From contig CAYSWB010000007.1 in NCBI GenBank assembly GCA_964434575.1, positions 4,702 to 68,701 of the forward strand: a DNA stretch of 64,000 bases. The letters are read 5' to 3'. The notes beneath the pieces were generated by a model. The model saw nothing but the letters and a program-made list of their open reading frames with translations, did not search any database and was not told the origin of the DNA. Positions 1 to 64,000 of this stretch are shown piece after piece. Both the position numbers and the translations under genes were made by a program. Position 1 is the stretch's first letter, and every line of letters starts with the position of its first letter. The stretch is from an uncultured Candidatus Peribacteria bacterium (GTDB taxonomy: Bacteria > Patescibacteriota > Gracilibacteria > Peribacterales > Peribacteraceae).

Positions 1-326
1 TGGCCGCCCTGTACCTGGCCACCGGCCAGGACGCGGCGCACGTGGTGGAGGGATCGCTGTCCGACACGACCGTGAAGAAAACGACGGGCGGCCTGATGAT
101 CCGCGTGCGGATGCCGGCCGTGCTCGTGGGCGTGCGCGGCGGCGGCACCACGCTCCCCGCCCAACAGACCTGCCTCAAGCTGCTCACGCTGCCGGACACG
201 GGCCTGAGCACCAAGCGCCAGCTGGCCGAGAGCATCGCGGCCGGCGTGCTGGCCGGGGAGACATCGCTGCTGGCGGCCCAGGCCGGACATGCACTTGCGA
301 AAGCGCATAAGACGTTGGGGCGCTGA
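1..326 (+). CDS. HMG-CoA reductase, C-terminal fragment (gene begins upstream of the window)
   Basis: The reading frame is open to the window edge. Translation AALYLATGQDAAHVVEGS...GVRGGGTTLPAQQTCL...AAGVLAGETSLLAAQAGHALAKAH resembles the conserved C-terminal catalytic region of class I HMGR. Confidence 0.8.
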   Translation, partial: AALYLATGQDAAHVVEGSLSDTTVKKTTGGLMIRVRMPAVLVGVRGGGTTLPAQQTCLKLLTLPDTGLSTKRQLAESIAAGVLAGETSLLAAQAGHALAKAHKTLGR

Positions 327-350
327 GGCGCGGCATGCCATACTGCGCGC

Positions 351-605
351 GTGAAGATGACGATTCCCCATCGTGTTTGGAGCACCCTCGCCGCGGTGGC
401 CCTGGCGTACCTGCTGGGCATGGCGATGACATTGCTCGCGTACGCGGGCCCGGATGAGTTTCCGCTCTCCGGATCGCAGTACTTGGACATGCCGTTCTAC
501 CTGGCCGCGGAGTATCCGCTGTGGGCGGCGGGCATCCTGGCGCTGTGCGTCGTGCTCGTGAACGTGTGCTGGACGGTGGCATTGCGCCGTTCACGCCTGA
601 AGTGA
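351..605 (+). CDS. small hypothetical membrane protein (about 82-84 aa)
   Basis: ORF with a GTG start at 351 or ATG at 357. It has two hydrophobic helices (AAVALAYLLGMAMTLLAY and LWAAGILALCVVLVNVCW). CATACT at 339-344 lies 6 nt upstream of the GTG. Confidence 0.45.
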   Translation: MKMTIPHRVWSTLAAVALAYLLGMAMTLLAYAGPDEFPLSGSQYLDMPFYLAAEYPLWAAGILALCVVLVNVCWTVALRRSRLK

Positions 606-661
606 AAATACCCTCCCGGGGACTGACGAGACGGCCGTTTTCTGCTATCGTGCGGACTCCC

Positions 662-1687
662 ATGAAAACCGCCATTCACGCGTTCGGCCGTTATGTGCCC
701 CGCAACCGCATCAAGTCGTCGGTGATCGCGGCGCACTGGAAGCGCGGCACCGAACAGGCCGACGGGCTGGGCATCATCGAGAAAGCCGTCGCCGCCCGCG
801 ACGAGGACGCCTTCACGCTCGGCTGGGAAGCCGCGCGCCAGGCGCTGGAAACCGGTGGCATCGACCCCAAGGACATCGGCGCGATTTTCGTCGGTTCCGA
901 GAGCCACCCGTACGCGGTGAAACCGACCAGCGCCATGCTGGTGAGCGCCCTGAAATTAAACCCCATGTGCCACTGCGCCGACCTGGAGTTCGCCTGCAAG
1001 GCCGGCACCGCCGCCATTCAGATCGTCAGCGCCATGGCCGCGTCCAAACAGATTCAGTACGGCCTGGCCATCGGCGCCGACACCGCCCAGTCCAAGCCCG
1101 GCGACGCGCTGGAGTATTCGGCCGCAGCCGGGGCAGCCGCGTTCGTGGTCGGTCCGTCGACCCCCAAGAACCCCGGCATCTGCGCCATCGACGCCACACT
1201 CTCGTACACCAGCGACACGCCGGACTTCTGGCGCAACGCGGAGGAAAAGTATCCCTCGCACGCGGGCCGCTTCACCGGCGAGCCGGCGTACTTCCACCAC
1301 GTGCAGACAGCCGCCAAAGCCATGATGGAAAAGGTGAACATGAAGCCGGAAGAATTCGACCACGTCGTGCTGCACATGCCCAACGCCAAGTTCCCAGCCC
1401 AGGCCGCCAAGAAGCTGGGCTTCACCGATCAACAGATGAAAGCCGGCTTCGTGGTGCCGCACATCGGCAACACGTACAGCGCCTGCTCGCCGCTCGGATT
1501 GGCCGAGGTGCTGCAGGTCGCCAAGAAGGGCGAGAGCATCCTGCTGGTCTCCTACGGTTCGGGCGCCGGCAGCGACGCGTTCGTGCTGACCATGCTCAAA
1601 GACGGCAAGGCATTACCCGCGGCGCCGAGCCGCGAGATCACCCACCTGGAGTACGGCGAGTACCTACAGCTCGTGAAGGCGGTATAG
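662..1687 (+). CDS. hydroxymethylglutaryl-CoA synthase, archaeal-type (341 aa)
   Basis: The internal ATG at 662 (MKTAIHAFGRYVP) gives a thiolase-fold condensing enzyme (EDAFTLGWEAA, CKAGTAA active-site Cys context, HMPNAKF, GNTYSAC). It sits with thiolase and DUF35, as in the archaeal HMGCS/thiolase/DUF35 trio. Confidence 0.8.
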   Translation: MKTAIHAFGRYVPRNRIKSSVIAAHWKRGTEQADGLGIIEKAVAARDEDAFTLGWEAARQALETGGIDPKDIGAIFVGSESHPYAVKPTSAMLVSALKLNPMCHCADLEFACKAGTAAIQIVSAMAASKQIQYGLAIGADTAQSKPGDALEYSAAAGAAAFVVGPSTPKNPGICAIDATLSYTSDTPDFWRNAEEKYPSHAGRFTGEPAYFHHVQTAAKAMMEKVNMKPEEFDHVVLHMPNAKFPAQAAKKLGFTDQQMKAGFVVPHIGNTYSACSPLGLAEVLQVAKKGESILLVSYGSGAGSDAFVLTMLKDGKALPAAPSREITHLEYGEYLQLVKAV

Positions 1688-1722
1688 AGCCCGACCGTAC
1701 CCCGTGCACCAGAGACAAGAAT

Positions 1723-1751
1723 TTGACAAAACAAAAAAAGATTGCAATAAA
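1723..1751 (+). promoter_or_regulatory. sigma70-like promoter directly abutting the 1757 start (leaderless type)
   Basis: TTGACA (1723-1728), 17-nt spacer, AATAAA (1746-1751), then 5 nt to the ATG at 1757. It lies in an AT-rich stretch inside GC-rich DNA, and there is no SD. Confidence 0.45.
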
Positions 1752-1756
1752 GAGTC

Positions 1757-2746
1757 ATGCGAAATACACCTGACACTTTCTCGGCGGTCCCGACGGCGGC
1801 CACACCGGCAAGAATGGGTGGCGTCTTCACCCGCCGTGCCGCCATCCAAGCGGGGCTGGCCGGATTGCTGTCCCTCTCCGTCTCCGGCGACACGAAGGTG
1901 GAGCGCAGGGAGGCTCTGACTCCGCGCAAGGTCTTGGACGCACTCATGAATCAGGGTATCGCGGGAGCACGCACAGTCGTCGCACCCGTGGTTCCGGAGG
2001 AGTACGACCACGTGTTCCTGCACATTCCGCAGCGCCACCAGGTCATGTTGATGGACGGCATGGCGCAGCGCGCCGTCCGCGCTTCGCAAGCCGATATCGA
2101 AACCATGTTGCTGGACTTGCAGCGTCGCTTCGGTCTCCGCGACGTCTATCCGGAAAACATGGTTCCGAAGAACCTGCGCGACAGCGAGTTATTCGCGCAC
2201 CGCGATGATCCCGAAAAAGAATTCATGGACGCCATCGCTCTCCAGAAGTCCTTACTGGACGATGCACGCAAGCGGAACGAGCCGGAAGAGCACACGCGGG
2301 TGCTGGAGCAGATGACGCAACGGAACTTGGCCGAGTTCGAACGTGAATTGGCGCTGGTCCGCCGTTTGGGCAAAGACGGCTACAACCGGATGAGATTCGA
2401 GAAGCTCCAGCGCAACGACGCGGAATTCGACGCGCCGCTCAGGCTGGAATTAGCCGGCCGCATCCGGCGGCGGATGTGCGGCAGCGACGAGGCGCTGACG
2501 CGCGCGGGGCAGATGCGCGACAAGCACGGATTACGCCATCCCGCGATCACGGACGACCGCGAGGACGATGCCATCCGCATCGTGCTCGGCCAGGCCACCG
2601 ACCCGTTGCTCGTGGTGCCATACGGCTCCGCACATGATTTTACGAACAACATCCAAGTGCATAACGCCGCCCAGCCGCATCGCAAACTGGCCCTGGTGGT
2701 TGCGGAACCGGAGTCGCATCAGCGCATTCCTCTTCGCATGGGGTAA
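1757..2746 (+). CDS. hypothetical protein with a twin-arginine-like N-terminal motif (329 aa)
   Basis: Third codon positions are predominantly G/C by eye in this frame. The N-terminus FTRRAAIQAGLAGLLSLSVSG resembles a Tat signal. I recognise no family for the remainder. Confidence 0.6.
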   Translation: MRNTPDTFSAVPTAATPARMGGVFTRRAAIQAGLAGLLSLSVSGDTKVERREALTPRKVLDALMNQGIAGARTVVAPVVPEEYDHVFLHIPQRHQVMLMDGMAQRAVRASQADIETMLLDLQRRFGLRDVYPENMVPKNLRDSELFAHRDDPEKEFMDAIALQKSLLDDARKRNEPEEHTRVLEQMTQRNLAEFERELALVRRLGKDGYNRMRFEKLQRNDAEFDAPLRLELAGRIRRRMCGSDEALTRAGQMRDKHGLRHPAITDDREDDAIRIVLGQATDPLLVVPYGSAHDFTNNIQVHNAAQPHRKLALVVAEPESHQRIPLRMG

Positions 2747-2781
2747 GAATCTGCGCATGGACAGAACGCCAGGAGTATTGC

Positions 2782-3957
2782 GTGAACTATCCCATACGTT
2801 ATAAAATCCCCCAGTTCATGCGAGAAACCATTTACGTCCTCGGTGGAGGCCAAACGCGCTTCGGCGAGCTGTGGGAGAAATCCCTCCAGCAACTGATCGA
2901 AGAAGCGGTCTACAACGCGCTCGAAAGCAGCGGCGTGATGACCACCGACATCGACTATGTCGTGATCGGCAACATGGTCAGCGGCGAGACCGCCGCCCAG
3001 GCGCATTTGGGAACCTTCGCCTCCAGCCTGCTCCCGCACCGTCCGCCCGCCCTGCGCGTGGAGGCCGCGTGCGCATCCGGCGGCTTGGCCGTGCACACCG
3101 CATGCGCCCTGCTGGAATCCGGCCGCGCACAGACCATCCTGGTGGTCGGAGCCGAGAAGCTCACCGACGTCTCCGGCGACCTGGTCACCCGCGCGCTGAT
3201 GCACGCCGCCGACAGCGAGAAGGACACGCCCGCCGGACTCACGTTCCCGGGCATCTTCGCGCTCACGGCCCAGGCCTACATGCACGAGCACGGCCTGAAG
3301 CGCGACCAGCTGAGTCTGGTGTCCGCTTCCACCCACCGTGCCGCGACACTGAACCCCTACGCGCAGTTCCGCCGCGAGATCCCGGCCGCAAGCATCTCCA
3401 AGAGCCCGCTCGTCGCCGATCCTCTGCGTCTGCTGGACTGCTCGCCCATCAGCGACGGCGCCGCCGCGATGGTGCTTTCCACCAAAAAGACGGGCTCCGT
3501 GCGTATCGCCGCGTCGCAATTGGGCAGCGATTTCCTCAGCCTGGCCGACCGCGAGAGCATCACGTCGTTCCAAAGCACGAAGAAGGCCTTCGCAGCCGCC
3601 ATGAAAGAAGCCGACTGGACCAAGAAAGACATCGACGTGATGGAATGCCACGACTGCTTCTCGATCGCGACCATCATCCACCTGGAAGACATGGGCTTCG
3701 CCCGCACCGGCGAGGGCATCAAGTTGTTTGAGCAGGGCGACACCGGAGCCGACGGCGCGCTGCCCATCAATTGTTCCGGAGGTCTGAAGGCGTGCGGCCA
3801 CCCCATCGGCGCCACCGGCGTGAAACAAGTGCTCGATATCTACAAGCAGCTCTCCGGCACCGCGCCCAACCAGGTCGCCAAAGCCAAGCGCGGCCTCGCC
3901 CACAACTTGGGCGGCGTCGGCGCCACCTGCACCCTGCACCTTCTCGAAGCCGCGTAA
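2782..3957 (+). CDS. acetyl-CoA acetyltransferase (thiolase), archaeal-type (391 aa)
   Basis: GTG start preceded by AGGAG. Thiolase motifs are present: VEAACASGGLAV (nucleophilic Cys), ECHDCFS, and NCSGGLKACGHPIGATG (C-terminal catalytic Cys/His region). Confidence 0.85.
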   Translation: MNYPIRYKIPQFMRETIYVLGGGQTRFGELWEKSLQQLIEEAVYNALESSGVMTTDIDYVVIGNMVSGETAAQAHLGTFASSLLPHRPPALRVEAACASGGLAVHTACALLESGRAQTILVVGAEKLTDVSGDLVTRALMHAADSEKDTPAGLTFPGIFALTAQAYMHEHGLKRDQLSLVSASTHRAATLNPYAQFRREIPAASISKSPLVADPLRLLDCSPISDGAAAMVLSTKKTGSVRIAASQLGSDFLSLADRESITSFQSTKKAFAAAMKEADWTKKDIDVMECHDCFSIATIIHLEDMGFARTGEGIKLFEQGDTGADGALPINCSGGLKACGHPIGATGVKQVLDIYKQLSGTAPNQVAKAKRGLAHNLGGVGATCTLHLLEAA

Positions 3958-3959
3958 CC

Positions 3960-4871
3960 ATGCCCAACCGCATCCCCGCCCTCCACCGCCGCACCAAGCA
4001 GCTCGCCAAAACCGAGCTGAAAGCCGGTACGATCGTGAGTTTCACGACCATCCAGCATCCGCCGGCGGGTTTCGGCTCCGAGCCGTACACCGTGGCGCTG
4101 GTGGAACTGGCCGACGGCAAGCGCGTCTGCGCCCAGCTGACCCGCGAGAGCGCGCCGGCCGTGATCGGCGCGCACGTTGTGCCCTGCTTGCGCCGCATCC
4201 GGACCATGGAGAACGGCCTGTTCGTGAACGACGTGAAGTACGAAGTCGTGCAGGATGTCACGCTGCCCATCATCCAATTCAGCAAGTACGTTCTGGCTCT
4301 CACCGGGCCGTCCGGCGTGGGCAAGACCACCATCACGCGTTCGCTGATGGGAGTCATGCGCAGCTACTGCGAGCAGGTGCCGGTGGTAACCACCCGCGCC
4401 AAGAAGAAGGGCGACGTGGAGCCGTACGTGCACGTGGACGAAAAGACCTTCGACGTCATGGTAAAGAGCGGCGAGATCATCGCCCACACCCAGATGGAGT
4501 CCAAGACCGAGTTGAGGAGGTACGGCTACCGCAAGAAGGACATCGAAGCCATCTGGGCCAAGATGAAGCTGCCGGTGGTGGTGACCGACATCCACCTGCT
4601 GCAGGGACTTTCCCATAGCCTCGGCCGCCGCGCCGTGCTCAGCTGCGGCCTGCTGCCTCCGGGCAATAGCCACCGCCGCATGCTTAGTTCGCTGCTGCAC
4701 CGCCTGCGCATCCGCGGCCGCGAGACCGCTTCGCAGATCAAAGAGCGCCTGAAAACCGCCAAGTCCGACCTGCTGGCCTTCGATACCTACGCCCACCTGT
4801 TCGACCACATGGTGGTGAACGACAAGCTGGACGTGGTGCTGGAGCGCATCACGAAAATCGTCAGGCCGTAG
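3960..4871 (+). CDS. DUF35 OB-fold protein fused to a guanylate-kinase-like P-loop domain (303 aa)
   Basis: The ATG at 3960 lies 2 nt after the thiolase stop. The N-terminal part (GTIVSFTTIQHPPAGFGSEPYTVALVELADGKRVCAQL) looks like the DUF35 OB fold. The C-terminal part has LTGPSGVGKTT (P-loop), TTRAKKKGD, and RLRIRGRETASQIKERLKTAKSDL...VVND, as in Gmk. Confidence 0.7.
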   Translation: MPNRIPALHRRTKQLAKTELKAGTIVSFTTIQHPPAGFGSEPYTVALVELADGKRVCAQLTRESAPAVIGAHVVPCLRRIRTMENGLFVNDVKYEVVQDVTLPIIQFSKYVLALTGPSGVGKTTITRSLMGVMRSYCEQVPVVTTRAKKKGDVEPYVHVDEKTFDVMVKSGEIIAHTQMESKTELRRYGYRKKDIEAIWAKMKLPVVVTDIHLLQGLSHSLGRRAVLSCGLLPPGNSHRRMLSSLLHRLRIRGRETASQIKERLKTAKSDLLAFDTYAHLFDHMVVNDKLDVVLERITKIVRP

Positions 4872-5457
4872 CCTCGCCTTCGGGCAAGTCGCGCTTTCCG
4901 CGCGGCTTGGCCACGAAGACCTTCACGTCATTCACGGTGCCGGTGCGGACAGCGCTGTCGACTTTGTCGAGGAAGTGCTTGATGTCGGTCGCGTACTTCA
5001 ATCCCGGGAACGAAGCGCTGCGCTGCGCGTCGGCGGTGCCGTACCGCACGATGATGTGCTTCACGCCGAACGCCATTTCCAGCAGCCCGCCCTTCTTCGT
5101 GGCGCTTTCCTGATACTGACTCCACTTCACGGTCTTCATGGATTTGAGCGAAAACGGACCCGGCTCCTGGAGCAGGATGCGGTCGTTGGTCACGCGCAGC
5201 GCGGCCTTCTTCCACAACGCGACGCGGTACCAAACCAACGCGCCGAACACGATGACGGCAAGTCCGATGCCGATCTGCCAGGGCAACACCGTGTCGAATA
5301 CCAGCCAGAATCCGCCGAGCAGAACGATGGTCAGGAACAAGCCGGCGACGACGGATTCCACGACCGCGCGGCCTATGCCGCGGATGAGCACCGGCAAACC
5401 GGGACCCATTTTCAGGAGCAAGCGCTCGCCGTCGTGCAGGTAACTGCGGTCGTCCAT
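4861..5457 (-). CDS. membrane protein with bacterial PH (bPH_2/YdbT-like) domain (198 aa)
   Basis: Two TM helices are followed by LRVTNDRILLQEPGPFSLKSMKTVKWSQ..., which resembles the bPH_2 topology. Confidence 0.55.
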   Translation of the reverse strand: MDDRSYLHDGERLLLKMGPGLPVLIRGIGRAVVESVVAGLFLTIVLLGGFWLVFDTVLPWQIGIGLAVIVFGALVWYRVALWKKAALRVTNDRILLQEPGPFSLKSMKTVKWSQYQESATKKGGLLEMAFGVKHIIVRYGTADAQRSASFPGLKYATDIKHFLDKVDSAVRTGTVNDVKVFVAKPRGKRDLPEGEATA

Positions 5458-5469
5458 GGGGAAATGATA

Positions 5470-6546
5470 CTACAGAGCCTCGTACACGGCCGCGTACTTC
5501 CCGGCGATCACGTTCCAGTCGTAGCGCTCCTTATCCTGCAGTGCGGAGGCCGCCAGGCGCTCGCGGAGCTCGCGGTCGCCAAGCAGTTTCTTCAGCGCGG
5601 TGGCCGCGGCGGGAATGTCGTCGGCGGGAACGAGGAGTCCGTTCACCTGGTCCGTGATGATGTCCGGGATGCCGCCTGCATCCGATGCCAGCACCGCGCA
5701 TCCGGCAGCCTGCGCCTCCACGAACACGTTGCCGAACGCCTCGCTGCGGGAAAGTCCGCAGAAAATCTCGGCCTGGGCGAATTCGTCGTACGCGGCCTTG
5801 GGCGGAACAGGGCCGGTGAAGTGCACGCGCTCGCCGATGCCGAGCCTTCCCACCTGCGCTTCCAGCGCCGCGCGCAGCGACCCGTCGCCGACGATCCGCA
5901 AATGCGTCGCGGCCGGCGCCTCCGGCAATGCGGCCGCAAACGCGTCCAGCAACGTGTCGATGCCCTTCATGGGCTCCAGGCGGCACAACGACAACACGCG
6001 GCCCGGAACCTTCGGGTGGAACGTACGGGCTTCGGCCAGAAGCCCAAGCGGAATGCCGTTCGGAATCAATTCCGCGTCGTGGCGCCCGAGCAATTCCGCG
6101 CGGCGAACCAGCGCCGAGCTGATGGCCGTCACGCGGTGCGCCGCGTCATGCATGGGACCCAAAAGCATGCTCGTGTTGGTGCTCTGCAGCGTCAGCATGC
6201 GCTTGGCACCCGGTGCCAGAAACCGGCAGAGTACCAGCGCCAAACCGGCGTAGGACTCCAGCACGGCATGGATGATGTGCGGTTTTTGGGCGCGCGCGGC
6301 TAGCGGGCCGAGCACGGGAAACAGGTATTTATCGAAACCCAGGCCCCAGCCCACGCGCACGACGCGCACGCCGCCGACCATGTCGCGGCGCTTGAGCCCT
6401 TTCGGCAGCCGCGCGTCGGACAGACTGGTGACGATGGTCAGTTCATAGTCGTCTTTCAGCAGCGTCGAAACCTCTTCGACCATCGCCTCGGCACCGCTGC
6501 GGTGCGGAGTAAGGAACGCCGAAAGGATGACGATGCGTTTTTTCAT
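5470..6546 (-). CDS. glycosyltransferase family 4 (GT-B) (358 aa)
   Basis: MKKRIVILSAF start. The C-terminal Glycos_transf_1-like region is FCGLSRSEAFGNVFVEAQAAGCAVLASDAGGIPDII. Confidence 0.8.
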   Translation of the reverse strand: MKKRIVILSAFLTPHRSGAEAMVEEVSTLLKDDYELTIVTSLSDARLPKGLKRRDMVGGVRVVRVGWGLGFDKYLFPVLGPLAARAQKPHIIHAVLESYAGLALVLCRFLAPGAKRMLTLQSTNTSMLLGPMHDAAHRVTAISSALVRRAELLGRHDAELIPNGIPLGLLAEARTFHPKVPGRVLSLCRLEPMKGIDTLLDAFAAALPEAPAATHLRIVGDGSLRAALEAQVGRLGIGERVHFTGPVPPKAAYDEFAQAEIFCGLSRSEAFGNVFVEAQAAGCAVLASDAGGIPDIITDQVNGLLVPADDIPAAATALKKLLGDRELRERLAASALQDKERYDWNVIAGKYAAVYEAL

Positions 6547-7676
6547 GCGGAAGGACCGCCGACCCAGGCGTCGAAGAGCTTGCCGTACTGCGCACCCACC
6601 ACGTCCCAGCCGAACACCTGCTCGATGCGCCCGCGGGCGGCGGCTCCGAGTGCTTTCATTTTATGGGGGTCGCCGAGCAGCCGGCGGATGTGCGCCTCCA
6701 GCGCGGCGCGGTCGCCGGGCGCGAACAAAAAGCCCGACACGCCGTTCTGGATGAGGTACGCGTTGCCGCCGACTTCGGACGCCACGCAGGCGCAACCGCT
6801 CGACATGGCTTCCATCAGGGCGTTGCTCAGGCCTTCGGAATAACTCGGCAACACGAAGATGTCCGTTTCGCCGAGCACCACGGGGATGTCTTTGCGCAGG
6901 CCGGTAAACGTAACGGTGTTGGCGTATTTCATGACGAGTTCATGGCCCGGCTTGTACCAGCCCACCACGCGGAACTCCACGTTCGGGAAATCCTTCTTCA
7001 GTTTGTCGGCGACGGCGACGTAGTCGTCCACGCCCTTCACCGACTCCAGGCGGCCGACGTAGGTGACGGTGATGCCCCTCTTGCCGCGATCGGCCGACGG
7101 ACCGTGCGGCTTGGGGTCGATGCCGGTAGGAATCACCTGCGACTTGTTCTTGATGAGCAGCCGCTTGAGCACGGCCTCCGGCTGCGGATGGAAAAACACC
7201 ACGCGGTTGGCGGCCAGCAAAATCAGCCAGCCCAGCGTCCACGCGTAGATGGCGCTGCAGATCTGGAACAACTTGCCGCGGCCCCACCACGTGATGCCGA
7301 CCAAGGCGTCGGTGATGAGCAGAACGCGTCGTCCGGTCAGCCGCAGCGGCAACAACGCGATGGAGCTCCAGAACAACACCTTATTCACCACGATGACGTC
7401 GGGCTTCAACTCGCTGGCAAGCTTCACGGCCCTACGTCCGAAACCGAGCGCGATGCCGTAATTCCACGGGTCGGGCAAAAAGACGTCCTGCACGCGGTGG
7501 ATGACGAGTGTTTCCGAGACGTTCTCGGTCTCCCGCTTGCCGCCGTCGGTCGGCCCCATGCACAGCACGTGCACCCGGTAGCCGATCCGCTGCCACAACT
7601 CGGCCATGTTCACCGTGCTGACCATCCAGCGGTGGTCTTCCTTCCAGTACGGGCTGATGAGGAGGATTGTTCGCAT
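6543..7676 (-). CDS. glycosyltransferase family 4 (GT-B) (about 377 aa)
   Basis: ATG at 7676 (MRTILLISPYW); an alternative upstream start lies at 7706. It contains LPSYSEGLSNALMEAMSSGCACVASEVGGNAYLI. There is a 4-nt overlap with the downstream GT4. Confidence 0.8.
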   Translation of the reverse strand: MRTILLISPYWKEDHRWMVSTVNMAELWQRIGYRVHVLCMGPTDGGKRETENVSETLVIHRVQDVFLPDPWNYGIALGFGRRAVKLASELKPDVIVVNKVLFWSSIALLPLRLTGRRVLLITDALVGITWWGRGKLFQICSAIYAWTLGWLILLAANRVVFFHPQPEAVLKRLLIKNKSQVIPTGIDPKPHGPSADRGKRGITVTYVGRLESVKGVDDYVAVADKLKKDFPNVEFRVVGWYKPGHELVMKYANTVTFTGLRKDIPVVLGETDIFVLPSYSEGLSNALMEAMSSGCACVASEVGGNAYLIQNGVSGFLFAPGDRAALEAHIRRLLGDPHKMKALGAAARGRIEQVFGWDVVGAQYGKLFDAWVGGPSA

Positions 7677-7728
7677 AAAGAAGCCAAGTGTAGCGTGACA
7701 CGCCACCCGGCCAAGTGCAAACGCCGCT

Positions 7729-8160
7729 CTAGAGCGAGTCCGCGATGGTCTGGAACACCGCCTTCAGGATCTTATCGATCAGCGACTTTTCTTCCTCGGG
7801 CTTCTCCTCGCCCTCGGCGGCGGCATGCAGCTCGCCGGACACGCCGGATTCGGCCACCTTTTTGGCTTCGTCCACGGCCGGCTTGAACTGCTCCTCCATC
7901 TGCTCCTTGGACGGCAGGGTGTTGTTGAATGTTTCGATGATCTCGCGGGCGACCTTACCCTCCTCTTCGGGCAACTGCGACACCACCTGCTCGTTGAAAA
8001 CGTAGTGTCTCAGGATCGGTGCGCCCACGTACCACGTGGCCATGCCGAACATGATCACGAACGCCACGTAGGCCACGTTCTTGGCGACCTGGAGGGCGTA
8101 TAGCCCGACCACGCCGAGGACGAGGAACAGCACGATGGGAAGAAGGGTGCCCAGGCTCAT
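7729..8160 (-). CDS. hypothetical membrane protein with acidic C-terminal tail (143 aa)
   Basis: Two N-terminal TM helices. It is preceded by an AT-rich promoter-like region with TATAAT and an AAGGAAGAG SD-like element (8161-8215). Confidence 0.55.
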   Translation of the reverse strand: MSLGTLLPIVLFLVLGVVGLYALQVAKNVAYVAFVIMFGMATWYVGAPILRHYVFNEQVVSQLPEEEGKVAREIIETFNNTLPSKEQMEEQFKPAVDEAKKVAESGVSGELHAAAEGEEKPEEEKSLIDKILKAVFQTIADSL

Positions 8161-8232
8161 ATTGAGTGTTTCTCTTCCTTATTATTATACAATAAAATTG
8201 CATATTTAACAACATGCCTGGAACGCGCTTCC

Positions 8233-8580
8233 CTACTTGCCGGAACGCTTCATGGCCTCGTCCAGCGCGTCGTCGCGCACCACCTTCACGATGCGCTGTT
8301 CCAGCTCTTCGATGCGGATGACCATGTAGAAGACGATGAAGAACAAGATGCCCAGCGCGCTGATGACGGCGGCGTTCTCGTTCTTCTTGATGCCGGTGAC
8401 GGCACTTAAGTACTGCAAGTTGCCCGGGAACAGCGCGATGTACGCCAGAACTCCCCAGAAGACGGTCCACAGCATGCCTTCCCACACCGACTTGCGTTGG
8501 CGCATGACCAGGCTCCACGCGTACACGAGCATGAGGAGCGAGAACAGCGGGACGACGATTTGGTACGGAGTGATTTCCAT
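8233..8580 (-). CDS. DUF2304-like small membrane protein (115 aa)
   Basis: A protein with 3-4 TM helices and a C-terminal amphipathic helix, immediately downstream of a GT2. This sequence style and context is typical of DUF2304. Confidence 0.55.
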   Translation of the reverse strand: MEITPYQIVVPLFSLLMLVYAWSLVMRQRKSVWEGMLWTVFWGVLAYIALFPGNLQYLSAVTGIKKNENAAVISALGILFFIVFYMVIRIEELEQRIVKVVRDDALDEAMKRSGK

Positions 8581-8585
8581 GGGAA

Positions 8586-9257
8586 TCAGCGCAGGAAGGA
8601 GCGTAGCAGAATCTTACCGGCCGTGCGTATGCCGTTGGCGAACGACTGACCCTTGGCCAGCGTGTACTCGGAATACATGACTTTGGACGGCACGGACACC
8701 ACGACCCAGCGGTACTGGGCGGCCTCGCGGATGATTTCGGTGCAGAACTCAAAGCCGCGCATTTTCAGATCCACCTGCTTCAGCGCGCGGGGCCCGAACA
8801 CCTTGAAGCCGCACTGCGTGTCCGGAAGCATCATGCCGGTGACCATGAATGTGAGCAGGTTGCCCAGCGCGTTGAACAGCCGGCGAATGGCCGGGATGGA
8901 ATTCTTGGTGCCGCCGAAACGGTTGGCGATGACCAGGTCCGCGTTGCGCTCGCGCTGCACGTCCAGCAATTGCTTGATGTCGCGCGCGTCGTGCTGGCCG
9001 TCGGCGTCGATGGTGATGGCGATGTCGAAGCCCAGCCTGCGTGCGGCCTCGATGCCTGTCATGGTGGCGGCGCCCGCGCCGCAGTTCTCACCGTGGCGGA
9101 TGACGAACGCGCCGGCTTTCTCCGCGGCTTCGTGCGTGCCGTCCGTGGACCCATCGTCCACGACGATGCACTGCTCCACGAACTGCAGGCAGCCGCGCAC
9201 GACCGCATCCACGCGCGTGGCTTCGTTATACGCCGGGATCACCGCACAAACTCGCAT
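8586..9257 (-). CDS. glycosyltransferase family 2, polyprenol-phosphate glycosyltransferase-like (223 aa)
   Basis: VIPAYNEATRV...VVDDGSTDGT...TIDADGQHD motifs. Its start codon directly abuts the stop of the upstream gene (TAAATG). Confidence 0.8.
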   Translation of the reverse strand: MRVCAVIPAYNEATRVDAVVRGCLQFVEQCIVVDDGSTDGTHEAAEKAGAFVIRHGENCGAGAATMTGIEAARRLGFDIAITIDADGQHDARDIKQLLDVQRERNADLVIANRFGGTKNSIPAIRRLFNALGNLLTFMVTGMMLPDTQCGFKVFGPRALKQVDLKMRGFEFCTEIIREAAQYRWVVVSVPSKVMYSEYTLAKGQSFANGIRTAGKILLRSFLR

Positions 9258-12212
9258 TTACGGGAGAAGAAGATATGCCACGCCGTTGCCCGGATCGTTG
9301 ACGACAAGCTGCAGGCCGATCGAGGGGTCGTTGGCGAACGCCAGGAACGCGTTCACCTTTTGGTGCAGCGAGCCGTTCGGATCACGCTCGATGGTCTGTG
9401 TGTTCGTGTCGAAAATCAGGCTGTTGAAGCCCAGTGCCTGGAGGCGCTTGAGCGTGAGCGCGTGGTCCCGCTCCTGGTTCAAGCAGTTGAAGAACTGCAG
9501 CTGGTGGTCGGCCAGGGGGAGGATTTCGCGGTTGCGGGGGATGAAATACGAAATGAACGTGCCCACGCGGTACGTGTACGGACGGTTCGGCACGGTCTCA
9601 TGACGCTCCAGCACGTTGTCGCGGATGTCGTCGTAGTGCGGGATGGTCACCTCGCGCAACGCCTCGGCGGTCACCTTGCCCATCGGGTACTCGAACAGGT
9701 TTTTCTGCGTGTCGAACTGCCAGAAGCGGTTCACCAGACACACCAGGATGCTCATGAAGATGAGCGTGCCGAGCGTGCCGCGGTTCCAGGCGTCCGGCGC
9801 GTAGGCGGCCATGGCTTCCAAGATGACCGCGAAGCCGAGGAACATGCCGATGCCGTACCAGGAGATGCCGTTGGCGACGAGCGACCACTGGATGAAGAAC
9901 ACGATCGTTCCGGCGAACAGGAACCGAAGCCACCTGGCGCGGGGTGTCCAGAAGTACGGAACGAGCAACAGGAGGGGCACCAGCAGCAGGAGCGGGATGA
10001 ACGTGACATAGTAGCCGAACGAGTCGATGTTCATGACCTGGCGCCAAGCCAGCGTGACGTAGTGGCCGATGCCTTTGTCGAAGCCCCAGTAGCGATCCAA
10101 CTCCTCGGTGCGGGCCGACGTGGTGCAGGCGGGATGCTTGGGATCCAGCTTGAGTTCCGGCGGCAGGTAGCGCACCGGCGTGGCCGGATTCAGTTCCGGC
10201 GGCAGATCTTCTTTCTGCACGTACGTTACGAACGGTGCAGTGACGTCCTGCGCCTTCAGCAGACTGCCGGACGAGAACGGCACGCCGATGGCGGTGGAAA
10301 GGTTGTACGCCATCCACGGCGCGCAGGAGATGACAAGGCCGGCGACGAAAATGCCCAGCGACTTGCCGGTGGGCACGAGCGCCTGGCGCTTGCGGTAAGC
10401 GGCGTATCCCAGGCATCCGAGCCCGGCGACGGTCAGCACGCCCAAGATGACGGCCGGCGAGAACAATCCGCCTTCAAGCGCGGCGCGGCTCAAGACCGCC
10501 GAAACGTTCAGCGGGCCCTGCGTCAGCAGAATCACGAAGCCGAGCAGCGACATGCCCGCGAACGCGAACCAGCCGAGCGCTCCGCCGATCAGCACCGAGA
10601 ACATCAGAAGGATCGTCAGGATGGCTGTGGGCTTCATCGCGAAACTCAGGCCCGCGAGCAATCCGGCGACGAGCAACAGACGCCAGTCATGACGGCCTTG
10701 CTCCCCTTCCGTTTCCTCGCGCAGACCAGGCGAACCGAACCACGCCGCGAACAGCGCCAGCATCGCCAAGACGCCCGTGAAGAACACCGCGTTGTCGATC
10801 TTCATGTCCGCGAACGAGAAGTGCCCGGTCATCGGCAGCATGTAGTACAGCGCTGCTGCGACGATGCCGCGGCGCGGGCCCATGAAATTGCGGGCGAACG
10901 CATACACCGACAGCAACGCGAACGCGCCGGCCAGCCAGTTGATCTGCATGGCAAGCGTGGAACCGGTGGCACTGCCCAAGCCGAAGAGCAGGTAGCCGAC
11001 GGCCGACAGGTACTCCCACTGGAACTGCGACATCGACGGGATGATGAAGCCGTAGCTGGCCAGCAGGCGCGGGCGGTTCAAGTAGCTGCCCAGGTCATCC
11101 CAACCGATCGGGAAGGGGCGCACGACGTTCAGGAAGTTCAGCGCCAGGTAGCTGACGAGCAGCCAGGTCAGCGGCACGAACCAATCCTTGCATTGCAGCT
11201 CGACGTTTCCGGCGGGTTCCCAGGAGGCCTTGAGCCAGTGCCAGCTCTGCGGGAAGAAAATGAACGGCGTCAGGAAGAACAGCAGCTGCGTGACGGTCCA
11301 GCCGTTGAGCACCACGACGTTCAGCGCGTTGGATACCGCCAAGAAGAAGAGCACGGCGATCCAGACCAGCGTGCCGATGCCGATGCTGAACACCAGCTCC
11401 AGCAACTTCGGCTGCCCGCGCATGCGCAGGGCGAAGACGAGTACCGCGCGGCCCACGGCCAACAAGTTCAAGAGGAGGACGAGCAGAAGCAGGAACTGCG
11501 CACCGGCACGGGCGAACAGGCTCTGCTGCATGCAGAAGAATTTCAGATCGTAGATGCGCGCTCCGTTCTGCAGGCGGCCGACTTCACTCAGGCATCCGCG
11601 AGACAGCAGGGATTCGTAGTTGGCCCGCAGCTCCACCAATGCTTCGGCACTCGCGCCGCCGTACATGGCCTGCGTTGGCTCGTAGAAGCGCGAAAACGGC
11701 GCCAGGACGATGTTGTTGTTCTTGTCCATGACGCGCTGGTTCTCCGGGGTATTGGCGTTGTACAGCGAGCCCATGGACAACGTGGTGCCGATGAGCCAGA
11801 CGGAAACGGCAAACAGCGCCACCAAAAAGATGGGGCGGAGCTTGAAGGTGAAAGCGAACCGTCCGGTGGTGAAACCGCCGAACAGGATGAAGCCCAGATA
11901 GGCGAGCGCGGAAATGATGACGTACGGAAGGAACGGGCTGCCGGTCTTCAGCACGCCGCCGATGAACGAGAAGAAGAACGCGGAACCGCGGCACAGCAGC
12001 ATGCCGTGCGTCATGGTGGATCCGCAGGTCTGGTTCAGCGCCTCCACCTGCGCCTGCGTGGCGTAGACCATCTGGTGGATGGGAACGCCGATGTACGCCA
12101 GCAGCGTGTAACCGCCCCAGAAGATCGTGAGGGCGAAGAGCGAGACGCTCAAAATGAAGATGGTGCGCTGCGAAAGGTGCATAAGTGGCTGTACCATACC
12201 CGAAAAACCCAT
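9258..12212 (-). CDS. large polytopic membrane protein, possible GT-C-type glycosyltransferase (about 984 aa)
   Basis: More than 15 hydrophobic helices. There is a loop motif PIGWDDLGSYLN and a soluble C-terminal domain. It is in an operon with GT2/DUF2304. The ATG is at 12212; an alternative TTG lies at 12227. Confidence 0.6.
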   Translation of the reverse strand: MGFSGMVQPLMHLSQRTIFILSVSLFALTIFWGGYTLLAYIGVPIHQMVYATQAQVEALNQTCGSTMTHGMLLCRGSAFFFSFIGGVLKTGSPFLPYVIISALAYLGFILFGGFTTGRFAFTFKLRPIFLVALFAVSVWLIGTTLSMGSLYNANTPENQRVMDKNNNIVLAPFSRFYEPTQAMYGGASAEALVELRANYESLLSRGCLSEVGRLQNGARIYDLKFFCMQQSLFARAGAQFLLLLVLLLNLLAVGRAVLVFALRMRGQPKLLELVFSIGIGTLVWIAVLFFLAVSNALNVVVLNGWTVTQLLFFLTPFIFFPQSWHWLKASWEPAGNVELQCKDWFVPLTWLLVSYLALNFLNVVRPFPIGWDDLGSYLNRPRLLASYGFIIPSMSQFQWEYLSAVGYLLFGLGSATGSTLAMQINWLAGAFALLSVYAFARNFMGPRRGIVAAALYYMLPMTGHFSFADMKIDNAVFFTGVLAMLALFAAWFGSPGLREETEGEQGRHDWRLLLVAGLLAGLSFAMKPTAILTILLMFSVLIGGALGWFAFAGMSLLGFVILLTQGPLNVSAVLSRAALEGGLFSPAVILGVLTVAGLGCLGYAAYRKRQALVPTGKSLGIFVAGLVISCAPWMAYNLSTAIGVPFSSGSLLKAQDVTAPFVTYVQKEDLPPELNPATPVRYLPPELKLDPKHPACTTSARTEELDRYWGFDKGIGHYVTLAWRQVMNIDSFGYYVTFIPLLLLVPLLLLVPYFWTPRARWLRFLFAGTIVFFIQWSLVANGISWYGIGMFLGFAVILEAMAAYAPDAWNRGTLGTLIFMSILVCLVNRFWQFDTQKNLFEYPMGKVTAEALREVTIPHYDDIRDNVLERHETVPNRPYTYRVGTFISYFIPRNREILPLADHQLQFFNCLNQERDHALTLKRLQALGFNSLIFDTNTQTIERDPNGSLHQKVNAFLAFANDPSIGLQLVVNDPGNGVAYLLLP

Positions 12213-12262
12213 TTTCAGCGAAGTCAAAGCGATCGGATTCGCCCGGCGCGTGAATATGGAGA

Positions 12263-12290
12263 GACTCCAGGGGGACGGCCCCCTGGAGTC
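12263..12290. other. perfect 12-bp stem / 4-nt loop hairpin
   Basis: GACTCCAGGGGG-ACGG-CCCCCTGGAGTC. It lies between the 74-aa gene and the large membrane-protein gene. There is no clear U-tract on either strand. Confidence 0.5.
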
Positions 12291-12322
12291 AATCGCGGAG
12301 CGGACTCCGCGTTACCCCTAGG

Positions 12323-12547
12323 TCACTTCAGGCCCAACATCATGATGGTCGCTCCGGCGATGAGCAGGCAGACGCCCTTTCCGACCTCGATCAGCCACCT
12401 CGTCGGCAGCCGGTTCGGGTCGCCGCGCATCTTGTTGGCGCGGAAGGCGTAACTGCACGACATCACCATCAGGAGCAGTCCCATCCAAAACTCGGGCTTC
12501 ATGCTAGACACCAGCGGCCTAAGGAACAGAGGGTGAGTGCCCTCCAT
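12323..12547 (-). CDS. small hypothetical membrane protein (74 aa)
   Basis: Two TM helices. The ATG at 12547 directly abuts an AT-rich promoter-like tract. Confidence 0.45.
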   Translation of the reverse strand: MEGTHPLFLRPLVSSMKPEFWMGLLLMVMSCSYAFRANKMRGDPNRLPTRWLIEVGKGVCLLIAGATIMMLGLK

Positions 12548-12590
12548 ATATATAATACAATATTTATATTATTTTGGCTATTCAACAGTC
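12548..12590. promoter_or_regulatory. AT-rich divergent promoter region
   Basis: On the minus strand: TTGAAT, 17 nt, TATTGT, 9 nt, ATG(12547). The tract is about 40 nt of nearly pure A/T in GC-rich DNA, between divergent genes. Confidence 0.4.
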
Positions 12591-12620
12591 AGAATCGCGG
12601 ATACGCTAGGATGCCCGCGT

Positions 12621-13844
12621 ATGGCCTATAACGCCGCTTCCGTCCGCCGGCAGTTCCCCATCTTCGAGCAACCGCTCGACGGGAACCCTCTTGTGTACCT
12701 GGATACCGCCGCCACGAGCCAGAAGCCGATCGCCGTGCTGGATGCCATGACCGGCTACTACGCCTACGCGAACGCCAACGTGAACCGCGGCGTGCACCCG
12801 CTGGCCGAACGCGCGACCGATGCCTACGAGGGTGCGCGCAAACGCGTGGCCGCTTTCGTGAACGCAAAGCACGCGCATGAAGTGATCTTCACGCGCAACG
12901 CGACGGAAGCGATCAACTTGGTCGCAAAGTCGTGGGGCATGTCGCTGAAGAAAGGCGACGGCATCGCGCTGTCCGTGCTCGAGCACCACAGCAACATCGT
13001 CCCGTGGCTGCAGCTGAAGCAGGAACGCGGCATCACGCTGCATTGGATCGACATCGACGACGCGGGCCGCATCAAACTGGATGAGTTGCAGAAAGCACTC
13101 GCGACGAAGAAGGTGAAGCTCGTGTCGTTGACCGGCATGAGCAACGTGCTCGGCACGCTCACGCCGCTCGGCGAGATCGTGGACATGGCGCACCAACACG
13201 GCGCCAAGGTACTGGCGGACGCCGCGCAATTGGCCGTGCACAGAACGATCGACGTGCAAACTCTCGACGTCGATTTTTTGGCATTTTCCGGCCATAAACT
13301 CTACGGCCCGACAGGCATCGGCGTGTTATTCGGCAAGCAGGAGCTGCTCAAAAAGATGCCGCCGTTTTTGGGTGGCGGAGACATGATCCAGACCGTGACC
13401 GCCGACGGCTTCACGCCGGCCGAACTTCCCCGGACATTCGAGGCCGGCACTCCTCCGGTGGCCGAGGCGGTGGGACTGCATGCCGCGCTGGACTGGATGG
13501 AGCGAACCGGACGCGCCGACATCGAAGCGCATGAACACGAACTCATCGCGTACGCGGCCAAGAAACTCGGCGCCATCAAAGGACTGACGCTGTTGGGTGA
13601 TCCGGCGAACGCGCGCGGCTGCCTGAGCTTCACGCTCGAGCGCGTGCATCCCCACGACCTCACGGAAATTTTGGGGCGGAAAGGCATCTGCCTGCGCGCG
13701 GGCCATCACTGCACGCAGCCGCTCCACAAGCGTCTCGGCATCGCCGCGAGCGCCCGCTTGTCCGTGGGCGCGTACAACACGAAGGAAGACATCGATGCCT
13801 GCGCCGCGGGCATCGAGGAAGCCAAGAAGATTCTCAAAGCCTGA
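12621..13844 (+). CDS. sufS: cysteine desulfurase SufS (407 aa)
   Basis: HHSNIVPW, FSGHKLYGPTGIGVL (PLP lysine) and RAGHHCTQPL (catalytic Cys loop). It is followed by sufU. The start is set at the ATG at 12621 (MAYNAASVRRQFPIF). Confidence 0.9.
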   Translation: MAYNAASVRRQFPIFEQPLDGNPLVYLDTAATSQKPIAVLDAMTGYYAYANANVNRGVHPLAERATDAYEGARKRVAAFVNAKHAHEVIFTRNATEAINLVAKSWGMSLKKGDGIALSVLEHHSNIVPWLQLKQERGITLHWIDIDDAGRIKLDELQKALATKKVKLVSLTGMSNVLGTLTPLGEIVDMAHQHGAKVLADAAQLAVHRTIDVQTLDVDFLAFSGHKLYGPTGIGVLFGKQELLKKMPPFLGGGDMIQTVTADGFTPAELPRTFEAGTPPVAEAVGLHAALDWMERTGRADIEAHEHELIAYAAKKLGAIKGLTLLGDPANARGCLSFTLERVHPHDLTEILGRKGICLRAGHHCTQPLHKRLGIAASARLSVGAYNTKEDIDACAAGIEEAKKILKA

Positions 13845-13846
13845 TC

Positions 13847-14260
13847 ATGGATCTGTACGCCGACAACATCCTCGACCACTACCGCCACCCGCGCGGGCAG
13901 CAGCCGCTGAAGAAGTTCGATGCCGAACGCAACGAAGAGAATCTAAGCTGCGGTGACGAACTTGCCGTGCGGCTGAAGATCGAGAAGGACACGATCGCTG
14001 GCGTGAGCTGGGAGGGCACCGGCTGCGCCATCAGCCAGGCGGCCATGTCGATGCTGAGCGAGGAACTGACAGGGATGACCGTCGAAGCGGCGGGGAATCT
14101 GAAGCCCGAACGCATCTATGAACTGCTGGGCGTTCCGGTGGGACCGCGCCGGTTCAAATGCGCCCTTTTAAGCTTGCACACGCTGAAAAACGCCCTTCGC
14201 GTCCACGCCAGGAAAGAACCGCAAGGTTGGCTGGACACCGTGGCGCTCGACAATGACTAG
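13847..14260 (+). CDS. sufU: SUF Fe-S assembly scaffold SufU/NifU-like (137 aa)
   Basis: NILDHYRHPRG, LSCGDELAV and GTGCAISQAAMSML motifs. Confidence 0.85.
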   Translation: MDLYADNILDHYRHPRGQQPLKKFDAERNEENLSCGDELAVRLKIEKDTIAGVSWEGTGCAISQAAMSMLSEELTGMTVEAAGNLKPERIYELLGVPVGPRRFKCALLSLHTLKNALRVHARKEPQGWLDTVALDND

Positions 14261-14323
14261 TCACCTTAGTACACTCTCCAGGCTCTTTTGACGACGTCAG
14301 TAAAAGTATCGACCGATAGATAA

Positions 14324-14398
14324 GCCGCCCTAGCTCAGTGGTAGAGCACGTCCATGGTAAGGACGGGGTCACGAGTTCAATCCTCGTGGGCGGCTCCA
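14324..14398 (+). tRNA. tRNA-Thr (anticodon GGT), CCA encoded
   Basis: Cloverleaf folded by eye: acceptor GCCGCCC/GGGCGGC, D arm GCTC..GAGC, anticodon stem CGTCC/GGACG with loop ATGGTAA, T arm ACGAG-TTCAATC-CTCGT, then T-CCA. Confidence 0.85.
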
Positions 14399-14440
14399 GT
14401 TTTTCAGCGTGGTCGCCCTGGCTCATTGCCGGTGGCCGTG

Positions 14441-15436
14441 TTATTCGCACGTGGAATTACACCCGACACCCTGACAATCGGAACGGAGAACCGGCTCCAG
14501 ATCCGGACAGCAGAAACGTGGCACGCCATCCTGCGGAGGAATGGAAAGATTCACGATTCCGCCTTTTTCGATGCAATTTTCGCCGGGCACGGTCTTCTGA
14601 CAGATGCCCATGCCGGCATTCCCCTGCGGTATCCAGGAGAGTCCGGAACAACAGCTGTTTTCCGGCATCACGTTCGTCAGCACTCCTTCCTGTATGCATG
14701 CCATGGGAATCTCCGGAGCAGGTTGGAGACCGACTTTTCCGTATGCATTCATTGCACCAAGAATGATCTTTACCGCTTCTGCGCGGTTCAGGGAGTCGGT
14801 CGGGCGGAATGTGCCGGTGGGCCTGCCCGAACCGTCGGTATCGCCGCTGAGAATGCCTGCGTCGGTCATCCGCAGGATGGAAAGCACCGTTGGGTCCGGC
14901 GTCACATGTTCCACTAAATCGGGCACATCCGAATACGGATTCGGCGGGAATTCGGCTTTCGTCATCGGATTCGACCAGTCGATTCTGAACGCGCTTCCCA
15001 CCATGGCAGCCATTTCCTCCCGGGTGATCGGGCGGTCAAATGTCCGTTGATCTCCAAGACCGAATACGACGCTGAAATCCGCGGGGATGCCGAAATCGCC
15101 CTGCAGATTGATGGTGAGGTACGGACATACCCAATGCGTGCATCCTTCGATACCCGCTTCCCGCAGCGATTCGTCGGTGCCCTTTTGGTAACCAGCTGCC
15201 TCGGCGGTCATCTTGTATGCCTCGGCGGCCGTGACGGAATCTGCCGGACCGAACATCCTGGTGGTATTGCCCTTCGAATCTTTGTATCCGCTCGCTATGC
15301 CGGCATCGACGGCCTGCTGGATGGAAGCGGCGAACCACGCCCCAGGCGGAACATCCGTGAAGGTGATCGGGGCTGCCAGCGCACCCGTTACAAAAAGGAG
15401 TGAGATTGCCGCGGCTGATGCGATGTTGAATTTCAT
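14441..15436 (-). CDS. secreted SLH-domain protein with Cys-rich C-terminal module (331 aa)
   Basis: Signal peptide MKFNIASAAAISLLFVTGALA. FTDVPPGAWFAASIQQAVDAGIASGY and later repeats resemble SLH domains. The last 90 aa or so contain 12 Cys. Confidence 0.65.
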   Translation of the reverse strand: MKFNIASAAAISLLFVTGALAAPITFTDVPPGAWFAASIQQAVDAGIASGYKDSKGNTTRMFGPADSVTAAEAYKMTAEAAGYQKGTDESLREAGIEGCTHWVCPYLTINLQGDFGIPADFSVVFGLGDQRTFDRPITREEMAAMVGSAFRIDWSNPMTKAEFPPNPYSDVPDLVEHVTPDPTVLSILRMTDAGILSGDTDGSGRPTGTFRPTDSLNRAEAVKIILGAMNAYGKVGLQPAPEIPMACIQEGVLTNVMPENSCCSGLSWIPQGNAGMGICQKTVPGENCIEKGGIVNLSIPPQDGVPRFCCPDLEPVLRSDCQGVGCNSTCE

Positions 15437-15575
15437 GGCAGGAGCTTAACGGTATGTTCGCCGCAGAGCCAACGGCGGCCTCGCTTCAACCTCCCGAATC
15501 CGACTGTCGCGCAAGACGCCGCACAGGACATGCAAACTTGACTTTGCCGCATGAGGACTGTAAAAAGTCCGCCCT

Positions 15576-16541
15576 ATGCCTCCATTCCATCTCAACCGTA
15601 CTTCCGATTTGAGCCTCGACGAGCTCGATTCGCTGCTCGCCGAAAGCAAGCGCGTCGCCGAGCGCGTGCGCACCAAAACGCCCGAGCCCAGCACCCCGAT
15701 GCGCGACCAAATGGCACTGTGGCTTTCCACGAAGGACTCCTTCCGCACCGCCAGCTCCATCCAGGCCGCCGTCACGCGCTTGGGCGGCAACGTGATGCCG
15801 TACACGAACCTGTTGAGCAGTGAGACCAAGGAAATGCGCGAGCCGCTGGCACACCTCGTCGGTTGCGCCGACGCCATGGGATACCGCGTCGCCTTCGCCC
15901 GCCTGCACACGCAGCAGCAGACCCTCGAAATGATCGGCGCCTCCAAAAACATGGCCATCATCAACGCGCTGAACGACAAAGACCATCCGCTGCAATCATT
16001 CGCCGATGCCGCCGCCCTGGAAGAGCGCACAGGCGTCAGCAAGGGCAAGAAGGTGGTGTTCATGGGACCCGGCAACAACAACGTCACCGTTTCTCTGGCC
16101 GAAGTCGCCGCCATGCGCGGCTGGGAATTCATCCACACCGGCCCGCAGGGTCACCGCATCCCGGAAGACCGTTTTGAGGAGCTGCAGGAGCTGGCCCGCA
16201 AGGGCGGCGGTTCCGTGCGCTACGTCGAAGACTGGAGCGAGGCCGTGCCGGACGCGACCATGGTGTACACCGACGTTCACGCGTCCATGGGCCAGAAGGA
16301 TCAGGCCACCCAGCTGAAGAAGATGCTGGCCGGCTACAAGCTGACCCAGGCGGTGATGGACCGCGCCGGACCGCAGGCCCTCATCGGCCACTGCCTCCCG
16401 GCCGAAGACGCCGAGATCGACGTCCACTTGGCCGACATCGACCATCCGCAGTCCATCATCTACCCGATCGCCGGCTACCGCGCGCACACCGCCACGGCGC
16501 TGCTGCGCATGATCGCCGAAGGCAAGCTGAAGGCCCGTTAG
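15576..16541 (+). CDS. ornithine/aspartate carbamoyltransferase-family protein with a non-canonical carbamoyl-phosphate motif (321 aa)
   Basis: DHPLQ (HPxQ), DVHASMGQ and HCLPA motifs are present. The canonical S-T-R-T-R position reads KDSFRTA. Confidence 0.65.
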   Translation: MPPFHLNRTSDLSLDELDSLLAESKRVAERVRTKTPEPSTPMRDQMALWLSTKDSFRTASSIQAAVTRLGGNVMPYTNLLSSETKEMREPLAHLVGCADAMGYRVAFARLHTQQQTLEMIGASKNMAIINALNDKDHPLQSFADAAALEERTGVSKGKKVVFMGPGNNNVTVSLAEVAAMRGWEFIHTGPQGHRIPEDRFEELQELARKGGGSVRYVEDWSEAVPDATMVYTDVHASMGQKDQATQLKKMLAGYKLTQAVMDRAGPQALIGHCLPAEDAEIDVHLADIDHPQSIIYPIAGYRAHTATALLRMIAEGKLKAR

Positions 16542-16600
16542 GACCCCGCCAAAAGCAGGTGCATGACAAGTCCTTTTGACGTACACTGGCCGACCTTTCG

Positions 16601-18679
16601 ATGGAAACCCTCCGTTCCATCCTCGGCTGGACCTGGCGCACCATGGTGCAGGCGTTTTTCGCCACACTGGCGCTCGTCACCATCGTGGGCGTGTGGGGCT
16701 ACACCAGCGCGATGGCGATTTTGCAGTACACGCCCGAACTGGACCTCACGCGTCTGAAACTGAAGCAGAGCGTGCGGATCTTAGACCGCCGCGGCGGCGA
16801 CCTCTACCGGTTCTACGATGAAGAAGATCGTTTCTACCTGCCGGGAGAGGAGATCCCGCAGATCGTGAAAGACGCGTTCGTCGCCATCGAGGATGAACGC
16901 TTCTTCACCCGCAACACATGCATCGACATCCGCGCGATCCTGCGCGCGGCGAACGTGAACCTGTTCGGCGACGACGGCCGCACCGAAGGCGCGTCCACCA
17001 TCACGCAGCAGCTGGTGCGCAACCTGTACCTCACGCGCGAAAAGACCATCGACCGCAAGCTGAAGGAAATCGACCTGGCATGCCAGCTGGAACAGGCGGT
17101 GCCCAAAGACGAGATCCTGACGATCTACCTGAACCAGCTGCCGTTCGGCAACAACGCGTTCGGCATCGAACAAGCGGCGCAGACGTACTTCGGCACGTCG
17201 GCCGCCGACGTGTCGCTGGCGCAGGCCGCGGTGCTGGCATCCATTCCGCAGCGCAACTCGTACTTCAACCCGTACGGCACGCACGACCGCACGGCAGTGG
17301 ACCACGACGCCGTCCGCAAGCTGCGCACCGGTGAAATGGACCCGGCGACCCTCAGCGCCGACCAGGTGAAGATCGGCCTGCTGAGTCGCGTGCAACGCAC
17401 GCCGGCCGGGCTCATCCGCATCCCGGGCCGCGCCGAACTGGTGCTGGACGCCATGAAGCGCAACGGATTCATCTCCGAAACGGAGCACGCCGAGGCACTG
17501 CGCGAGATTCCCAGGGTTTCCTTCAAGCCGGCCAAGCACCCCATCGCCGCGCCGCACTTCACGCTGCGCGTCCGCCAGGAAATCGATTCCCTGCTCGGCG
17601 GCCTGGACCGCTCCGAGCGCTGGCTGACCGAAGGCATGGAGGTGCACACCACGCTGGACCCGGTGCTGCAGTGGATCGCCGAAGACGTGACGGAGCAGGC
17701 GCTCCCCCGCTTGAACGGGGCCGGCATCCGCAACGTGGCGCTGGTGGCCATCGACCGCAAGACGCGCCAGGTACTGGCGTACGTGGGCAACGCGGATTAC
17801 TTCGGCGAGAGCGACACGGGGCAGATCGATATGGCCGCCACGCCGCGCCAGCCCGGGTCGAGCTTCAAGCCCATCGTGTACTCGGCGCTGTTCGAAGACG
17901 GCTACGGCCCGGACAGTTTCATCGAAGACTCGCCGATCCACATCGGCAACAACGTGCCCAAGAACTACGACGGCAACTTCCGCGGCTGGATGAGCGTGAA
18001 GAAAGCGCTCGGCGGCTCGCGCAACATCCCGGCCATCAACGCCTTCCTGGCCGTCGGCGGCGAGGAGCGCGTGCTGGACCTGGCAGCCCGCATGGGCGCC
18101 CCGGCGCCGCTCCAGTACAAGCTGCAGCAGGAGTTAAAGGGGCGCGATTTCGTCTACGGCTGGCCGCTGGCCATCGGCTCGGCCGAGGTGCCGCTGGTGG
18201 AAATGGTGCAGGCGTACGCGACGATTTCCGAGCACGGCCAGTTCCGTCCGCTGCAGTCCATCTGCAAGCTGACCACGCGCAACGGCGACCACGAACGGAT
18301 CTTGCCGTCGGGCCCCACCACGCAGGCGGTACTGCCGCAGGCCGCCGACGGCGTGGATGAAGTCCTGCGCGACGACGACAGCAAGCCGAGCGGCTACTGG
18401 CGCGACATTTTGAACATCCCTGGTATGGACCTGGGCGCCAAGACCGGTACCAGCAACCTGTGCTTCGAGCGCGACCAGGCCGGCCGCTGCCGCGAGTACG
18501 CGGTCAGCAACATCTGGACCATCGGCTACAACGAGGAGATGGTGGTGGGCGTGTGGGCGGGCAACGCAGACGGCGCGCCGCTGGGCGAGCTGGTGGACGG
18601 ACTGACCGAAGCCGCGCCGATCTGGCGCGAGTTCCTCATTCGGGCGAGCAAGTTCTACCAGTCGCAGGATCACTGCTGA
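16601..18679 (+). CDS. class A penicillin-binding protein (glycosyltransferase GT51 + transpeptidase) (692 aa)
   Basis: EDERFF, GASTITQQL and RKLKE (GT51). GSSFKP (SxxK), SRN and KTGTS (transpeptidase). Confidence 0.9.
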   Translation: METLRSILGWTWRTMVQAFFATLALVTIVGVWGYTSAMAILQYTPELDLTRLKLKQSVRILDRRGGDLYRFYDEEDRFYLPGEEIPQIVKDAFVAIEDERFFTRNTCIDIRAILRAANVNLFGDDGRTEGASTITQQLVRNLYLTREKTIDRKLKEIDLACQLEQAVPKDEILTIYLNQLPFGNNAFGIEQAAQTYFGTSAADVSLAQAAVLASIPQRNSYFNPYGTHDRTAVDHDAVRKLRTGEMDPATLSADQVKIGLLSRVQRTPAGLIRIPGRAELVLDAMKRNGFISETEHAEALREIPRVSFKPAKHPIAAPHFTLRVRQEIDSLLGGLDRSERWLTEGMEVHTTLDPVLQWIAEDVTEQALPRLNGAGIRNVALVAIDRKTRQVLAYVGNADYFGESDTGQIDMAATPRQPGSSFKPIVYSALFEDGYGPDSFIEDSPIHIGNNVPKNYDGNFRGWMSVKKALGGSRNIPAINAFLAVGGEERVLDLAARMGAPAPLQYKLQQELKGRDFVYGWPLAIGSAEVPLVEMVQAYATISEHGQFRPLQSICKLTTRNGDHERILPSGPTTQAVLPQAADGVDEVLRDDDSKPSGYWRDILNIPGMDLGAKTGTSNLCFERDQAGRCREYAVSNIWTIGYNEEMVVGVWAGNADGAPLGELVDGLTEAAPIWREFLIRASKFYQSQDHC

Positions 18680-18699
18680 AAGCCGCTATACTGCGGACC

Positions 18700-20244
18700 G
18701 TGGATGCACTCAGACACCGCGGCCGCTTCGCCCTGCTGACCGTGCTCGCCTTCCTGGCAGCCGGCTTTTTGACGTACGGCGGCTCGCTGCACAACGCCTT
18801 CCTGACGTACGACGACGACTTGTTCGTAACCAAACACCCGCTGGTCACCAGCGGCACGTGGAGCGACCTGCCGCGGATCTTCACCGGCTACGACGCCGAG
18901 CTGTACATGCCGCTGACCATCGCCAGCCTGAAGCTGGATTACGCGATCGGCGGAGCCGATCCGTTCGCGTTCCACCTGACCAGCCTGTTGCTGCACATCC
19001 TCGGCGCGTGCCTGGCGACATGGCTGTTCTTCGCGCTGTTCAAGCGGCGCAGGATCGCGTTCTTTTTGGGCGCCGTGTTCCTGCTGCACCCGCTGAACAC
19101 CGAAGTGGTGACCTGGATCGCCGCCCGCAAAGACGCGCTCTCCACGCCGTTCTACCTGGCCGCCGCGATCGCGTACCTGTACGGCCTGGACCGCAACGAC
19201 CGGCGGCTTTCCCGGCTTTCCCTCGCGCTGTTCGCGGTGGGCCTGACGGCCAAATACATGATCGTGAGTTTGCCGGCGCTGCTGCTGAGCATGGAGCTCC
19301 TGCGCGGCGCGAAGCCGGACCGCGCGATGCTGAGGCGCCTGGCGCCGTTCCTCGGCGTGGCGGCCTTCTTCACGCTGGTCGCCGCGCTGGGCAAGCAGAC
19401 CGGACTGGGCGCGCCGGCGCACGAGGTGGCCCTGCTGGCCGGCAAAACCGTGACGTGGTACCTGCGTCTGTTCCTGTTCCCCGATGAGCTGCGCATCGCG
19501 TATCTGCAGGAAACGCCCGTCGGATTCACGCTCGAATTCGTCCTCCCGTGGCTGGCCATCGCGTCGGTCGGCATCGCGTGCTGGGTGCTGCGCCGGCAAT
19601 TTCCCGGCATCGCGCTCGGACTCGCGCTGTTCTTCGTCTCGCTGATACCCACGTTCCCGGCTGCTGTGAAATACGGCTACTACTTCGGCGCCGACCATTA
19701 CGTCTACCTGCCCATGTTCGGCCTGCTGATGGCCGTCGGCTGGGCGATGACGCGCATGAAGCCCAGGCACTCGCAGCGGCGGCTGGCGATCATCGCGTGC
19801 GGCCTGCTGATCGCCGAGTGCGCTTCTCTGGCGCACGCGCAGGCCGGAACCTGGCGCGACAGCGCGACGGTGTTCACACGCGTGCTGCAATACCACCCGT
19901 GCTCCACGATGGCGCTGAACAACCGCGGCGCATGGTTCGCGCAGACCGGCGACGCCGAACGCGCCAAGGCCGACTACGCCGCGGCGGTGTCGTGCGAACC
20001 CGATTCGGTGCGCCTGCATCTGAACTTCGCCGCGTTCTTGGACGGCCAGGGCGACGAGGACGGCGCGCTGGCCGAATTCTCCAAGGCGGTCACGCTCGAT
20101 CCGCTCAGCGCCGAGGTGCACTTCTCGCTGGGACTCTTTTTCCAGAAGCACGGCCGCGAGGACGACGCCAAGGCCGCGTTCGCGAACGCGCTGAAGCTGG
20201 ACCCCGGCTACGTGGACCGCAAGCTGCGGAACTGGGCGATGTAA
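18700..20244 (+). CDS. TMTC-like polytopic membrane protein with C-terminal TPR repeats (about 514 aa)
   Basis: A multi-TM N-terminal domain (FHLTSLLLHILGACLATWLFF...) plus TPR repeats (NNRGAWFAQTGDAERAKADYAAAV...). The start is proposed at the GTG at 18700 because TATACT (18687-18692) lies 7 nt upstream and the longer ORF overlaps the PBP gene. Confidence 0.6.
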   Translation: MDALRHRGRFALLTVLAFLAAGFLTYGGSLHNAFLTYDDDLFVTKHPLVTSGTWSDLPRIFTGYDAELYMPLTIASLKLDYAIGGADPFAFHLTSLLLHILGACLATWLFFALFKRRRIAFFLGAVFLLHPLNTEVVTWIAARKDALSTPFYLAAAIAYLYGLDRNDRRLSRLSLALFAVGLTAKYMIVSLPALLLSMELLRGAKPDRAMLRRLAPFLGVAAFFTLVAALGKQTGLGAPAHEVALLAGKTVTWYLRLFLFPDELRIAYLQETPVGFTLEFVLPWLAIASVGIACWVLRRQFPGIALGLALFFVSLIPTFPAAVKYGYYFGADHYVYLPMFGLLMAVGWAMTRMKPRHSQRRLAIIACGLLIAECASLAHAQAGTWRDSATVFTRVLQYHPCSTMALNNRGAWFAQTGDAERAKADYAAAVSCEPDSVRLHLNFAAFLDGQGDEDGALAEFSKAVTLDPLSAEVHFSLGLFFQKHGREDDAKAAFANALKLDPGYVDRKLRNWAM

Positions 20245-20287
20245 ATGAACGCCGCAGGATGGCGCTGCAACACTGTATACTGGACGC

Positions 20288-20626
20288 ATGGAAACCATTT
20301 CGTTTCAGGACTTTCTAAACGTCGAACTGCGTGCCGGCAAAGTCGTGGAAGTGCTCGACTTCCCGGAAGCTCGCAAGCCCGCCTACAAACTGAAGATTGA
20401 TTTCGGCCCCGAAATCGGTGTCAAAAAATCTTCGGCTCAGATCACCAAGCATTACACGAAAGAACAATTGATGGGTCGCACGGTCATGGCAGTCGTTAAT
20501 TTTCCACCCAAGCAAGTGGGACCGTTCATGTCCGAGTGCCTCACCGTCGGCGTTCACGATGCAAACGGCGATGTGGTGCTCATCGGCCCGGACAAAGACG
20601 TGCCGCTCGGCGCCAAGCTGCTCTAG
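20288..20626 (+). CDS. csaA: tRNA-binding (EMAP/CsaA-type) protein (112 aa)
   Basis: FLNVELRAGKVVEV...ARKPAYKLKIDFGPEIG...SAQIT...VMAVVNFPPKQVG is characteristic of CsaA. Confidence 0.8.
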   Translation: METISFQDFLNVELRAGKVVEVLDFPEARKPAYKLKIDFGPEIGVKKSSAQITKHYTKEQLMGRTVMAVVNFPPKQVGPFMSECLTVGVHDANGDVVLIGPDKDVPLGAKLL

Positions 20627-20747
20627 TTCGTACGCCAATGGTTTCATGCTGACCGCCAGTGCAGGATGCCGCCAATCCTGCCGCCGCGAACCGCCCAACC
20701 GGGTCCGGTTTGCTTGACGCCTATTCCGGACGGGACAGAATCGCCGC

Positions 20748-21392
20748 GTGCGGTACCCCACGATTACCGTCCAAGACGCGCACGAACTCATCGCGCGACG
20801 CCATGCGCGCATCCATCACGACACGCGTGTGCAAGAAACCACCGAGCCCGACGGTACGAGCATGCTGCGCCGCCGGATGCTGCTTATCGTCACCGAACCC
20901 CCGCACGACGAGACGCTTCGGCGCGTGTTCGATTTGCAGCTTGATCCCGGCCAACTCCACCCGTTGCGACGCGAATGTCTTCGCGATGCCGAGCGTCAAA
21001 CGTCGGCGACACGCGAAAAAGTCCGCATGGCATTGACGGAAAGCGGCACCGGATACGGCGGCGGGATGCTGCTGCATGGGCTGGGTGCGCTCGCACTGGG
21101 CATCGTGGCGCCGGAACTCAACGTGCTGGCACCCGGCTACGGCCGCCGCATAGGCATGCGACGGCTTCTGGAAAGCGAGCGCGGCGGAGCCTTGCGGGAA
21201 TGCGCATCCGTCACGGCTGACATGTTCAGCGAACAAATCGACGGCGGCAATCCGGATACCATGACGATTTGGCAGCGCGAAGAAAGCGTCGCGTATCGGG
21301 CATGGCAAGCCGCACAACGCATCACAGAATTGCAGCGGCGCTTCCGCAGCGGAGAGCCGCTTGAGCCTGCGAAGCATGATCGGACGGCATAG
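20748..21392 (+). CDS. hypothetical protein (214 aa)
   Basis: Chosen over the overlapping minus-strand ORF because third codon positions are mostly G/C by eye in this frame. I recognise no family. Confidence 0.45.
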   Translation: MRYPTITVQDAHELIARRHARIHHDTRVQETTEPDGTSMLRRRMLLIVTEPPHDETLRRVFDLQLDPGQLHPLRRECLRDAERQTSATREKVRMALTESGTGYGGGMLLHGLGALALGIVAPELNVLAPGYGRRIGMRRLLESERGGALRECASVTADMFSEQIDGGNPDTMTIWQREESVAYRAWQAAQRITELQRRFRSGEPLEPAKHDRTA

Positions 21393-21397
21393 TGGCA

Positions 21398-22078
21398 CTA
21401 CACCCCGCCGATCAGCGCCATCAGCTGCAGCACTGGGTTCATGATGCCGTAAATCCAGCCCAGCAGGATGGGGACACCGAAGATGCGCTCGAGAACCAGC
21501 AGGCCAAGCAGGATATACGTTCCGTATTCCAAGTAGCGTTCGTAGAGATCCTCGTGCCGCAGCGGCACGAACGCGGCCAAGATCTTGGAGCCATCCAGCG
21601 GTGCGATGGGAAGAAGGTTGAACGCCATGAGTCCCAGGTTCACCACCACGGACGTGGAAAGCGTCTCGACGATGAACTTGAGCGACGGACTGGCCGAGTT
21701 CACGGCGCCGATGATGGCGGAAGCGCCTTCGAAGCCGCCGTCGCGCGGGATGAGCAACAAGAGGAGGAAGAACGCGAGGAACGCGAGGATGAGGTTCGAA
21801 GCCGGTCCGGCCAATGCGACGAGCGCCGTGTCGCGGCGGTAGTGCTTGAAGTAGCGCGGATTCACCGGCACCGGCTTGCCCCAGCCGAAACGGATGAGAA
21901 GGAACATCAGCGTTCCCAGCGGGTCCAAGTGGGCCACCGGGTTCAGCGTCAGGCGTCCTTCGTACTTGGCGGTCGGATCGCCGAGCTGGTACGCCACCCA
22001 GCCGTGCGCGTATTCGTGGAACGTGAGCGCGACGAGCACCGCGATGATGAACGGCGGATCTGGCAGGAGGAACGGCAC
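21398..22078 (-). CDS. site-2 protease family (peptidase M50) membrane metalloprotease (226 aa)
   Basis: HEYAHG (HExxH) and NLLPIAPLDGSKI motifs. GTG start. TACTCT lies 6 nt upstream of the start. Confidence 0.8.
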   Translation of the reverse strand: MPFLLPDPPFIIAVLVALTFHEYAHGWVAYQLGDPTAKYEGRLTLNPVAHLDPLGTLMFLLIRFGWGKPVPVNPRYFKHYRRDTALVALAGPASNLILAFLAFFLLLLLIPRDGGFEGASAIIGAVNSASPSLKFIVETLSTSVVVNLGLMAFNLLPIAPLDGSKILAAFVPLRHEDLYERYLEYGTYILLGLLVLERIFGVPILLGWIYGIMNPVLQLMALIGGV

Positions 22079-22140
22079 CCCTTCAGAGTACAGGAAAACC
22101 TTGGCGCGGAACGAGTGAAAGACGCTAGCATCGCTCCAAT

Positions 22141-23064
22141 ATGCCCCGGATCGCGGTCATCACCTGCGTGCGCAACGAAGCCGACGTGCTGGAGGCGTTC
22201 GTCCGGCGCGCGCTGTCGTTCGCGGACACCGTGACGGTGACGGATCACGGCAGCATCGATGGGACACCGGCAATCCTGGAACTCCTGCGGCAAGAAGGCC
22301 TGCCGGTTGCGGTGCGACGGCTGGACGGCCCGGCCCAACGGCAATCCGAAACGCTCAACGCGCTGCTACGGGAATCCGACGCAGACTGGATCGTGCCGCT
22401 GGACGCCGACGAATGCCTTACCGCCACGGAAGGTTCCGTGCGCGACGCCATCCTTGGGCTGCCCGCGCCCACCGCGGCCATCACGCGCACGCTGCTGACG
22501 TACGTTCCGGACGGGCGGCGGCTGAAGAAAGCACTCGCGTACCCCAAAGTGGTGGCTGTGCCGAAAGCACTGAAGAGTGCTGGCGTGCTCACGCCCGGGA
22601 GCCACGGCTTTCTGGTGGACAAGAAGGAAGCGACCGCGGACACCGCGCGCATCGTGATGCGACACGTGCCGGTGCGCTCTCCCGACCAGGCGAAAGCCAA
22701 AGCGGTCGGCTGGCTGAACCACCTGCTGCGCCGGGACGCCAAGCCGGAAGAGGCCGTTCATTGGCGAACGCTGTTCGGGCTCTATACGGAGGGAAAGCTG
22801 GAAACGGACCGGGACGCCGCGGCCTGGGCGCTGACCGCCGTGCGGATGGTGGACCCGGATTGCCCGCCGGACTTGGTCGAAGAGCCTCTGCCACGGACGA
22901 AGCTCCGGTACGGCCACCTGGCCACCCGCCCGCCAGCCCGGGCCGTCTTGGACGCCCTGGCGCGCGAATTGGGCGTGGAAGGCGCCAAGAAGCTTCCTGA
23001 AGGCGAACTGGCCGCCGGCCTGGAGCGCTATATCCTTGGATTGAAGGGTGTAAAACCGTATTGA
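22141..23064 (+). CDS. glycosyltransferase family 2-like protein (307 aa)
   Basis: IAVITCVRNEADVLEAFV...VTDHGSIDGT...VPLDADE pattern (GT-A fold with DxD). Confidence 0.55.
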   Translation: MPRIAVITCVRNEADVLEAFVRRALSFADTVTVTDHGSIDGTPAILELLRQEGLPVAVRRLDGPAQRQSETLNALLRESDADWIVPLDADECLTATEGSVRDAILGLPAPTAAITRTLLTYVPDGRRLKKALAYPKVVAVPKALKSAGVLTPGSHGFLVDKKEATADTARIVMRHVPVRSPDQAKAKAVGWLNHLLRRDAKPEEAVHWRTLFGLYTEGKLETDRDAAAWALTAVRMVDPDCPPDLVEEPLPRTKLRYGHLATRPPARAVLDALARELGVEGAKKLPEGELAAGLERYILGLKGVKPY

Positions 23065-23101
23065 CCGCCTGCGGCCCTGACGGTACAGTCTCCCAGCTCT
23101 C

Positions 23102-23305
23102 ATGCCACGCACTTGCGCCATGACCGGCAAAAAGCGCTCGGTGGGTAACCGCCGCAGCCACTCGATGCGCGCTACCAAGCGCTCGTTCAAGGCGAACATC
23201 CAGAAGAAGCGCGTGTTCGACCCGGAGACGGGCACGTACCGCAAGATGATGGTGTCGACCAGCTACCTGCGCACGCTGGCAAAGCGTCTGCAGGCGGGTC
23301 GTTAA
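23102..23305 (+). CDS. rpmB: 50S ribosomal protein L28
   Basis: [38 protein letters not shown] is the L28 signature. The upstream promoter is TTGACC, 17 nt, TACAGT. Confidence 0.9.
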
Positions 23306-23405
23306 TCTATTCGCCTTGGAGGAGAAGTATGGTGCTTTGACGTGGACGCTTTCCGCGTTTTCGTGGTAGATTTTGCCAAATTCCTCCCTTTTTCCCACCA
23401 CTCCT

Positions 23406-23765
23406 ATGACCACACTGGTTAAGCCAGTCACGTTCATCTTCGGTGCCGTGCTGACGATCGTCGGCATCGCCGGCTTCTTCCTCGCTCCGAACGGCATGCT
23501 GCTCGGACTGTTCGAGGTGAACGCCCTGCACAACGTCATCCACATCGTCTCCGGCGTGGCCGGTCTGTGGGCCGCCAGCAGCGGACATGCCTACTCGCGC
23601 ATGTACCTGATCATCTTCGGTCTGATCTACGCGCTGGTCACGATCCTCGGCTTCGCCCTGAACGGCGACATCCTGGGTCTGATCCACGTGAACGCTTACG
23701 ACAACTACCTGCACGCCGCCATCGCCGTGGTCACCCTGGCCGTCGGCTTCGGCAGCAAGAAGTAA
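23406..23765 (+). CDS. DUF4383-like membrane protein (119 aa)
   Basis: Four TM helices with NALHNVIHIVSG and YDNYLHAAIA motifs typical of DUF4383. Confidence 0.6.
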   Translation: MTTLVKPVTFIFGAVLTIVGIAGFFLAPNGMLLGLFEVNALHNVIHIVSGVAGLWAASSGHAYSRMYLIIFGLIYALVTILGFALNGDILGLIHVNAYDNYLHAAIAVVTLAVGFGSKK

Positions 23766-23787
23766 TTCGACCAACGCAATCCGCAAA

Positions 23788-23815
23788 CAAGCCGATCCGA
23801 CCGGGTCGGCTTTTT
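23788..23815 (+). terminator. possible intrinsic terminator
   Basis: GC hairpin (CCGAC-CGG-GTCGG, or the outer GCCGA...TCGGC) followed by CTTTTTG, 25 nt after the stop. Confidence 0.45.
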
Positions 23816-23820
23816 GCTAA

Positions 23821-23915
23821 GGCCGGGGATGCAGGTGAAACAGAAGAAACAGGTGAGTCAGGGGATTTGTCATAATGATGCTCCCCTGCTTCCCCTGAAT
23901 CCCCTGTCTCCTCGC
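23821..23915. repeat. intergenic repeat element, copy A
   Basis: Contains CAGGTGA twice and ACAGGTGAGTCAGGGGA (23849-23865). It also has three 9-nt-spaced TCCCCTG motifs (23882, 23891, 23900), which are the reverse complement of CAGGGGA. It shares the 17-mer with the 46.6-kb copy. Confidence 0.6.
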
Positions 23916-23998
23916 ATCCGGCAGAGCAATCTCACGCCATGCTCCGGAGGCATGTCGCCGAATGATAAAGCAGGCGACCTGTTTCAGAGGACCTGGTA

Positions 23999-25831
23999 TT
24001 AGGCCTGGAGGCGCAGGTACAGCGCCAAGAAGAACAGCGAGCAGGAACCAACGAACGCGAAGAGCGCGCCCAGGTAGATCTGGCGGATGACGACGGGCAA
24101 CGCGAGCAGTCCGCGCACCACGTAGTAACCGAACGGCACGCAGAGCAGGATGGAGAAACGGAAGTCCTGGTTCGGCGCGTACGCGAACAGCGTCGGGTAT
24201 GCCAGCGCGGCGGCCATGAGGGCGCCGGTGGTGAGCGTCATGGGCAGCGACTCGTAGATGTTCTTGCGGTTGCGCACGGTCGCGACGAGGCCGAGCAGCA
24301 ACATGGGCAGCAAGACCATGCCCAAGGCGACGATCACCGAGCCGAGCTGCTTGATCTTCTCGAAACGGAACTCGCCGAAGAACGACGACTTGAAGAAGAA
24401 TTCCCAGAAGTAACGGCGGCGGTACTTGTCGCTCCACGTGTCGTTGTACGGGAAGCGCATGACTTCCACCGGGTTGAACGTCAGGAAATCGGTCACCTCG
24501 CGCGGCACGGACAAATCCGGATTCATGTTCTTGTTGCCCAGCGTGACGACGTTGGCGATGTTGCGCTCGGTGAAGCGCTTGATGGGATACCAGACGAACA
24601 ACGCCGCGATGATGAGCATGGAAACGCCCAGGTGCACGAGCTTCGGCTTCCAGCCCATGCGCTTCCAGACGAGGAAGCAGATGAGGCCGACCGGGAACAA
24701 TGCGGCGGCGCTGATCTTGCTGAGCGAGGCTGCGATGACGAGCAAGAGCGCCGCGTACCAATCCTTCATGCGGCCGTTCTTCCACCACGCGAGGATGAAT
24801 CCGAAGCCTGCGAACGTCAGGAAGTGGTACAGCGTTTCGTTGGTGAAGCGTGACGAGAACATCACCAGGCCCGGCATCACCGCCATCAGCATGAGGAACA
24901 GCACGTCGCCCTTGCGGCCGGTCTTGGCCGGGAACAGCAGCCTGCCGATCCAGGCGCATACGAACAATGTTCCCACCGACAGCAGCAGCGAGAATGTCTG
25001 GAGGTCGTTGTACAGCATGTCGCCGGCGCGGCCGATGAAGCCGTTCAGGTGGATCCACAGCGCCGACATCCAGTAGTAGATGGGCGGCTGGTGGTACTCC
25101 CAACCGTTGCTGGCGAGCGGGATGGCCCATTCCTTCAGGATGAAATCGACGTACTCGATGTGGCCGCCGACGTCGTAGCTGCGCACGCGGAACGGCGTGG
25201 CGATGACGTACATCACGCGCAGCATCAGGCCGCCGACGAACACAGCGGCCAGCAGGCGGTTTTCGGGCTTGATGCGCAGGTGACCGACCAGCGCCAGCGC
25301 GTACCACAGGAACAGCAGGACGAACGCGCTGAACGCCGCGATCTGCAGCGGGTCGTTGTTCGCCACCGTCACGTTGATGCCGCCCTTGCCGCCGTCGTCG
25401 CGGATCTTGAACTCCAGCAGGTTGTTGCCGTTCTTCAGGTATTTGCGCAGATCCAGCACGCGTCCCTCGTCGTAGTCGCAGAACTTGGCCACCTCGTACG
25501 GAACCGTGAAATTGTTGATACGAAGCTCCTCGATGCAATCATCGGGCTTCACCAGGAAGTTGCGCGGCGACAACGACGAAATCCACAGCGGGACCTTCAC
25601 CTGCAGCGTGGGCGCGGCGGTATCGACCAGCAGCGGAAGCCGCGTGGTCTGCTCGGGCGCGTCGCCGAAACGATACGTGATCTTGTCGAACTTCGGCAGC
25701 GTGAGCTGCAGGAACATGGTGATGAGCAGCGCCGACAGGACGAACACGCCGAAATCGATCCAGCCGCGCAAGCTCGGGGATTTGGTGCGCACGCGACTGC
25801 TTCTGCCGGAGGTGGATGATTTGGCGGTCAT
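23999..25831 (-). CDS. GT-C-type (ArnT/PMT, GT39/83-like) polytopic membrane glycosyltransferase (610 aa)
   Basis: An N-terminal TM anchor, a roughly 130-aa beta-rich extracytoplasmic module, then more than 10 TM helices (YDVGGHIEYV, PPIYYWMSALW). The overall architecture resembles dolichyl/undecaprenyl-phosphate-sugar transferases. Confidence 0.5.
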   Translation of the reverse strand: MTAKSSTSGRSSRVRTKSPSLRGWIDFGVFVLSALLITMFLQLTLPKFDKITYRFGDAPEQTTRLPLLVDTAAPTLQVKVPLWISSLSPRNFLVKPDDCIEELRINNFTVPYEVAKFCDYDEGRVLDLRKYLKNGNNLLEFKIRDDGGKGGINVTVANNDPLQIAAFSAFVLLFLWYALALVGHLRIKPENRLLAAVFVGGLMLRVMYVIATPFRVRSYDVGGHIEYVDFILKEWAIPLASNGWEYHQPPIYYWMSALWIHLNGFIGRAGDMLYNDLQTFSLLLSVGTLFVCAWIGRLLFPAKTGRKGDVLFLMLMAVMPGLVMFSSRFTNETLYHFLTFAGFGFILAWWKNGRMKDWYAALLLVIAASLSKISAAALFPVGLICFLVWKRMGWKPKLVHLGVSMLIIAALFVWYPIKRFTERNIANVVTLGNKNMNPDLSVPREVTDFLTFNPVEVMRFPYNDTWSDKYRRRYFWEFFFKSSFFGEFRFEKIKQLGSVIVALGMVLLPMLLLGLVATVRNRKNIYESLPMTLTTGALMAAALAYPTLFAYAPNQDFRFSILLCVPFGYYVVRGLLALPVVIRQIYLGALFAFVGSCSLFFLALYLRLQA

Positions 25832-26060
25832 CGAAATTCCGCGCGCCAGTATACAGTCCCCGGCACGTCGGGCTCCTCAACGCGGCTTGCCAGCCATAAG
25901 GGAACACGTCGAACATCATGAAAAGAAAGCGTGACCTGATGCCGACAAACGGCCGTTTTGCCGTAGAGAAGCGCGAAGGCAGGCTCCGCCTGCCTGGAGC
26001 GCAACAAGCCGAAGGAGAGCCCGTGAGAGGAAACTGGCAAGTTTCCTTTCACGAGTTTCA

Positions 26061-26150
26061 TGGCGGAGAGGGGGAGATTCGAACTCCCGAGACGTTTTCA
26101 CGTCTACTCGCTTTCCAAGCGAGCGCACTAGGCCACTATGCGACCTCTCC
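26061..26150 (-). tRNA. tRNA-Ser (anticodon GGA), long variable arm, CCA encoded
   Basis: The reverse complement is GGAGAGG-T-CGCA..TGCG-CTCGC-TTGGAAA-GCGAG-[variable arm GACGTGAAAACGTC]-GGGAG-TTCGAATC-TCCCC-CTCTCC-G-CCA. Confidence 0.85.
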
Positions 26151-26223
26151 GTGGATAAGGCTGGCACGGCACGATGCCGTGGGAAGCCCAGGATACGCAG
26201 TTCATGCGCCGGAGACAACCCGC

Positions 26224-26484
26224 TTAGGCACAGACCTCGCAACCCTTGCCCATGCACTTGCCCATCTGGCGGCTCCAGCCCATCACGGAGGCCACGAAAG
26301 CGATGATGGCGAGGGAACCGGACGTGGAACCGAACTGGGCTCCGCCGGCCACGATATGCGTCTGGTAGATGCCGACCAGCGACGCGATCGTCACGAGCAG
26401 GAGCAGCAGGGCGACCGCCCACTTCATGATCACGCACGGGGTGGAGCACTGCGACTTGGACTTCTTGGAAGAGAGGAGACTCAT
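26224..26484 (-). CDS. small membrane protein with C-terminal CxxxxCxxC motif (86 aa)
   Basis: Third codon positions are almost all G/C by eye. There are two TM helices. The C-terminus is GKCMGKGCEVCA. An alternative start at MKWAV gives 67 aa. Confidence 0.6.
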   Translation of the reverse strand: MSLLSSKKSKSQCSTPCVIMKWAVALLLLLVTIASLVGIYQTHIVAGGAQFGSTSGSLAIIAFVASVMGWSRQMGKCMGKGCEVCA

Positions 26485-26625
26485 AAACGGGGGCAAGGAA
26501 AGAATGGAGGCACTATAGCATCGACCGCGCCTCCGCGCCGCTTCGCAGACAACAGAACGGTCGTGCGGGCAACGTGCGGCCATTCGGCTGGCCCGTCGGC
26601 CGTTTCCCGCGTAGGCTGTCCCCGC

Positions 26626-29004
26626 ATGCGTATTTCGATGAACTGGCTTTCGGATGTCGTCGAATGGATCGAGACCGATCCGCAGACGATCGCGGACCGG
26701 CTGACGGCCGGAACCGGCGAAGTGGACGACGTCGTCCAACAGGGAGCGCGCCTGCGCGACGTTGTCGTGGGCAAGGTGACGAACCTGCGCAAACATCCCG
26801 GAGCCGACAAGCTTTCGCTGTGCGACGTGGAGACCGAACAGGGCAAAAAGCCCATCGTTTGCGGCGGCTCGAACCTGAAAGAAGGCATGTTGGTGGCGCT
26901 GGCCCACGTGGGCGCACAGGTGCGTGCGGGAGCGGAACTGATGACGCTGAAGGCCGCGACCATCCGCGGCGAAAAGAGCGAGGGTATGATCTGCGCGTCT
27001 TCCGAGCTGGAATTGGAAGGCATGTTCACCGCAAAGAAGGAGGATGGCGCACGCCCAGTCATCGACCTGACGCCGCTGGACCTGAAAGTCGGCACTCCCC
27101 TGCGCGAGGCCCTCGCCCTCACGGACGCCGTACTGCACGTGGATAACCACGCCATCACCAACCGCCCCGATCTGTTCTCGCACGTCGGCATCGCGCGCGA
27201 GCTGGTGGCCCATGGCCTGGCCAAGTGGAAGAAAAGGAAGGAGACCCCCGCGGTGAAATTCGCCAAAGCCAAGCCGCCGTTCACGGTGCACGACGAGACG
27301 AACGGGCTCGTGCCGTACTACAACGCCGTCATGATCGACATCGACGGCCCCGGCGAGACGCCGGAGTGGATGAAGCGCCGCCTGGAGGCCGTGGGCATGC
27401 GCTCGCTGAGCCTGCCGATCGACATCACGAACTACGTGATGCTGGAACAGGGCATGCCGCTGCATGCGTTCGACGCCGGCGACTTCAAGGGCGACATCCA
27501 CGTCCGCCTGTCCAAGAAGGGAGAGAGCATGACCACGCTCGACAAAATGGAGCGTACGCTCCCCGACGGCGTGATCATCATCAGCGACAAGGAGGGCATC
27601 TTCGACCTGTTCGGCATCATGGGCGGCCTGCGCACGTCCACGCGGGACACGACCCGCCGGATCTTCCTGCAGGCGGCGATCCCCGACCCCGTCACCATCC
27701 GCCGCGCCGCCATCGGGCTGGGGCACCGCACCGACGCCGCGACCATCTACGAAAAAGGCGTCCAACCCTGCACGTCCGTGGCCGGATTGGCGCGCGCCGT
27801 GGAACTGTTCTGCACCCTGTGTCCGGGCGGCCGCGTGACGTCATCCAACGTGCGCTGGGGAACCGACAAGCCCAAGAAGGCGATCGGCATCTCCGAAGCA
27901 CGCATCGTCGGGCTGATCGGCGAGGCCGTGAAATCCAAGCAGATCCGCGAAATCCTGGAAGACCTCGGATTCACGGTGAAGGCATCCGGCAAGACGCTGG
28001 CCGTGACGCCGCCGGCCTGGCGCCAGGACGTGAAACTGCCGGCCGACATCGTGGAGGAGGTGGCCCGCGTCTACGGCTACAACAAGATCAAGCCGGTGGT
28101 TCCGTCCGCCGGCATCGTGCCGCCGCACCGCGATCGCCGCGTGCACGACCTGCGCGACAGCCTGCGCGAGAGCGGTTACTGGGAACTGCTGCACCTGGCG
28201 TTCACCAGTCCGCAACAGGTGAAGCGCTTCGCCCTCGACATGACCAAGGCGGTGGCGATCGAGAATCCCATCGGCGAGGAGGTCTCGCTCATGCGCCTGA
28301 GCCTGCTTCCCAACGTGCTGGAGACCGCCGCACGCCAGTTGCGCTCGGCCGTCGGCACGGTGAAGGTATACGAGTACGGACACGTCTACGAGAAAGGCGC
28401 CGAACGCTCCGAGGCCTGCACGGTGGTGGCCGCCAAGGAAGCGACGTCGCTGTCCGATGACCCGCTGCTGGTGGCCAAGGCCGACCTGCGCCGGGCGTGT
28501 GCCGCCATGGGCTACGACGTGGACGTCCGCCCGATGGAAGACGGCATCGCGCCGTGGATGCATCCCGGCCGCGCCGCCGAGATCGTCTGCAAAGGAAAGA
28601 AGATCGGCTCGCTGTTCGAGGTGCACCCCGCCATCTGCGCCGCCTGCGACCTGCCCGCCCGCGCCGCGGCCGCGGTCGTGGACTGGGACGCGCTGATGGT
28701 GATGGAGCCGTCCGTGGTGATCGCGAAGCCGTTGCCGCTGTTCCCGTCCGTGAGTTACGACGAGACCGTTCCGGCCAAGCCGGGCACGCGCGCGTCGTCG
28801 GTGCTGGACGGCGTGCGCGCGGTGGATCCGCTGCTGGAATCCGTGGAGATCGTGAATCTGTACCAAAACCCCGCCGACGCCTCCGACAAACGCCTCACGC
28901 TGCGCTTCGTGTACCGCTCCGCGGAACGCACGTTGCAGCAGGCCGACTCGGATGCCGCGCACGCCAAGGTGCTCGCGCACGTGAAGGCGAAGCTGGGCCT
29001 CTAA
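26626..29004 (+). CDS. pheT: phenylalanine--tRNA ligase beta subunit (792 aa)
   Basis: MRISMNWLSDVVE start. It has the tRNA-binding OB domain VVGKVTNLRKHPGADKLSLCDVE, B3_4/B5-like regions and a C-terminal FDX-ACB-like end. Confidence 0.9.
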   Translation: MRISMNWLSDVVEWIETDPQTIADRLTAGTGEVDDVVQQGARLRDVVVGKVTNLRKHPGADKLSLCDVETEQGKKPIVCGGSNLKEGMLVALAHVGAQVRAGAELMTLKAATIRGEKSEGMICASSELELEGMFTAKKEDGARPVIDLTPLDLKVGTPLREALALTDAVLHVDNHAITNRPDLFSHVGIARELVAHGLAKWKKRKETPAVKFAKAKPPFTVHDETNGLVPYYNAVMIDIDGPGETPEWMKRRLEAVGMRSLSLPIDITNYVMLEQGMPLHAFDAGDFKGDIHVRLSKKGESMTTLDKMERTLPDGVIIISDKEGIFDLFGIMGGLRTSTRDTTRRIFLQAAIPDPVTIRRAAIGLGHRTDAATIYEKGVQPCTSVAGLARAVELFCTLCPGGRVTSSNVRWGTDKPKKAIGISEARIVGLIGEAVKSKQIREILEDLGFTVKASGKTLAVTPPAWRQDVKLPADIVEEVARVYGYNKIKPVVPSAGIVPPHRDRRVHDLRDSLRESGYWELLHLAFTSPQQVKRFALDMTKAVAIENPIGEEVSLMRLSLLPNVLETAARQLRSAVGTVKVYEYGHVYEKGAERSEACTVVAAKEATSLSDDPLLVAKADLRRACAAMGYDVDVRPMEDGIAPWMHPGRAAEIVCKGKKIGSLFEVHPAICAACDLPARAAAAVVDWDALMVMEPSVVIAKPLPLFPSVSYDETVPAKPGTRASSVLDGVRAVDPLLESVEIVNLYQNPADASDKRLTLRFVYRSAERTLQQADSDAAHAKVLAHVKAKLGL

Positions 29005-29011
29005 TCCGCGC

Positions 29012-29566
29012 ATGAAGATCTACACGCGCACCGGCGACAACGGCACGACCGGACTGTTCGGCGGCGACCGCGTGTCCAAGGCGCATTTGCGGATGCACGC
29101 GTACGGCACCATCGATGAGCTGAACGCCTGCGTGAGCGTCGCGCTCAGCATGCCGGGCGCCCTGCCCGACGACCTGAAGATCCAACTGGAGCGCATCCAG
29201 GACGACCTGTTCGCGCTGGGTGCCGACCTGGCCACACCGCTGTCCAGCAAAGCCAAGATCCTGCGCACGGACCCGAAACAGGCGACGGAGCTGGAGGGGT
29301 GGATCGACATGCTGGAAAGCCGCATGGAGCCGTTGCGGCAATTCATCCACTTGAGCGGATCGCCGGCCGGCGCCGAGTTGCACCGGGCCCGCACCGTCTG
29401 CCGCCGCGCCGAGCGGTTCATCGTCGAGCTCAATGAAAAGGAGCCCATCGGCGATGGCGTGCTGCAATACGTGAACCGCTTGAGCGATTACCTGTTCGTC
29501 GCCGCGCGCTTTACCCACGGCTGGTCCGGCTCGAAAGAGCGCCCGGTCGTCATCAAGAAAGCCTGA
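29012..29566 (+). CDS. PduO-type ATP:cob(I)alamin adenosyltransferase family protein (184 aa)
   Basis: MKIYTRTGDNGTTGLFGG...GTIDELNA...RAERF pattern. Confidence 0.8.
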   Translation: MKIYTRTGDNGTTGLFGGDRVSKAHLRMHAYGTIDELNACVSVALSMPGALPDDLKIQLERIQDDLFALGADLATPLSSKAKILRTDPKQATELEGWIDMLESRMEPLRQFIHLSGSPAGAELHRARTVCRRAERFIVELNEKEPIGDGVLQYVNRLSDYLFVAARFTHGWSGSKERPVVIKKA

Positions 29567-29569
29567 CGG

Positions 29570-29872
29570 TCAGAACGACGAGAACGGCAGCGCGAAGTTG
29601 AAGTACGCCAGCGCGCCGAACGCGGCCAGCAACGGAAGGGCGATGACGACCGCAAGCAGCGGCGAGGATTTGCCGGCCGGGACCATGCTGCGGTACAGGC
29701 TGCAGCCGCCGAACACGATGCCGGCAAGCAACAGCGGAAGGTCCAACGCATGCGTGACCGCCACCAGCGGGGCCGGCAGCAAGCCGTTCTTCATCAAGAC
29801 CACTCCGGCGATCGCCAGGAATCCCAAGACGAAGAACCAGAACGCGGCCGCACGGCGAAGAACGTTGACCAT
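29570..29872 (-). CDS. small hypothetical membrane protein (100 aa)
   Basis: Three hydrophobic helices. It lies immediately downstream of rpmH. Confidence 0.5.
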   Translation of the reverse strand: MVNVLRRAAAFWFFVLGFLAIAGVVLMKNGLLPAPLVAVTHALDLPLLLAGIVFGGCSLYRSMVPAGKSSPLLAVVIALPLLAAFGALAYFNFALPFSSF

Positions 29873-29901
29873 GGGCTCATGATACAGGATTCAGCGGCGT
29901 A

Positions 29902-30045
29902 CTACTTCTTCTTTTTCTGCACGGCGAGCCGCTTGCGGCCCTGAGAGCGGCGACGCTTGAGCACCGCACGGCCATTCTTAGAGGCCATGCGCTTGAGGAA
30001 GCCATGCCGGCGGAGGCGCCGGCGCCAGCGACGTTTGCTGAGCAT
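29902..30045 (-). CDS. rpmH: 50S ribosomal protein L34 (47 aa, not in the ORF track)
   Basis: The reverse-strand translation [47 protein letters not shown] carries the L34 core HGF.KRM..K.GR.VL..RR.KGRK.L. Confidence 0.85.
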
Positions 30046-30081
30046 AAAGCTGGGTCAGCCTACAGAACCGTCAAGGGGCGG

Positions 30082-30807
30082 TCAAGTCCTGTCAACATCC
30101 TCATAATATGCCATCGCCCCCAGCATTTCACCGGACCGGCGCTGAATCGCCAAATACGTCTGGCGGACGTCTTCGGGCGTGTTATCCGCCGCCCAGCCCG
30201 CATCCTGACCGGTGGTGACCGGCACGATGAGCCGCGGCGCATGGCGACGATGGGTTTGATCGTACTGCGGACCCATGGCGAACCGGATCATGTTTTTGCC
30301 CAGGCAGTCGGGACCCGCCACGCCGGGGTAATCGTTATCGGCCAACTCTTTCCGGACGGCGGCGCGATGCACGCAATCCCATGGGACCCAGCTGTTGATG
30401 CGCGCGATGGCGACGTGGACTTCTTCGCGGATGGCCATGGCCCGTTGCCGCTGCGCCTCGGCGGTGATGTCCTTGTCCGGATCGATGAAGATGCAGGCGA
30501 GCTTGCGGCCGGGTGACGCAACCGACAGCGCATTCGCGTGCAGAAATTGACGCAACGCTTCGTACACGGGCCCCTGAAGGTCGCTTCCGGGCAACGCGTG
30601 ATAGGAGATTTGTCCGGCAAGCGCCGCGCGCAGGGCCGGGAAACACACCGAGCCACCCCGCCGCAGGAACGCGTCGACGACGGCGATGGAATGCTCCGAT
30701 TCGGCCTGACTGGGTGCGGATGCAACCGGCATGGCCGCGTATCGTGCTCCCGTTGCGGAGACGAGACAAGAAAAAACGATGGAAACCCATCCTCTGGACA
30801 TCGGCAA
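30082..30807 (-). CDS. hypothetical protein, possibly YqcI/YcgG family (241 aa)
   Basis: The reading frame is protein-like. The family suggestion rests only on remembered general similarity (VCFPALRAA..., C-terminal APRLIVPV). The start is uncertain (30807 or the internal MPVAS). Confidence 0.35.
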   Translation of the reverse strand: MPMSRGWVSIVFSCLVSATGARYAAMPVASAPSQAESEHSIAVVDAFLRRGGSVCFPALRAALAGQISYHALPGSDLQGPVYEALRQFLHANALSVASPGRKLACIFIDPDKDITAEAQRQRAMAIREEVHVAIARINSWVPWDCVHRAAVRKELADNDYPGVAGPDCLGKNMIRFAMGPQYDQTHRRHAPRLIVPVTTGQDAGWAADNTPEDVRQTYLAIQRRSGEMLGAMAYYEDVDRT

Positions 30808-30884
30808 GTCCGGAATGCCGACGGATGTCTCGACAGGCCGATTGTTTTAGGACTAAAATACTTCAGTTTCTTCCCCTCTTCCGC

Positions 30885-31475
30885 ATGGCCTACCCCGAAA
30901 AGCCCGCCCCGACCGACCTGCCGATCACCGACGACATCAAGCGCCGCTGGAGTCCGGTCGCCGTCGGCGACCAGAAGATGGATCAGAAAATGATCGACAC
31001 GCTGTTCGAGGCCGCCCGCTGGGCGCCCAGCTGCTACGGCGACCAGCCGTGGCGCTACGTCTACGCCACCAAAGACGACGGCGAGAAGCGTGCGGCGCTG
31101 GAAGGCCTGCTGGCACCGGGCAACGCATGGGCCAAGAACGCGTACCTGCTGATCGTGGGTTTTGCGAAAACGACGTTCAACCATAACGGCAAACCCAACG
31201 CCTACCACATGCACGACGCCGGCTGCGCCAGCGGCTACTTGGTCCTGCAGGCGACGCACATGAATCTGGTCGGCCACCAAATGGCCGGCTTCGCCGCCGA
31301 CAAGGCCAATGCGACCCTGGGCGTACCGGCCGATTTCGTACCGACGTCGATGATCGCGATCGGTTATCCCGGCGACCCCAAGGCCATGGACGAAGGATCG
31401 CAGAAGCGCGACGCCGGTCCGCGCCAAAGGAAGCCGCTCGACGAAATCGCGTTCCGGGGAAACTGGAAGGCCTAG
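30885..31475 (+). CDS. nitroreductase family protein (196 aa)
   Basis: RRWSPVAV...LFEAARWAPSCYGDQPWRYVY...DAGCASGYLVLQATHMNLVGHQMAGF is typical of the NADH oxidase/nitroreductase fold. Confidence 0.65.
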   Translation: MAYPEKPAPTDLPITDDIKRRWSPVAVGDQKMDQKMIDTLFEAARWAPSCYGDQPWRYVYATKDDGEKRAALEGLLAPGNAWAKNAYLLIVGFAKTTFNHNGKPNAYHMHDAGCASGYLVLQATHMNLVGHQMAGFAADKANATLGVPADFVPTSMIAIGYPGDPKAMDEGSQKRDAGPRQRKPLDEIAFRGNWKA

Positions 31476-31867
31476 GCTCCTTCCTTCTCACGGAACTCCT
31501 CTGGCGTGGCCACGCAACTCTGGATGCGATCGCGGAAATCCTGCAGGTGCTGCAACGCCGCGATCATCGGAATCTGCAGCTTGCCTCTCTTGCGGGGCAT
31601 GAGACCAAGCACCCTGCGGGCCTCGTCGGACAGCTCGTCGGCCGCCGCGCGCACGTCTTCGGGCTCGCGGTACTGGCCACGTTTGGCAAACTTCAGCCAC
31701 TCCTGCAGCGCGCAGACGATGCTGGCGAGAACATCTTCGATGGCGGGATCTTCCACCCCTTCCTCTTCCATGGTCGCGATCTCGCCGAGCACGAAACCCA
31801 CCTCGCTGGACAACCAGTCCATCTCGGACAGATCTTCTGCGCCGTCGTCGGAGGATTCGGGGGGCAT
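31472..31867 (-). CDS. hypothetical acidic protein (about 131 aa)
   Basis: ORF with an ATG at 31867 (MPPESSDDGAEDL). It is helical and acidic, and I recognise no family. Confidence 0.4.
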   Translation of the reverse strand: MPPESSDDGAEDLSEMDWLSSEVGFVLGEIATMEEEGVEDPAIEDVLASIVCALQEWLKFAKRGQYREPEDVRAAADELSDEARRVLGLMPRKRGKLQIPMIAALQHLQDFRDRIQSCVATPEEFREKEGA

Positions 31868-31989
31868 GGGGAAGCGGAATTGTACGCAGAACGCACGCCA
31901 GCGCAAGAAAAATGGTACTTGGGGCGTCATGGCATTCGCACAGCCGTTCGCCTACACTCCGGTTACTCCACATTTCCCACCAGTTGCGC

Positions 31990-33252
31990 ATGTATTCAGT
32001 CGATCGCCTCAAATCCAAGCTGCCCGTGCTGACCGCCCCCACCGACGGCACCGCCGCCGTGACGGTGCTCGTTTTCGCCGGAGCCGGCTCGCGCTACGAG
32101 GTGCAGGGCGACCGCGGCATCAGCCACTTCCTGGAGCACATGTTCTTCAAGGGCGGCAAGAAGTTCAAAAACGCCGCCGAAGTCAGCATCGCCATCGACT
32201 CCGTGGGCGGCGACTTCAACGCGTTCACGGGCAAGGAATACGCCGGCTACTACGTGAAAGTGGCGGCCGAGCACGTGGAGTTGGCCTGTGAAGTGCTCTC
32301 GGACATGCTGCAGAACGCCACGTTCCCGCAGGAGGAAATCGAGAAGGAGCGCGGCGTCATCATGGAGGAATACCGCATGTACCAGGACACGCCCATGTAC
32401 CAGGCGGGCTGGGACTTCGAGACGCTGTTGTACGGCGACCAGCCGCTCGGTTGGGACACCATCGGCACCGAACAAGTCATCCGATCGGTGAACCAGAAGG
32501 ACTTCCTGAAGCACAAGGACGAGCTCTACACGCCGGACAACCTGGTGCTCACGTTCGCCGGCAAAATCACGCAGAAGCAGGCCATGCAGCTGGGCGAGAA
32601 GTACTTCGGCGGCATCGGCGGCAAGAAGGCGAAGGGATTCGAAGCGGTGAAGAAGCACGACGGCAAGAAGGTCGCGCTGACCACCAAGCAGACCGAACAG
32701 GCCCACCTGGTGCTGGGCATGGAGGGCGTGGGCGCGCTGCACGCCGACCACTTCGGCCAGAAGCTGCTGAGCATCATCCTCGGCGGTTCCATGAGCTCGC
32801 GCATGTTCCTCAACATCCGCGAAGCGCGCGGCCTGTGCTATTACATTTCGACCAGCACCGACAACTACCTGGACACCGGCATCATGTCCACCCGCGCCGG
32901 CGTGGACCAGAGCCGCCTGCACGAGGCGATCACGGCCATCAAGCACGAGTACTTCCAGGCCGCCGCCAAGGGCGTGACGGACGTGGAGCTGCGCCGCGCC
33001 AAGGATTTTCTGAAAGGCAAAGTGACGCTGTCGCTGGAAGACAGCGAGGAGCGCGCGCACTTCTTCGGCAAGCAGCAACTGCTGTACCCCGAGGTCCGCG
33101 ACATTGACGAGTACTTCAAGAAGATCGAGGCCGTCGAACTGCAGTCGATCAACGCGCTGGCCGGACGCCTGCTCACCGCCGATAACCTGCGCCTGGTCGT
33201 CATCGGCAAGGAAAACGACCCGGACGGACTCGAAAAGCTGCTCGGTGCGTAA
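31990..33252 (+). CDS. M16 (pitrilysin) family zinc peptidase (420 aa)
   Basis: Inverted zinc motif HFLEH (HxxEH) in GISHFLEHMFFKG, with a downstream E in the EY region. Confidence 0.8.
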   Translation: MYSVDRLKSKLPVLTAPTDGTAAVTVLVFAGAGSRYEVQGDRGISHFLEHMFFKGGKKFKNAAEVSIAIDSVGGDFNAFTGKEYAGYYVKVAAEHVELACEVLSDMLQNATFPQEEIEKERGVIMEEYRMYQDTPMYQAGWDFETLLYGDQPLGWDTIGTEQVIRSVNQKDFLKHKDELYTPDNLVLTFAGKITQKQAMQLGEKYFGGIGGKKAKGFEAVKKHDGKKVALTTKQTEQAHLVLGMEGVGALHADHFGQKLLSIILGGSMSSRMFLNIREARGLCYYISTSTDNYLDTGIMSTRAGVDQSRLHEAITAIKHEYFQAAAKGVTDVELRRAKDFLKGKVTLSLEDSEERAHFFGKQQLLYPEVRDIDEYFKKIEAVELQSINALAGRLLTADNLRLVVIGKENDPDGLEKLLGA

Positions 33253-33256
33253 ACGC

Positions 33257-33655
33257 ATGGACCGCTCCAAGCTCCTGCTCTGCCTGCCGCCGGTCCTCAT
33301 GGACTTGGTCGACGCGGGACTGACGCTGGCGCTGCAGCCGGCCGAATACTGGCAATCGCACGCGGCGGCAAACGAGGCATCGCCGCTCTGGGCGCTGTTT
33401 CTGACCACCGGCCCGGCCGCGTTTGCCGCGAGCGTCGCGGCATATCTGGCGTTGGTCTGCGCATGCATCGTATTGGCGCCGAAGCGCGTTTCGCTGATGA
33501 TTTCGGTGGTCGTCTGCCTCTGGCACGTCGCCGGCGCATGGAGCTGGACGAATCATTTCGGCGCGGCCGGATACTGGGGCGGCACGGTGTTCATCGCGCT
33601 CTTCGGCGTCGCCATGGTGAAGATTTGGGAGGCCGCGGGCTGGAAGATGCGCTGA
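33257..33655 (+). CDS. hypothetical membrane protein (132 aa)
   Basis: Four hydrophobic helices. It starts 2 nt after the M16 stop. Confidence 0.5.
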   Translation: MDRSKLLLCLPPVLMDLVDAGLTLALQPAEYWQSHAAANEASPLWALFLTTGPAAFAASVAAYLALVCACIVLAPKRVSLMISVVVCLWHVAGAWSWTNHFGAAGYWGGTVFIALFGVAMVKIWEAAGWKMR

Positions 33656-33730
33656 CAAGCGGGGCTTACATGTGGATTGCCAGATCGCCGTTTGTCCGGT
33701 AAACATGACCCAATCTCCCCTCCCGCCCCC

Positions 33731-34153
33731 ATGGCCGAACGCACTCTCATCCTCCTGAAGCCCGACGCCGTCGCAGGCAAGTTCTGCGGCAAAGTCATCA
33801 CCCGTTTCGAAGACGCCGGGTGGAAAATCGTCGGCTGCAAAATGATCCAGCTGACCCCCGCCATGCTCCGCGAGCACTACGCGCACGTCGCCGACAAGCC
33901 GTTCTACCCGGAGATCGAGGAATTCATGAAGTCCGTCCCCGTCATCGGCCTGGTGCTGGAGGGCGCGGGCATCATCGAGAAGATGCGCGACATGCTGGGA
34001 GTCACCGACAGCCGCAAAGCCGCCAAGGGCACCATCCGCGCCGAACTCGGCAAGGACGTGATGATCAACGTGGCCCACGCCAGCGACAGCGCCGCCACCG
34101 CCGAGGTGGAAGTGAAGCGCTTCTTCAAGCCCGAAGAGCTGTTCGTCTACTAA
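33731..34153 (+). CDS. ndk: nucleoside-diphosphate kinase (140 aa)
   Basis: ERTLILLKPDAV...GTIRAELG...NVAHASDS (catalytic His). Confidence 0.9.
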   Translation: MAERTLILLKPDAVAGKFCGKVITRFEDAGWKIVGCKMIQLTPAMLREHYAHVADKPFYPEIEEFMKSVPVIGLVLEGAGIIEKMRDMLGVTDSRKAAKGTIRAELGKDVMINVAHASDSAATAEVEVKRFFKPEELFVY

Positions 34154-34192
34154 CAACGCAAACAACGCGGATACCGTGCCCGACGGGTGCGG

Positions 34193-35488
34193 CTATTTCG
34201 CGGTCTTCACCGCGCCCGTGCCGTAGGCGGCGGTGATGTCCTGCTTGTCGGTGACCCACTCCACGGCCACGTCCAGCTGCGGGTCTTTGCCGGCCTGGTA
34301 TTGCTCGAGCGTGCGGTCCACGTGCAGCTCCGGCGTGATGCCCTTCTTGCCGATATCGGTGCCGCTCGGCGTCAGCCAGCGGGCGGTGGTCACGCGCAGG
34401 CTGGAGCCGCCCGGCAGATCCACGATCTCCTGCACGGTGCCTTTGCCGAAGCTCTGCACGCCGACGATCTTCGCGCGCTTGTGGTCCTGCAGCGCGCCGG
34501 CAACGATTTCGGAAGCGCTGGCCGAACCGCCGTTGATGATGACGGCCACCGGCAGTTTGCCGGGCACCAGCACGCCGCCCTTCACGAAGTGTTCTTCGGT
34601 CAGGCCGCCGCGGCGCTCCACGGACACCACCTTGCCGTCGCCGACGAACATGGACACCAGGTCCACCGCACCCTCCAGGTAGCCGCCGCCGTTGAAGCGG
34701 AGGTCCAGGACCAAGCCCTTGGCGTCGGCGAGCGGGAGCTCGGTGAGCGCCTTGCGAAGCTCGGCGATGGAATCCGTGCCGAATTGGTTCAGCGACACGT
34801 ACGCGACGGAACCGCTGGCGCTCTTGATGACGCGCGATTCGACGCTCGGGACATGGATGGCGTCGCGCGTGAGCGTGACGGTCGTGCTCTGGCGCGCTTT
34901 GTCATGCAGGATCGTGAGCGTGACGTTCGTGCCTTTCTTGCCGCGGATCTTGGACACGACTTCGTCCAGCTGCATGCCGCTCACCTCGACGCCGTCGACG
35001 CTCAGGATGATGTCGCGCGGCAGCATGCCGGCCTTCTCCGCCGGCGAGCCTTTCAGTGGGGCGACGACGATGACCTGGCCGTTCTGCATTTCCAGCTGGG
35101 CGCCGATGCCCTCCAGCGTGCCCGAAAGCGCGTCCTGGAACTGCTTGCTGTCGCTGGGCGTCATGAACACGGTGTACGGGTCCCCCACGGCATCCACCAT
35201 GCCGCCGACCGCGCCGAAGACCATGGTGTTCACCTTCAGCTGGTCCGGCTCGATGTAATTTTTGCTCAGCAGCCGCCACACGCTCCACATCAGGGTGATG
35301 TCCACCTCTTTCTCCGGGTCCGACGCCACGGTCTTGCCGCTGCCGGTCGCGCCCGAAAACAATTCCGCGATGCGGTCGTGTTCCGCGCTCAGGCGCTGCT
35401 GTTCGGCGCGCATGCCCAGCTGCCAGCCCAGGGCCAACATGATGAGCGGCAACAGTACAGCCGAAAAAATACGGAGCGAACGTGTCAT
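34193..35488 (-). CDS. carboxy-terminal processing (S41) protease with PDZ domain (about 431 aa)
   Basis: PDZ domain (GSPAEKAGMLPRDIILSVDG) and S41 core (LDLRFNGGGY, INGGSASASEI catalytic Ser, FGKGTVQ Lys). In-frame alternative ATGs lie at 35497, 35506 and 35524. Confidence 0.85.
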   Translation of the reverse strand: MTRSLRIFSAVLLPLIMLALGWQLGMRAEQQRLSAEHDRIAELFSGATGSGKTVASDPEKEVDITLMWSVWRLLSKNYIEPDQLKVNTMVFGAVGGMVDAVGDPYTVFMTPSDSKQFQDALSGTLEGIGAQLEMQNGQVIVVAPLKGSPAEKAGMLPRDIILSVDGVEVSGMQLDEVVSKIRGKKGTNVTLTILHDKARQSTTVTLTRDAIHVPSVESRVIKSASGSVAYVSLNQFGTDSIAELRKALTELPLADAKGLVLDLRFNGGGYLEGAVDLVSMFVGDGKVVSVERRGGLTEEHFVKGGVLVPGKLPVAVIINGGSASASEIVAGALQDHKRAKIVGVQSFGKGTVQEIVDLPGGSSLRVTTARWLTPSGTDIGKKGITPELHVDRTLEQYQAGKDPQLDVAVEWVTDKQDITAAYGTGAVKTAK

Positions 35489-35563
35489 GGAGGTCATGAT
35501 CGGCATCCCGCGAAATCCGGTCATCCGATCGTGGAGCGAAGCATACTGGAATATACTGCGGCC

Positions 35564-36193
35564 ATGCCAGCGAAACGCGTTGCAAAAAAGACCACCTCCG
35601 TGAAAAAGACGAAAGCCGCCAAACGGCCCGCCAAGACCGCCGTACCGCGCGTGGACGCGTCCATGAACGTCATGGACATCATCGCGTTGCATCCCGGCGC
35701 GGCCGAGGTGATGTCGGCGTACGGACTGCACTGCGTGGGCTGCGCTTTCAACACGCTCGATTCGCTCGGCGACGGCGCCAAAAGCCACGGCCTCACCGAC
35801 CACGACGTGAACATGATCGTTGCGGACTTGAACGAACTGCTCGCATCGTCGAAGCCCCGCCCCTCCACGCTGACGATCACCGCCGACGCGGCGCGCGCGC
35901 TGCTGAAGGTCGCCGAGGGCGAGGACAAAAAAGGATACGGCCTGCGCGTGGACACCGACGAACGGGGCGCGTTCTGCATGGAGTTCGAGAAGGAGGCCAA
36001 GAAAGACGACTTGAAGTTCAGGAACGCCGAGGTGCCTGAACTGACGTTCTTCGCCTCGCCGCTGACGCTGTGGCGCATCGGCGGATCGACGATCGACTAC
36101 CGGGAAGGGCGCTTCAAGTTGGATATGGCTTCCGAACCTTGTGGTTGCGGAAAAACAACATGCGGCTGCGGCGGCTCATGCGGGAAAAATTGA
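35564..36193 (+). CDS. DUF1858 (redox-disulfide) domain fused to HesB/IscA-like Fe-S carrier domain (209 aa)
   Basis: Lys-rich N-tail, then HPGAAEVMSAYGLHCVGCAFN (DUF1858 CxxC). An IscA-like body follows, with FCMEF Cys and a C-terminal CGCGKTTCGCGGSCG. TATACT lies 6 nt upstream of the ATG. Confidence 0.65.
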   Translation: MPAKRVAKKTTSVKKTKAAKRPAKTAVPRVDASMNVMDIIALHPGAAEVMSAYGLHCVGCAFNTLDSLGDGAKSHGLTDHDVNMIVADLNELLASSKPRPSTLTITADAARALLKVAEGEDKKGYGLRVDTDERGAFCMEFEKEAKKDDLKFRNAEVPELTFFASPLTLWRIGGSTIDYREGRFKLDMASEPCGCGKTTCGCGGSCGKN

Positions 36194-36223
36194 CGGAAGA
36201 GCATTTCATGTCACGATGACATC

Positions 36224-36871
36224 GTGCCGCTTGCAGACCTCCGCCAACGAAGAATCGCCGATCTGCTGGAAAACATACGCCAGCCGGAAGATCAGTTGCG
36301 GTACGTGGACCACGTCATCCAGGTATACGGCTTCATGACGCTCGGACACATTCAAAAATTGGTCGGTGAAACCATCGGCGGCCGCGACGCCGACTGCGGC
36401 AGCGCGCACGAGCTCACCGCCACGCCGACTACGGCATGCCGCATGCACTTCCGCAGTAACCGCTGCCACCACCAACTGGAAGTGAGCACCGGCCACGTGA
36501 CCGCGGGCGGCATCTATTACACGGCTGTCGCGGCGCTGGACACGCTGCCGCGCGTCGCGGTGGATGCCCGGGGCGAACCGGTTACGCTGAAACGTATCGT
36601 GCACAACACTCGAAAAATCTACGATTTGGACACGCCGGCCTACCGTGCCTACGCGCCATTCCGTGACCCGGAGGCGCCGCCAATCCCGCTGCCATTGCTG
36701 CAGTTGCACCCCACAGTGCACGCAGCCGTCACGGCCGCGGACGTGGGTCGCGCCCTGGACCGACTGAAAGATCCCACGGGTCAGGATATGGACCTGATCA
36801 AACAGGCGCTTGGACGTGCGCTCGAAGACTTGCTCGGTCCGCTGCCGGACGAACCGAAGCCGCTGCCGTAA
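36224..36871 (+). CDS. hypothetical protein (215 aa)
   Basis: GTG-start ORF with protein-like composition. The long minus-strand ORF opposite it runs antisense through the RNase H gene and is rejected. Confidence 0.45.
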   Translation: MPLADLRQRRIADLLENIRQPEDQLRYVDHVIQVYGFMTLGHIQKLVGETIGGRDADCGSAHELTATPTTACRMHFRSNRCHHQLEVSTGHVTAGGIYYTAVAALDTLPRVAVDARGEPVTLKRIVHNTRKIYDLDTPAYRAYAPFRDPEAPPIPLPLLQLHPTVHAAVTAADVGRALDRLKDPTGQDMDLIKQALGRALEDLLGPLPDEPKPLP

Positions 36872-36898
36872 CGGCGTCTTTGGAGTACACTGGGCTCC

Positions 36899-37483
36899 AT
36901 GATCAAACTGCCAGCCGCGCTCGAGAAAAAACTCGCCGTCTTGTTTCCGAAAGTGCGCGAACGCGAACGCTTCGTGGCCGATTTGGTGACCAAGGCGATC
37001 GAGACCGCCGTGCTGCCGGAAATCCAACAGCCGTTGTCCATCGGCGGCACGCTCCACCTGTTCACCGACGGAGGATCGCGCGGGAATCCCGGCCAGGCGG
37101 CCGTGGGCTGCGTGTTGCTGGACCCCGCCACCGGCGCGGTGCTGCGCGAACACAGCGAGGCCATCGGCATCCAGACCAACAACATCGCCGAGTACCAGGC
37201 GCTGATCGCCGGCATGAAGATGTCGGTGGAATTCCGCCCCAACCACTTGGTCTGCCACTTGGACTCCGAACTGGTCGTAAAACAGCTCAGCGGCGAATAC
37301 CGCGTGAAAATGGCCACCTTCCAGCCGCTCATCGACGAGATTATGGAACTGAAAGCGGAATTTCCGCAGGTCACCTTCACCTACGTCCCGCGCCACCTGA
37401 ACACGCGCGCCGACGCGTTGGTGAACAAAGCGCTGGACTCCAACCCCGTTCCGGGCGCACCATCGTTGTCCCGAAGAATCTAA
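36899..37483 (+). CDS. rnhA: ribonuclease HI family protein (194 aa)
   Basis: DEDD pattern: LFTDGGSRGNPG, NNIAEYQALI, DSELVVKQL, RHLNTRADAL. TACACT lies 7 nt upstream of the ATG. Confidence 0.75.
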   Translation: MIKLPAALEKKLAVLFPKVRERERFVADLVTKAIETAVLPEIQQPLSIGGTLHLFTDGGSRGNPGQAAVGCVLLDPATGAVLREHSEAIGIQTNNIAEYQALIAGMKMSVEFRPNHLVCHLDSELVVKQLSGEYRVKMATFQPLIDEIMELKAEFPQVTFTYVPRHLNTRADALVNKALDSNPVPGAPSLSRRI

Positions 37484-37488
37484 GCCAA

Positions 37489-38829
37489 ATGCACCAACCG
37501 ACGACCGTCTCCGCCGCTTTGCCAGGCGCCCTCCGGGCGTGGCGTCTGTGGGTGCTCGTCGGCGTGCTCGCGGTCTTCGGCGTGCCGGAAACGACGTGGG
37601 CCGCCCCCGCGCAGCTCACCCTGACCTACGACCACCATATCTTCACGATGTACCCCAACAACCACCCGGAGTGGAAGCAGCCCCGCAAGCAGTGGTACTA
37701 CGAAGGCGTCCCGGCCGTGCCGCCGGCCCGCTTGCTGACCTGCGGATCCGAGCCCGTGGACGCGCCGGGCTGGAGCCACGAGGAAATCGTGGAATGGAAC
37801 CTGGAGGCCATCGGCCGCAGCATCCGGAAGGAAATCGGCGCCAAGTTCGATCGCGAGCCGGGCAGCGTGCGCATCTCGCGCACGGGCTCCGGCGAGGTCG
37901 TGTTCGACGGCCATGGACTGCCCGGACGCAACATCGACGTGACGCGCGCATCGGCGCTCGTGCGCGAGGCGTTGGACCGGAACGTGTCTCAGGTGATGCT
38001 GCCGGTGATCGAAACCGCTCCCCTGGTGACGGTGGAGGACGAGGATCTGAAAGCGCAGGGCATCAAGGAAGTCGTGACGGTCGGCGAATCCGTGTTCGCC
38101 GGCTCGCCGAAGAACCGCCGCCACAACATCGCGGTGGGCGTGGACACGTTCAACGGCCACCTGATCCCGCAGGGCGACACGTTCTCGTTCGTGGAAACGC
38201 TGGGCCCCGTGAACGCCGCAACCGGCTACCTGAAGGAACTGGTGATCCAGGGCGACCAGACCATCCCCGACTACGGCGGAGGATTGTGCCAGGTGAGCTC
38301 CACCGCCTACCGCGGCCCGTGGGAGTACGGCATGCCGATCGTGCAACGCAAGAACCACAGCTACGCGGTGACGTACTACAGCCCGCAAGGCACCGACGCG
38401 ACCATTTACCCGCCCAGCGTGGACATGAAATTCAAGAACGACACGCCCGGAGCGCTGCTGATCCAGTCGTTCACGGACGAGAAGGACCGTGCGTTCTTCA
38501 TTTACTACGGCACGAAGGATGACCGGAAGAGCGAAGTCTTCGGGCCGTTCGTTTCCAATCGCATCGGCGCGCCCAAGGAGGAGAAGATCGAATACACCAC
38601 CGACTTGGCTCCCGGCGAACGCAAGAAAGTGGGCGACCGCCACGACGGCATGCAGGTGATGTGGTACCGCAGCGTGCAGATGCCGGGCACCGGCGCGACC
38701 ATGGAAAGCTACTTCTCGCACTACCAGACGCGCCCGCTCTATTACCTGGTGGGCGTGGGAGCCGGCGAGAGCCTGCCCGCCACCGACGGCGACTTGAGCG
38801 AGGCGCCCAGCTGGCTGCCGAGCAGGTGA
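37489..38829 (+). CDS. VanW family protein (446 aa)
   Basis: N-terminal TM/signal segment. VanW core FSFVETLGPV...GGGLCQVSSTAYRG...HSY. Confidence 0.75.
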   Translation: MHQPTTVSAALPGALRAWRLWVLVGVLAVFGVPETTWAAPAQLTLTYDHHIFTMYPNNHPEWKQPRKQWYYEGVPAVPPARLLTCGSEPVDAPGWSHEEIVEWNLEAIGRSIRKEIGAKFDREPGSVRISRTGSGEVVFDGHGLPGRNIDVTRASALVREALDRNVSQVMLPVIETAPLVTVEDEDLKAQGIKEVVTVGESVFAGSPKNRRHNIAVGVDTFNGHLIPQGDTFSFVETLGPVNAATGYLKELVIQGDQTIPDYGGGLCQVSSTAYRGPWEYGMPIVQRKNHSYAVTYYSPQGTDATIYPPSVDMKFKNDTPGALLIQSFTDEKDRAFFIYYGTKDDRKSEVFGPFVSNRIGAPKEEKIEYTTDLAPGERKKVGDRHDGMQVMWYRSVQMPGTGATMESYFSHYQTRPLYYLVGVGAGESLPATDGDLSEAPSWLPSR

Positions 38830-39434
38830 CGCGTGAACGCTTCCAGTTCGGGAAGCAGCGCGGCGGGACAAGCGGAGGCGGACGACAGCGAAGCGGAGGG
38901 AATGTCGTTGAGGAGCGCGCGCATGGCGGGCGACAAGCCGTTCATGAGCGAGGTGTCCACCGGCAGCGCGGCCAGGTCTTCGCCGCCGGGGAGCGAACCC
39001 AGGATGGACAGCAGTTTCAGCGTGAACACCGGCAGCAGCGCCGGCGCGTGGTCGGTGCTGCAGTGCGACAGGAACTCGCGCGTGAGCATGTAGACCTGCT
39101 CCACCGGCTCGCCCTCGTGGATGATGTTCAGCAGGATTTCCATCCCCTGCTCGGCACACGAGAACGCGCGCAGGCAGGTGGCGCATTCGGAGTACGGATC
39201 GATGCACGAGGCCTGCGTGACGCTATGCGCTCCGGTGCGGCCGAACGTGTACTCCACCTGGATGCGGCGCAGCGGCAACAAGGCCGATCCCCGCTTGCTG
39301 GTGACGCGGCGGACGCCGGCCGCGCGCGCGGCGATGCGGCCCGACTTGCGCGTGAGCAGCAGGCAAAAACGGTCGGCTTCGCCGACATTGAAGGTTTTCA
39401 GCACGATGGCTTCGTCCGCGAACGTTCTGCTCAC
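38742..39434 (-). CDS. recO: DNA repair protein RecO (230 aa)
   Basis: DEAIVLKTFNVGEADRFCLLLTRKSG is the RecO N-terminal OB fold. Its 3' end overlaps the VanW 3' end by 88 nt. Confidence 0.7.
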   Translation of the reverse strand: MSRTFADEAIVLKTFNVGEADRFCLLLTRKSGRIAARAAGVRRVTSKRGSALLPLRRIQVEYTFGRTGAHSVTQASCIDPYSECATCLRAFSCAEQGMEILLNIIHEGEPVEQVYMLTREFLSHCSTDHAPALLPVFTLKLLSILGSLPGGEDLAALPVDTSLMNGLSPAMRALLNDIPSASLSSASACPAALLPELEAFTRHLLGSQLGASLKSPSVAGRLSPAPTPTR

Positions 39435-39459
39435 GGTACGTCAGTATACAACAGGTCGC

Positions 39460-40440
39460 TTACACGTTGCCGAGCAACGTTCCCTGCACGCGGGTCCACA
39501 ACACGAACAGCGTGCCGACCACGGCCAGCAGCGGAATCAGCAATGCTTCGCCGATGAGCGTCCACGGCAACCAGGCCAACAGCGACGCCAGGATGCCCTC
39601 GCCCCACGCGGCGAACGCGCCGCCGGCTCCCAGGGCCGGCACCACCGCCGGCGCGATAGCGATGCACGCGGCGGCGAAGACGACCGAGAATACGAGCGCG
39701 ACTCCCAGCAAGAGCGTGATTTCCACCGCGAACGGCAACAGCGTGAACAGGGCCGGCGCGCCGACGAGCTGCTCCACGAAGACCTCGTCGCGGCGCAGCA
39801 TGGCGCGGCGGCGGATCAATTCCACGATGACGAACAGCAGGACGATCACGAAGAGCGCGACCACCAGCCCCAGGAACACGCGGGCCGAAGACACGATTTC
39901 GACGAGCTGGTACAGCCGCTGCTCCTGATCCGTGGTTTGCGACAGGAATTGCGGGTCCACGGTCTGCGCGAACACCGGCTGCTGCAGGAACTGCAGGAAA
40001 CGCGGATAGTCGGCGATGCTCGCCAGCCGGACGCCGAGCGTCTCGGGAAAAGGGTTGCCGATGCCGTACTTCTCCAGGAACGCGACCAGCTGAGGATCGC
40101 GCTGACGCTGGCGCTCGTACGCCTGCTCGCGGGTCACGTACAGCACTTCTTCCACGTACGGCAGCGCGCGGACGTTCTGCACCAGATCCTGGATGAGATC
40201 ATCGGACGCGGTATCCACGATCTCCAGACGAAGATCCGTTTGCTCGCGCAGGAATTGCACGCCGACGTGCGCCGAGAACACCAGCAAGAGCAGAACTTGG
40301 CCCAGCAGCAGCACGCCGAACAGCGAACCGACCGAGCCGGCCCAGCCGTCTTCCCGCACCACGTTCTTCAGGCCCCGGATGCAGCCGCGCTTGAAGAGGA
40401 GCGGCGTCTTGGGCATGCGAGCGAACATGGAGGTCATCAT
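39460..40440 (-). CDS. ftsX: cell-division ABC permease-like protein FtsX (326 aa)
   Basis: GLKNVVREDGWAGSVGS, one TM helix, a periplasmic domain, then three C-terminal TM helices. This is the FtsX topology and N-terminal motif. Confidence 0.7.
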   Translation of the reverse strand: MMTSMFARMPKTPLLFKRGCIRGLKNVVREDGWAGSVGSLFGVLLLGQVLLLLVFSAHVGVQFLREQTDLRLEIVDTASDDLIQDLVQNVRALPYVEEVLYVTREQAYERQRQRDPQLVAFLEKYGIGNPFPETLGVRLASIADYPRFLQFLQQPVFAQTVDPQFLSQTTDQEQRLYQLVEIVSSARVFLGLVVALFVIVLLFVIVELIRRRAMLRRDEVFVEQLVGAPALFTLLPFAVEITLLLGVALVFSVVFAAACIAIAPAVVPALGAGGAFAAWGEGILASLLAWLPWTLIGEALLIPLLAVVGTLFVLWTRVQGTLLGNV

Positions 40441-40460
40441 ACCGGGTCTCCGCCCCGGCG

Positions 40461-41081
40461 TCACGCCACGGTGCCGTCGCCGTGCGCCGATTGCGCATGC
40501 TGCTCGATGCGCGCGACCATCTGCAGGCAGTCGAGCGCGCGGGCATTGCCCGGGTCCACGTCCAGCGCGCGCTGGAACAGCGCCTTGGCCTTGGCGAAAT
40601 TGTTCATGCGCAGGTAAATCACGCCCAGGTCGCACAGCGTCAGCGGGTTGGATGCGTCCAAATTGAGCGCGCGCTCCAGCGTGACCACGCCGTCCACGTT
40701 GTCGCCGGAGCTGAACAGAGCCCAGCCCAGGCAACGGAGGATTTCGGGGTTGTTGTGCTTCAGGCCGTTGGCGGTGCGCAGCATCTGCACCGCCTCGTCC
40801 CAGCGCTCCAGGTGCGACGCCACGAAGCCAAGGATGTAGTAGCCGGTATAGCTTTCCTTATCCACGGCGATGGCGCTGCGCGCGGCGTTGGCGGCGCGAT
40901 CGTAGTGCTCGAGGCTCAATTCGTTGTCGGCGATCTCCTCAAGCGCCTCGATGTTGTTGGGATCGGCGATGAGCACCTGTTCCAAAACGGCGATGGCCTC
41001 CTCATATTTCCCCTCCATTTTCAAATCTTCGGCCTGGTTCAGGAGGTCGATCAACGGGCCGTCGTTCTGCGGTACGGACAT
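40461..41081 (-). CDS. TPR-repeat protein (206 aa)
   Basis: Four to five TPR units (e.g. GKYEEAIAVLEQVLIADPNN, NNFAKAKALFQRALDVDPGN). Confidence 0.75.
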   Translation of the reverse strand: MSVPQNDGPLIDLLNQAEDLKMEGKYEEAIAVLEQVLIADPNNIEALEEIADNELSLEHYDRAANAARSAIAVDKESYTGYYILGFVASHLERWDEAVQMLRTANGLKHNNPEILRCLGWALFSSGDNVDGVVTLERALNLDASNPLTLCDLGVIYLRMNNFAKAKALFQRALDVDPGNARALDCLQMVARIEQHAQSAHGDGTVA

Positions 41082-41116
41082 GTCTCCAGTGTACCACGAC
41101 GGGCGTCGGCCCCGGA

Positions 41117-41446
41117 TTAACCGGCGATAAAGAAGACCACCGTGCTCATGATGAGCCAGGCGCTCAGGATGATGGCGTAACCGATCAGCGAAGCGATCAT
41201 CAGCTTCTTGCCGTTATCCAGGAAGCGTCCGCCGCCGGAACCGACCATCATGAAGGTACCGATCAGGAAGATGGTGGTGGTGACGCCGCCGCCCCAGAAG
41301 AGGAGAACGTTCACGATGCCCGCCACGATGCGCGGGATCGTCGTCACCACGCCGGTGCTCACCACGATCGGCGCGCCGGGCGTATAGGCCATGGCGGCCG
41401 CGGGAAGCAGCAGGAGGGCGGCAATGGACAGTTTTTTCAGCGACAT
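41117..41446 (-). CDS. TrbC/VirB2-like (T4SS-pilin-type) small secreted membrane protein (109 aa)
   Basis: A signal peptide (LLLLPAAAMA) plus two TM helices separated by a short loop. This layout resembles the T4SS_pilin family seen in small-genome uncultivated bacteria. TGgTACAAT lies 6 nt upstream of the ATG. Confidence 0.45.
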   Translation of the reverse strand: MSLKKLSIAALLLLPAAAMAYTPGAPIVVSTGVVTTIPRIVAGIVNVLLFWGGGVTTTIFLIGTFMMVGSGGGRFLDNGKKLMIASLIGYAIILSAWLIMSTVVFFIAG

Positions 41447-41546
41447 CACCCCATTGTACCATATTTCGCCCCTTGGATGAAGCCCAGAGCGGGCCGGGGC
41501 GCCATTCGGTTGCGCGGCGGATGGCCCCTGACTAGACTTGGCATCT

Positions 41547-44500
41547 ATGGCGAATCCGGGCTTCTCAAGCCGACCGATTTACGGTGACGAGCCATCCGAC
41601 GATAACCGCGGCGAAACTCCTTTGGACGAGCCGCGCAGCACCCCTCCCGAAGGAGGATTTCGCCGGAGTCCGCGCTTGCGCCAACGCGCCAGCTACCGCG
41701 GCGGGGGAACCCGTACGGCAAACGCGCTTGCCCGCGTGAAAGGCGTCGTCTTCAAGAAACGCACGAAAAAGGAGTGGAAGACGATCGCCGTCCGCACGGT
41801 GGCCGGCGGCGCGGCGGCGGCCGTGCTTGGCCTTGCCCTGCTGTGGATCACGCTGCCGAACATCGACGACCCGAGCACGCTGTTCGCGTCGCAAAGCACG
41901 GCCATCGTGGACCGCAACGGCGTGGAGCTGTACCGCCTGTTCTCCGAACAAGACCGCACGTACATCCCGGGGGCCGAGATCAGCAACAGCGTGAAACAGG
42001 CGACCATCGCCATCGAAGACGAACGCTTCTTCAGCCGCGGCAGCTGCTTCGACATCATCGGCTTCAGCCGCGCCGTGCTCAGCCAGGTGTTGCCCGGCGC
42101 GCTGGTGCGCTCCGGAGGCTCGACATTGACGCAGCAGTTCGCCGGCAACGCGCTGGTGGGCCGCGAGCGCTCGCTGCTGCGCAAAATCCGTGAGCTGATG
42201 CTCGCCTGCAAGCTGGAACAGAAATACGACAAAGACCAGCTGCTGGAGCTGTACCTGAACTGGATCCCCTACGGACCCACGTCGTACGGCATCGAGCAGG
42301 CCGCCCGCAACTACTTCGGCACCGGCGCCAACAGCATCACGCTGGCGCAGGCCGCCGCGCTGGCGTCCATCCCGCAGCGCCCGTCGTACTTCAGCCCGTA
42401 CGGCAAGAACGTCCGCACGCAGGTCAGCGACCAGATCCTGGAGCGCATCATCAGCGGCGAAATCACGACGACCGCGCAGATCCCCGACGCCGGCGTGCGC
42501 ATCGGACTCATCGGCCAGGAAGTGGGTTCTGGCGCGACGAAAGTGTACGTGGGAGGACGCGCCGACCAGGTGCTGAAGAACATGCTCGACCAGAAGATGA
42601 TCAGTGAGGAAGAGCACGCCAAGGCGGTGGAGGACCTGAAAAAAATGGAGTTCCGCCGCGAGCGCGAGAACATCCGCGCGCCGCACTTCGTACTGGCCGT
42701 TCAGAAGCAGGCCGAGGAGCTGCTGGGCATCGATGAAGCGCTGCTGCAGCAGGGCGGCTTCAAGATCACCACCACGCTGGATTGGAACCTGCAGCAGGTC
42801 GCCGAGAAGGTCGTCGCCGATCACGCCGAGGACGTGACAAACCGCTTCGGCGCGCGAAACTCCGCGCTGCTGTCGCTGTCCACCAAGACGCGCGAAGTGC
42901 TGGCGTACGTCGGCAACACGGATTTCTCCGATGAGGAACATGAAGGAAAGATCGACATGGTGCGCGCGCCGCGCCAGCCGGGCTCCAGCTTCAAGGCATT
43001 CACGTACCTGTCCGCGTTCGAACAGGGCTACGGCCCGGGCAGCGTGGTCTACGACCTGCCGACCAAGTTCGGCGTGGACGAACCGCAGAACTTCGACGGC
43101 GCGTTCTGGGGGCTCATGACGATGCGCTCGGCGCTCGGTTCGTCGCGCAACATCCCGGCCATTAAGGCGTTCTTCCTGGGCGGCGGCGAGGAGCCGCTGC
43201 TGTCGCTGGCCGCACGCATGGGCGTGACGACTCCGACCACGCAGAAAGCCGAGTTCCGCAAAAACACCCCGGACTACGACTATGGATGGCCGCTGTCGAT
43301 CGGCGCCGCCGAAGTGCCGCTGTGGGAAATGACCCAGGGGTACGCGACCATCGCCGACGGCGGCAAATTCCTGCCGCCGGTCACGATCCTGAAGATCACC
43401 GACAGTTCCGGCAACATTCGCTACCAGCACAAGCCGGAAGCGCCCCAGGAGGTGGTGGACGCGCGCGTCGCCGCCATGGTGACGTCCGCGCTCAGCGACG
43501 TGTCCGTGCGTCCCAACGAATATTGGCAGACCGTGCTCTCGGTGCCCGGCATCCAGGCCGCCGCCAAGACCGGCACCAGCAACAAGTGTCTGGAGCGTGA
43601 CGCGAGCGGAGGCTGTACGCTGCGCCGCCCGGAAAGCACCTGGACCATGGGCTACACCCCGAGCCTCGTGACCGGCGTATGGGTGGGCAACGCCACCAGC
43701 CAATCGCTGTTCGACAAAGCCGACGGTCTCACGACCGCCGCGCCCATCTGGCACGAGTACATGATCGGCGCGCATCGCAAACTGACCGGCGTGACGACGT
43801 CGTTCACGATGCCGCCGAACATCACGCAGCCGCTGCTGTCCAAGCTCTCCGGCCAGCTGGCCAACGCCTGCACGCCGGTGGAACTGCGCAAATCCGATCT
43901 CTCGCTCGAGGAACGCACGCCGACCGCCGAGGATAGCGCCTGCGTCCTGCTGAAGGTGGATAAAGTCACGGGATTGCTGGCCTCCCCGGCCTGCCCGGCA
44001 GACGCCGTGGAGGAACGCGCGTTCTTCGTGCCCGAGAGCGAGCAGCCCACCCGCTGGCCGTTGTGGGAACAGGCGGTGCAGGAATGGGGCAAGAAGGAAA
44101 TGGAGAAGTGGAACGCCAACGAGACGCACTCCGGCTCCACGCTGCCGCTCCCCCTCCCGCCGACCGCCGAGTGCGACCCGGCGCTGACCCCCGGCCGTCT
44201 GGAGAAGCCCAGCGTGCAGCTCATCATCCCGTCGGGCGGATCGTCCGTGCCGTACCCGTCGTTCACGCCCAAGGCGAACATCGTGTCGCGCGGCAAGCTG
44301 AAGGAGGTGAAGTACTTCGTGGACGACAAGCAGGTCGCCGTATTCACCGAAGCCCCGTTCAACGGCCCCGTGCGCGTCCCCCGCTCCATCCTGGAGGAAG
44401 GCCAGCACAACATGAAGGTCGTCGTGACCGACGAGTACTTCAACACCGCCGAGGACACCTCCAGCTTCGTGTTCGAAGAGGACACCGGGCGCCCGCGCGT

Positions 44501-44762
44501 GCGGTTCGTGCCGGACAACGACGAACTGACCATGCCTGCCGGCAGCGAGATCGTGCTGACGGTGGATGCCACCGACGACGGCGGCATCGAGCGCGTGGAG
44601 TTCTTCATGGACGGACAACTGCTGACCGTGAAGCGCACCGCGCCGTACCAGCTGCAATACACGCTGAAGGAATCCGTGGGCGACCACGTCATCCGCGCGG
44701 TGGCGCGCGACACGGCCGGCAACGAAGGTTCGGCCGAGCTGACGCTGACGATCGGGTTCTAG
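41547..44762 (+). CDS. class A penicillin-binding protein with C-terminal Ig-like domains (1071 aa)
   Basis: IEDERFF, GGSTLTQQF, RKIRE, GSSFKAF, SSRN and KTGTS motifs. The C-terminal 230 aa or so contain two Ig-like repeats (YFVDDKQV...H.MKVVVTD and FFMDGQLL...HVIRAVARDTAGNEG). Confidence 0.85.
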   Translation: MANPGFSSRPIYGDEPSDDNRGETPLDEPRSTPPEGGFRRSPRLRQRASYRGGGTRTANALARVKGVVFKKRTKKEWKTIAVRTVAGGAAAAVLGLALLWITLPNIDDPSTLFASQSTAIVDRNGVELYRLFSEQDRTYIPGAEISNSVKQATIAIEDERFFSRGSCFDIIGFSRAVLSQVLPGALVRSGGSTLTQQFAGNALVGRERSLLRKIRELMLACKLEQKYDKDQLLELYLNWIPYGPTSYGIEQAARNYFGTGANSITLAQAAALASIPQRPSYFSPYGKNVRTQVSDQILERIISGEITTTAQIPDAGVRIGLIGQEVGSGATKVYVGGRADQVLKNMLDQKMISEEEHAKAVEDLKKMEFRRERENIRAPHFVLAVQKQAEELLGIDEALLQQGGFKITTTLDWNLQQVAEKVVADHAEDVTNRFGARNSALLSLSTKTREVLAYVGNTDFSDEEHEGKIDMVRAPRQPGSSFKAFTYLSAFEQGYGPGSVVYDLPTKFGVDEPQNFDGAFWGLMTMRSALGSSRNIPAIKAFFLGGGEEPLLSLAARMGVTTPTTQKAEFRKNTPDYDYGWPLSIGAAEVPLWEMTQGYATIADGGKFLPPVTILKITDSSGNIRYQHKPEAPQEVVDARVAAMVTSALSDVSVRPNEYWQTVLSVPGIQAAAKTGTSNKCLERDASGGCTLRRPESTWTMGYTPSLVTGVWVGNATSQSLFDKADGLTTAAPIWHEYMIGAHRKLTGVTTSFTMPPNITQPLLSKLSGQLANACTPVELRKSDLSLEERTPTAEDSACVLLKVDKVTGLLASPACPADAVEERAFFVPESEQPTRWPLWEQAVQEWGKKEMEKWNANETHSGSTLPLPLPPTAECDPALTPGRLEKPSVQLIIPSGGSSVPYPSFTPKANIVSRGKLKEVKYFVDDKQVAVFTEAPFNGPVRVPRSILEEGQHNMKVVVTDEYFNTAEDTSSFVFEEDTGRPRVRFVPDNDELTMPAGSEIVLTVDATDDGGIERVEFFMDGQLLTVKRTAPYQLQYTLKESVGDHVIRAVARDTAGNEGSAELTLTIGF

Positions 44763-44763
44763 G

Positions 44764-46530
44764 CTACGCCTGGGCGTGCTCGCGGCGGTTGTAGGCCTCC
44801 CAGAGGTCCTTCATGCGGCCGGGGGTCGTGATCAAGTCCTTGAACGTGCCGTGCTGCAGCAGGCGGCCCTGGTCGAACACGTAGACCTCCTCGAACAGCT
44901 CAAGCAGATGAAGTTTGTGGATGGACGAGACGACGCAGCGGTCGGCGAAGCGCTCCAACAGGTTCTTGTAGATCTTCAGCTCGTTGGTGGAGTCCACCGA
45001 ACTGGTGGGCTCGTCGAGCAGGATGATGTCGCTCCGCTTCGCCGCGAAAAATCCGCGAGCCAGCGCCAGGCGCTGCTTCTCGCCGCCCGACAGGTTTACT
45101 CCCTTCTCGGCCGTGTTGGTCTTCAGTCCATTCGGCAGCTTCTCCAGCGTGCTCTCGAAGCAGGCCAGCCGGACGTCGTCCATGACTTCTGCGTTCGTCT
45201 GCTCGGTATCGAGCGTGATGTTGTACTCGATGGTGTTCTCGAAGATCTCCGGCTCCTGCGGGATCAGCGTGACTTTGGAGCCCACGTCCTTTAGGCCGTG
45301 CTCCAGCGGTTTTCCATCACACAGCACATCTGCGCGGTCCGGCGAGTGCAAGCCGCGGATAAGCGTCATCAGCGTGGATTTGCCGCTGCCGCTCTCGCCG
45401 ACGAACGCGATCTTGGCGCGGCGGCCGAGCGAAATCGACACGTCCTTCAGATGGTGCTCGCGCTTCTCTTCGTCCTTGTACGTGAAGTTCAGGTTCTTGA
45501 TCTCGATGGTTTTCCAGTCCACCGGCAGATGACAGTGGCCGTGGTAGTCGGCGGCGGCGGTCTGCAAAATGGAATTCACCGACTTGAGGTCGGCGTACTG
45601 GTGCACGGTGCCGGAATACTTCCAGGCGAACGTGAAGAACGAGCCGCTGATCTTCTGCAGGTACTCGTAGAGCATGAAGAACGTGCCGGCCAGCGGCACC
45701 ACGCCCGCGCCGATGGTGGACCACGCGTACCAACCCAGCACCACGACCGTCATGGACGACATGACGATGGTGGCCAGGAACCACTTCCACTCGTTCACGA
45801 CGGCCTCTTTCCGAAACAACGGCAGGTAGTGGGTCATGCGCTGCCACAGTTCGCTCCGCGTGAGTTGTTCTAAGCGCAGCGTGATGACCGTGGTGATGTT
45901 GGAGATGTAATCGTGCAACGCGGACGCCACGAAGTGCTCCTTGGCGTTTTCCTGGTCGTACAGCGGAAGCAGGACCTTGTCGAACAGGAACACGAGCAAG
46001 AGCGACGTGCCCGCCACGACGACGGCGATGAGGGCGGCCTGCGGCATGATGAGCGCCAGCGCGACCACGGCCACGGCCGGACGCAGGAACATCTCGATGA
46101 GCTGGAACGTGTTCTCGGCGAAATCGTTCAGCGCACGGGTGGCCTTGGCGATGCGGCTGATGGTTTGTCCTGAGTGGTGCTGCTTGTGCCACTGCAGCGG
46201 CAGGCCGGCGATGGCGTTGTACAGGTGGTCCTTGAAGGCGTTGCGGGCATGGAACGCATTGATGCGCTCGATGACCCGCGCCGGGCCGTGGAACACCCAA
46301 AAGGCGACGTTGATGCCCACGATCATGAGCAGGTACATGAAGATCTTCTGCAGTGAGTCGGGCGTGGTGGACGCCTCCTGCACGCTGTTGAGCACCATGC
46401 CGATGACGAACGGCTCGAACAGGTACACGATGTTCGCAGCCACGAGCATGAGCACGTACAGCACGACGAGGTGCCTGCGTCCGGCGGAGTACCGCCAGGT
46501 TGCCGATGCGAGCGCGAAAAAGACCTTCAT
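44764..46530 (-). CDS. ABC transporter, fused permease/ATPase (exporter type) (588 aa)
   Basis: Six-TM domain plus Walker A GESGSGKST, signature LSGGEKQR and Walker B ILLDEPTS. Confidence 0.85.
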   Translation of the reverse strand: MKVFFALASATWRYSAGRRHLVVLYVLMLVAANIVYLFEPFVIGMVLNSVQEASTTPDSLQKIFMYLLMIVGINVAFWVFHGPARVIERINAFHARNAFKDHLYNAIAGLPLQWHKQHHSGQTISRIAKATRALNDFAENTFQLIEMFLRPAVAVVALALIMPQAALIAVVVAGTSLLLVFLFDKVLLPLYDQENAKEHFVASALHDYISNITTVITLRLEQLTRSELWQRMTHYLPLFRKEAVVNEWKWFLATIVMSSMTVVVLGWYAWSTIGAGVVPLAGTFFMLYEYLQKISGSFFTFAWKYSGTVHQYADLKSVNSILQTAAADYHGHCHLPVDWKTIEIKNLNFTYKDEEKREHHLKDVSISLGRRAKIAFVGESGSGKSTLMTLIRGLHSPDRADVLCDGKPLEHGLKDVGSKVTLIPQEPEIFENTIEYNITLDTEQTNAEVMDDVRLACFESTLEKLPNGLKTNTAEKGVNLSGGEKQRLALARGFFAAKRSDIILLDEPTSSVDSTNELKIYKNLLERFADRCVVSSIHKLHLLELFEEVYVFDQGRLLQHGTFKDLITTPGRMKDLWEAYNRREHAQA

Positions 46531-46639
46531 GGAATTACTTTAGACCTAAAGTATATAGTAACGAGAGCGGAATGCTAGTCCTGCCGCCACGATGCGGCAA
46601 ATAGTCCGACGGATTTTTCGAAGAAAGATGACTGCGAGG

Positions 46640-46723
46640 GGCCGGGAAACAGGAGAGACAGGTGAGTCAGGGGAACACAAAAATCCTCTGTCTCCCCTGT
46701 TTCACCTGACTCCCGTGATTCCC
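46640..46723. repeat. intergenic repeat element, copy B (imperfect hairpin)
   Basis: The arms CAGGTGAGTCAGGGGA (46659-46674) and TCCCCTGTTTCACCTG (46693-46708) are 14/16 complementary, with an 18-nt loop. It shares the 17-mer ACAGGTGAGTCAGGGGA with copy A. Confidence 0.6.
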
Positions 46724-46737
46724 ATCGTCGCCAGCCG

Positions 46738-47484
46738 CTAACCCTGAACTCTCGCATTCGTATGGATTTCCGACACATCATCATCTTCTTCCAGGATGGC
46801 GATGAGCGCGTCGATCTTCTGCATGGTGGCGGCATCCACGTCGGCGTGCTGCTTGGGGACGAACTGCAATCCGGCGGATTCGATGTTCATGCCCTTCGTC
46901 TTCAGGAAATCGCGTACTTTTGGCCAACCGGCGACGTCGGTGACCACCTGCAGATGCGCGCCGTCGGACGAAAAATCCTCGGCGCCGTGATCGATGAGTT
47001 CCAACTCCAGGTTCTCCAGCGCAGCGGCGTCCGGAAACGCGCCGCCTTCGGGGGCGCCCGCCACCACCACTCCCTTGCGGTCGAACATCCACATGACGGA
47101 GCCGTTGCTGGCGAACCGTCCGCCATTTTTATCCAGCAGCATCTTCACGTTGGAGAGCGTGCGGTTCTTGTTGTCGGTGAGCGTCTCCAGAATCAGCGCG
47201 GCGCCGCCCGGACCGTACGCCTCGTAGACCGTTTCCTGCATCGCCTCCCCTTTCAGGGCGCCGGTACCTTTGGCAATGGCGCGGTCGATGTTGGCGTTCG
47301 GCACGCTTTCGGCTTTGGCAGAATCGATGAGCGAGCGCAAACGGACGTTCGACGAAGGATCGCCGCCGCCCTCACGCGACGCGATTTCGATCAGGCGGGC
47401 GTACTTGGTGTACACCTTGCCGCGCTTGGCGTCCTGCGCGCCTTTGCGAACCCGGATATTTGCCCACTTTGAATGGCCGGACAT
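46738..47484 (-). CDS. YebC/PmpR family DNA-binding regulator (248 aa)
   Basis: MSGHSKWANIRVRKGAQDAKRGKVYTK is the hallmark N-terminus. TGcTACAAT lies 6 nt upstream of the ATG. Confidence 0.9.
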   Translation of the reverse strand: MSGHSKWANIRVRKGAQDAKRGKVYTKYARLIEIASREGGGDPSSNVRLRSLIDSAKAESVPNANIDRAIAKGTGALKGEAMQETVYEAYGPGGAALILETLTDNKNRTLSNVKMLLDKNGGRFASNGSVMWMFDRKGVVVAGAPEGGAFPDAAALENLELELIDHGAEDFSSDGAHLQVVTDVAGWPKVRDFLKTKGMNIESAGLQFVPKQHADVDAATMQKIDALIAILEEDDDVSEIHTNARVQG

Positions 47485-47508
47485 GACCGGATTGTAGCAC
47501 GGGCATTC

Positions 47509-48135
47509 TTAGCCGGTCGTTTCATCGGTCAGGGACGTCATCAGGCGCAGGTACCTTACGCATGCGGCCGCAGAAATGCCGGCGGGCAACGGCAGATCGT
47601 CCTGCGGCGGGAGAGCTTCCAGTGCATTGAGCGTCAGCTCATGGATACTGGTTGCTGGTTGGTCACCACGGCGATACGGCACGAACGCCGAGCGAGCCAG
47701 AAAATCCTCTTCGGTCTCGATAACAAGTTTGCTCTCGCCGGTAGGAGGAGCCCCGTCTATGACAACGCGCTGACCCTCCCGGCCCACCGCTGTCCAGTAA
47801 TGATACGGCATTACGGTTTCTGTACCGGTTGCTGGACGGGGCAACGCGTACACCGACGCAATGGGTACTGGGAGTTCCAGCTTGCGCACGGCGTGCCGCA
47901 CCGCACTCATACTGAAGCCACACGAACCGCTCTTCGGCGCCTTGCTGGCAGGCTTATAAATATCACGTCGCCACACTGCTGCGATTTCAGCGTTGAAGGT
48001 CGTGCGAAGTGCCGTCAGCGCACGCAAAAAGCGTGCTTCTTTTGGCTCTAAATGATTCCTCAAGACCCGCAATAAATCTGCCTGTGAAAAGCTGCCACAA
48101 TCAAGCGTACTGCGCTGGGGTGCGGGGCACGTCAT
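47509..48135 (-). CDS. paralog A of a conserved-Cys/His/Asp protein, predicted papain-like (transglutaminase/NAT-type) fold (208 aa)
   Basis: By eye it is roughly 40% identical to the 56866-57495 product. Shared blocks are FSQA(D/E)LLR, G(S/G)CGF, LPVP, YH(Y/F)W.AVG...QRV.IDGA.P, F.PYRRG.QP and LTDE. Spacings are Cys-40-His-15-Asp. Confidence 0.7.
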   Translation of the reverse strand: MTCPAPQRSTLDCGSFSQADLLRVLRNHLEPKEARFLRALTALRTTFNAEIAAVWRRDIYKPASKAPKSGSCGFSMSAVRHAVRKLELPVPIASVYALPRPATGTETVMPYHYWTAVGREGQRVVIDGAPPTGESKLVIETEEDFLARSAFVPYRRGDQPATSIHELTLNALEALPPQDDLPLPAGISAAACVRYLRLMTSLTDETTG

Positions 48136-48142
48136 ATATTAT

Positions 48143-48170
48143 ATTATAAAATATATTTTATAAATAGCAA
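48143..48170 (-). promoter_or_regulatory. leaderless-type promoter of paralog A
   Basis: On the minus strand: TTGCTA (48170-48165), 16 nt, TATAAT (48148-48143), 7 nt, ATG(48135). It lies within a roughly 45-nt tract of almost pure A/T. Confidence 0.5.
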
Positions 48171-48251
48171 GTATCAATAAATCGCTTTTGGGCGCCATCC
48201 ACGCGCCAGGCGGTTAACGACCCCGAGGGAATACAGGGAGTGGTTGTGTGC

Positions 48252-48521
48252 TTACACTTTCTGGAACTGCATGCCGAGCACGTCGCCTTTCGCATCGGCG
48301 GTCACGGTCGCCCCCAGAAAACCGAAGTTGTGAACAAGCAGCATCCGGTAGGTGCCGATGGCGCCATCAACGGCATCCAGCGAAGCGGTATCAGCGCTGA
48401 CCTCGGCCGTGACGGCTACGGAATTGAATGTCGTCCGGCAAAACTCCGTGCCGGCTTTGGCAATGGAGTCGCCATGGAGCGCGAGGAGGTCTTTGGCAGA
48501 TGGCGGCAAGGAAGGCTTCAT
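48252..48521 (-). CDS. small hypothetical protein (89 aa) immediately downstream of the giant protease gene
   Basis: Third codon positions are mostly G/C by eye. The ATG at 48521 is 12 nt after the giant gene's stop (a TTG at 48527 is also in frame). The sequence looks beta-rich, and I recognise no family. Confidence 0.55.
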   Translation of the reverse strand: MKPSLPPSAKDLLALHGDSIAKAGTEFCRTTFNSVAVTAEVSADTASLDAVDGAIGTYRMLLVHNFGFLGATVTADAKGDVLGMQFQKV

Positions 48522-48533
48522 GGGCAAGTGGGA

Positions 48534-51500
48534 TTATTTCAAAAGGCGGCGCATGTCGACCGTCACGTAGCTGATGTCCGAGAAGGTTTCCAGGAAGGCG
48601 TTGTACCGCAGCGTGATGGGCTTGGATGTATCGTGCGGGTTTACGACGGTCACGGTCTTGGCGACGTTATCCACCGATTCGATGGAATACGCATGGGTAA
48701 AGTGAATGCGCACGTCGTTGCCCTGAACGTCTTTGACCGTGTACGTGAAGGTATCGTTGCGCAAGCGCGGCGTATTTGCCGTGGCGAAGTGCTTTTCCAC
48801 CGAGAAGGAGTTCAGGAAATCCAGCGCTTTCTGCTTTGAGTGAATCTCACCCTGGCTGATGGGACGGGCGTTTGCCGCGTCGCCGACGATATGGCCGGCT
48901 TCTCCGCTGTCAAAACCAAGCAGGCGTTGGATGGCCTCATGACCCAGGCCGCCGGTCGACGCCTTGCGGTTCACTTGCCCTCTTCCGTCGCGGCCATGCA
49001 CGGAAAGGGTATACGCCGCCTCCAGTACTTGGAAACCCACCGGCCCGTTCAGGCCGAAATACGCATGCGCGACCGTATGCTGGGCGAGTTGCAGGTCTCC
49101 GTCGTTCACCCGGACGATTTTCGAGCCCGGACCGCCGCCGAGCGGCACGCGAACGTCGTACCCCACCGTGAACTTCTGGCGGATGGTGCGCCCCCTGTTG
49201 TTGGGATCCGGCACGTCGAGCTCCTCGATGATCGGCGTAACGGCGGACCGCACGAGGATTTCAAAATGCGGCGACTGGCGCAGCGAGTGCAGCGAGGCGA
49301 CCAGGTAGCAGTTCCCCACGTTCTGCTGGGAAAAATCGCTGTCCGGAGGGAAGAGGTGCTGGAATGTCGACCGGTTGAGCGGCAGCTTTCCACCCTCGAG
49401 CAGATCCAGTTTTTTGCGGAAAAACTCGCTTTCCGGTGCCTCGCGCAGGGCCGGAATGCGCTCGCGCAGATCCTGCGGGCTGAACATGCGTTCCGCATCG
49501 TACGGAAGCGTGCGCCGCGTGGTGGGGTTGTATGCCTCCAGCTGACCGGAAGCCGTCCGGCGCACGATCCAGCCTTGTTCCAAGCTCGCGGGCGACGTGG
49601 ATGTTTTTGGGGTGAGCAGCAGTATCGCCTCGCCGTTTCGCGGAACGCGCCGCAACGCGGGGGCCACATAGCCGGTCTCGATGTAGGCGTTTTCGTCATT
49701 CAGGGGCAAAAGAATGTTCTTCAGGTCTTTGTACGGGACTCTGCTGATTCGAATCCGCGGAGAATCCGGATCGTAATGCACCGTCACCTTGCCGTCGGGG
49801 CCCATGGACGAGATCAAGACCGTGTCGCCCTTCGCATCCTGCGCCGCCGTGCCGATGGGAGGAACGACGAGTCGCTCTCCAGGCTTCAATCCGGTGTTGC
49901 GCTGCCAATCGCGCACGAGTTGGAGATCGATCCGGTAGAGAACGCCTGACGCATCTTTCACGATCGCAATATTGGGCTGGGCGGGGTCCACGGAGTCCAG
50001 CTTCAGTTCTTGCTGCGTTCCATCGACATTCGGGCGGATGATGAGCGTCTGCCCCGGCTTTACCTGTATGCCGTTGATGTCCACCGCGCCCGGCACGGCC
50101 TCCCGCACCGGCTGCACACGGCCGTTGGCGTCCAGCTGCGCGACATCCAGATGGAAATTCCGGTACTCGGTCTTGCCGTCCACAACGCGCTTGAACCGGC
50201 CCTTGGGCCTTCCTCCGCTGCCGTCTTCGGCGGGGCAGACGTACCGCCATTCTTCCACGGCACCGCCGCTGCGGCGCATGCGGTACAGGTTGTCTTGGAC
50301 GAAGTCCGAATGGTCCGGCAGCGCATCGGCCAGCGGCAGCGGATCGTCCGGCGGCGCGCGGCGCACTTTGCTGATGGGGAATCCTGAAGGATCTTCGTTC
50401 GTATCGACGCTGGTGAATTTGGGCGCGCCGCCGATGTCGCCGCCCACGTATTTCCAGCGCTCCACTTTGCCACTGCTTCGCGTGATCAAGTACACGGTAC
50501 CCTCGCGCAAGTCGGTCAGCGCCAACGGCGCTTCCGGCGCGGCCGGCTGTTCCTTGAACAACAGACGGCCGGCGATGACCTGGTCGCGCGTAAACCTTGC
50601 CCTTTCTCCGGTGCGGGTGTTTTTCATCAGGAGATCGCCCTTCTCATCGATGTCACCATCGAACGTGTAGACGGCGTCGCCGATCCGGACTTCCCTGCCG
50701 AGAACCACGTCCTGCTCCGCCCGGCGCTCCTGCTTCGAGAGCTTCTTGGGGGCGGCTGCGGGGTTCGCCTCGGCTTGTATGGCAACCTTCGCGGCGGCAA
50801 TGGCCTCGGCGATGGGTATGCGGCGCTGTTCGCCGTCGCTCTTGCGCTTCATGACATACGTGTCGGGCTCATTCCTGCTGAGGCGGACGTAGACGTACGT
50901 TTCGCCGCGAATCTCCACCGGCAACCCCGCCGCGATGCGCTTGGCGGCGGCATCGTCCGTGACCGATCCCGGAGCAGCGTCCGGGCTGCTTGGCGCAGCC
51001 AGGGCCGCGCGCGCCGCGTCCACCACTTCGGCCTGCGTGAACGTTTTCACAAGACCCGTCTTGGTGTCCTCCATCGCGAACTTCCCCCTGCTCGGCTCCC
51101 CGGCGAAGACGTATTCACGTCCATCGATCTTCACCTTCAGTCCCTGCTCCAACTTTGTAAGCACCGTGAGTTCCGGAATGTCTTTGCCGGCGGCAGGCGG
51201 CCGCACTTCGTCGTACCCCACCTCGGCATGCACGGCGTCGTAGACTTTGGATTTCGACACGTACACTTCCACTTGCGTGGTTGTATTGCGCATGACAAAC
51301 GAGTCCGGTTGGCTGGAGCTCTCGCGCACGAACACGAACGTCCCGGTCGCGTTCGGAAGCGCCAGCGTCACCGTTCCGCCCCTCCTGAGATAGTCGCTCA
51401 CGAATGCGTTCCCTCCGTCTCTTGGCGCCGCATAGTTTTTGTCGCCCACGATTTCATTGAGCGAGAGGGAGGCCTCGGCGCGCACGCCGTTCACGTCCAA

Positions 51501-54500
51501 CGAGAACACGTACTTGCCGTCCTGCACGCGCACGAACGTGGCGACTCGCAGCTTTCCGGCCGGCGTGCGAATGGTGTATTCCTGGCCGGGAACGATCCTG
51601 CGGGCATCGAAGGCATCACTCCTGCCGCACACGGCAGCGTCCAGGAGCAGCTGCGCATTGGCCCTGCCGAATACCGGCAGCAGAATGCGCGCCTTGCCGA
51701 ACATCTGTGCCCCGGTGAGATTATCGATCACGCCGGGGGCATTGTGCGCATCGAGCAGCGCCTTGCGCTCGGTATCGTTGAGCGTGCGTCCGATGAGCGC
51801 TTCGGCGATGAGCACGCGTGTCGCGTCGTCGACGTCGTTCTGAATCAGGAACTCCTTCAGCGCGGCCATTTGGCCGGGGTCGGCCTTCGCGGCGGCAGCC
51901 AGCTTGACGCCTTCGGCGCGCGTTTCGGGCCGGGTTTCTGGCGTCACGCTGGCCCCGGCGGTATCCGGAACCAGGACGATCGTACGGCCGTCGAGCTCCA
52001 CCGTGATCGTGCCGCTTACGTCGACGCTGACATTGCCGCCTTCCATGGTCGCCCATGCGACGACATCCGCCACGGCTTTCGTGGGATCGCCATTGGTCTG
52101 GTACTCGAACGTGGGCATCACGCGCGCCTGGGGATTGCCGGGCGTCTTGGGCTTGAAGTTCTGCCCCGCGATGATGAACAGGACCGACCAGTCTCCGACC
52201 ACGTCCTGCATTTTCTCTTCACCGACTTCCTGGGCGGTTTCCAGCACCCAGCTGCGCAGGAATTGCTTGGTGGTCACGCCTTTCGTCGCCTGCTGCTCGA
52301 TCTTGCCGAAGTACGTGAAAATGCGGTTCACCACGGGCGAGCGCGTCGCGAGGCCCTGCATGATCTTGGAATTGGCGAGCAGGGTCAGGCTCTTGCCGAT
52401 GACCGCTCCGGCTCCGGCGAAAGCAAGCGACGTGGCGAACTGCTCGGCGAACTGCTGGGCCAGCGGCTCGATGAAATGCTTCAGCGCGTCGACATGCTCC
52501 TCTCGACCCGTTTCCGGATTGAAGATTTTTTCGTCTTTGATCACGGCGCGGGCGAAGGCGCCGGTGCGGGACCTTGCGCGGTACGTCACTTTGCCGCTGC
52601 GGACATCCTCGTCGAATTCCTGATGCAGCTGGAAGCGCGCCTCGCTCACGACCTCGGACGTGAGCACGCCGGCGGTGGCCGAAATGGCCGCGATGGCGAG
52701 AGGAGACGTGATGCCAAGCGTGAAGACCGACACGACGATGGCGAGCACCACGATGGCGACCGTGATGATGAGCACGATGTTCTCCTCGAGCCACGTCCAG
52801 AACGTGCTGACGTCATACGAGGATTTGTCGACGATGTTGGCGCAGAACACCTCCAGGTCGGGCTTGCTGAGCATGGCCTCCAGGTCTTCCAGCGCCTTGA
52901 TGCGTTTGTCGATCTCCTGATCCAGCGCGGTCTTGTCCACTCCGGTGTTCACGCGGCGCAATTCCTGCAACCGGCCTTTCGCTTTGTTCACGTTGGTGCG
53001 CAGCGTGGGGTCGCGCAGCACGCCCAGCACGCTCGTCGCCTCCTGGCGCATCAGGTCGACCAGACTCTGCCGCCTGGTGCCGTCCTTGCCTGCTTCGAAC
53101 AGGCTCTGCATCAGGTTCAGCGAGCCTTGGATCTTGCCCGCGTCCGCAGTGATGCCGCGCACGGCCGGATCGGAATCGATGACGCGCAACACGTCGCGGG
53201 AGTCTTCCACGTTGCGCTTTTCCACGTCGTCAACCGATGCGAACCGGATGTTCCTGGCCGTGACGAACACGCTGTACGACGCCAGTTTGTTTTCGGGTTC
53301 GCTCGGGTTCGGCTCGCCCACCACCTGCAGCGCCGACCGGCCGTTCATGCCGCCTTCGATGCCGGACAATTGTTGATTGATTGTATTGATGGCGACGCGC
53401 CCGCCATCCGGGGGCGTGGAGTACCGCACGTCGACGCCGTGCAAGCCGCGGTTGGAACCCAAAACGTTCCTCGGATCGTCGAAGTTCTTGCCGTCGCGTT
53501 CCGTTTCGCGGCAGAGCCAGACGCCGTCGGTGCTCGAGAATACGTACTCCACCGTCAGTCCGCCGCTCTTCACGCGTACCCGGGTGTCGAAATCGATCGG
53601 CGAATCGGTCCGGTCCCAGTTCCGCTGGATGGATACTTCGCCGCCGCTTTTGGTCAGCACCTCCAGACCGCGGCGTTCCACTTCGCGCATTTCTTCCACG
53701 CTGCGCCCGATGCGCACGAACGCCAGGTCATCGGCCTTCAGCGTGTCGAACGTGGTGACAAGCTGTTGGTAGCGCGGCGGCGTGCGCAGGTCGTTGCTGG
53801 GCACGCGGATCACGTTGCCGAACGTCGGCTTCGACGGCTGGCGGCGCAACACGGCGGTGAAGCCTCGCGGGGCACCCCCCAGCTTCATGATGAAACTCTC
53901 GTCAAACGCGACCAGGTGCTCTTTGCCCTGGACGCCGACCTTGTACAGCGGCGTCCCGCGGAACCCGATGGTCCGGCTGGTGGTCAGCTCAACCGGCACG
54001 CTCTGGCCCTCGTACCGGCCCGAGTACGAGTCGTACTCCGCGACCGTGAACGACGTATCGGCGAACTGCCGGCGCTCGAACAACTCGCGGTTGTCGGCCG
54101 CCTGGTAGCTGCCGAGTTCCGGGCCGGCCTCGCGCGCCTCGCGGCGCCGGCGGACTTCCGGGTCGCTGCGTTCCACGAGACCGCGGCAGATGGCATTGAG
54201 CGCCTTGCGCTCGCCTTCCGGAATGGCCGGGTCGGTGAACCAATTGCCGTCCGGGTACCCGACGCGATACGACGGCTTTTCTTGGTTGAAGTGCCATTCG
54301 CCGCCAATGCCGCACGAGAACGTGCCTTTCACCGTCGCGGTCTCCACGGAATACAGAGCGAAAAAGTCATTGGCGCCGTCACCGACGCGCTTGACCGTCA
54401 CGCCGTTCTGGCCGTTCTGCGACAGCAGGAATTCCTTGGCCTGCTTGGTGAATTTCTCGCGCGGATTCTCGAAGTCTTCCGCATTGAACGGCAGCCTGCC

Positions 54501-56456
54501 GCCGCCTTTGCCGCGCAACACGACGCCTCCGCCGAAATCGACGGGGGCGGAATCGCCCTGTACCCGGATCGGCGCAAAGCGGCCGTTGCTGCGCAGCAGG
54601 TTCAGGTCCACCGAACGGCGCAGCCCGCGGGCTTGGGCGAGCAAATCGGAGTCGCGGTTGCCGGCCTGGCGGTCCACCGCCAGTTTGGTCGCGTCCTGGT
54701 CGCGGCCCTCGGCCATCGCCAGCTCCACCGGCGTCAGCTGGTTGCGCGCCTTCAGGCCGCCGATCGCCTCGGCGACGCGCTTGCCGAGATCGGGGTCCAT
54801 GCGGGCGATATCCGCGCCGTACTTCTCCCGGATTTTCAGGTAGAAACGGTCGCTCTCTTGCTGCCGGCCTTCGTTCTTCGCGACGGTGGCGTCGAAGATC
54901 GTAAGCGCGGCCTCGAAGTGGAACATGATCTGCTGCAGTCCGGCGATGACCTGTTGTTCTTTTTGGATGGTTTCGCGCGCGGAGCGGATGTTCTTCACCA
55001 GGCGTTCGACCTTCGCCTTGTCGGCGTCTTTGCGTGTTTCATCGGCGAGGTTCTTGGTTTCGTTCTGGATGAACGTCTGTGTGCTTTCGATGTTGCGCTG
55101 CGGCTCCAGCGTGCGGTCGAGCACGAATTCGTACTTGCGGCGGATGAGGTCCTCCGGTTTACCCAGCAGGTACGCGTGCGTCACACTTACGGCCTGCGTG
55201 GGCGTCGGTTGCGGGGGCAGCACGCCGCGGCCCAGCTGCGTCGCGAGCTGCCGCATGTCCACGGGCGGGCGGAACGGAAAGCCGCTGGATTCGCAGATGG
55301 CGGGACTCAGCTTGTTGACCAGCGACACGCGCGACACGACCAAGCGCAGCGTGGTCTCGCCGTACCGCTCCGTCGCCGTCTTCACGTATTCCTCCATGGT
55401 TTTGGGGTCGAGCGGCGAGTCCGTGGTGAGCTGCTCGAACAGCTGCCGCACGGTGGTCTTCGGCGCGTCCGCCCCAAGCTCGGCCTGCTCGCCCCGCAGT
55501 CTGGCGTACTCGGTGCGGTAGCCCGGGAGCGCGTCTTCGATCGCTTTGATGCGCGCGGAAATGAGCTCGCCGGACTTGTCGTTCAGCATCCCCTGGTTCG
55601 GATACCGGGCCAGGTGGACGCGCTCTTCTTCGTTGGCGTCGATGAGCAGCTCCAGGGTTTCCACGACTCTCTGCGCGACGACCGGCGACGCGGACCTGGC
55701 GGTGTTGAACGTGATCCACGCCTGGTCGGAGCGGTCGCGCAGCGCCTGCATGGTGGCCTGGTCCCTCGGTAACGCGGCCAGCACGTCGTTGCGCTCTTTG
55801 CGGTAGCCGACAAGCGCGGCCTCGATGGCCGCACAGCGCTGCTGGACGGTGCCGCCCATGACGGCGTCGTTCCAGTCGGGCGGCTTCACGCCATCGCGCA
55901 GGTACGCCAGTTCGGCCTCGTTGGCGCGGATGACTTCGTCGCAGGCGCTGGCATGCGCCAGGCCGCCGACCTTGCGCGCGTTGACCAGCGTCACGTTGTA
56001 CGCGTCGTCCGAACGCTTGCGCAGCTGCTGGAAGCTGACGGGCCCGGCGGCATACCGGCGCACCTCGCGGACATCCTCGGGCCGCAACGATTCCAGGAAC
56101 CGGTCGATCGAGGCGCTGAATTCGGGGATGCCGGAATCCAGGTTGTCGTCATTCACGTTCACCAGCCGCCCCGCCAATCCGCCCTCCGCATCGTTGCAGG
56201 CCTTCTCCAGCGCGGGCCAGTTCGGGTTGCGCATGTCTTTGCCGATTTCCACGTGCAACCTGAGCTGGCGGATGCGCGCCTGGAGCTCGTTCACGCGGTT
56301 GATGTACGTCTTGGTGCGCTCGGCGATCTGCTCTTCGGTCGCGCCGCCGCGGCCTTCGACCTTGCCGTCGGCTTTGTTATCCAACCTGTCGAGCCTTTGC
56401 TGCTGACGCTGGATGTTGGTTTCATTCGATGCCGACTCCGGTCCGGGAGGCATCAT
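48534..56456 (-). CDS. giant protein (2640 aa): helical N-region, beta-rich modules, central TM segments, about 10 small beta-rich repeats, C-terminal calpain-like cysteine protease
   Basis: A single uninterrupted ORF with protein-like composition throughout. The N-terminus is hydrophilic with no signal peptide. There is a hydrophobic stretch at aa 1226-1270. The C-terminal motifs are QQNVGNCYLVASLHSL, FTHAYSI and VVNPHD. Confidence 0.85.
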   Translation of the reverse strand: MMPPGPESASNETNIQRQQQRLDRLDNKADGKVEGRGGATEEQIAERTKTYINRVNELQARIRQLRLHVEIGKDMRNPNWPALEKACNDAEGGLAGRLVNVNDDNLDSGIPEFSASIDRFLESLRPEDVREVRRYAAGPVSFQQLRKRSDDAYNVTLVNARKVGGLAHASACDEVIRANEAELAYLRDGVKPPDWNDAVMGGTVQQRCAAIEAALVGYRKERNDVLAALPRDQATMQALRDRSDQAWITFNTARSASPVVAQRVVETLELLIDANEEERVHLARYPNQGMLNDKSGELISARIKAIEDALPGYRTEYARLRGEQAELGADAPKTTVRQLFEQLTTDSPLDPKTMEEYVKTATERYGETTLRLVVSRVSLVNKLSPAICESSGFPFRPPVDMRQLATQLGRGVLPPQPTPTQAVSVTHAYLLGKPEDLIRRKYEFVLDRTLEPQRNIESTQTFIQNETKNLADETRKDADKAKVERLVKNIRSARETIQKEQQVIAGLQQIMFHFEAALTIFDATVAKNEGRQQESDRFYLKIREKYGADIARMDPDLGKRVAEAIGGLKARNQLTPVELAMAEGRDQDATKLAVDRQAGNRDSDLLAQARGLRRSVDLNLLRSNGRFAPIRVQGDSAPVDFGGGVVLRGKGGGRLPFNAEDFENPREKFTKQAKEFLLSQNGQNGVTVKRVGDGANDFFALYSVETATVKGTFSCGIGGEWHFNQEKPSYRVGYPDGNWFTDPAIPEGERKALNAICRGLVERSDPEVRRRREAREAGPELGSYQAADNRELFERRQFADTSFTVAEYDSYSGRYEGQSVPVELTTSRTIGFRGTPLYKVGVQGKEHLVAFDESFIMKLGGAPRGFTAVLRRQPSKPTFGNVIRVPSNDLRTPPRYQQLVTTFDTLKADDLAFVRIGRSVEEMREVERRGLEVLTKSGGEVSIQRNWDRTDSPIDFDTRVRVKSGGLTVEYVFSSTDGVWLCRETERDGKNFDDPRNVLGSNRGLHGVDVRYSTPPDGGRVAINTINQQLSGIEGGMNGRSALQVVGEPNPSEPENKLASYSVFVTARNIRFASVDDVEKRNVEDSRDVLRVIDSDPAVRGITADAGKIQGSLNLMQSLFEAGKDGTRRQSLVDLMRQEATSVLGVLRDPTLRTNVNKAKGRLQELRRVNTGVDKTALDQEIDKRIKALEDLEAMLSKPDLEVFCANIVDKSSYDVSTFWTWLEENIVLIITVAIVVLAIVVSVFTLGITSPLAIAAISATAGVLTSEVVSEARFQLHQEFDEDVRSGKVTYRARSRTGAFARAVIKDEKIFNPETGREEHVDALKHFIEPLAQQFAEQFATSLAFAGAGAVIGKSLTLLANSKIMQGLATRSPVVNRIFTYFGKIEQQATKGVTTKQFLRSWVLETAQEVGEEKMQDVVGDWSVLFIIAGQNFKPKTPGNPQARVMPTFEYQTNGDPTKAVADVVAWATMEGGNVSVDVSGTITVELDGRTIVLVPDTAGASVTPETRPETRAEGVKLAAAAKADPGQMAALKEFLIQNDVDDATRVLIAEALIGRTLNDTERKALLDAHNAPGVIDNLTGAQMFGKARILLPVFGRANAQLLLDAAVCGRSDAFDARRIVPGQEYTIRTPAGKLRVATFVRVQDGKYVFSLDVNGVRAEASLSLNEIVGDKNYAAPRDGGNAFVSDYLRRGGTVTLALPNATGTFVFVRESSSQPDSFVMRNTTTQVEVYVSKSKVYDAVHAEVGYDEVRPPAAGKDIPELTVLTKLEQGLKVKIDGREYVFAGEPSRGKFAMEDTKTGLVKTFTQAEVVDAARAALAAPSSPDAAPGSVTDDAAAKRIAAGLPVEIRGETYVYVRLSRNEPDTYVMKRKSDGEQRRIPIAEAIAAAKVAIQAEANPAAAPKKLSKQERRAEQDVVLGREVRIGDAVYTFDGDIDEKGDLLMKNTRTGERARFTRDQVIAGRLLFKEQPAAPEAPLALTDLREGTVYLITRSSGKVERWKYVGGDIGGAPKFTSVDTNEDPSGFPISKVRRAPPDDPLPLADALPDHSDFVQDNLYRMRRSGGAVEEWRYVCPAEDGSGGRPKGRFKRVVDGKTEYRNFHLDVAQLDANGRVQPVREAVPGAVDINGIQVKPGQTLIIRPNVDGTQQELKLDSVDPAQPNIAIVKDASGVLYRIDLQLVRDWQRNTGLKPGERLVVPPIGTAAQDAKGDTVLISSMGPDGKVTVHYDPDSPRIRISRVPYKDLKNILLPLNDENAYIETGYVAPALRRVPRNGEAILLLTPKTSTSPASLEQGWIVRRTASGQLEAYNPTTRRTLPYDAERMFSPQDLRERIPALREAPESEFFRKKLDLLEGGKLPLNRSTFQHLFPPDSDFSQQNVGNCYLVASLHSLRQSPHFEILVRSAVTPIIEELDVPDPNNRGRTIRQKFTVGYDVRVPLGGGPGSKIVRVNDGDLQLAQHTVAHAYFGLNGPVGFQVLEAAYTLSVHGRDGRGQVNRKASTGGLGHEAIQRLLGFDSGEAGHIVGDAANARPISQGEIHSKQKALDFLNSFSVEKHFATANTPRLRNDTFTYTVKDVQGNDVRIHFTHAYSIESVDNVAKTVTVVNPHDTSKPITLRYNAFLETFSDISYVTVDMRRLLK
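48537..49394 (-). other. calpain-like (peptidase C2-type) catalytic domain of the giant protein (aa ~2355-2640)
   Basis: HLFPPDSDFSQQNVGNCYLVASLHSL (Cys2383, codon 49308-49310), HFTHAYSIESV (His2588, 48693-48695) and VTVVNPHD (Asn2606, 48639-48641). The order and local contexts mirror the calpain motifs QG.LGDCW.LAA, GHAYS and RNPWG. Confidence 0.65.
49467..51596 (-). repeat. about 10 tandem 50-60 aa beta-rich modules (coding repeats, aa ~1621-2330)
   Basis: The recurring pattern G..(Y/V).(F/V)......(D/G).(F/Y/L).M/V........(F/I)....V is separated by Pro/Ala-rich linkers. Examples are GREYVFAGEPSRGKFAMEDTKTGLVKTFTQAEVVDA, GETYVYVRLSRNEPDTYVMKRKSDGEQRRIPIAEAI and GDAVYTFDGDIDEKGDLLMKNTRTGERARFTRDQVI. 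Confidence 0.55.
52647..52781 (-). other. central hydrophobic (TM) segments of the giant protein (aa 1226-1270)
   Basis: NIVLIITVAIVVLAIVVSVFTL and SPLAIAAISATAGVLTSEVV. A third weaker hydrophobic stretch lies at aa 1341-1361. Confidence 0.6.
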
Positions 56457-56782
56457 GCGGCGTCGAAGAAATGCTTGAGCTGTTCGTCTTCATCGGCCTT
56501 TTCAAACGGCTCCTCGGCCTTGCTCAGCTGGCTCGCGGCGGCGGCGAACAAGCTATCCAATTGCACAAAGAACGCCGTATCGTTGCGCTTGGAAGCGGCG
56601 TCGATGGTCGCCGCCATCGCCTTCTGCACGACGGCGGGCTCACCCTCCAGGATGGCGCGCAGACGCGCCGCCTGTTCCGCGTTCAGCGACGGCAGCGCGC
56701 GCAGCAGCGCCTGTCGCTGCTTGGGCTTCAGCAGCCGCGACGATTCCACCAGTGTGTTGAGTGTTGGTTTTTGGGCCGACAT
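56453..56782 (-). CDS. small helical protein (109 aa) translationally coupled to the giant gene
   Basis: ATG at 56782 (an in-frame TTG lies at 56836). Its TGA overlaps the giant gene's ATG as ATGA (56453-56456). TGgTATACT (-10 at 56793-56798) lies 10 nt upstream. Confidence 0.6.
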   Translation of the reverse strand: MSAQKPTLNTLVESSRLLKPKQRQALLRALPSLNAEQAARLRAILEGEPAVVQKAMAATIDAASKRNDTAFFVQLDSLFAAAASQLSKAEEPFEKADEDEQLKHFFDAA

Positions 56783-56865
56783 AAATCTCTTGAGTATACC
56801 AGAAAAACGCCGTTTCGTGAAACGTGCTTCCCGCAAGTCGGAGCGGAGAACGGCGCTTTTGGAGC

Positions 56866-57495
56866 CTATTCCGTCAGTGTGTCCTCGTCCGTGAGGGTAT
56901 TGACGAGTCCGTAGAACGCAGCGCGTACGTCGGCCGACAAGCGTCCGATCATCGGAAAAATAATGCCCTCTTTCGTGGCGGCGGCATCGAGTGTTTTTTC
57001 ATGCGGGGAACCGGGCTGTTCGCCGCGCCGATACGGGGCGAAAAATGCCTGCTCGGCATGCTCGGTTTCCGGCGCGATCCAGAGACGTCGTTTCCCCGGG
57101 TGCGCGCCATCGATTGCCACGCGCTGTTCCGGGTGGCCGACGGCAACCCAGAAATGGTACGAGGAACCGGCTTCTTCCGGCGTGACACTTGGCTTCATTA
57201 AGCCATACATAAGCTGTGTCGGCACCGGCAAATCCAGCTCCGCAACGCCATCCAAAATCGCCTGCGCCACAAACCCGCATCCACCGGCCTTCGGCATCGC
57301 CTGGGGAGACATGAACATGGCACGCGTGCCGAGGGCGATTTTCAGCTCATGATTCAGTCTGGCGCGGAGTCCGTCGAGCGCCTGCAAAAACTGGTCTTCT
57401 CGCGGACCAAAATACGCCTGTAAACCGCGCAGCAATTCCGCTTGGGAAAAGTCGCCCCCATCGAACGGTTTTTGCGACGGATACTGCGTACTCAT
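56866..57495 (-). CDS. paralog B of the conserved-Cys/His/Asp protein (209 aa)
   Basis: See paralog A. Motifs are KAGGCGFVAQ, SYHFWVAVGHPEQRVAIDGAHP and FAPYRRGEQP. The start is set at the ATG at 57495, which abuts an AT-rich promoter. The longer ORF to 57612 runs through that promoter. Confidence 0.7.
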   Translation of the reverse strand: MSTQYPSQKPFDGGDFSQAELLRGLQAYFGPREDQFLQALDGLRARLNHELKIALGTRAMFMSPQAMPKAGGCGFVAQAILDGVAELDLPVPTQLMYGLMKPSVTPEEAGSSYHFWVAVGHPEQRVAIDGAHPGKRRLWIAPETEHAEQAFFAPYRRGEQPGSPHEKTLDAAATKEGIIFPMIGRLSADVRAAFYGLVNTLTDEDTLTE

Positions 57496-57501
57496 ATATA
57501 T

Positions 57502-57529
57502 ACCATACAATATTTTATAATATATGCAA
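57502..57529 (-). promoter_or_regulatory. leaderless-type promoter of paralog B
   Basis: On the minus strand: TTGCAT (57529-57524), 16 nt, TATGGT (57507-57502), 6 nt, ATG(57495). Confidence 0.5.
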
Positions 57530-57612
57530 TATCGACAGTGATCCGCGTCGTGTCCCGGGACTTCTGAAACAACCGTTTTTCTGCTATGATTGTATGAAAA
57601 TCCAACATCCAC

Positions 57613-57915
57613 ATGACTCTCGACGATTTCATTGCCCGCGCGAAAACTTGGACGCTGTTTCCCGCCGATATTTTGGAGGCGGCCGTGAACGACGCGTTTT
57701 TCCTAGTCTTTGACGAGCGCGCCGTGCTTGCCGCAAAGCTCGACAGCATCCATACGGCATGCCGGCGAATCGATGCCGAACGCTTCCGGCGCTTCGCGGC
57801 GGCCGAGCAAGCGTTGGACGACATCCGCCGCGCGACGCTCCCCGTCGTCTATGCGGCGGTCGAACAGAGCGAGAGGGACCAGGCGTTGGACGACATCACC
57901 AAGCAATTCGAATGA
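57613..57915 (+). CDS. small helical protein (100 aa) translationally coupled to the 1513-aa gene
   Basis: ATG start at 57613. Its TGA overlaps the next ATG as ATGA (57912-57915). Composition is helical. Confidence 0.6.
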   Translation: MTLDDFIARAKTWTLFPADILEAAVNDAFFLVFDERAVLAAKLDSIHTACRRIDAERFRRFAAAEQALDDIRRATLPVVYAAVEQSERDQALDDITKQFE

Positions 57916-60900
57916 CGCTCTTCTCCGAGCACCGGCTCCTTCATCTCGCGGGCGGCGAAGGCCCCAGCGGCGATGTCGAGCGGAAGGAAAAAGCCGTGAA
58001 ATCCGCTTCCGCCAGCGAACCGGTCGAACCGGGGCGCGAAGGGTTTGAGAAGGACACGAAAGAAGTCGGCGCAATGCTGCTGAAGGCCGACCCGACCGGC
58101 AAAAAAGTGGAGAAGCCCCTGAAGGAGCTGACGGCGACGCGTGAAAAAGTCCTGAAGGAAGACGACAACCTGCAAAAAGAAAAAAAGGTTGAGATCGAAG
58201 GCGCCCGCAAGGTCGTGGACGAGTCTAGGCCACGGTCTGCGGAACGTCCGACCATCCCCGCCGACGCCTCGGTGCTGCCCGAAGACGTGAACATCCGCGA
58301 CAGCCGTCTGAACGGCTACCAGCTCCGCACCATCGGCGGCGTCATCATCGCCGCGAAACCCGGCAATCCGCAGATCTTCTCGGTCGAACCGGGTATCGGC
58401 GCGACGGTGACGCTCACCGAACTCGTCGGCAACACGAAGCAGCGCTTCGCGATCCTGCTGACGTTCGTCGGCAACCAGCGCTTGGTGGACGGAGCATCGC
58501 TCCCGGGCGCTGAGACGGCGTACAACTACGGCCGGCGCGGCGATTCCCTTATTCGCTACGCGAAGAACGGAGCGGAAACGCTGGTCGTGAACCCGCAGTT
58601 CGACGACAACTGGCGTCCGCTGTACCAGCAAGTCGTGGAAATGCAGGAGAACGTCGGCAGCAGCGCGTTGCAGCAGGGAGGCTACCGCCAGGAAGGCGAC
58701 GGTACGTGGAAGAAGGCGGGATCGCCGTGGCAGTTCCGCGCCGACGGCACGGGCCGCTGGCTGGTCCGCAACGGCACGGGGCCACTCATGCCCGTCGAAA
58801 CCACCAACGTCGCGCCGGAAGACCCCGAACTGGGCGTGTTCCAGAACCTGGGCGCTGCACTGCGCATCACCAACGAGGGCGTGCAGGCGCGCCTGAACAG
58901 CGACAACGCTCAATCCATCAAGCGCGAAGGCGCCGTGCAGATCCTCAAACTCGGTGCAAAGCCGTATGACGGCGAAGGCGGCGGCTGGGAGTACAGCACC
59001 GGCTTCAGCGTGAACGTGAACCCCCAATTTCAATTCGTCGGCGGCCGCTGGGCCGTCCGCTGGTTCACATCCGAAGCATGGAGCGACCCCGGCTCGCGCC
59101 GCGCGGCATCGGGAGGCGGTGAAGAGGCGATCAACAACATCCTGTCGTATCTGGCCGGACTGAACGAACGCATCGGACGCGGCGTGCCGCTCACGTTCGC
59201 GCGCCCGCCGGAACAGAGGCCGGTGACCGTCGCCCCGCTGGTGCCCAAGGCCCAACAGGAAGCGGCTGCGCAACCCGACCCGACCGAGGGTATGACCGAG
59301 GAACAGAAGGATGCGTATAAGGAAAGCATCATCAAGCAGTTCGTCGAAAAAGAGCAGCAAACCGGCGTTGCCGCGGAGGCGTACGACAAGAGCAAGAACA
59401 CCAAAGACCTGCTCTCCGTGATCAGCAGCATGCAAGGCGAGCTGGAATTTTTGCGCCAGAACAGCAAGTTGATGGATAAGGAGGCTCCGGCGGCCAAAAC
59501 CGCATTCGAGCGACTGCTGCAGCGTCGCACACAGACATTGGAAGCCGCGCTGAAGCAGCTGGAACCAGTGGTTCGTGACCTGGCACAACGCTCCGAAGCA
59601 GGCATCCGCCGCGCACGCGCCAAAATCATGGAAGTCATCGGCCGCGAGCGGCAGCAGATCATCAACGCCTACGAGCAGCGCGCCGCCGGCGGCACGTTCG
59701 GCTCGTTGAAAACCGGCCTCACCGGCTCGGACCCGTATGCGCTCTTGATCACGGATGCCGAAATGACGATCTCGCGCATGAACCTGTCGCTGGACCGCCT
59801 GAACAAAGCCGACGCCGAGCCCGAAGGTCTCGCGAAACTGCGGGCCGTGCAATCGGCGCTCAGCAGCATCGCCATCGCCAACCGTAGCGACGCCGCATTC
59901 TACCAGGAAGTCTTCGCCATCGAGCAGGAAGCCATCACCGTCACGCGTGACGTTACCATCGCGGTCATCACGACGGTGGTGCCCATCGGCGCCGGCGCGG
60001 TATTCAGCGGGCTGAAAACAACCGCCGCGGTGGCCAACACCGCCAATGCCGCCAAAACGCCTCTCTTGGTCGTGTTCCGCCAGGGCGCCGTGGAAGGCGC
60101 TACGCTTGCGGCCCCCGGCGCGGTCGGCAAGGGTGTGGATGACGTCCAACGCGGCGCCAAGACCGTGAAACAGGCCATCGTCGACGGCACCATCGAGGTC
60201 GGCGTGGGTGCGGGATTGGGCGGCGGACTGAAGACCGGATTCACCGCCGGCGGACGTGGCATCAGCGCTCTGCGCGGCAACAAGCCGGCACCCGGCGTCG
60301 AACCCGTGCCGGGCGGCGCCCCAGAGCCCATTCCGGTCGTGAAGCCCAAAGTCGGACCAGACGGTATTCCGTTCGTGAAACCCAAGCCCATCGGTGCAGA
60401 TGGCATTCCGGTCGTGAAGCCCAAACCCATCGGCACCGACGGCATTCCGGTGGTCAGGCCGAAACCGAAGATCGGACCGGACGGTATCCCCATCGTGAAA
60501 CCCAAGCCCGCCACGAGTGCGCCAAAGGCAACGCCGGAACCGCCGGCGCCGAAACCGACCACGCGCCTGGTCGGCAAAGCGGACCTGCCGAAGGTAACCG
60601 TCAACCAGCTCAACAAGCGCTACACGGAAATCGTTTCCGGTACCGCCAAGAACGTGCAAAAAAACGAACTCGCCACGCTGCGCGCCGAATTCGCCCGCCG
60701 CGGCATCGCGCCGCCGACCGTGAAGAGCGGCCCAGTGCAGGTAAACCCTCTGCCCGACGCCATCGGCCCCACGCCCGCCACGAACCTCTTGCCGGCTGCC
60801 GGCCGCCCACTGCGCGACACCACGCTCCGCACCGCCACCGATGCGCGCGTCATTGCGCGCTACCAGGCGCTTGTCGGCCGCCGCGCCGCGCCGCGTCCCG

Positions 60901-64000: not shown

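Follow-up and report, generated by a model that had tools for sequence, protein, structure and literature searches.

A narrow protein family of Peribacteraceae with a probable papain-like cysteine enzyme core

The closest described counterparts of the proteins reported here are SseI and the C3 domain of Pasteurella multocida toxin (PMT-C3), papain-like, substrate-specific protein glutamine deamidases that Pfam places in Tox-PLDMTX. Their published catalytic triads are C178/H216/D231 in SseI and C1165/H1205/D1220 in PMT, which gives residue spacings of 38/15 and 40/15, respectively (PMC3498931). The papain-like core is built from a helix with the cysteine at its N-terminus, followed by a four- to five-stranded antiparallel sheet, with the histidine on strand β2 and a polar residue (Asp or Asn) on strand β3 (PMC10318531). 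The genomes of Peribacteria are small and have been reported to encode striking large proteins (PMC4736985). Here we describe a small family of Cys-His-Asp proteins encoded next to such large proteins in Peribacteraceae.

We have analysed a stretch of 64,000 nucleotides, hereafter the window, from an uncultured Peribacteria bacterium. It is chromosomal DNA with a G+C content of 63% and carries genes for PheT, two class-A penicillin-binding proteins (PBPs), VanW, a SufS-like protein, ribosomal proteins S6 and S18, and YebC. Two paralogous proteins are encoded in it: paralog A (P0001; 47509..48135, minus strand), whose open reading frame translates into 208 aa with a putative triad Cys72/His112/Asp127, and paralog B (P0002; 56866..57495, minus strand), of 209 aa with Cys73/His114/Asp129. 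A sequence-only reading of the window had placed both ORFs at the right coordinates, though the genes sit on the minus strand; the plus-strand reading there is full of stops. The same reading had described the two products as aligning along their full length at roughly 40% identity, and BLASTP confirmed this with 84 of 209 positions identical (40%), end to end, at E 3e-45, a similarity that is, judged from the sequences, far beyond chance. The blocks it had picked out, G(S/G)CGF, YH(Y/F)W.AVG...QRV.IDGA and F.PYRRG.QP, were all found in A and B, and Cys, His and Asp are spaced 40/15 in A and 41/15 in B, where Cys73 is the sole cysteine.

Although the ORF of B is open as far as a GTG at 57612, we prefer the ATG at 57495 as its start, because the N-termini of A and of the third family member introduced below align there, because a promoter-like site lies just before it and because the same start was called in two independent assemblies. 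Both proteins are soluble, with neither a signal peptide nor a transmembrane (TM) segment (the hydropathy maximum of A is 1.09; family-wide, the maximum over 19 residues is 1.1-1.5 and no N-terminus is hydrophobic), and should for this reason be cytoplasmic. The GC3 values of A (0.61) and B (0.67) are the lowest at the locus, the other genes ranging from 0.73 to 0.99.

As had been noted from the sequence alone, A and B bracket a 2640-aa gene (48534..56456, minus strand), here called the giant, together with its two small companions. One of these, p109 (56453..56782, minus strand), encodes a small helical protein, and its stop overlaps the start of the giant (ATGA); the other, p89 (48252..48521, minus strand), is a small ORF directly downstream of the giant and was called as 89 aa in three assemblies. 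Neither p109 nor p89 matched the family libraries. Divergent from B lies p100 (57613..57915, plus strand), translationally coupled (ATGA) to p1513 (57912..62453, plus strand), whose product is a large membrane protein; a TM segment lies near residue 680, and the C-terminal half is repetitive and rich in Pro. The set is bounded by yebC (46738..47484, minus strand; Pfam TACO1/YebC) on one side and rpsR, the gene for S18 (62514..62756, minus strand), on the other. Read along the minus strand, the order is HTTM, S6, S18, p1513 and p100 (both opposite), B, p109, the giant, p89, A, YebC, ABC transporter and PBP1 (opposite). The gene models of 1513, 100, 209, 109, 2640 and 89 aa recur, in this arrangement, on contigs from three other read sets.

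The giant protein has no signal peptide and a TM region at about residues 1219-1256. Its C-terminal 320 aa (48537-49496, minus strand) contain a calpain-like Cys/His/Asn motif, QQNVGNCYLVASL ... FTHAYSI ... VVNPHD, or in short QQNVGNCY...THAYS...VVNPH; the match to Pfam Peptidase_C2 (E 0.0038, 16.8 bits) is below the 23.8-bit cutoff. The layout of the giant with p89 directly behind it recalls that of polymorphic toxin/immunity pairs. Two features lie elsewhere in the window. The long PheT ORF (25918-29004, plus strand) contains, towards its 5' end, a tRNA gene on the opposite strand (26064-26150, minus strand), and its tRNA_bind domain does not start before residue 282; translation of pheT probably begins far downstream of the first ATG, the length of 1028 aa being an ORF-extension artefact. 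The two class-A PBPs (16601-18679 and 41538-44762, both plus strand) are 44% identical over about 690 aa, and the second carries C-terminal Big_7/BiPBP_C domains.

The family is exceedingly rare. A word-indexed search of 5.8 billion clusters with A as the query retrieved A itself and nothing else, and an exhaustive HMM search of 1.84 billion representative proteins with an A+B profile retrieved A, B and a single third member, P0003 (206 aa, E 3.5e-34), a family size of three that holds within the sensitivity of HMMER. Repeating the indexed search with a three-sequence profile brought no additions, and all three members are singletons. Scans of GTDB species genomes, JGI metagenomes and IMG/VR yielded no further family locus, and a lenient HMM scan of every ORF of 80 YebC-anchored loci revealed no hidden homolog. 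The giant and p1513, checked as distant relatives, contain no family-like domain. Against Pfam, NCBIfam, PADLOC and PHROGs, scanned at permissive thresholds (Pfam to E <= 10), A, B, P0003 and their core segments gave no matches or noise such as CAF1-p150; the Pfam families PF01841, PF00797, PF15645 and PF06035 were not matched by the family. Sequence and profile searches of the PDB returned nothing relevant, and a regex search of the fetched loci for transglutaminase, NAT (arylamine N-acetyltransferase) and NlpC/P60 proteins returned no candidates. A and B are old, strongly diverged paralogs, and the family to which they belong is tiny and lineage-restricted, its members being soluble cytoplasmic proteins of about 208 aa. 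It is new and extremely narrow; the superfamily in which it most likely falls is very well known.

The conservation of the putative triad deserves special attention. Cys72, His112 and Asp127 (numbering of A) are invariant in all three members, with spacings of 40/15, 41/15 and 42/15; they were chosen post hoc out of the 45 invariant columns of the three-way alignment. The densest invariant blocks are G.CG[FY] around Cys72, YH[YF]W.AVG around His112 and V..DGA.P around Asp127, and 20 of the 66 positions between residues 66 and 131 are invariant, compared with 25 of 142 elsewhere. The triad first seen in A and B thus recurs in P0003, the single wider homolog found, and is kept despite about 1.2 substitutions per site among the three members. 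The PYRRG.QP block is lost in P0003, which reads PYIVEDD. A second histidine (His165) and Asp204/Glu205 are likewise invariant, and all members keep a long N-terminal helix and an acidic tail (LTDEDT) at the C-terminus. No conserved Gln or Asn upstream of the cysteine, as would serve an oxyanion hole, is evident in the three-sequence alignment.

Structure prediction depended on the third sequence. AlphaFold2 run on the two-sequence alignment of A and B gave an unusable model (pLDDT 38.6), and on the three-sequence alignment a model with pLDDT 74.7 and pTM 0.75, rising to pLDDT 84-91 in the core. The latter predicts a long N-terminal helix (residues 18-58), a helix at 71-84 with Cys72 at its N-terminus, and strands at 92-99, 112-117 (His112 at the start), 124-127 (Asp127 at the end), 138-141 and 151-153, along with two further helices. 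In the helix and strand order of Cys, His and Asp the model agrees with the papain-like core; the papain-like sheet has the strand order 43215 in space, and the agreement shown here is that of the succession of elements along the chain.

Foldseek searches of the PDB with this model returned a best E of 0.13, probabilities up to 0.72 and TM-scores of 0.26-0.39, with none at E <= 0.001. By our own classification, 39 of the 50 best rows belong to the papain-like superfamily and represent about 11 families, and seven of the 50 are clearly unrelated. The catalytic domain of SseI occupies ranks 1-3 (probability 0.51-0.72) and PMT ranks 5-6; the other superfamily rows include USP28, NAT, GdmF, the transglutaminase (TGase) 4xz7, the transglutaminase-like protease 3isr, LapG, staphopain, phytochelatin synthase, vasohibin (VASH1/2) and H-REV107. 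Against BFVD, Foldseek gave no meaningful match. Aligning the family profile with SseI (sequence taken from the Gifsy-2 record) in hhalign gave P 0.21-0.26, which is not significant; the best local alignment sets His112 and Asp127 onto His216 and Asp231 of SseI, and the extended alignment also sets G-x-Cys72 on G-x-Cys178, collinearly.

The sequence-only reading had compared the Cys-His-Asp context with papain, transglutaminase and NAT triads. An invariant triad, the order of structural elements and a one-sided Foldseek list speak for such a core; on the other side, none of the structural or profile matches reaches significance by itself (best Foldseek E 0.13, hhalign P 0.2-0.26, no Pfam family). 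Several independent weak indicators agree, none of them significant singly and all the structural ones drawn from a three-sequence model, and on this basis a papain-like assignment appears fairly probable. A reading without a papain-like fold would explain the model as an artefact of a shallow alignment combined with a common C...H...D pattern, with Cys72, His112, Asp127 and His165 possibly binding a metal in a lineage-specific fold. It draws on the instability of the model with alignment depth, on fold and profile matches that all stay below significance next to an absence of sequence-family matches, and on the existence of the second invariant histidine and of Asp204/Glu205. That some 39 of the top-ranked 50 PDB matches, drawn from about 11 families, fall into one superfamily is, however, hard to put down to chance, and the predicted positions of Cys, His and Asp fit the canonical topology; we hold this reading to be unlikely.

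Under the papain-like assignment, residues 66-155 or so would most likely form a papain-like/transglutaminase-like α+β fold, with Cys72 at the N-terminus of the helix, His112 at the start of β2 and Asp127 at the end of β3 acting as the catalytic triad. We infer that His112 would activate the thiol of Cys72, with Asp127 in an orienting role, and that the thiolate would attack an amide or thioester carbonyl. The acyl-enzyme so formed could be resolved by water, which would make the protein a protease or Gln deamidase, or alternatively by an amine, which would make it a transamidase or acyltransferase. A narrow protein or small-molecule substrate is likelier, because SseI and PMT-C3 are specific deamidases and NATs are acyltransferases, and the triad spacing and best structural neighbours point to an SseI/PMT-C3-type substrate-specific protein-modifying enzyme rather than a general protease. 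Taken as a whole, the reading that we consider probable, by a modest measure, is that of a small papain-like/transglutaminase-type family of cysteine enzymes in CPR bacteria, cassette-borne and of the SseI/PMT type; the analysis shows the paralogy, rarity, triad conservation, synteny and promoter anatomy directly, and fold, catalysis and substrate are inferred.

The upstream regions of the family genes are distinctive. In this genome of 63% G+C, some 50 nt of AT-rich DNA lie in front of both A and B. The promoter of A (48136..48180, minus strand) reads TTGCTA-16-TATAAT, ends 7 nt before the ATG and is of the leaderless type; that of B (57496..57540, minus strand), read by eye, is TTGCAT-16-TATGGT followed by 6 nt and the ATG; the arrangement upstream of P0003 resembles both. 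A promoter-like site with an extended -10 precedes p109 (56821-56793, minus strand). Altogether, -10 boxes lie 6-10 nt before the ATGs of A, B, p109 and yebC (48143-48180, 57496-57540, 56793-56821 and 47485-47500, all minus strand), and no Shine-Dalgarno sequence is visible at any of the four; leaderless mRNAs may be common in this Peribacteraceae genome. As A, B, p109 and yebC have -10 boxes near their ATGs, A, B and the giant operon are probably transcribed separately. A single operon running B-p109-giant-p89-A-yebC was considered and rejected, a promoter-like site standing just upstream of each of A, B, p109 and yebC.

The 9-mer ATAAAATAT is located upstream of all three family genes (within 48146-48161 for A, 57510-57518 for B, and 3588-3596 on the contig of P0003). 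Within the 64-kb window it occurs upstream of A and B and nowhere else (three matches against 0.01 expected), and on the contig of P0003 upstream of that gene alone. Upstream of A it forms a 16-bp palindrome, ATAAAATATATTTTAT. The 9-mer may be a common operator or promoter element that travels with the gene, and is a candidate for this role.

P0003 is encoded on a 24-kb contig (L001). Its YebC, S6 and S18 are 85% identical to those of the window, its ABC transporter 70%, PBP1 69% and HTTM 59%, and on account of these housekeeping identities we regard L001 as part of a sister genome. A more distant relative is the Candidatus Peribacteraceae MAG L002 (Peregrinibacteria, CPR), whose YebC is 70% identical to that of the window; the next best genome reaches 46%. 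The gene order of L001 is HTTM, S6, S18, P0003, genes of 1192 and 101 aa on the opposite strand, YebC and ABC transporter. The 101-aa protein is the ortholog of p100 (41%) and the 1192-aa protein that of p1513 (46-51%). Compared with the 1192-aa gene (L001 4583-8158, minus strand), p1513 has the N-terminal 800 aa or so in common, including the TM region, and the C-termini differ: that of p1513 consists of Pro-rich tandem repeats (e.g., 61374-61509 and 61494-61629, 92% identical as DNA), and that of the 1192-aa protein is a DnaJ J-domain (E 3.8e-13). JGI metagenomes scanned with the p1513/1192-aa alignment yielded no match. An in-frame fragment of p1513 (58272-60290, plus strand) likewise retrieved no protein in the indexed search; as its parent, which is called on public contigs, was missed too, the result probably reflects the candidate filter and does not speak for absence. 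The giant, p109 and p89 have no counterpart within the 14.2 kb of L001 examined.

In L002, only 186 nt separate S18 from YebC, and no gene lies between them. With no genes in L002, three in L001 and seven in the window, the rpsR-yebC interval is a variable island. The p100/p1513 pair is the only neighbour of the family common to the window and L001, so that in two genomes the family goes with this pair rather than with the 2640-aa gene; where it stands with respect to the pair is not the same in the two, and a single inversion cannot account for this. The tree of the three sequences is a star, with Kimura branch lengths of 0.63 for A, 0.54 for B and 0.71 for P0003, from which it follows that the A/B duplication is about as old as the split of the two genomes. 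Compared with the housekeeping genes beside it, the family evolves much faster.

These results do not bear out the suggestion, made from the window alone, that the duplication was tied to the giant gene. In L001, the only comparator, the family is present once, and the 14.2 kb examined contain nothing homologous to the 2640-aa gene; A, B and the p109-giant unit each have a promoter-like site of their own; and the phylogeny, on three sequences, dates the duplication to about the time of the genome split. Nothing found links A and B functionally to the giant gene, and that link is weak.

In L001, the P0003 gene lies between two hairpin terminators, and on either side of it about 100 nt of the rpsR 3' end occur as a direct repeat (3354-3453 versus 4401-4498); the two copies show 88% and 78% identity, and the downstream one is a pseudo-fragment. 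This suggests that the P0003 gene, together with its promoter and terminator, arrived or moved by Campbell-type, homology-mediated insertion. In the window, no repeats flank the giant and no S18 fragments were found near A or B.

The company of the p100/p1513 pair also bears on whether the proteins are enzymes at all. They could keep a papain-like fold and serve as pseudoenzymes, as adaptors or as chaperones, binding to the neighbouring large membrane proteins or to DnaK-type machinery, the triad residues then being structural. The family was found with p100 and the p1513/1192-aa partner in both genomes and is absent where the pair is absent, the partner in L001 ends in a J-domain, and the conserved N-terminal helix and LTDEDT tail resemble interaction elements. 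The co-occurrence, however, concerns two genomes only, with a different order relative to the pair, and a full triad kept at about 35-40% identity, with conservation peaking there, is what an active enzyme would be expected to show; we rate the non-catalytic role as quite unlikely. A polymorphic-toxin-like locus, with the giant as a C-terminal protease toxin and A, B, p89 and p109 as immunity or accessory proteins, or with A and B themselves as SseI/PMT-like toxins, would fit the calpain-like Cys-protease motif at the end of the giant, the small ORF directly downstream of it and the toxin nature of the best structural neighbours (SseI and PMT, Tox-PLDMTX), but it is very improbable, as P0003 is monocistronic between two terminators in L001, where it has neither a giant toxin gene nor a small partner beside it, secretion signals are absent from A and B, PADLOC gave no matches, and the position right behind the giant, where an immunity gene would usually stand, is taken by p89 instead of A.

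Returning to a cysteine enzyme of the papain-like type, our guess for its substrate would be the cytoplasmic parts of the p1513/1192-aa protein or of the giant, the sole candidates that the context offers. The most far-reaching version of this reading is a long shot in its entirety: a new cassette-borne, SseI/PMT-like deamidase, transamidase or site-specific protease in CPR bacteria that would mature or regulate the cytoplasmic parts of p1513 and of the 2640-aa calpain-domain protein, and would move between Peribacteraceae with a palindromic leaderless promoter through capture by homologous recombination at an rpsR-yebC hotspot.

Public data confine the family to two closely related Peribacteraceae (CPR) populations, and as it comprises only three sequences, none with a significant match, it amounts mainly to a well-delimited gap in annotation. 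Should the assignment hold, it would be an unannotated family of the papain-like/transglutaminase superfamily, and the structures closest to it would be those of bacterial toxins, each altering one residue of its target protein. Many of the large proteins found in CPR bacteria have no known function, and a thiol enzyme inherited with a large-protein module would, if true, offer a concrete handle on what such proteins do.

Among known systems, likeness to the transglutaminase core, BTLCP and vasohibins lies in a G-x-C at the start of a helix, an H-x-W on a strand and an Asp about 15 residues later, and 4xz7, 3isr, LapG and VASH1/2 are among the Foldseek matches, with low TM-scores of 0.15-0.28. 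Neither the transglutaminase core (PF01841) nor BTLCP (PF06035) gave an HMM match to A, B, P0003 or their core segments, and LapG/BTLCP proteins are periplasmic with signal peptides, unlike A and B. NATs and GdmF, enzymes of the superfamily, resemble the family in being cytoplasmic and in having Cys-His-Asp, and account for about 17 of the 50 best Foldseek rows; the NAT triad is spaced at about 39/15 in the Salmonella and human enzymes. However, PF00797 (Acetyltransf_2) was not matched, the E values of NAT structures in Foldseek are no better than 0.4-3, the sequence contexts of His and Asp differ from the YH[YF]W.AVG and DGA of the family, and NATs measure about 270-290 aa with a third, α/β lid domain, which the family, at 206-209 aa, does not have. 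SseI and PMT-C3 come closest, with the same Cys-His-Asp order and a similar spacing (40-42/15 in the family, next to the values for PMT and SseI given at the outset), the best Foldseek matches and a similar domain size of about 170-190 aa. The differences from them are the lack of a Tox-PLDMTX (PF15645) HMM match, the hhalign P of 0.2-0.26, and the long N-terminal helix and acidic C-terminal tail that are A and B's own; SseI and PMT-C3 are C-terminal domains of secreted toxins or T3SS effectors, whereas A and B are stand-alone cytoplasmic proteins of CPR bacteria.

Follow-up and report, generated by a model that had tools for sequence, protein, structure and literature searches.

Calpains are eukaryotic, Ca2+-regulated signalling proteases. 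Their catalytic set consists of Cys, His and Asn, in that order, with an oxyanion-hole Gln on the N-terminal side of the Cys (PMC4631099). A census of bacterial calpains (Rawlings 2015) counted 67 homologues, which fell into seven phyla and included none from CPR, with one copy per bacterium; their architectures are varied and some are membrane-associated, as are the phytocalpains, and WXG-fused homologues were predicted, in a reviewer comment, to be T7SS toxins (PMC4631099). Papain-like toxin domains (Tox-PL1, Tox-PLC39 and others) have been described in polymorphic toxins, for which 23 peptidase clades were listed; calpain is not among these, and the word 'calpain' has 0 occurrences in that survey (Zhang et al. 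2012, PMC3482391). In this report, we analyse a calpain-type domain at the end of a giant protein encoded in 64,000 nucleotides of DNA from an uncultured Candidatus Peribacteria bacterium (the whole stretch is called the window below), together with the small genes that flank it (Table 1).

A calpain-family protease core at the extreme C-terminus

The last 309 residues of the giant protein, aa 2332-2640, are a genuine calpain-family (MEROPS C2, clan CA) cysteine protease core. Profiles were needed for this assignment, because searches with the single window sequence were sub-threshold or empty: Pfam Peptidase_C2 scored 16.5 bits against a cut-off of 23.8 (E 0.0044) and aligned over only the 25 residues that surround the Cys (73-97 of the 340-aa query), NCBIfam gave no match with the domain alone, and phmmer against the PDB returned nothing. 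Related loci were collected by a genome scan that used a five-sequence alignment as query. PF00648 was matched by 24 of 32 relatives (best E 1.3e-11), so that Pfam backs the assignment through the relatives and not through the window sequence itself. A five-sequence profile gave non-significant calpain matches in the PDB (E about 1-2); a 32-sequence profile (A3, hmmsearch) reached calpain-8 at E 2e-5, and all 14 of its matches were calpains. HHalign of a 169-sequence family profile against the PDB-verified core of human calpain-1 (CAPN1) covered 252 columns (98.2%, E 3.6e-13). The AlphaFold model of the domain (pLDDT 93.1, pTM 0.90) retrieved nothing but calpain cores at Foldseek PDB ranks 1-12 (E 7.3e-8 to 1.1e-4, probability 1.00), with moderate TM-scores of 0.44-0.55. 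The next family was phytochelatin synthase (E 2e-3); transglutaminases and other clan-CA families are not favoured, since every top structural and profile match is a calpain. The C2 assignment made in the sequence-only reading is thus supported by relatives, profile alignment and predicted structure alike, and the interval that it gave, 48537-49394 (aa 2355-2640), lies inside the domain, whose start is placed slightly earlier by the profile envelope and the model (~aa 2332, window 49463).

Table 1. Features of the locus, in window positions
Feature	Positions	Strand	Basis
Giant ORF, 2640 aa plus stop	48534..56456	-	ORF call
Conserved scaffold half, aa 1-1515	51912..56456	-	Blocks common to L020/L021/P0033/P0035/P0046/P0064/L007
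Hydrophobic helical hairpin, aa 1219-1271	52644..52802	-	Hydrophobicity, conservation
Payload half, aa 1516-2640	48537..51911	-	Comparison with relatives
Calpain-type (MEROPS C2 / Pfam PF00648-like) cysteine protease domain, aa 2332-2640, extreme C-terminus	48537..49463	-	HHalign, model, Foldseek, relatives
Gln2377, predicted oxyanion-hole residue	49326..49328	-	Aligned to CAPN1 Q109; Q in 156/159
Cys2383, predicted nucleophile	49308..49310	-	Aligned to CAPN1 C115; C in 159/159
His2588, predicted general base	48693..48695	-	Aligned to CAPN1 H272; H in 162/162
Asn2606, predicted His-orienting residue, in N-P-H-D	48639..48641	-	Aligned to CAPN1 N296
89-aa ORF, payload-linked, putative neutraliser (immunity protein/inhibitor)	48252..48521	-	Starts 13 nt after the giant gene's stop
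127-aa ORF, scaffold-linked accessory gene	56453..56836	-	Overlaps the giant gene's start by 4 nt

The catalytic motifs begin at aa 2369 (FPPDSDFSQQNVGNCYLVASLHSL), aa 2585 (HFTHAYSIESV) and aa 2602 (VTVVNPHD), and Cys2383, His2588 and Asn2606 were found at exactly the spacings first reported for them, 205 residues from Cys to His and 18 from His to Asn. Together with the Gln six residues N-terminal of the Cys, they correspond in order and local context to the C2 motifs of CAPN1 and are conserved in the homologs (Table 1), the Asn column holding N in 142 and D in 19 of 162 aligned family members; after this residue the wider family reads N-P-W (71) or N-P-H (66). In the model, Cys2383 is the first residue of a helix (52-62, model numbering), and His257 and Asn275 (model numbering) lie on neighbouring strands, a placement that is typical of papain-like proteases and lends indirect support to a triad adjacent in space. 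The low scores of the window sequence and the short stretch matched by Pfam are what speaks for a chance motif resemblance or an inactive pseudo-protease, a reading that we find scarcely credible: profile, structure and conservation agree, all catalytic residues are intact, and chance resemblance is effectively refuted by the Foldseek calpain matches, the residue conservation and the alignment to CAPN1.

The calpain-2 core has two Ca2+ sites, I89/G91/D96/E175 and E292/D299/Q319/E323, and most bacterial homologues are without such sites (PMC4631099). Judged from the alignment, neither site is kept in the window domain. At site 1, the equivalent of CAPN1 D106 is present (D2374) but varies among family members (D in 40 and E in 25 of 158), and CAPN1 E185 (in EGNEFW) pairs with a conserved Gly; at site 2, a segment of ~31 residues (CAPN1 E302, D309, D331, E333) is deleted. 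The domain terminates 34 residues past the Asn, and Pfam matched no C2L or EF-hand domain in the giant protein. Because most bacterial homologues are without the Ca2+ sites, C2L and PEF, the absence of these elements here is compatible with C2 membership. With the Gln-Cys-His-Asn set intact and no calpain-type Ca2+ sites, the domain is most likely an active, Ca2+-independent thiol endopeptidase.

That calpain-type domains are uncommon in bacteria, as the sequence-only reading has it, is true of the 2015 census (PMC4631099) but not of the subfamily to which this domain belongs, which comprises 1625 cluster representatives at E<=1e-3. Its members occur in Peribacteria, Peregrinibacteria, Gracilibacteria, Azambacteria and some Cyanobacteriota MAGs. 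It is a large, divergent C2 subfamily without Ca2+ sites, centred on CPR/Patescibacteria. The majority of members are soluble, ~490 aa long and devoid of TM and signal segments, an N-terminal hydrophobic segment being present in 1 of 133. The C2 domain lies at the extreme C-terminus in 132 of 141 members, and in the window protein and most short members it is the sole recognisable enzyme.

Scaffold, payload and linked genes

The giant gene has a third-position GC typical of the window's genes (GC3 0.83) and is surrounded by housekeeping genes; self-blastp of its product showed no internal repeats. The sole strongly hydrophobic stretch of the protein is a helical hairpin (aa 1219-1271), made of a helix, a conserved G-x-x-x-P-L turn and a Gly/Ala-rich helix, which bears out the description of the protein as mid-anchored, and an internal hydrophobic block is found in most long family members. 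There is no signal peptide or known trafficking domain in the giant protein, and the window contains no secretion genes. The scaffold half consists of a helical N-terminal block (aa 1-117), a second block (aa 220-610) and a central block (aa 1030-1515) that ends in a small conserved module, GF[KR]P...DG.T...PD (aa 1431-1515). The N-terminal block had no match in Pfam, NCBIfam or the PDB; a WXG100/LXG or other targeting domain was considered and dropped, the matches being coiled-coil noise only. The 127-aa gene travels with this scaffold: a homolog adjoins the giant gene on its upstream side in each of L020 and L021 (27% identity by tblastn, E 1e-5 and 3e-5). It has no Pfam match, and a weak PADLOC match to GajA (E 0.0034) was set aside as not meaningful.

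The payload half begins with a P/T/S/E-rich linker and continues through a 'DDATR...IAEALIG' module (about aa 1520-1615), common to other C2-bearing giants, and ~700 aa of variable beta-rich modules (about aa 1620-2330) to the C2 domain; in relatives, a Pkinase domain is inserted in this half. Scaffold and payload form mosaics in the relatives, as observed on few loci, namely two metagenomic loci (L020 and L021) plus P0033/P0035. L020 and L021 are 90% identical over aa 1-1143 and have no similarity thereafter, and their DNA is 89.65% identical over 3768 nt, with none beyond. P0033 is 63% identical to these two over about 1157 aa and then diverges, and among such close scaffold relatives the point of divergence is the P/T/S-rich linker. 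The payload of P0033 contains Pkinase plus C2, that of L021 a Zeta_toxin domain (E 1.5e-11), and that of L020 received no domain assignment; a Fic match at the L021 C-terminus is sub-threshold (E 0.015, 16.6 vs 24 bits) and is therefore treated as a hint. Kinase, Zeta, Fic and protease payloads are enzyme types with cytoplasmic targets and are common as toxins.

On these comparisons, the C2 domain appears to be one of several interchangeable enzyme payloads on a conserved scaffold. The proposal of the sequence-only reading that it occupies the position of a variable effector module gained support from the same-scaffold relatives with different C-terminal halves, while the orthologs nearest the window protein all keep C2. 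The latter are P0032, a full-length ortholog (50% identity across 2610 aa), L005 (71% identity over aa 1023-2640), L001, L023 and L024, among which the C-terminal domain does not vary. In this lineage, the payload and the locus (giant, small ORF, yebC, ABC, PBP1A) are stable down to 50% identity, a pattern closer to vertical inheritance of a core gene than to rapid exchange of a toxin.

The 89-aa gene travels with the C2 payload. A member of its family immediately follows the C2-terminated ORF in 8/8 loci, and none occurs at 2/2 non-C2 loci with the same scaffold, where a 214-aa ORF or an HD_4 protein takes its place. The protein has no Pfam and no PADLOC match; its model (pLDDT 81) contains one helix plus about four strands, and Foldseek against the PDB gave a best E of 0.31, with weak matches to NTF2-like ketosteroid isomerase and monellin, none significant, which leaves a cystatin/NTF2-like inhibitor fold unsupported. 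The next ORF after the C2 genes of other Patescibacteria likewise encodes 92-103 aa, also within a tandem array. Homology between the Peribacteria 89-aa family and the 92-aa family of these bacteria could not be demonstrated (hhalign probability <=0.2%, three settings), and the two families share only position, size and collinearity. From its linkage to the C2 payload, we infer that the 89-aa protein is a cognate neutraliser of the protease.

Possible functions of the locus

The reading that we prefer, and to which we give a little better than an even chance, is a polymorphic-toxin-like conflict system of Peribacteria/CPR in which the C2 domain serves as protease effector and the 89-aa protein as neutraliser. 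The system would be a three-gene unit, in which the 127-aa gene goes with the scaffold and the 89-aa gene with the C2 payload, on either side of the giant gene. A ~1515-aa scaffold with a membrane helical hairpin would be joined by the P/T/S-rich linker to an exchangeable payload of ~1100 aa, with the C2 domain as its terminal module; the protease would cleave cytoplasmic proteins, either in a foreign cell or in the producer itself, and would be neutralised by its cognate 89-aa protein. Scaffold mosaicism, the C2-linked 89-aa gene, the upstream 127-aa linkage and the prevailing C-terminal position of C2 in the family argue for this effector role. Against it stand the missing signal peptide, trafficking domain and secretion genes: a hairpin without a signal peptide would keep both halves in the producer's cytoplasm. 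In addition, PADLOC found no match for any gene of the three-gene module, the predicted fold of the 89-aa protein does not significantly resemble any known inhibitor or immunity protein, and the payload is stable in the window's own lineage. We infer the toxicity or effector role, the topology and the delivery route. That the locus represents a new CPR polymorphic effector system, in which the hairpin scaffold and the accessory protein would bring swappable payloads into host or competitor cells and ~90-aa proteins would serve as calpain-specific immunity proteins or inhibitors, is possible but doubtful. Payloads of such a system would be of calpain protease, Ser/Thr kinase, and Zeta-toxin or Fic-like kinds.

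The same cytoplasmic topology would suit a housekeeping, membrane-tethered regulatory calpain of the DEK1 type. The giant would stay in the producer's membrane with its two halves facing the cytoplasm, the calpain would cleave endogenous substrates near the membrane in a limited way, and the 89-aa protein would be a cofactor or regulator. We regard this as rather unlikely. In its favour, there is no signal peptide, the conserved hairpin predicts that both halves lie on the same side, relatives have kinase domains, which require ATP, in the same half, synteny is stable with apparent vertical inheritance in Peribacteria, GC3 is genome-typical in a housekeeping neighbourhood, and the family consists mostly of soluble ~490-aa proteins without TM or signal segments. 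It would, however, leave unexplained why scaffolds that are 90% identical carry unrelated payloads, one of them a Zeta_toxin, why the downstream gene co-varies with the payload, and why C2 genes and small ORFs occur as pairs in tandem arrays. Defence systems commonly exchange effectors on a conserved sensor, and Zeta and Fic are classical toxin-antitoxin toxins, here with an HD_4 gene downstream. These points, the absent export signal and a small payload-linked gene suited to the role of antidote favour an intracellular conflict system resembling abortive infection or toxin-antitoxin, in which a membrane sensor scaffold would carry a swappable, self-directed enzyme restrained by the downstream protein until a trigger arrives. 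The module genes lack a PADLOC match, however, no NTPase or sensor domain was recognised by Pfam or NCBIfam, and the giant size and repeat-rich payload would be unusual for such systems, and we hold this to be distinctly unlikely.

The C2 domain might instead mainly cleave its own polypeptide, rather than foreign substrates, and free the upstream modules, as happens through the cysteine protease domains in MARTX and in large clostridial toxins, or in the autolysis of DEK1. Calpains autolyse upon activation (PMC4631099), papain-like releasing peptidases occur in polymorphic toxins (PMC3482391), and the upstream kinase of relatives could be a released effector. Such peptidases are, however, usually internal to the toxin domain, whereas C2 is terminal in nearly all members of this family and is the only recognisable enzyme of the window protein and most short members; a dedicated cognate small protein also suggests that the protease itself is the hazardous activity. 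A mere processing role therefore seems to us very unlikely.

Comparison with known systems

The window domain shares with the eukaryotic calpain cores (e.g. human CAPN1, CAPN5, CAPN8 and CAPN9) the two-lobed papain-like PC1/PC2 fold, the arrangement of Gln, Cys, His and Asn-Pro in matching local contexts, an LLEKAYAK-like helix (here QVLEAAY) and a GG...E...G loop, at about 13-19% identity. It differs from them in having no Ca2+ site 2 segment, C2L/domain III or EF-hand, in the Gly at E185, and in N-P-H instead of N-P-W in the window subclade. The known bacterial calpains are likewise without Ca2+ sites, varied in architecture and in some cases membrane-associated (PMC4631099); compared with that census, the present subfamily is found in CPR, is far more numerous and may form tandem paralog arrays. 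Whereas some other bacterial calpains are fused to WXG100, the C2 domain here is placed on a ~1500-aa scaffold with no WXG100 domain.

In staphopain-staphostatin operons, a cysteine protease gene is followed by the gene for a small cytoplasmic inhibitor, the staphostatins being eight-stranded beta-barrels. The arrangement is alike here, with a papain-clan protease and, a few nucleotides on, a small soluble protein in the range of ~90-110 aa; in contrast to staphostatins, the 89-aa protein is predicted to have one helix plus about four strands and has no significant PDB match, and its inhibitory role is putative. DEK1 is likewise a giant protein in which a long stretch separates the upstream membrane anchor from the C-terminal calpain core, a layout that would tether the protease near the membrane. 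The window protein has a single hairpin where DEK1 has about 21-23 TM segments, it lacks the C2L domain that follows CysPc in DEK1, and no sequence relationship was seen outside the protease core. If the housekeeping reading were true, bacteria would have in this giant an equivalent of DEK1 and other membrane-tethered calpains.

Like polymorphic toxins (Zhang et al. 2012, PMC3482391), close relatives of the window protein combine the same conserved N-terminal region with abruptly different C-terminal enzymes, the domain in the toxin position is at the extreme C-terminus, and the adjoining small downstream gene co-varies. Unlike them, the giant has no T5, T6, T7, Sec, MuF or PVC module and no RHS/FHA repeats, and has a hairpin in their place; the unit that is exchanged, at 600-1600 aa, is very large and multi-domain, and the payload is constant in the window's own lineage. 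To the 2015 census, with few homologues and none in CPR, the comparison adds a C2 domain that in Peribacteria appears as one of several interchangeable payloads on a hairpin scaffold and has a small protein of its own. Were the effector/immunity reading true, polymorphic toxins would have a delivery architecture of a new kind, and protease, inhibitor and scaffold would be testable molecules for the question of how ultra-small epibionts interact with their hosts; a CPR polymorphic system would also offer a way into how such epibionts manipulate or kill their partners.

Assignment to the calpain family

The window sequence alone is insufficient to assign the C-terminal domain of the 2640-aa giant protein to the calpain-type (C2) proteases, and it is its relatives and predicted structure that settle the question. 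Pfam Peptidase_C2 matched only 25 residues around the Cys (E 0.0044; 16.5 bits, below the gathering score of 23.8 bits), and neither an NCBIfam search nor a single-sequence PDB search with the domain gave a match. A single-sequence database search yielded four relatives, and a profile built on those four led to 28, many with precomputed PF00648 matches; one, from a Candidatus Azambacteria genome, is already named 'C2 family cysteine protease'. Scanned one by one, 24 of 32 members matched PF00648 (best E 1.3e-11), and the 32-sequence profile recovered only calpains from PDB sequences (calpain-8, E 2e-5), its Cys, His and Asn-Pro blocks falling on the catalytic positions. HHalign of the 169-sequence family profile with the human calpain-1 core (reference 100% identical to PDB 7w7o/2ary) covered 252 columns, the whole domain (probability 98.2%, E 3.6e-13), and paired Q2377/C2383/H2588/N2606 with CAPN1 Q109/C115/H272/N296. 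In addition, an AlphaFold model from the 32-sequence alignment (pLDDT 93.1, pTM 0.90) found its best PDB matches in calpain cores; the best 12 Foldseek matches (E 7.3e-8 to 1.1e-4) were all calpain protease cores (CAPN5, 1, 3, 9, 2, 8), with phytochelatin synthase following as the next fold family (E 2e-3). The TM-scores were only moderate (0.44-0.55), a caveat that we attribute to lobe orientation and to insertions and deletions. The calpain identity proposed by the sequence-only reading, sub-threshold by direct Pfam search, is thus supported by family profile, relatives and predicted structure.

The three motifs of that reading lie at aa 2369, 2585 and 2602, with 205 residues from Cys to His and 18 from His to Asn, as it described; the domain starts slightly further upstream than it had placed it. 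In the 169-member alignment the Cys is invariant (159/159), as is the His (162/162), and the third position holds Asn in 142 and Asp in 19 of 162 members, an Asp there being tolerated in some calpains (PMC4631099). The Gln six residues ahead of the Cys is kept in 156/159. In the model the Cys sits at a helix N-terminus and the His and Asn on adjacent strands, a predicted placement that is the papain-clan norm. The fold is that of the calpain family, and the catalytic set is complete and conserved.

At the position following Asn-Pro, 71 members (roughly half the family) have Trp, as in calpain N-P-W, and another 66, among them the window (His2608) and its subclade, have His. The N-P-W Trp of calpains wedges between both lobes in the Ca2+-free state, and the Trp/His split may mark two regulatory subtypes. 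The N-terminal lobe also carries an insertion of ~20-25 residues (IIEELDVPDPNNRGRTIRQKFTVGY), modelled as a beta-hairpin extension, which is confined to the subclade of the window, P0001 and P0032 (two related proteins).

Coordinates of features in the window
Feature	Position	Strand	Remark
Giant ORF	48534..56456	-	2640 aa
C2 domain start	49463		~aa 2332
Cys2383	49308-49310	-	candidate triad
Insertion	about 49140-49230		aa ~2410-2440
His2588	48693-48695	-	candidate triad
Asn2606	48639-48641	-	candidate triad
His2608	48633-48635		follows Asn-Pro
89-aa ORF	48252-48521	-	starts 13 nt past giant gene's stop
127-aa ORF	56453-56836	-	overlaps giant gene's start
Flanking paralog, downstream	47509-48135	-	
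Flanking paralog, upstream	56866-57612	-	
1564-aa ORF	57759-62453	+	divergent, adjoins module
Class-A PBP gene	41538-44762	+	
Class-A PBP gene	16601-18679	+	
PMT_2-family protein	9258-12227		
PMT_2-family protein	23999-25831		

Scaffold, payload and linked small genes

Other giants that end in a C2 domain are P0032, P0033, P0035, P0046, P0064 and one at locus L007, of which P0032 is a full-length ortholog (2610 aa, 50% identity). All share with the window an N-terminal helical block (aa 1-117), aa 220-610 and a central block (~aa 1030-1515), and vary between the latter and the C2 domain, where P0033 and P0046 carry genuine Pkinase domains (E 1.5e-24 and 8e-15). The central block contains the hydrophobic segment, and the description of the protein as mid-anchored holds in that aa 1219-1271 is its sole strongly hydrophobic stretch; the aligned helix, invariant G-x-x-x-P-L turn and Gly/Ala-rich helix together form a helical hairpin.

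Scanning metagenome contigs with the central block revealed two complete ORFs without a C2 domain, L020 (1967 aa) and L021 (1743 aa). These are 90% identical over aa 1-1143 (DNA 89.65% over 3768 nt) and unalignable beyond, and P0033 matches the two at 63% identity across ~1157 aa before it diverges as well. Within L021:2587-8629, the C-terminal half of the giant bears a Zeta_toxin domain (E 1.5e-11) together with a Fic match (motif HHLFEDGCGK) that falls below threshold; domain searches assigned none to that of L020. The break point lies just past a small conserved module, GF[KR]P...DG.T...PD (window aa 1431-1515), within a P/T/S/E-rich linker. On this evidence the conserved scaffold spans window aa 1-1515, and aa 1516-2640 represent one form of a payload that can be exchanged and that ends in the calpain enzyme. 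The earlier suggestion that the domain occupies a variable effector position gains support from these relatives, but in the window's own lineage the C2 payload is stably inherited.

The 89-aa family is small (five database clusters plus locus translations) and lies directly downstream of a C2-terminated ORF in 8/8 independent loci examined (window, L001, L005, L007, L022, L023, L024, L025). L022 is the P0033 locus, and although the P0033 scaffold shares 63% identity with those of L020 and L021, these two have other genes here, namely a 214-aa ORF and an HD_4 protein. The downstream gene thus goes with the payload rather than with the scaffold. The 127-aa ORF, in turn, goes with the scaffold, since the giants of L020 and L021 each have a homolog of it just upstream. 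The HD_4 ORF overlaps the L021 giant gene, a possible toxin/antidote pair of different chemistry. The 89-aa protein is modelled as one long helix with about four strands (pLDDT 81), with no significant match among PDB folds. In other Patescibacteria a 92-103 aa ORF likewise follows shorter C2 proteins (L003, L015, L016, three times in L019), with no demonstrable homology to the 89-aa family.

Genomic setting

The closest genome locus, L005, belongs to an uncultured Candidatus Peribacteria MAG; identity is 80% across the C2 domain and 71% across the available 1642 aa of the giant protein. Synteny is kept in L001, from another Peribacteria MAG (giant C-terminus, small ORF, yebC, ABC transporter, PBP1A). 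Elsewhere the window encodes chromosomal housekeeping functions (PheT, two PBP1A, S41 protease, VanW, M16, cysteine desulfurase, ribosomal protein S6), and the giant gene's GC3 of 0.83 is in line with that of the genes around it. The 127aa-giant-89aa module is flanked by a pair of paralogous ORFs that share 39-40% identity across ~208 aa and have a low GC3 (~0.61 against 0.8-0.9 in neighbours); the downstream one is missing from L001, L005 and L024, in which yebC comes immediately after the small ORF. Neither these paralogs nor the 1564-aa ORF, with its single internal hydrophobic segment around aa 730, has a Pfam or PADLOC match. Within its 64 kb the window holds two class-A PBP genes (transglycosylase and transpeptidase), the larger with C-terminal Big_7 Ig-like domains, and two PMT_2-family glycosyltransferase-like membrane proteins.

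Proposed function and comparison with known systems

We propose, as a somewhat favoured joint reading, a polymorphic-toxin-like conflict system in which the C2 domain would act as a thiol endopeptidase effector, with the 89-aa protein as its cognate neutraliser. A toxin role was suggested earlier for WXG-fused bacterial calpains (reviewer comment, PMC4631099). The kinase, Zeta and Fic-like payloads all need nucleotides, which places the site of action in a cytoplasm, whichever cell it belongs to.

A housekeeping, membrane-tethered regulatory calpain of DEK1-like logic appears unlikely. An intracellular system resembling abortive infection or toxin-antitoxin pairs lacks PADLOC support and is less probable still. 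That the domain is a peptidase processing its own giant protein is quite improbable, and chance resemblance, for all the weak direct Pfam match, is hardly credible given the profile and structural matches.

The domain adds a new and divergent member to the known C2 family, and NCBI already annotates relatives as 'C2 family cysteine protease'. Three features appear undescribed in the searchable literature: a scaffold/payload mosaic in CPR bacteria, an internal hairpin replacing any known delivery domain, and a calpain payload with a dedicated ~90-aa partner family. Our literature search found no paper relevantly connecting Patescibacteria and calpain, and the word 'calpain' does not occur in the compendium of polymorphic toxins (PMC3482391). 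Seven phyla, with CPR not among them, supplied the 67 bacterial homologues in the census of Rawlings, which reported one copy per bacterium (PMC4631099). In contrast, an exhaustive search of representatives gave 1625 proteins at E<=1e-3 and 483 at E<=1e-10, and the subfamily is large, spanning Peribacteria, Peregrinibacteria, Gracilibacteria, Azambacteria, other Patescibacteria and a few Cyanobacteriota/Gastranaerophilales MAGs. On contig L019 (L019:1-7548), at least four C2-protease paralogs (603, 531, 554 and >767 aa) stand in tandem, three of them followed by nearly identical 92-aa ORFs, and this array contradicts the 2015 statement of one homologue per bacterium.

Unlike the classical calpain core, the domain keeps neither Ca2+ site: CAPN1 E185 corresponds to a conserved Gly, the equivalent of D106 (D2374 in the window) is variable across the family, and the ~31-residue segment after N-P-W (E302, D309, D331, E333) is missing, the domain ending 34 residues past Asn2606. 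The domain search found no C2L or EF-hand domain in the giant protein. This loss agrees with the prediction that most bacterial calpain homologues are Ca2+-independent (Rawlings, PMC4631099). A classical polymorphic toxin is an imperfect match: neither a signal peptide nor a known trafficking module was found in the giant protein, an N-terminal hydrophobic segment occurs in only 1/133 C2 family members, and no secretion genes lie near the module within the window. The hairpin, too, speaks against it, as it would put both halves of the protein on one side of the membrane, presumably the cytoplasmic one. The window's lineage differs further in the stable inheritance of payload and synteny. Nevertheless, the logic of those systems, in which a conserved N-terminal part is joined to recombining C-terminal enzymatic domains and a co-varying downstream gene (PMC3482391), is matched by the giant-protein module.
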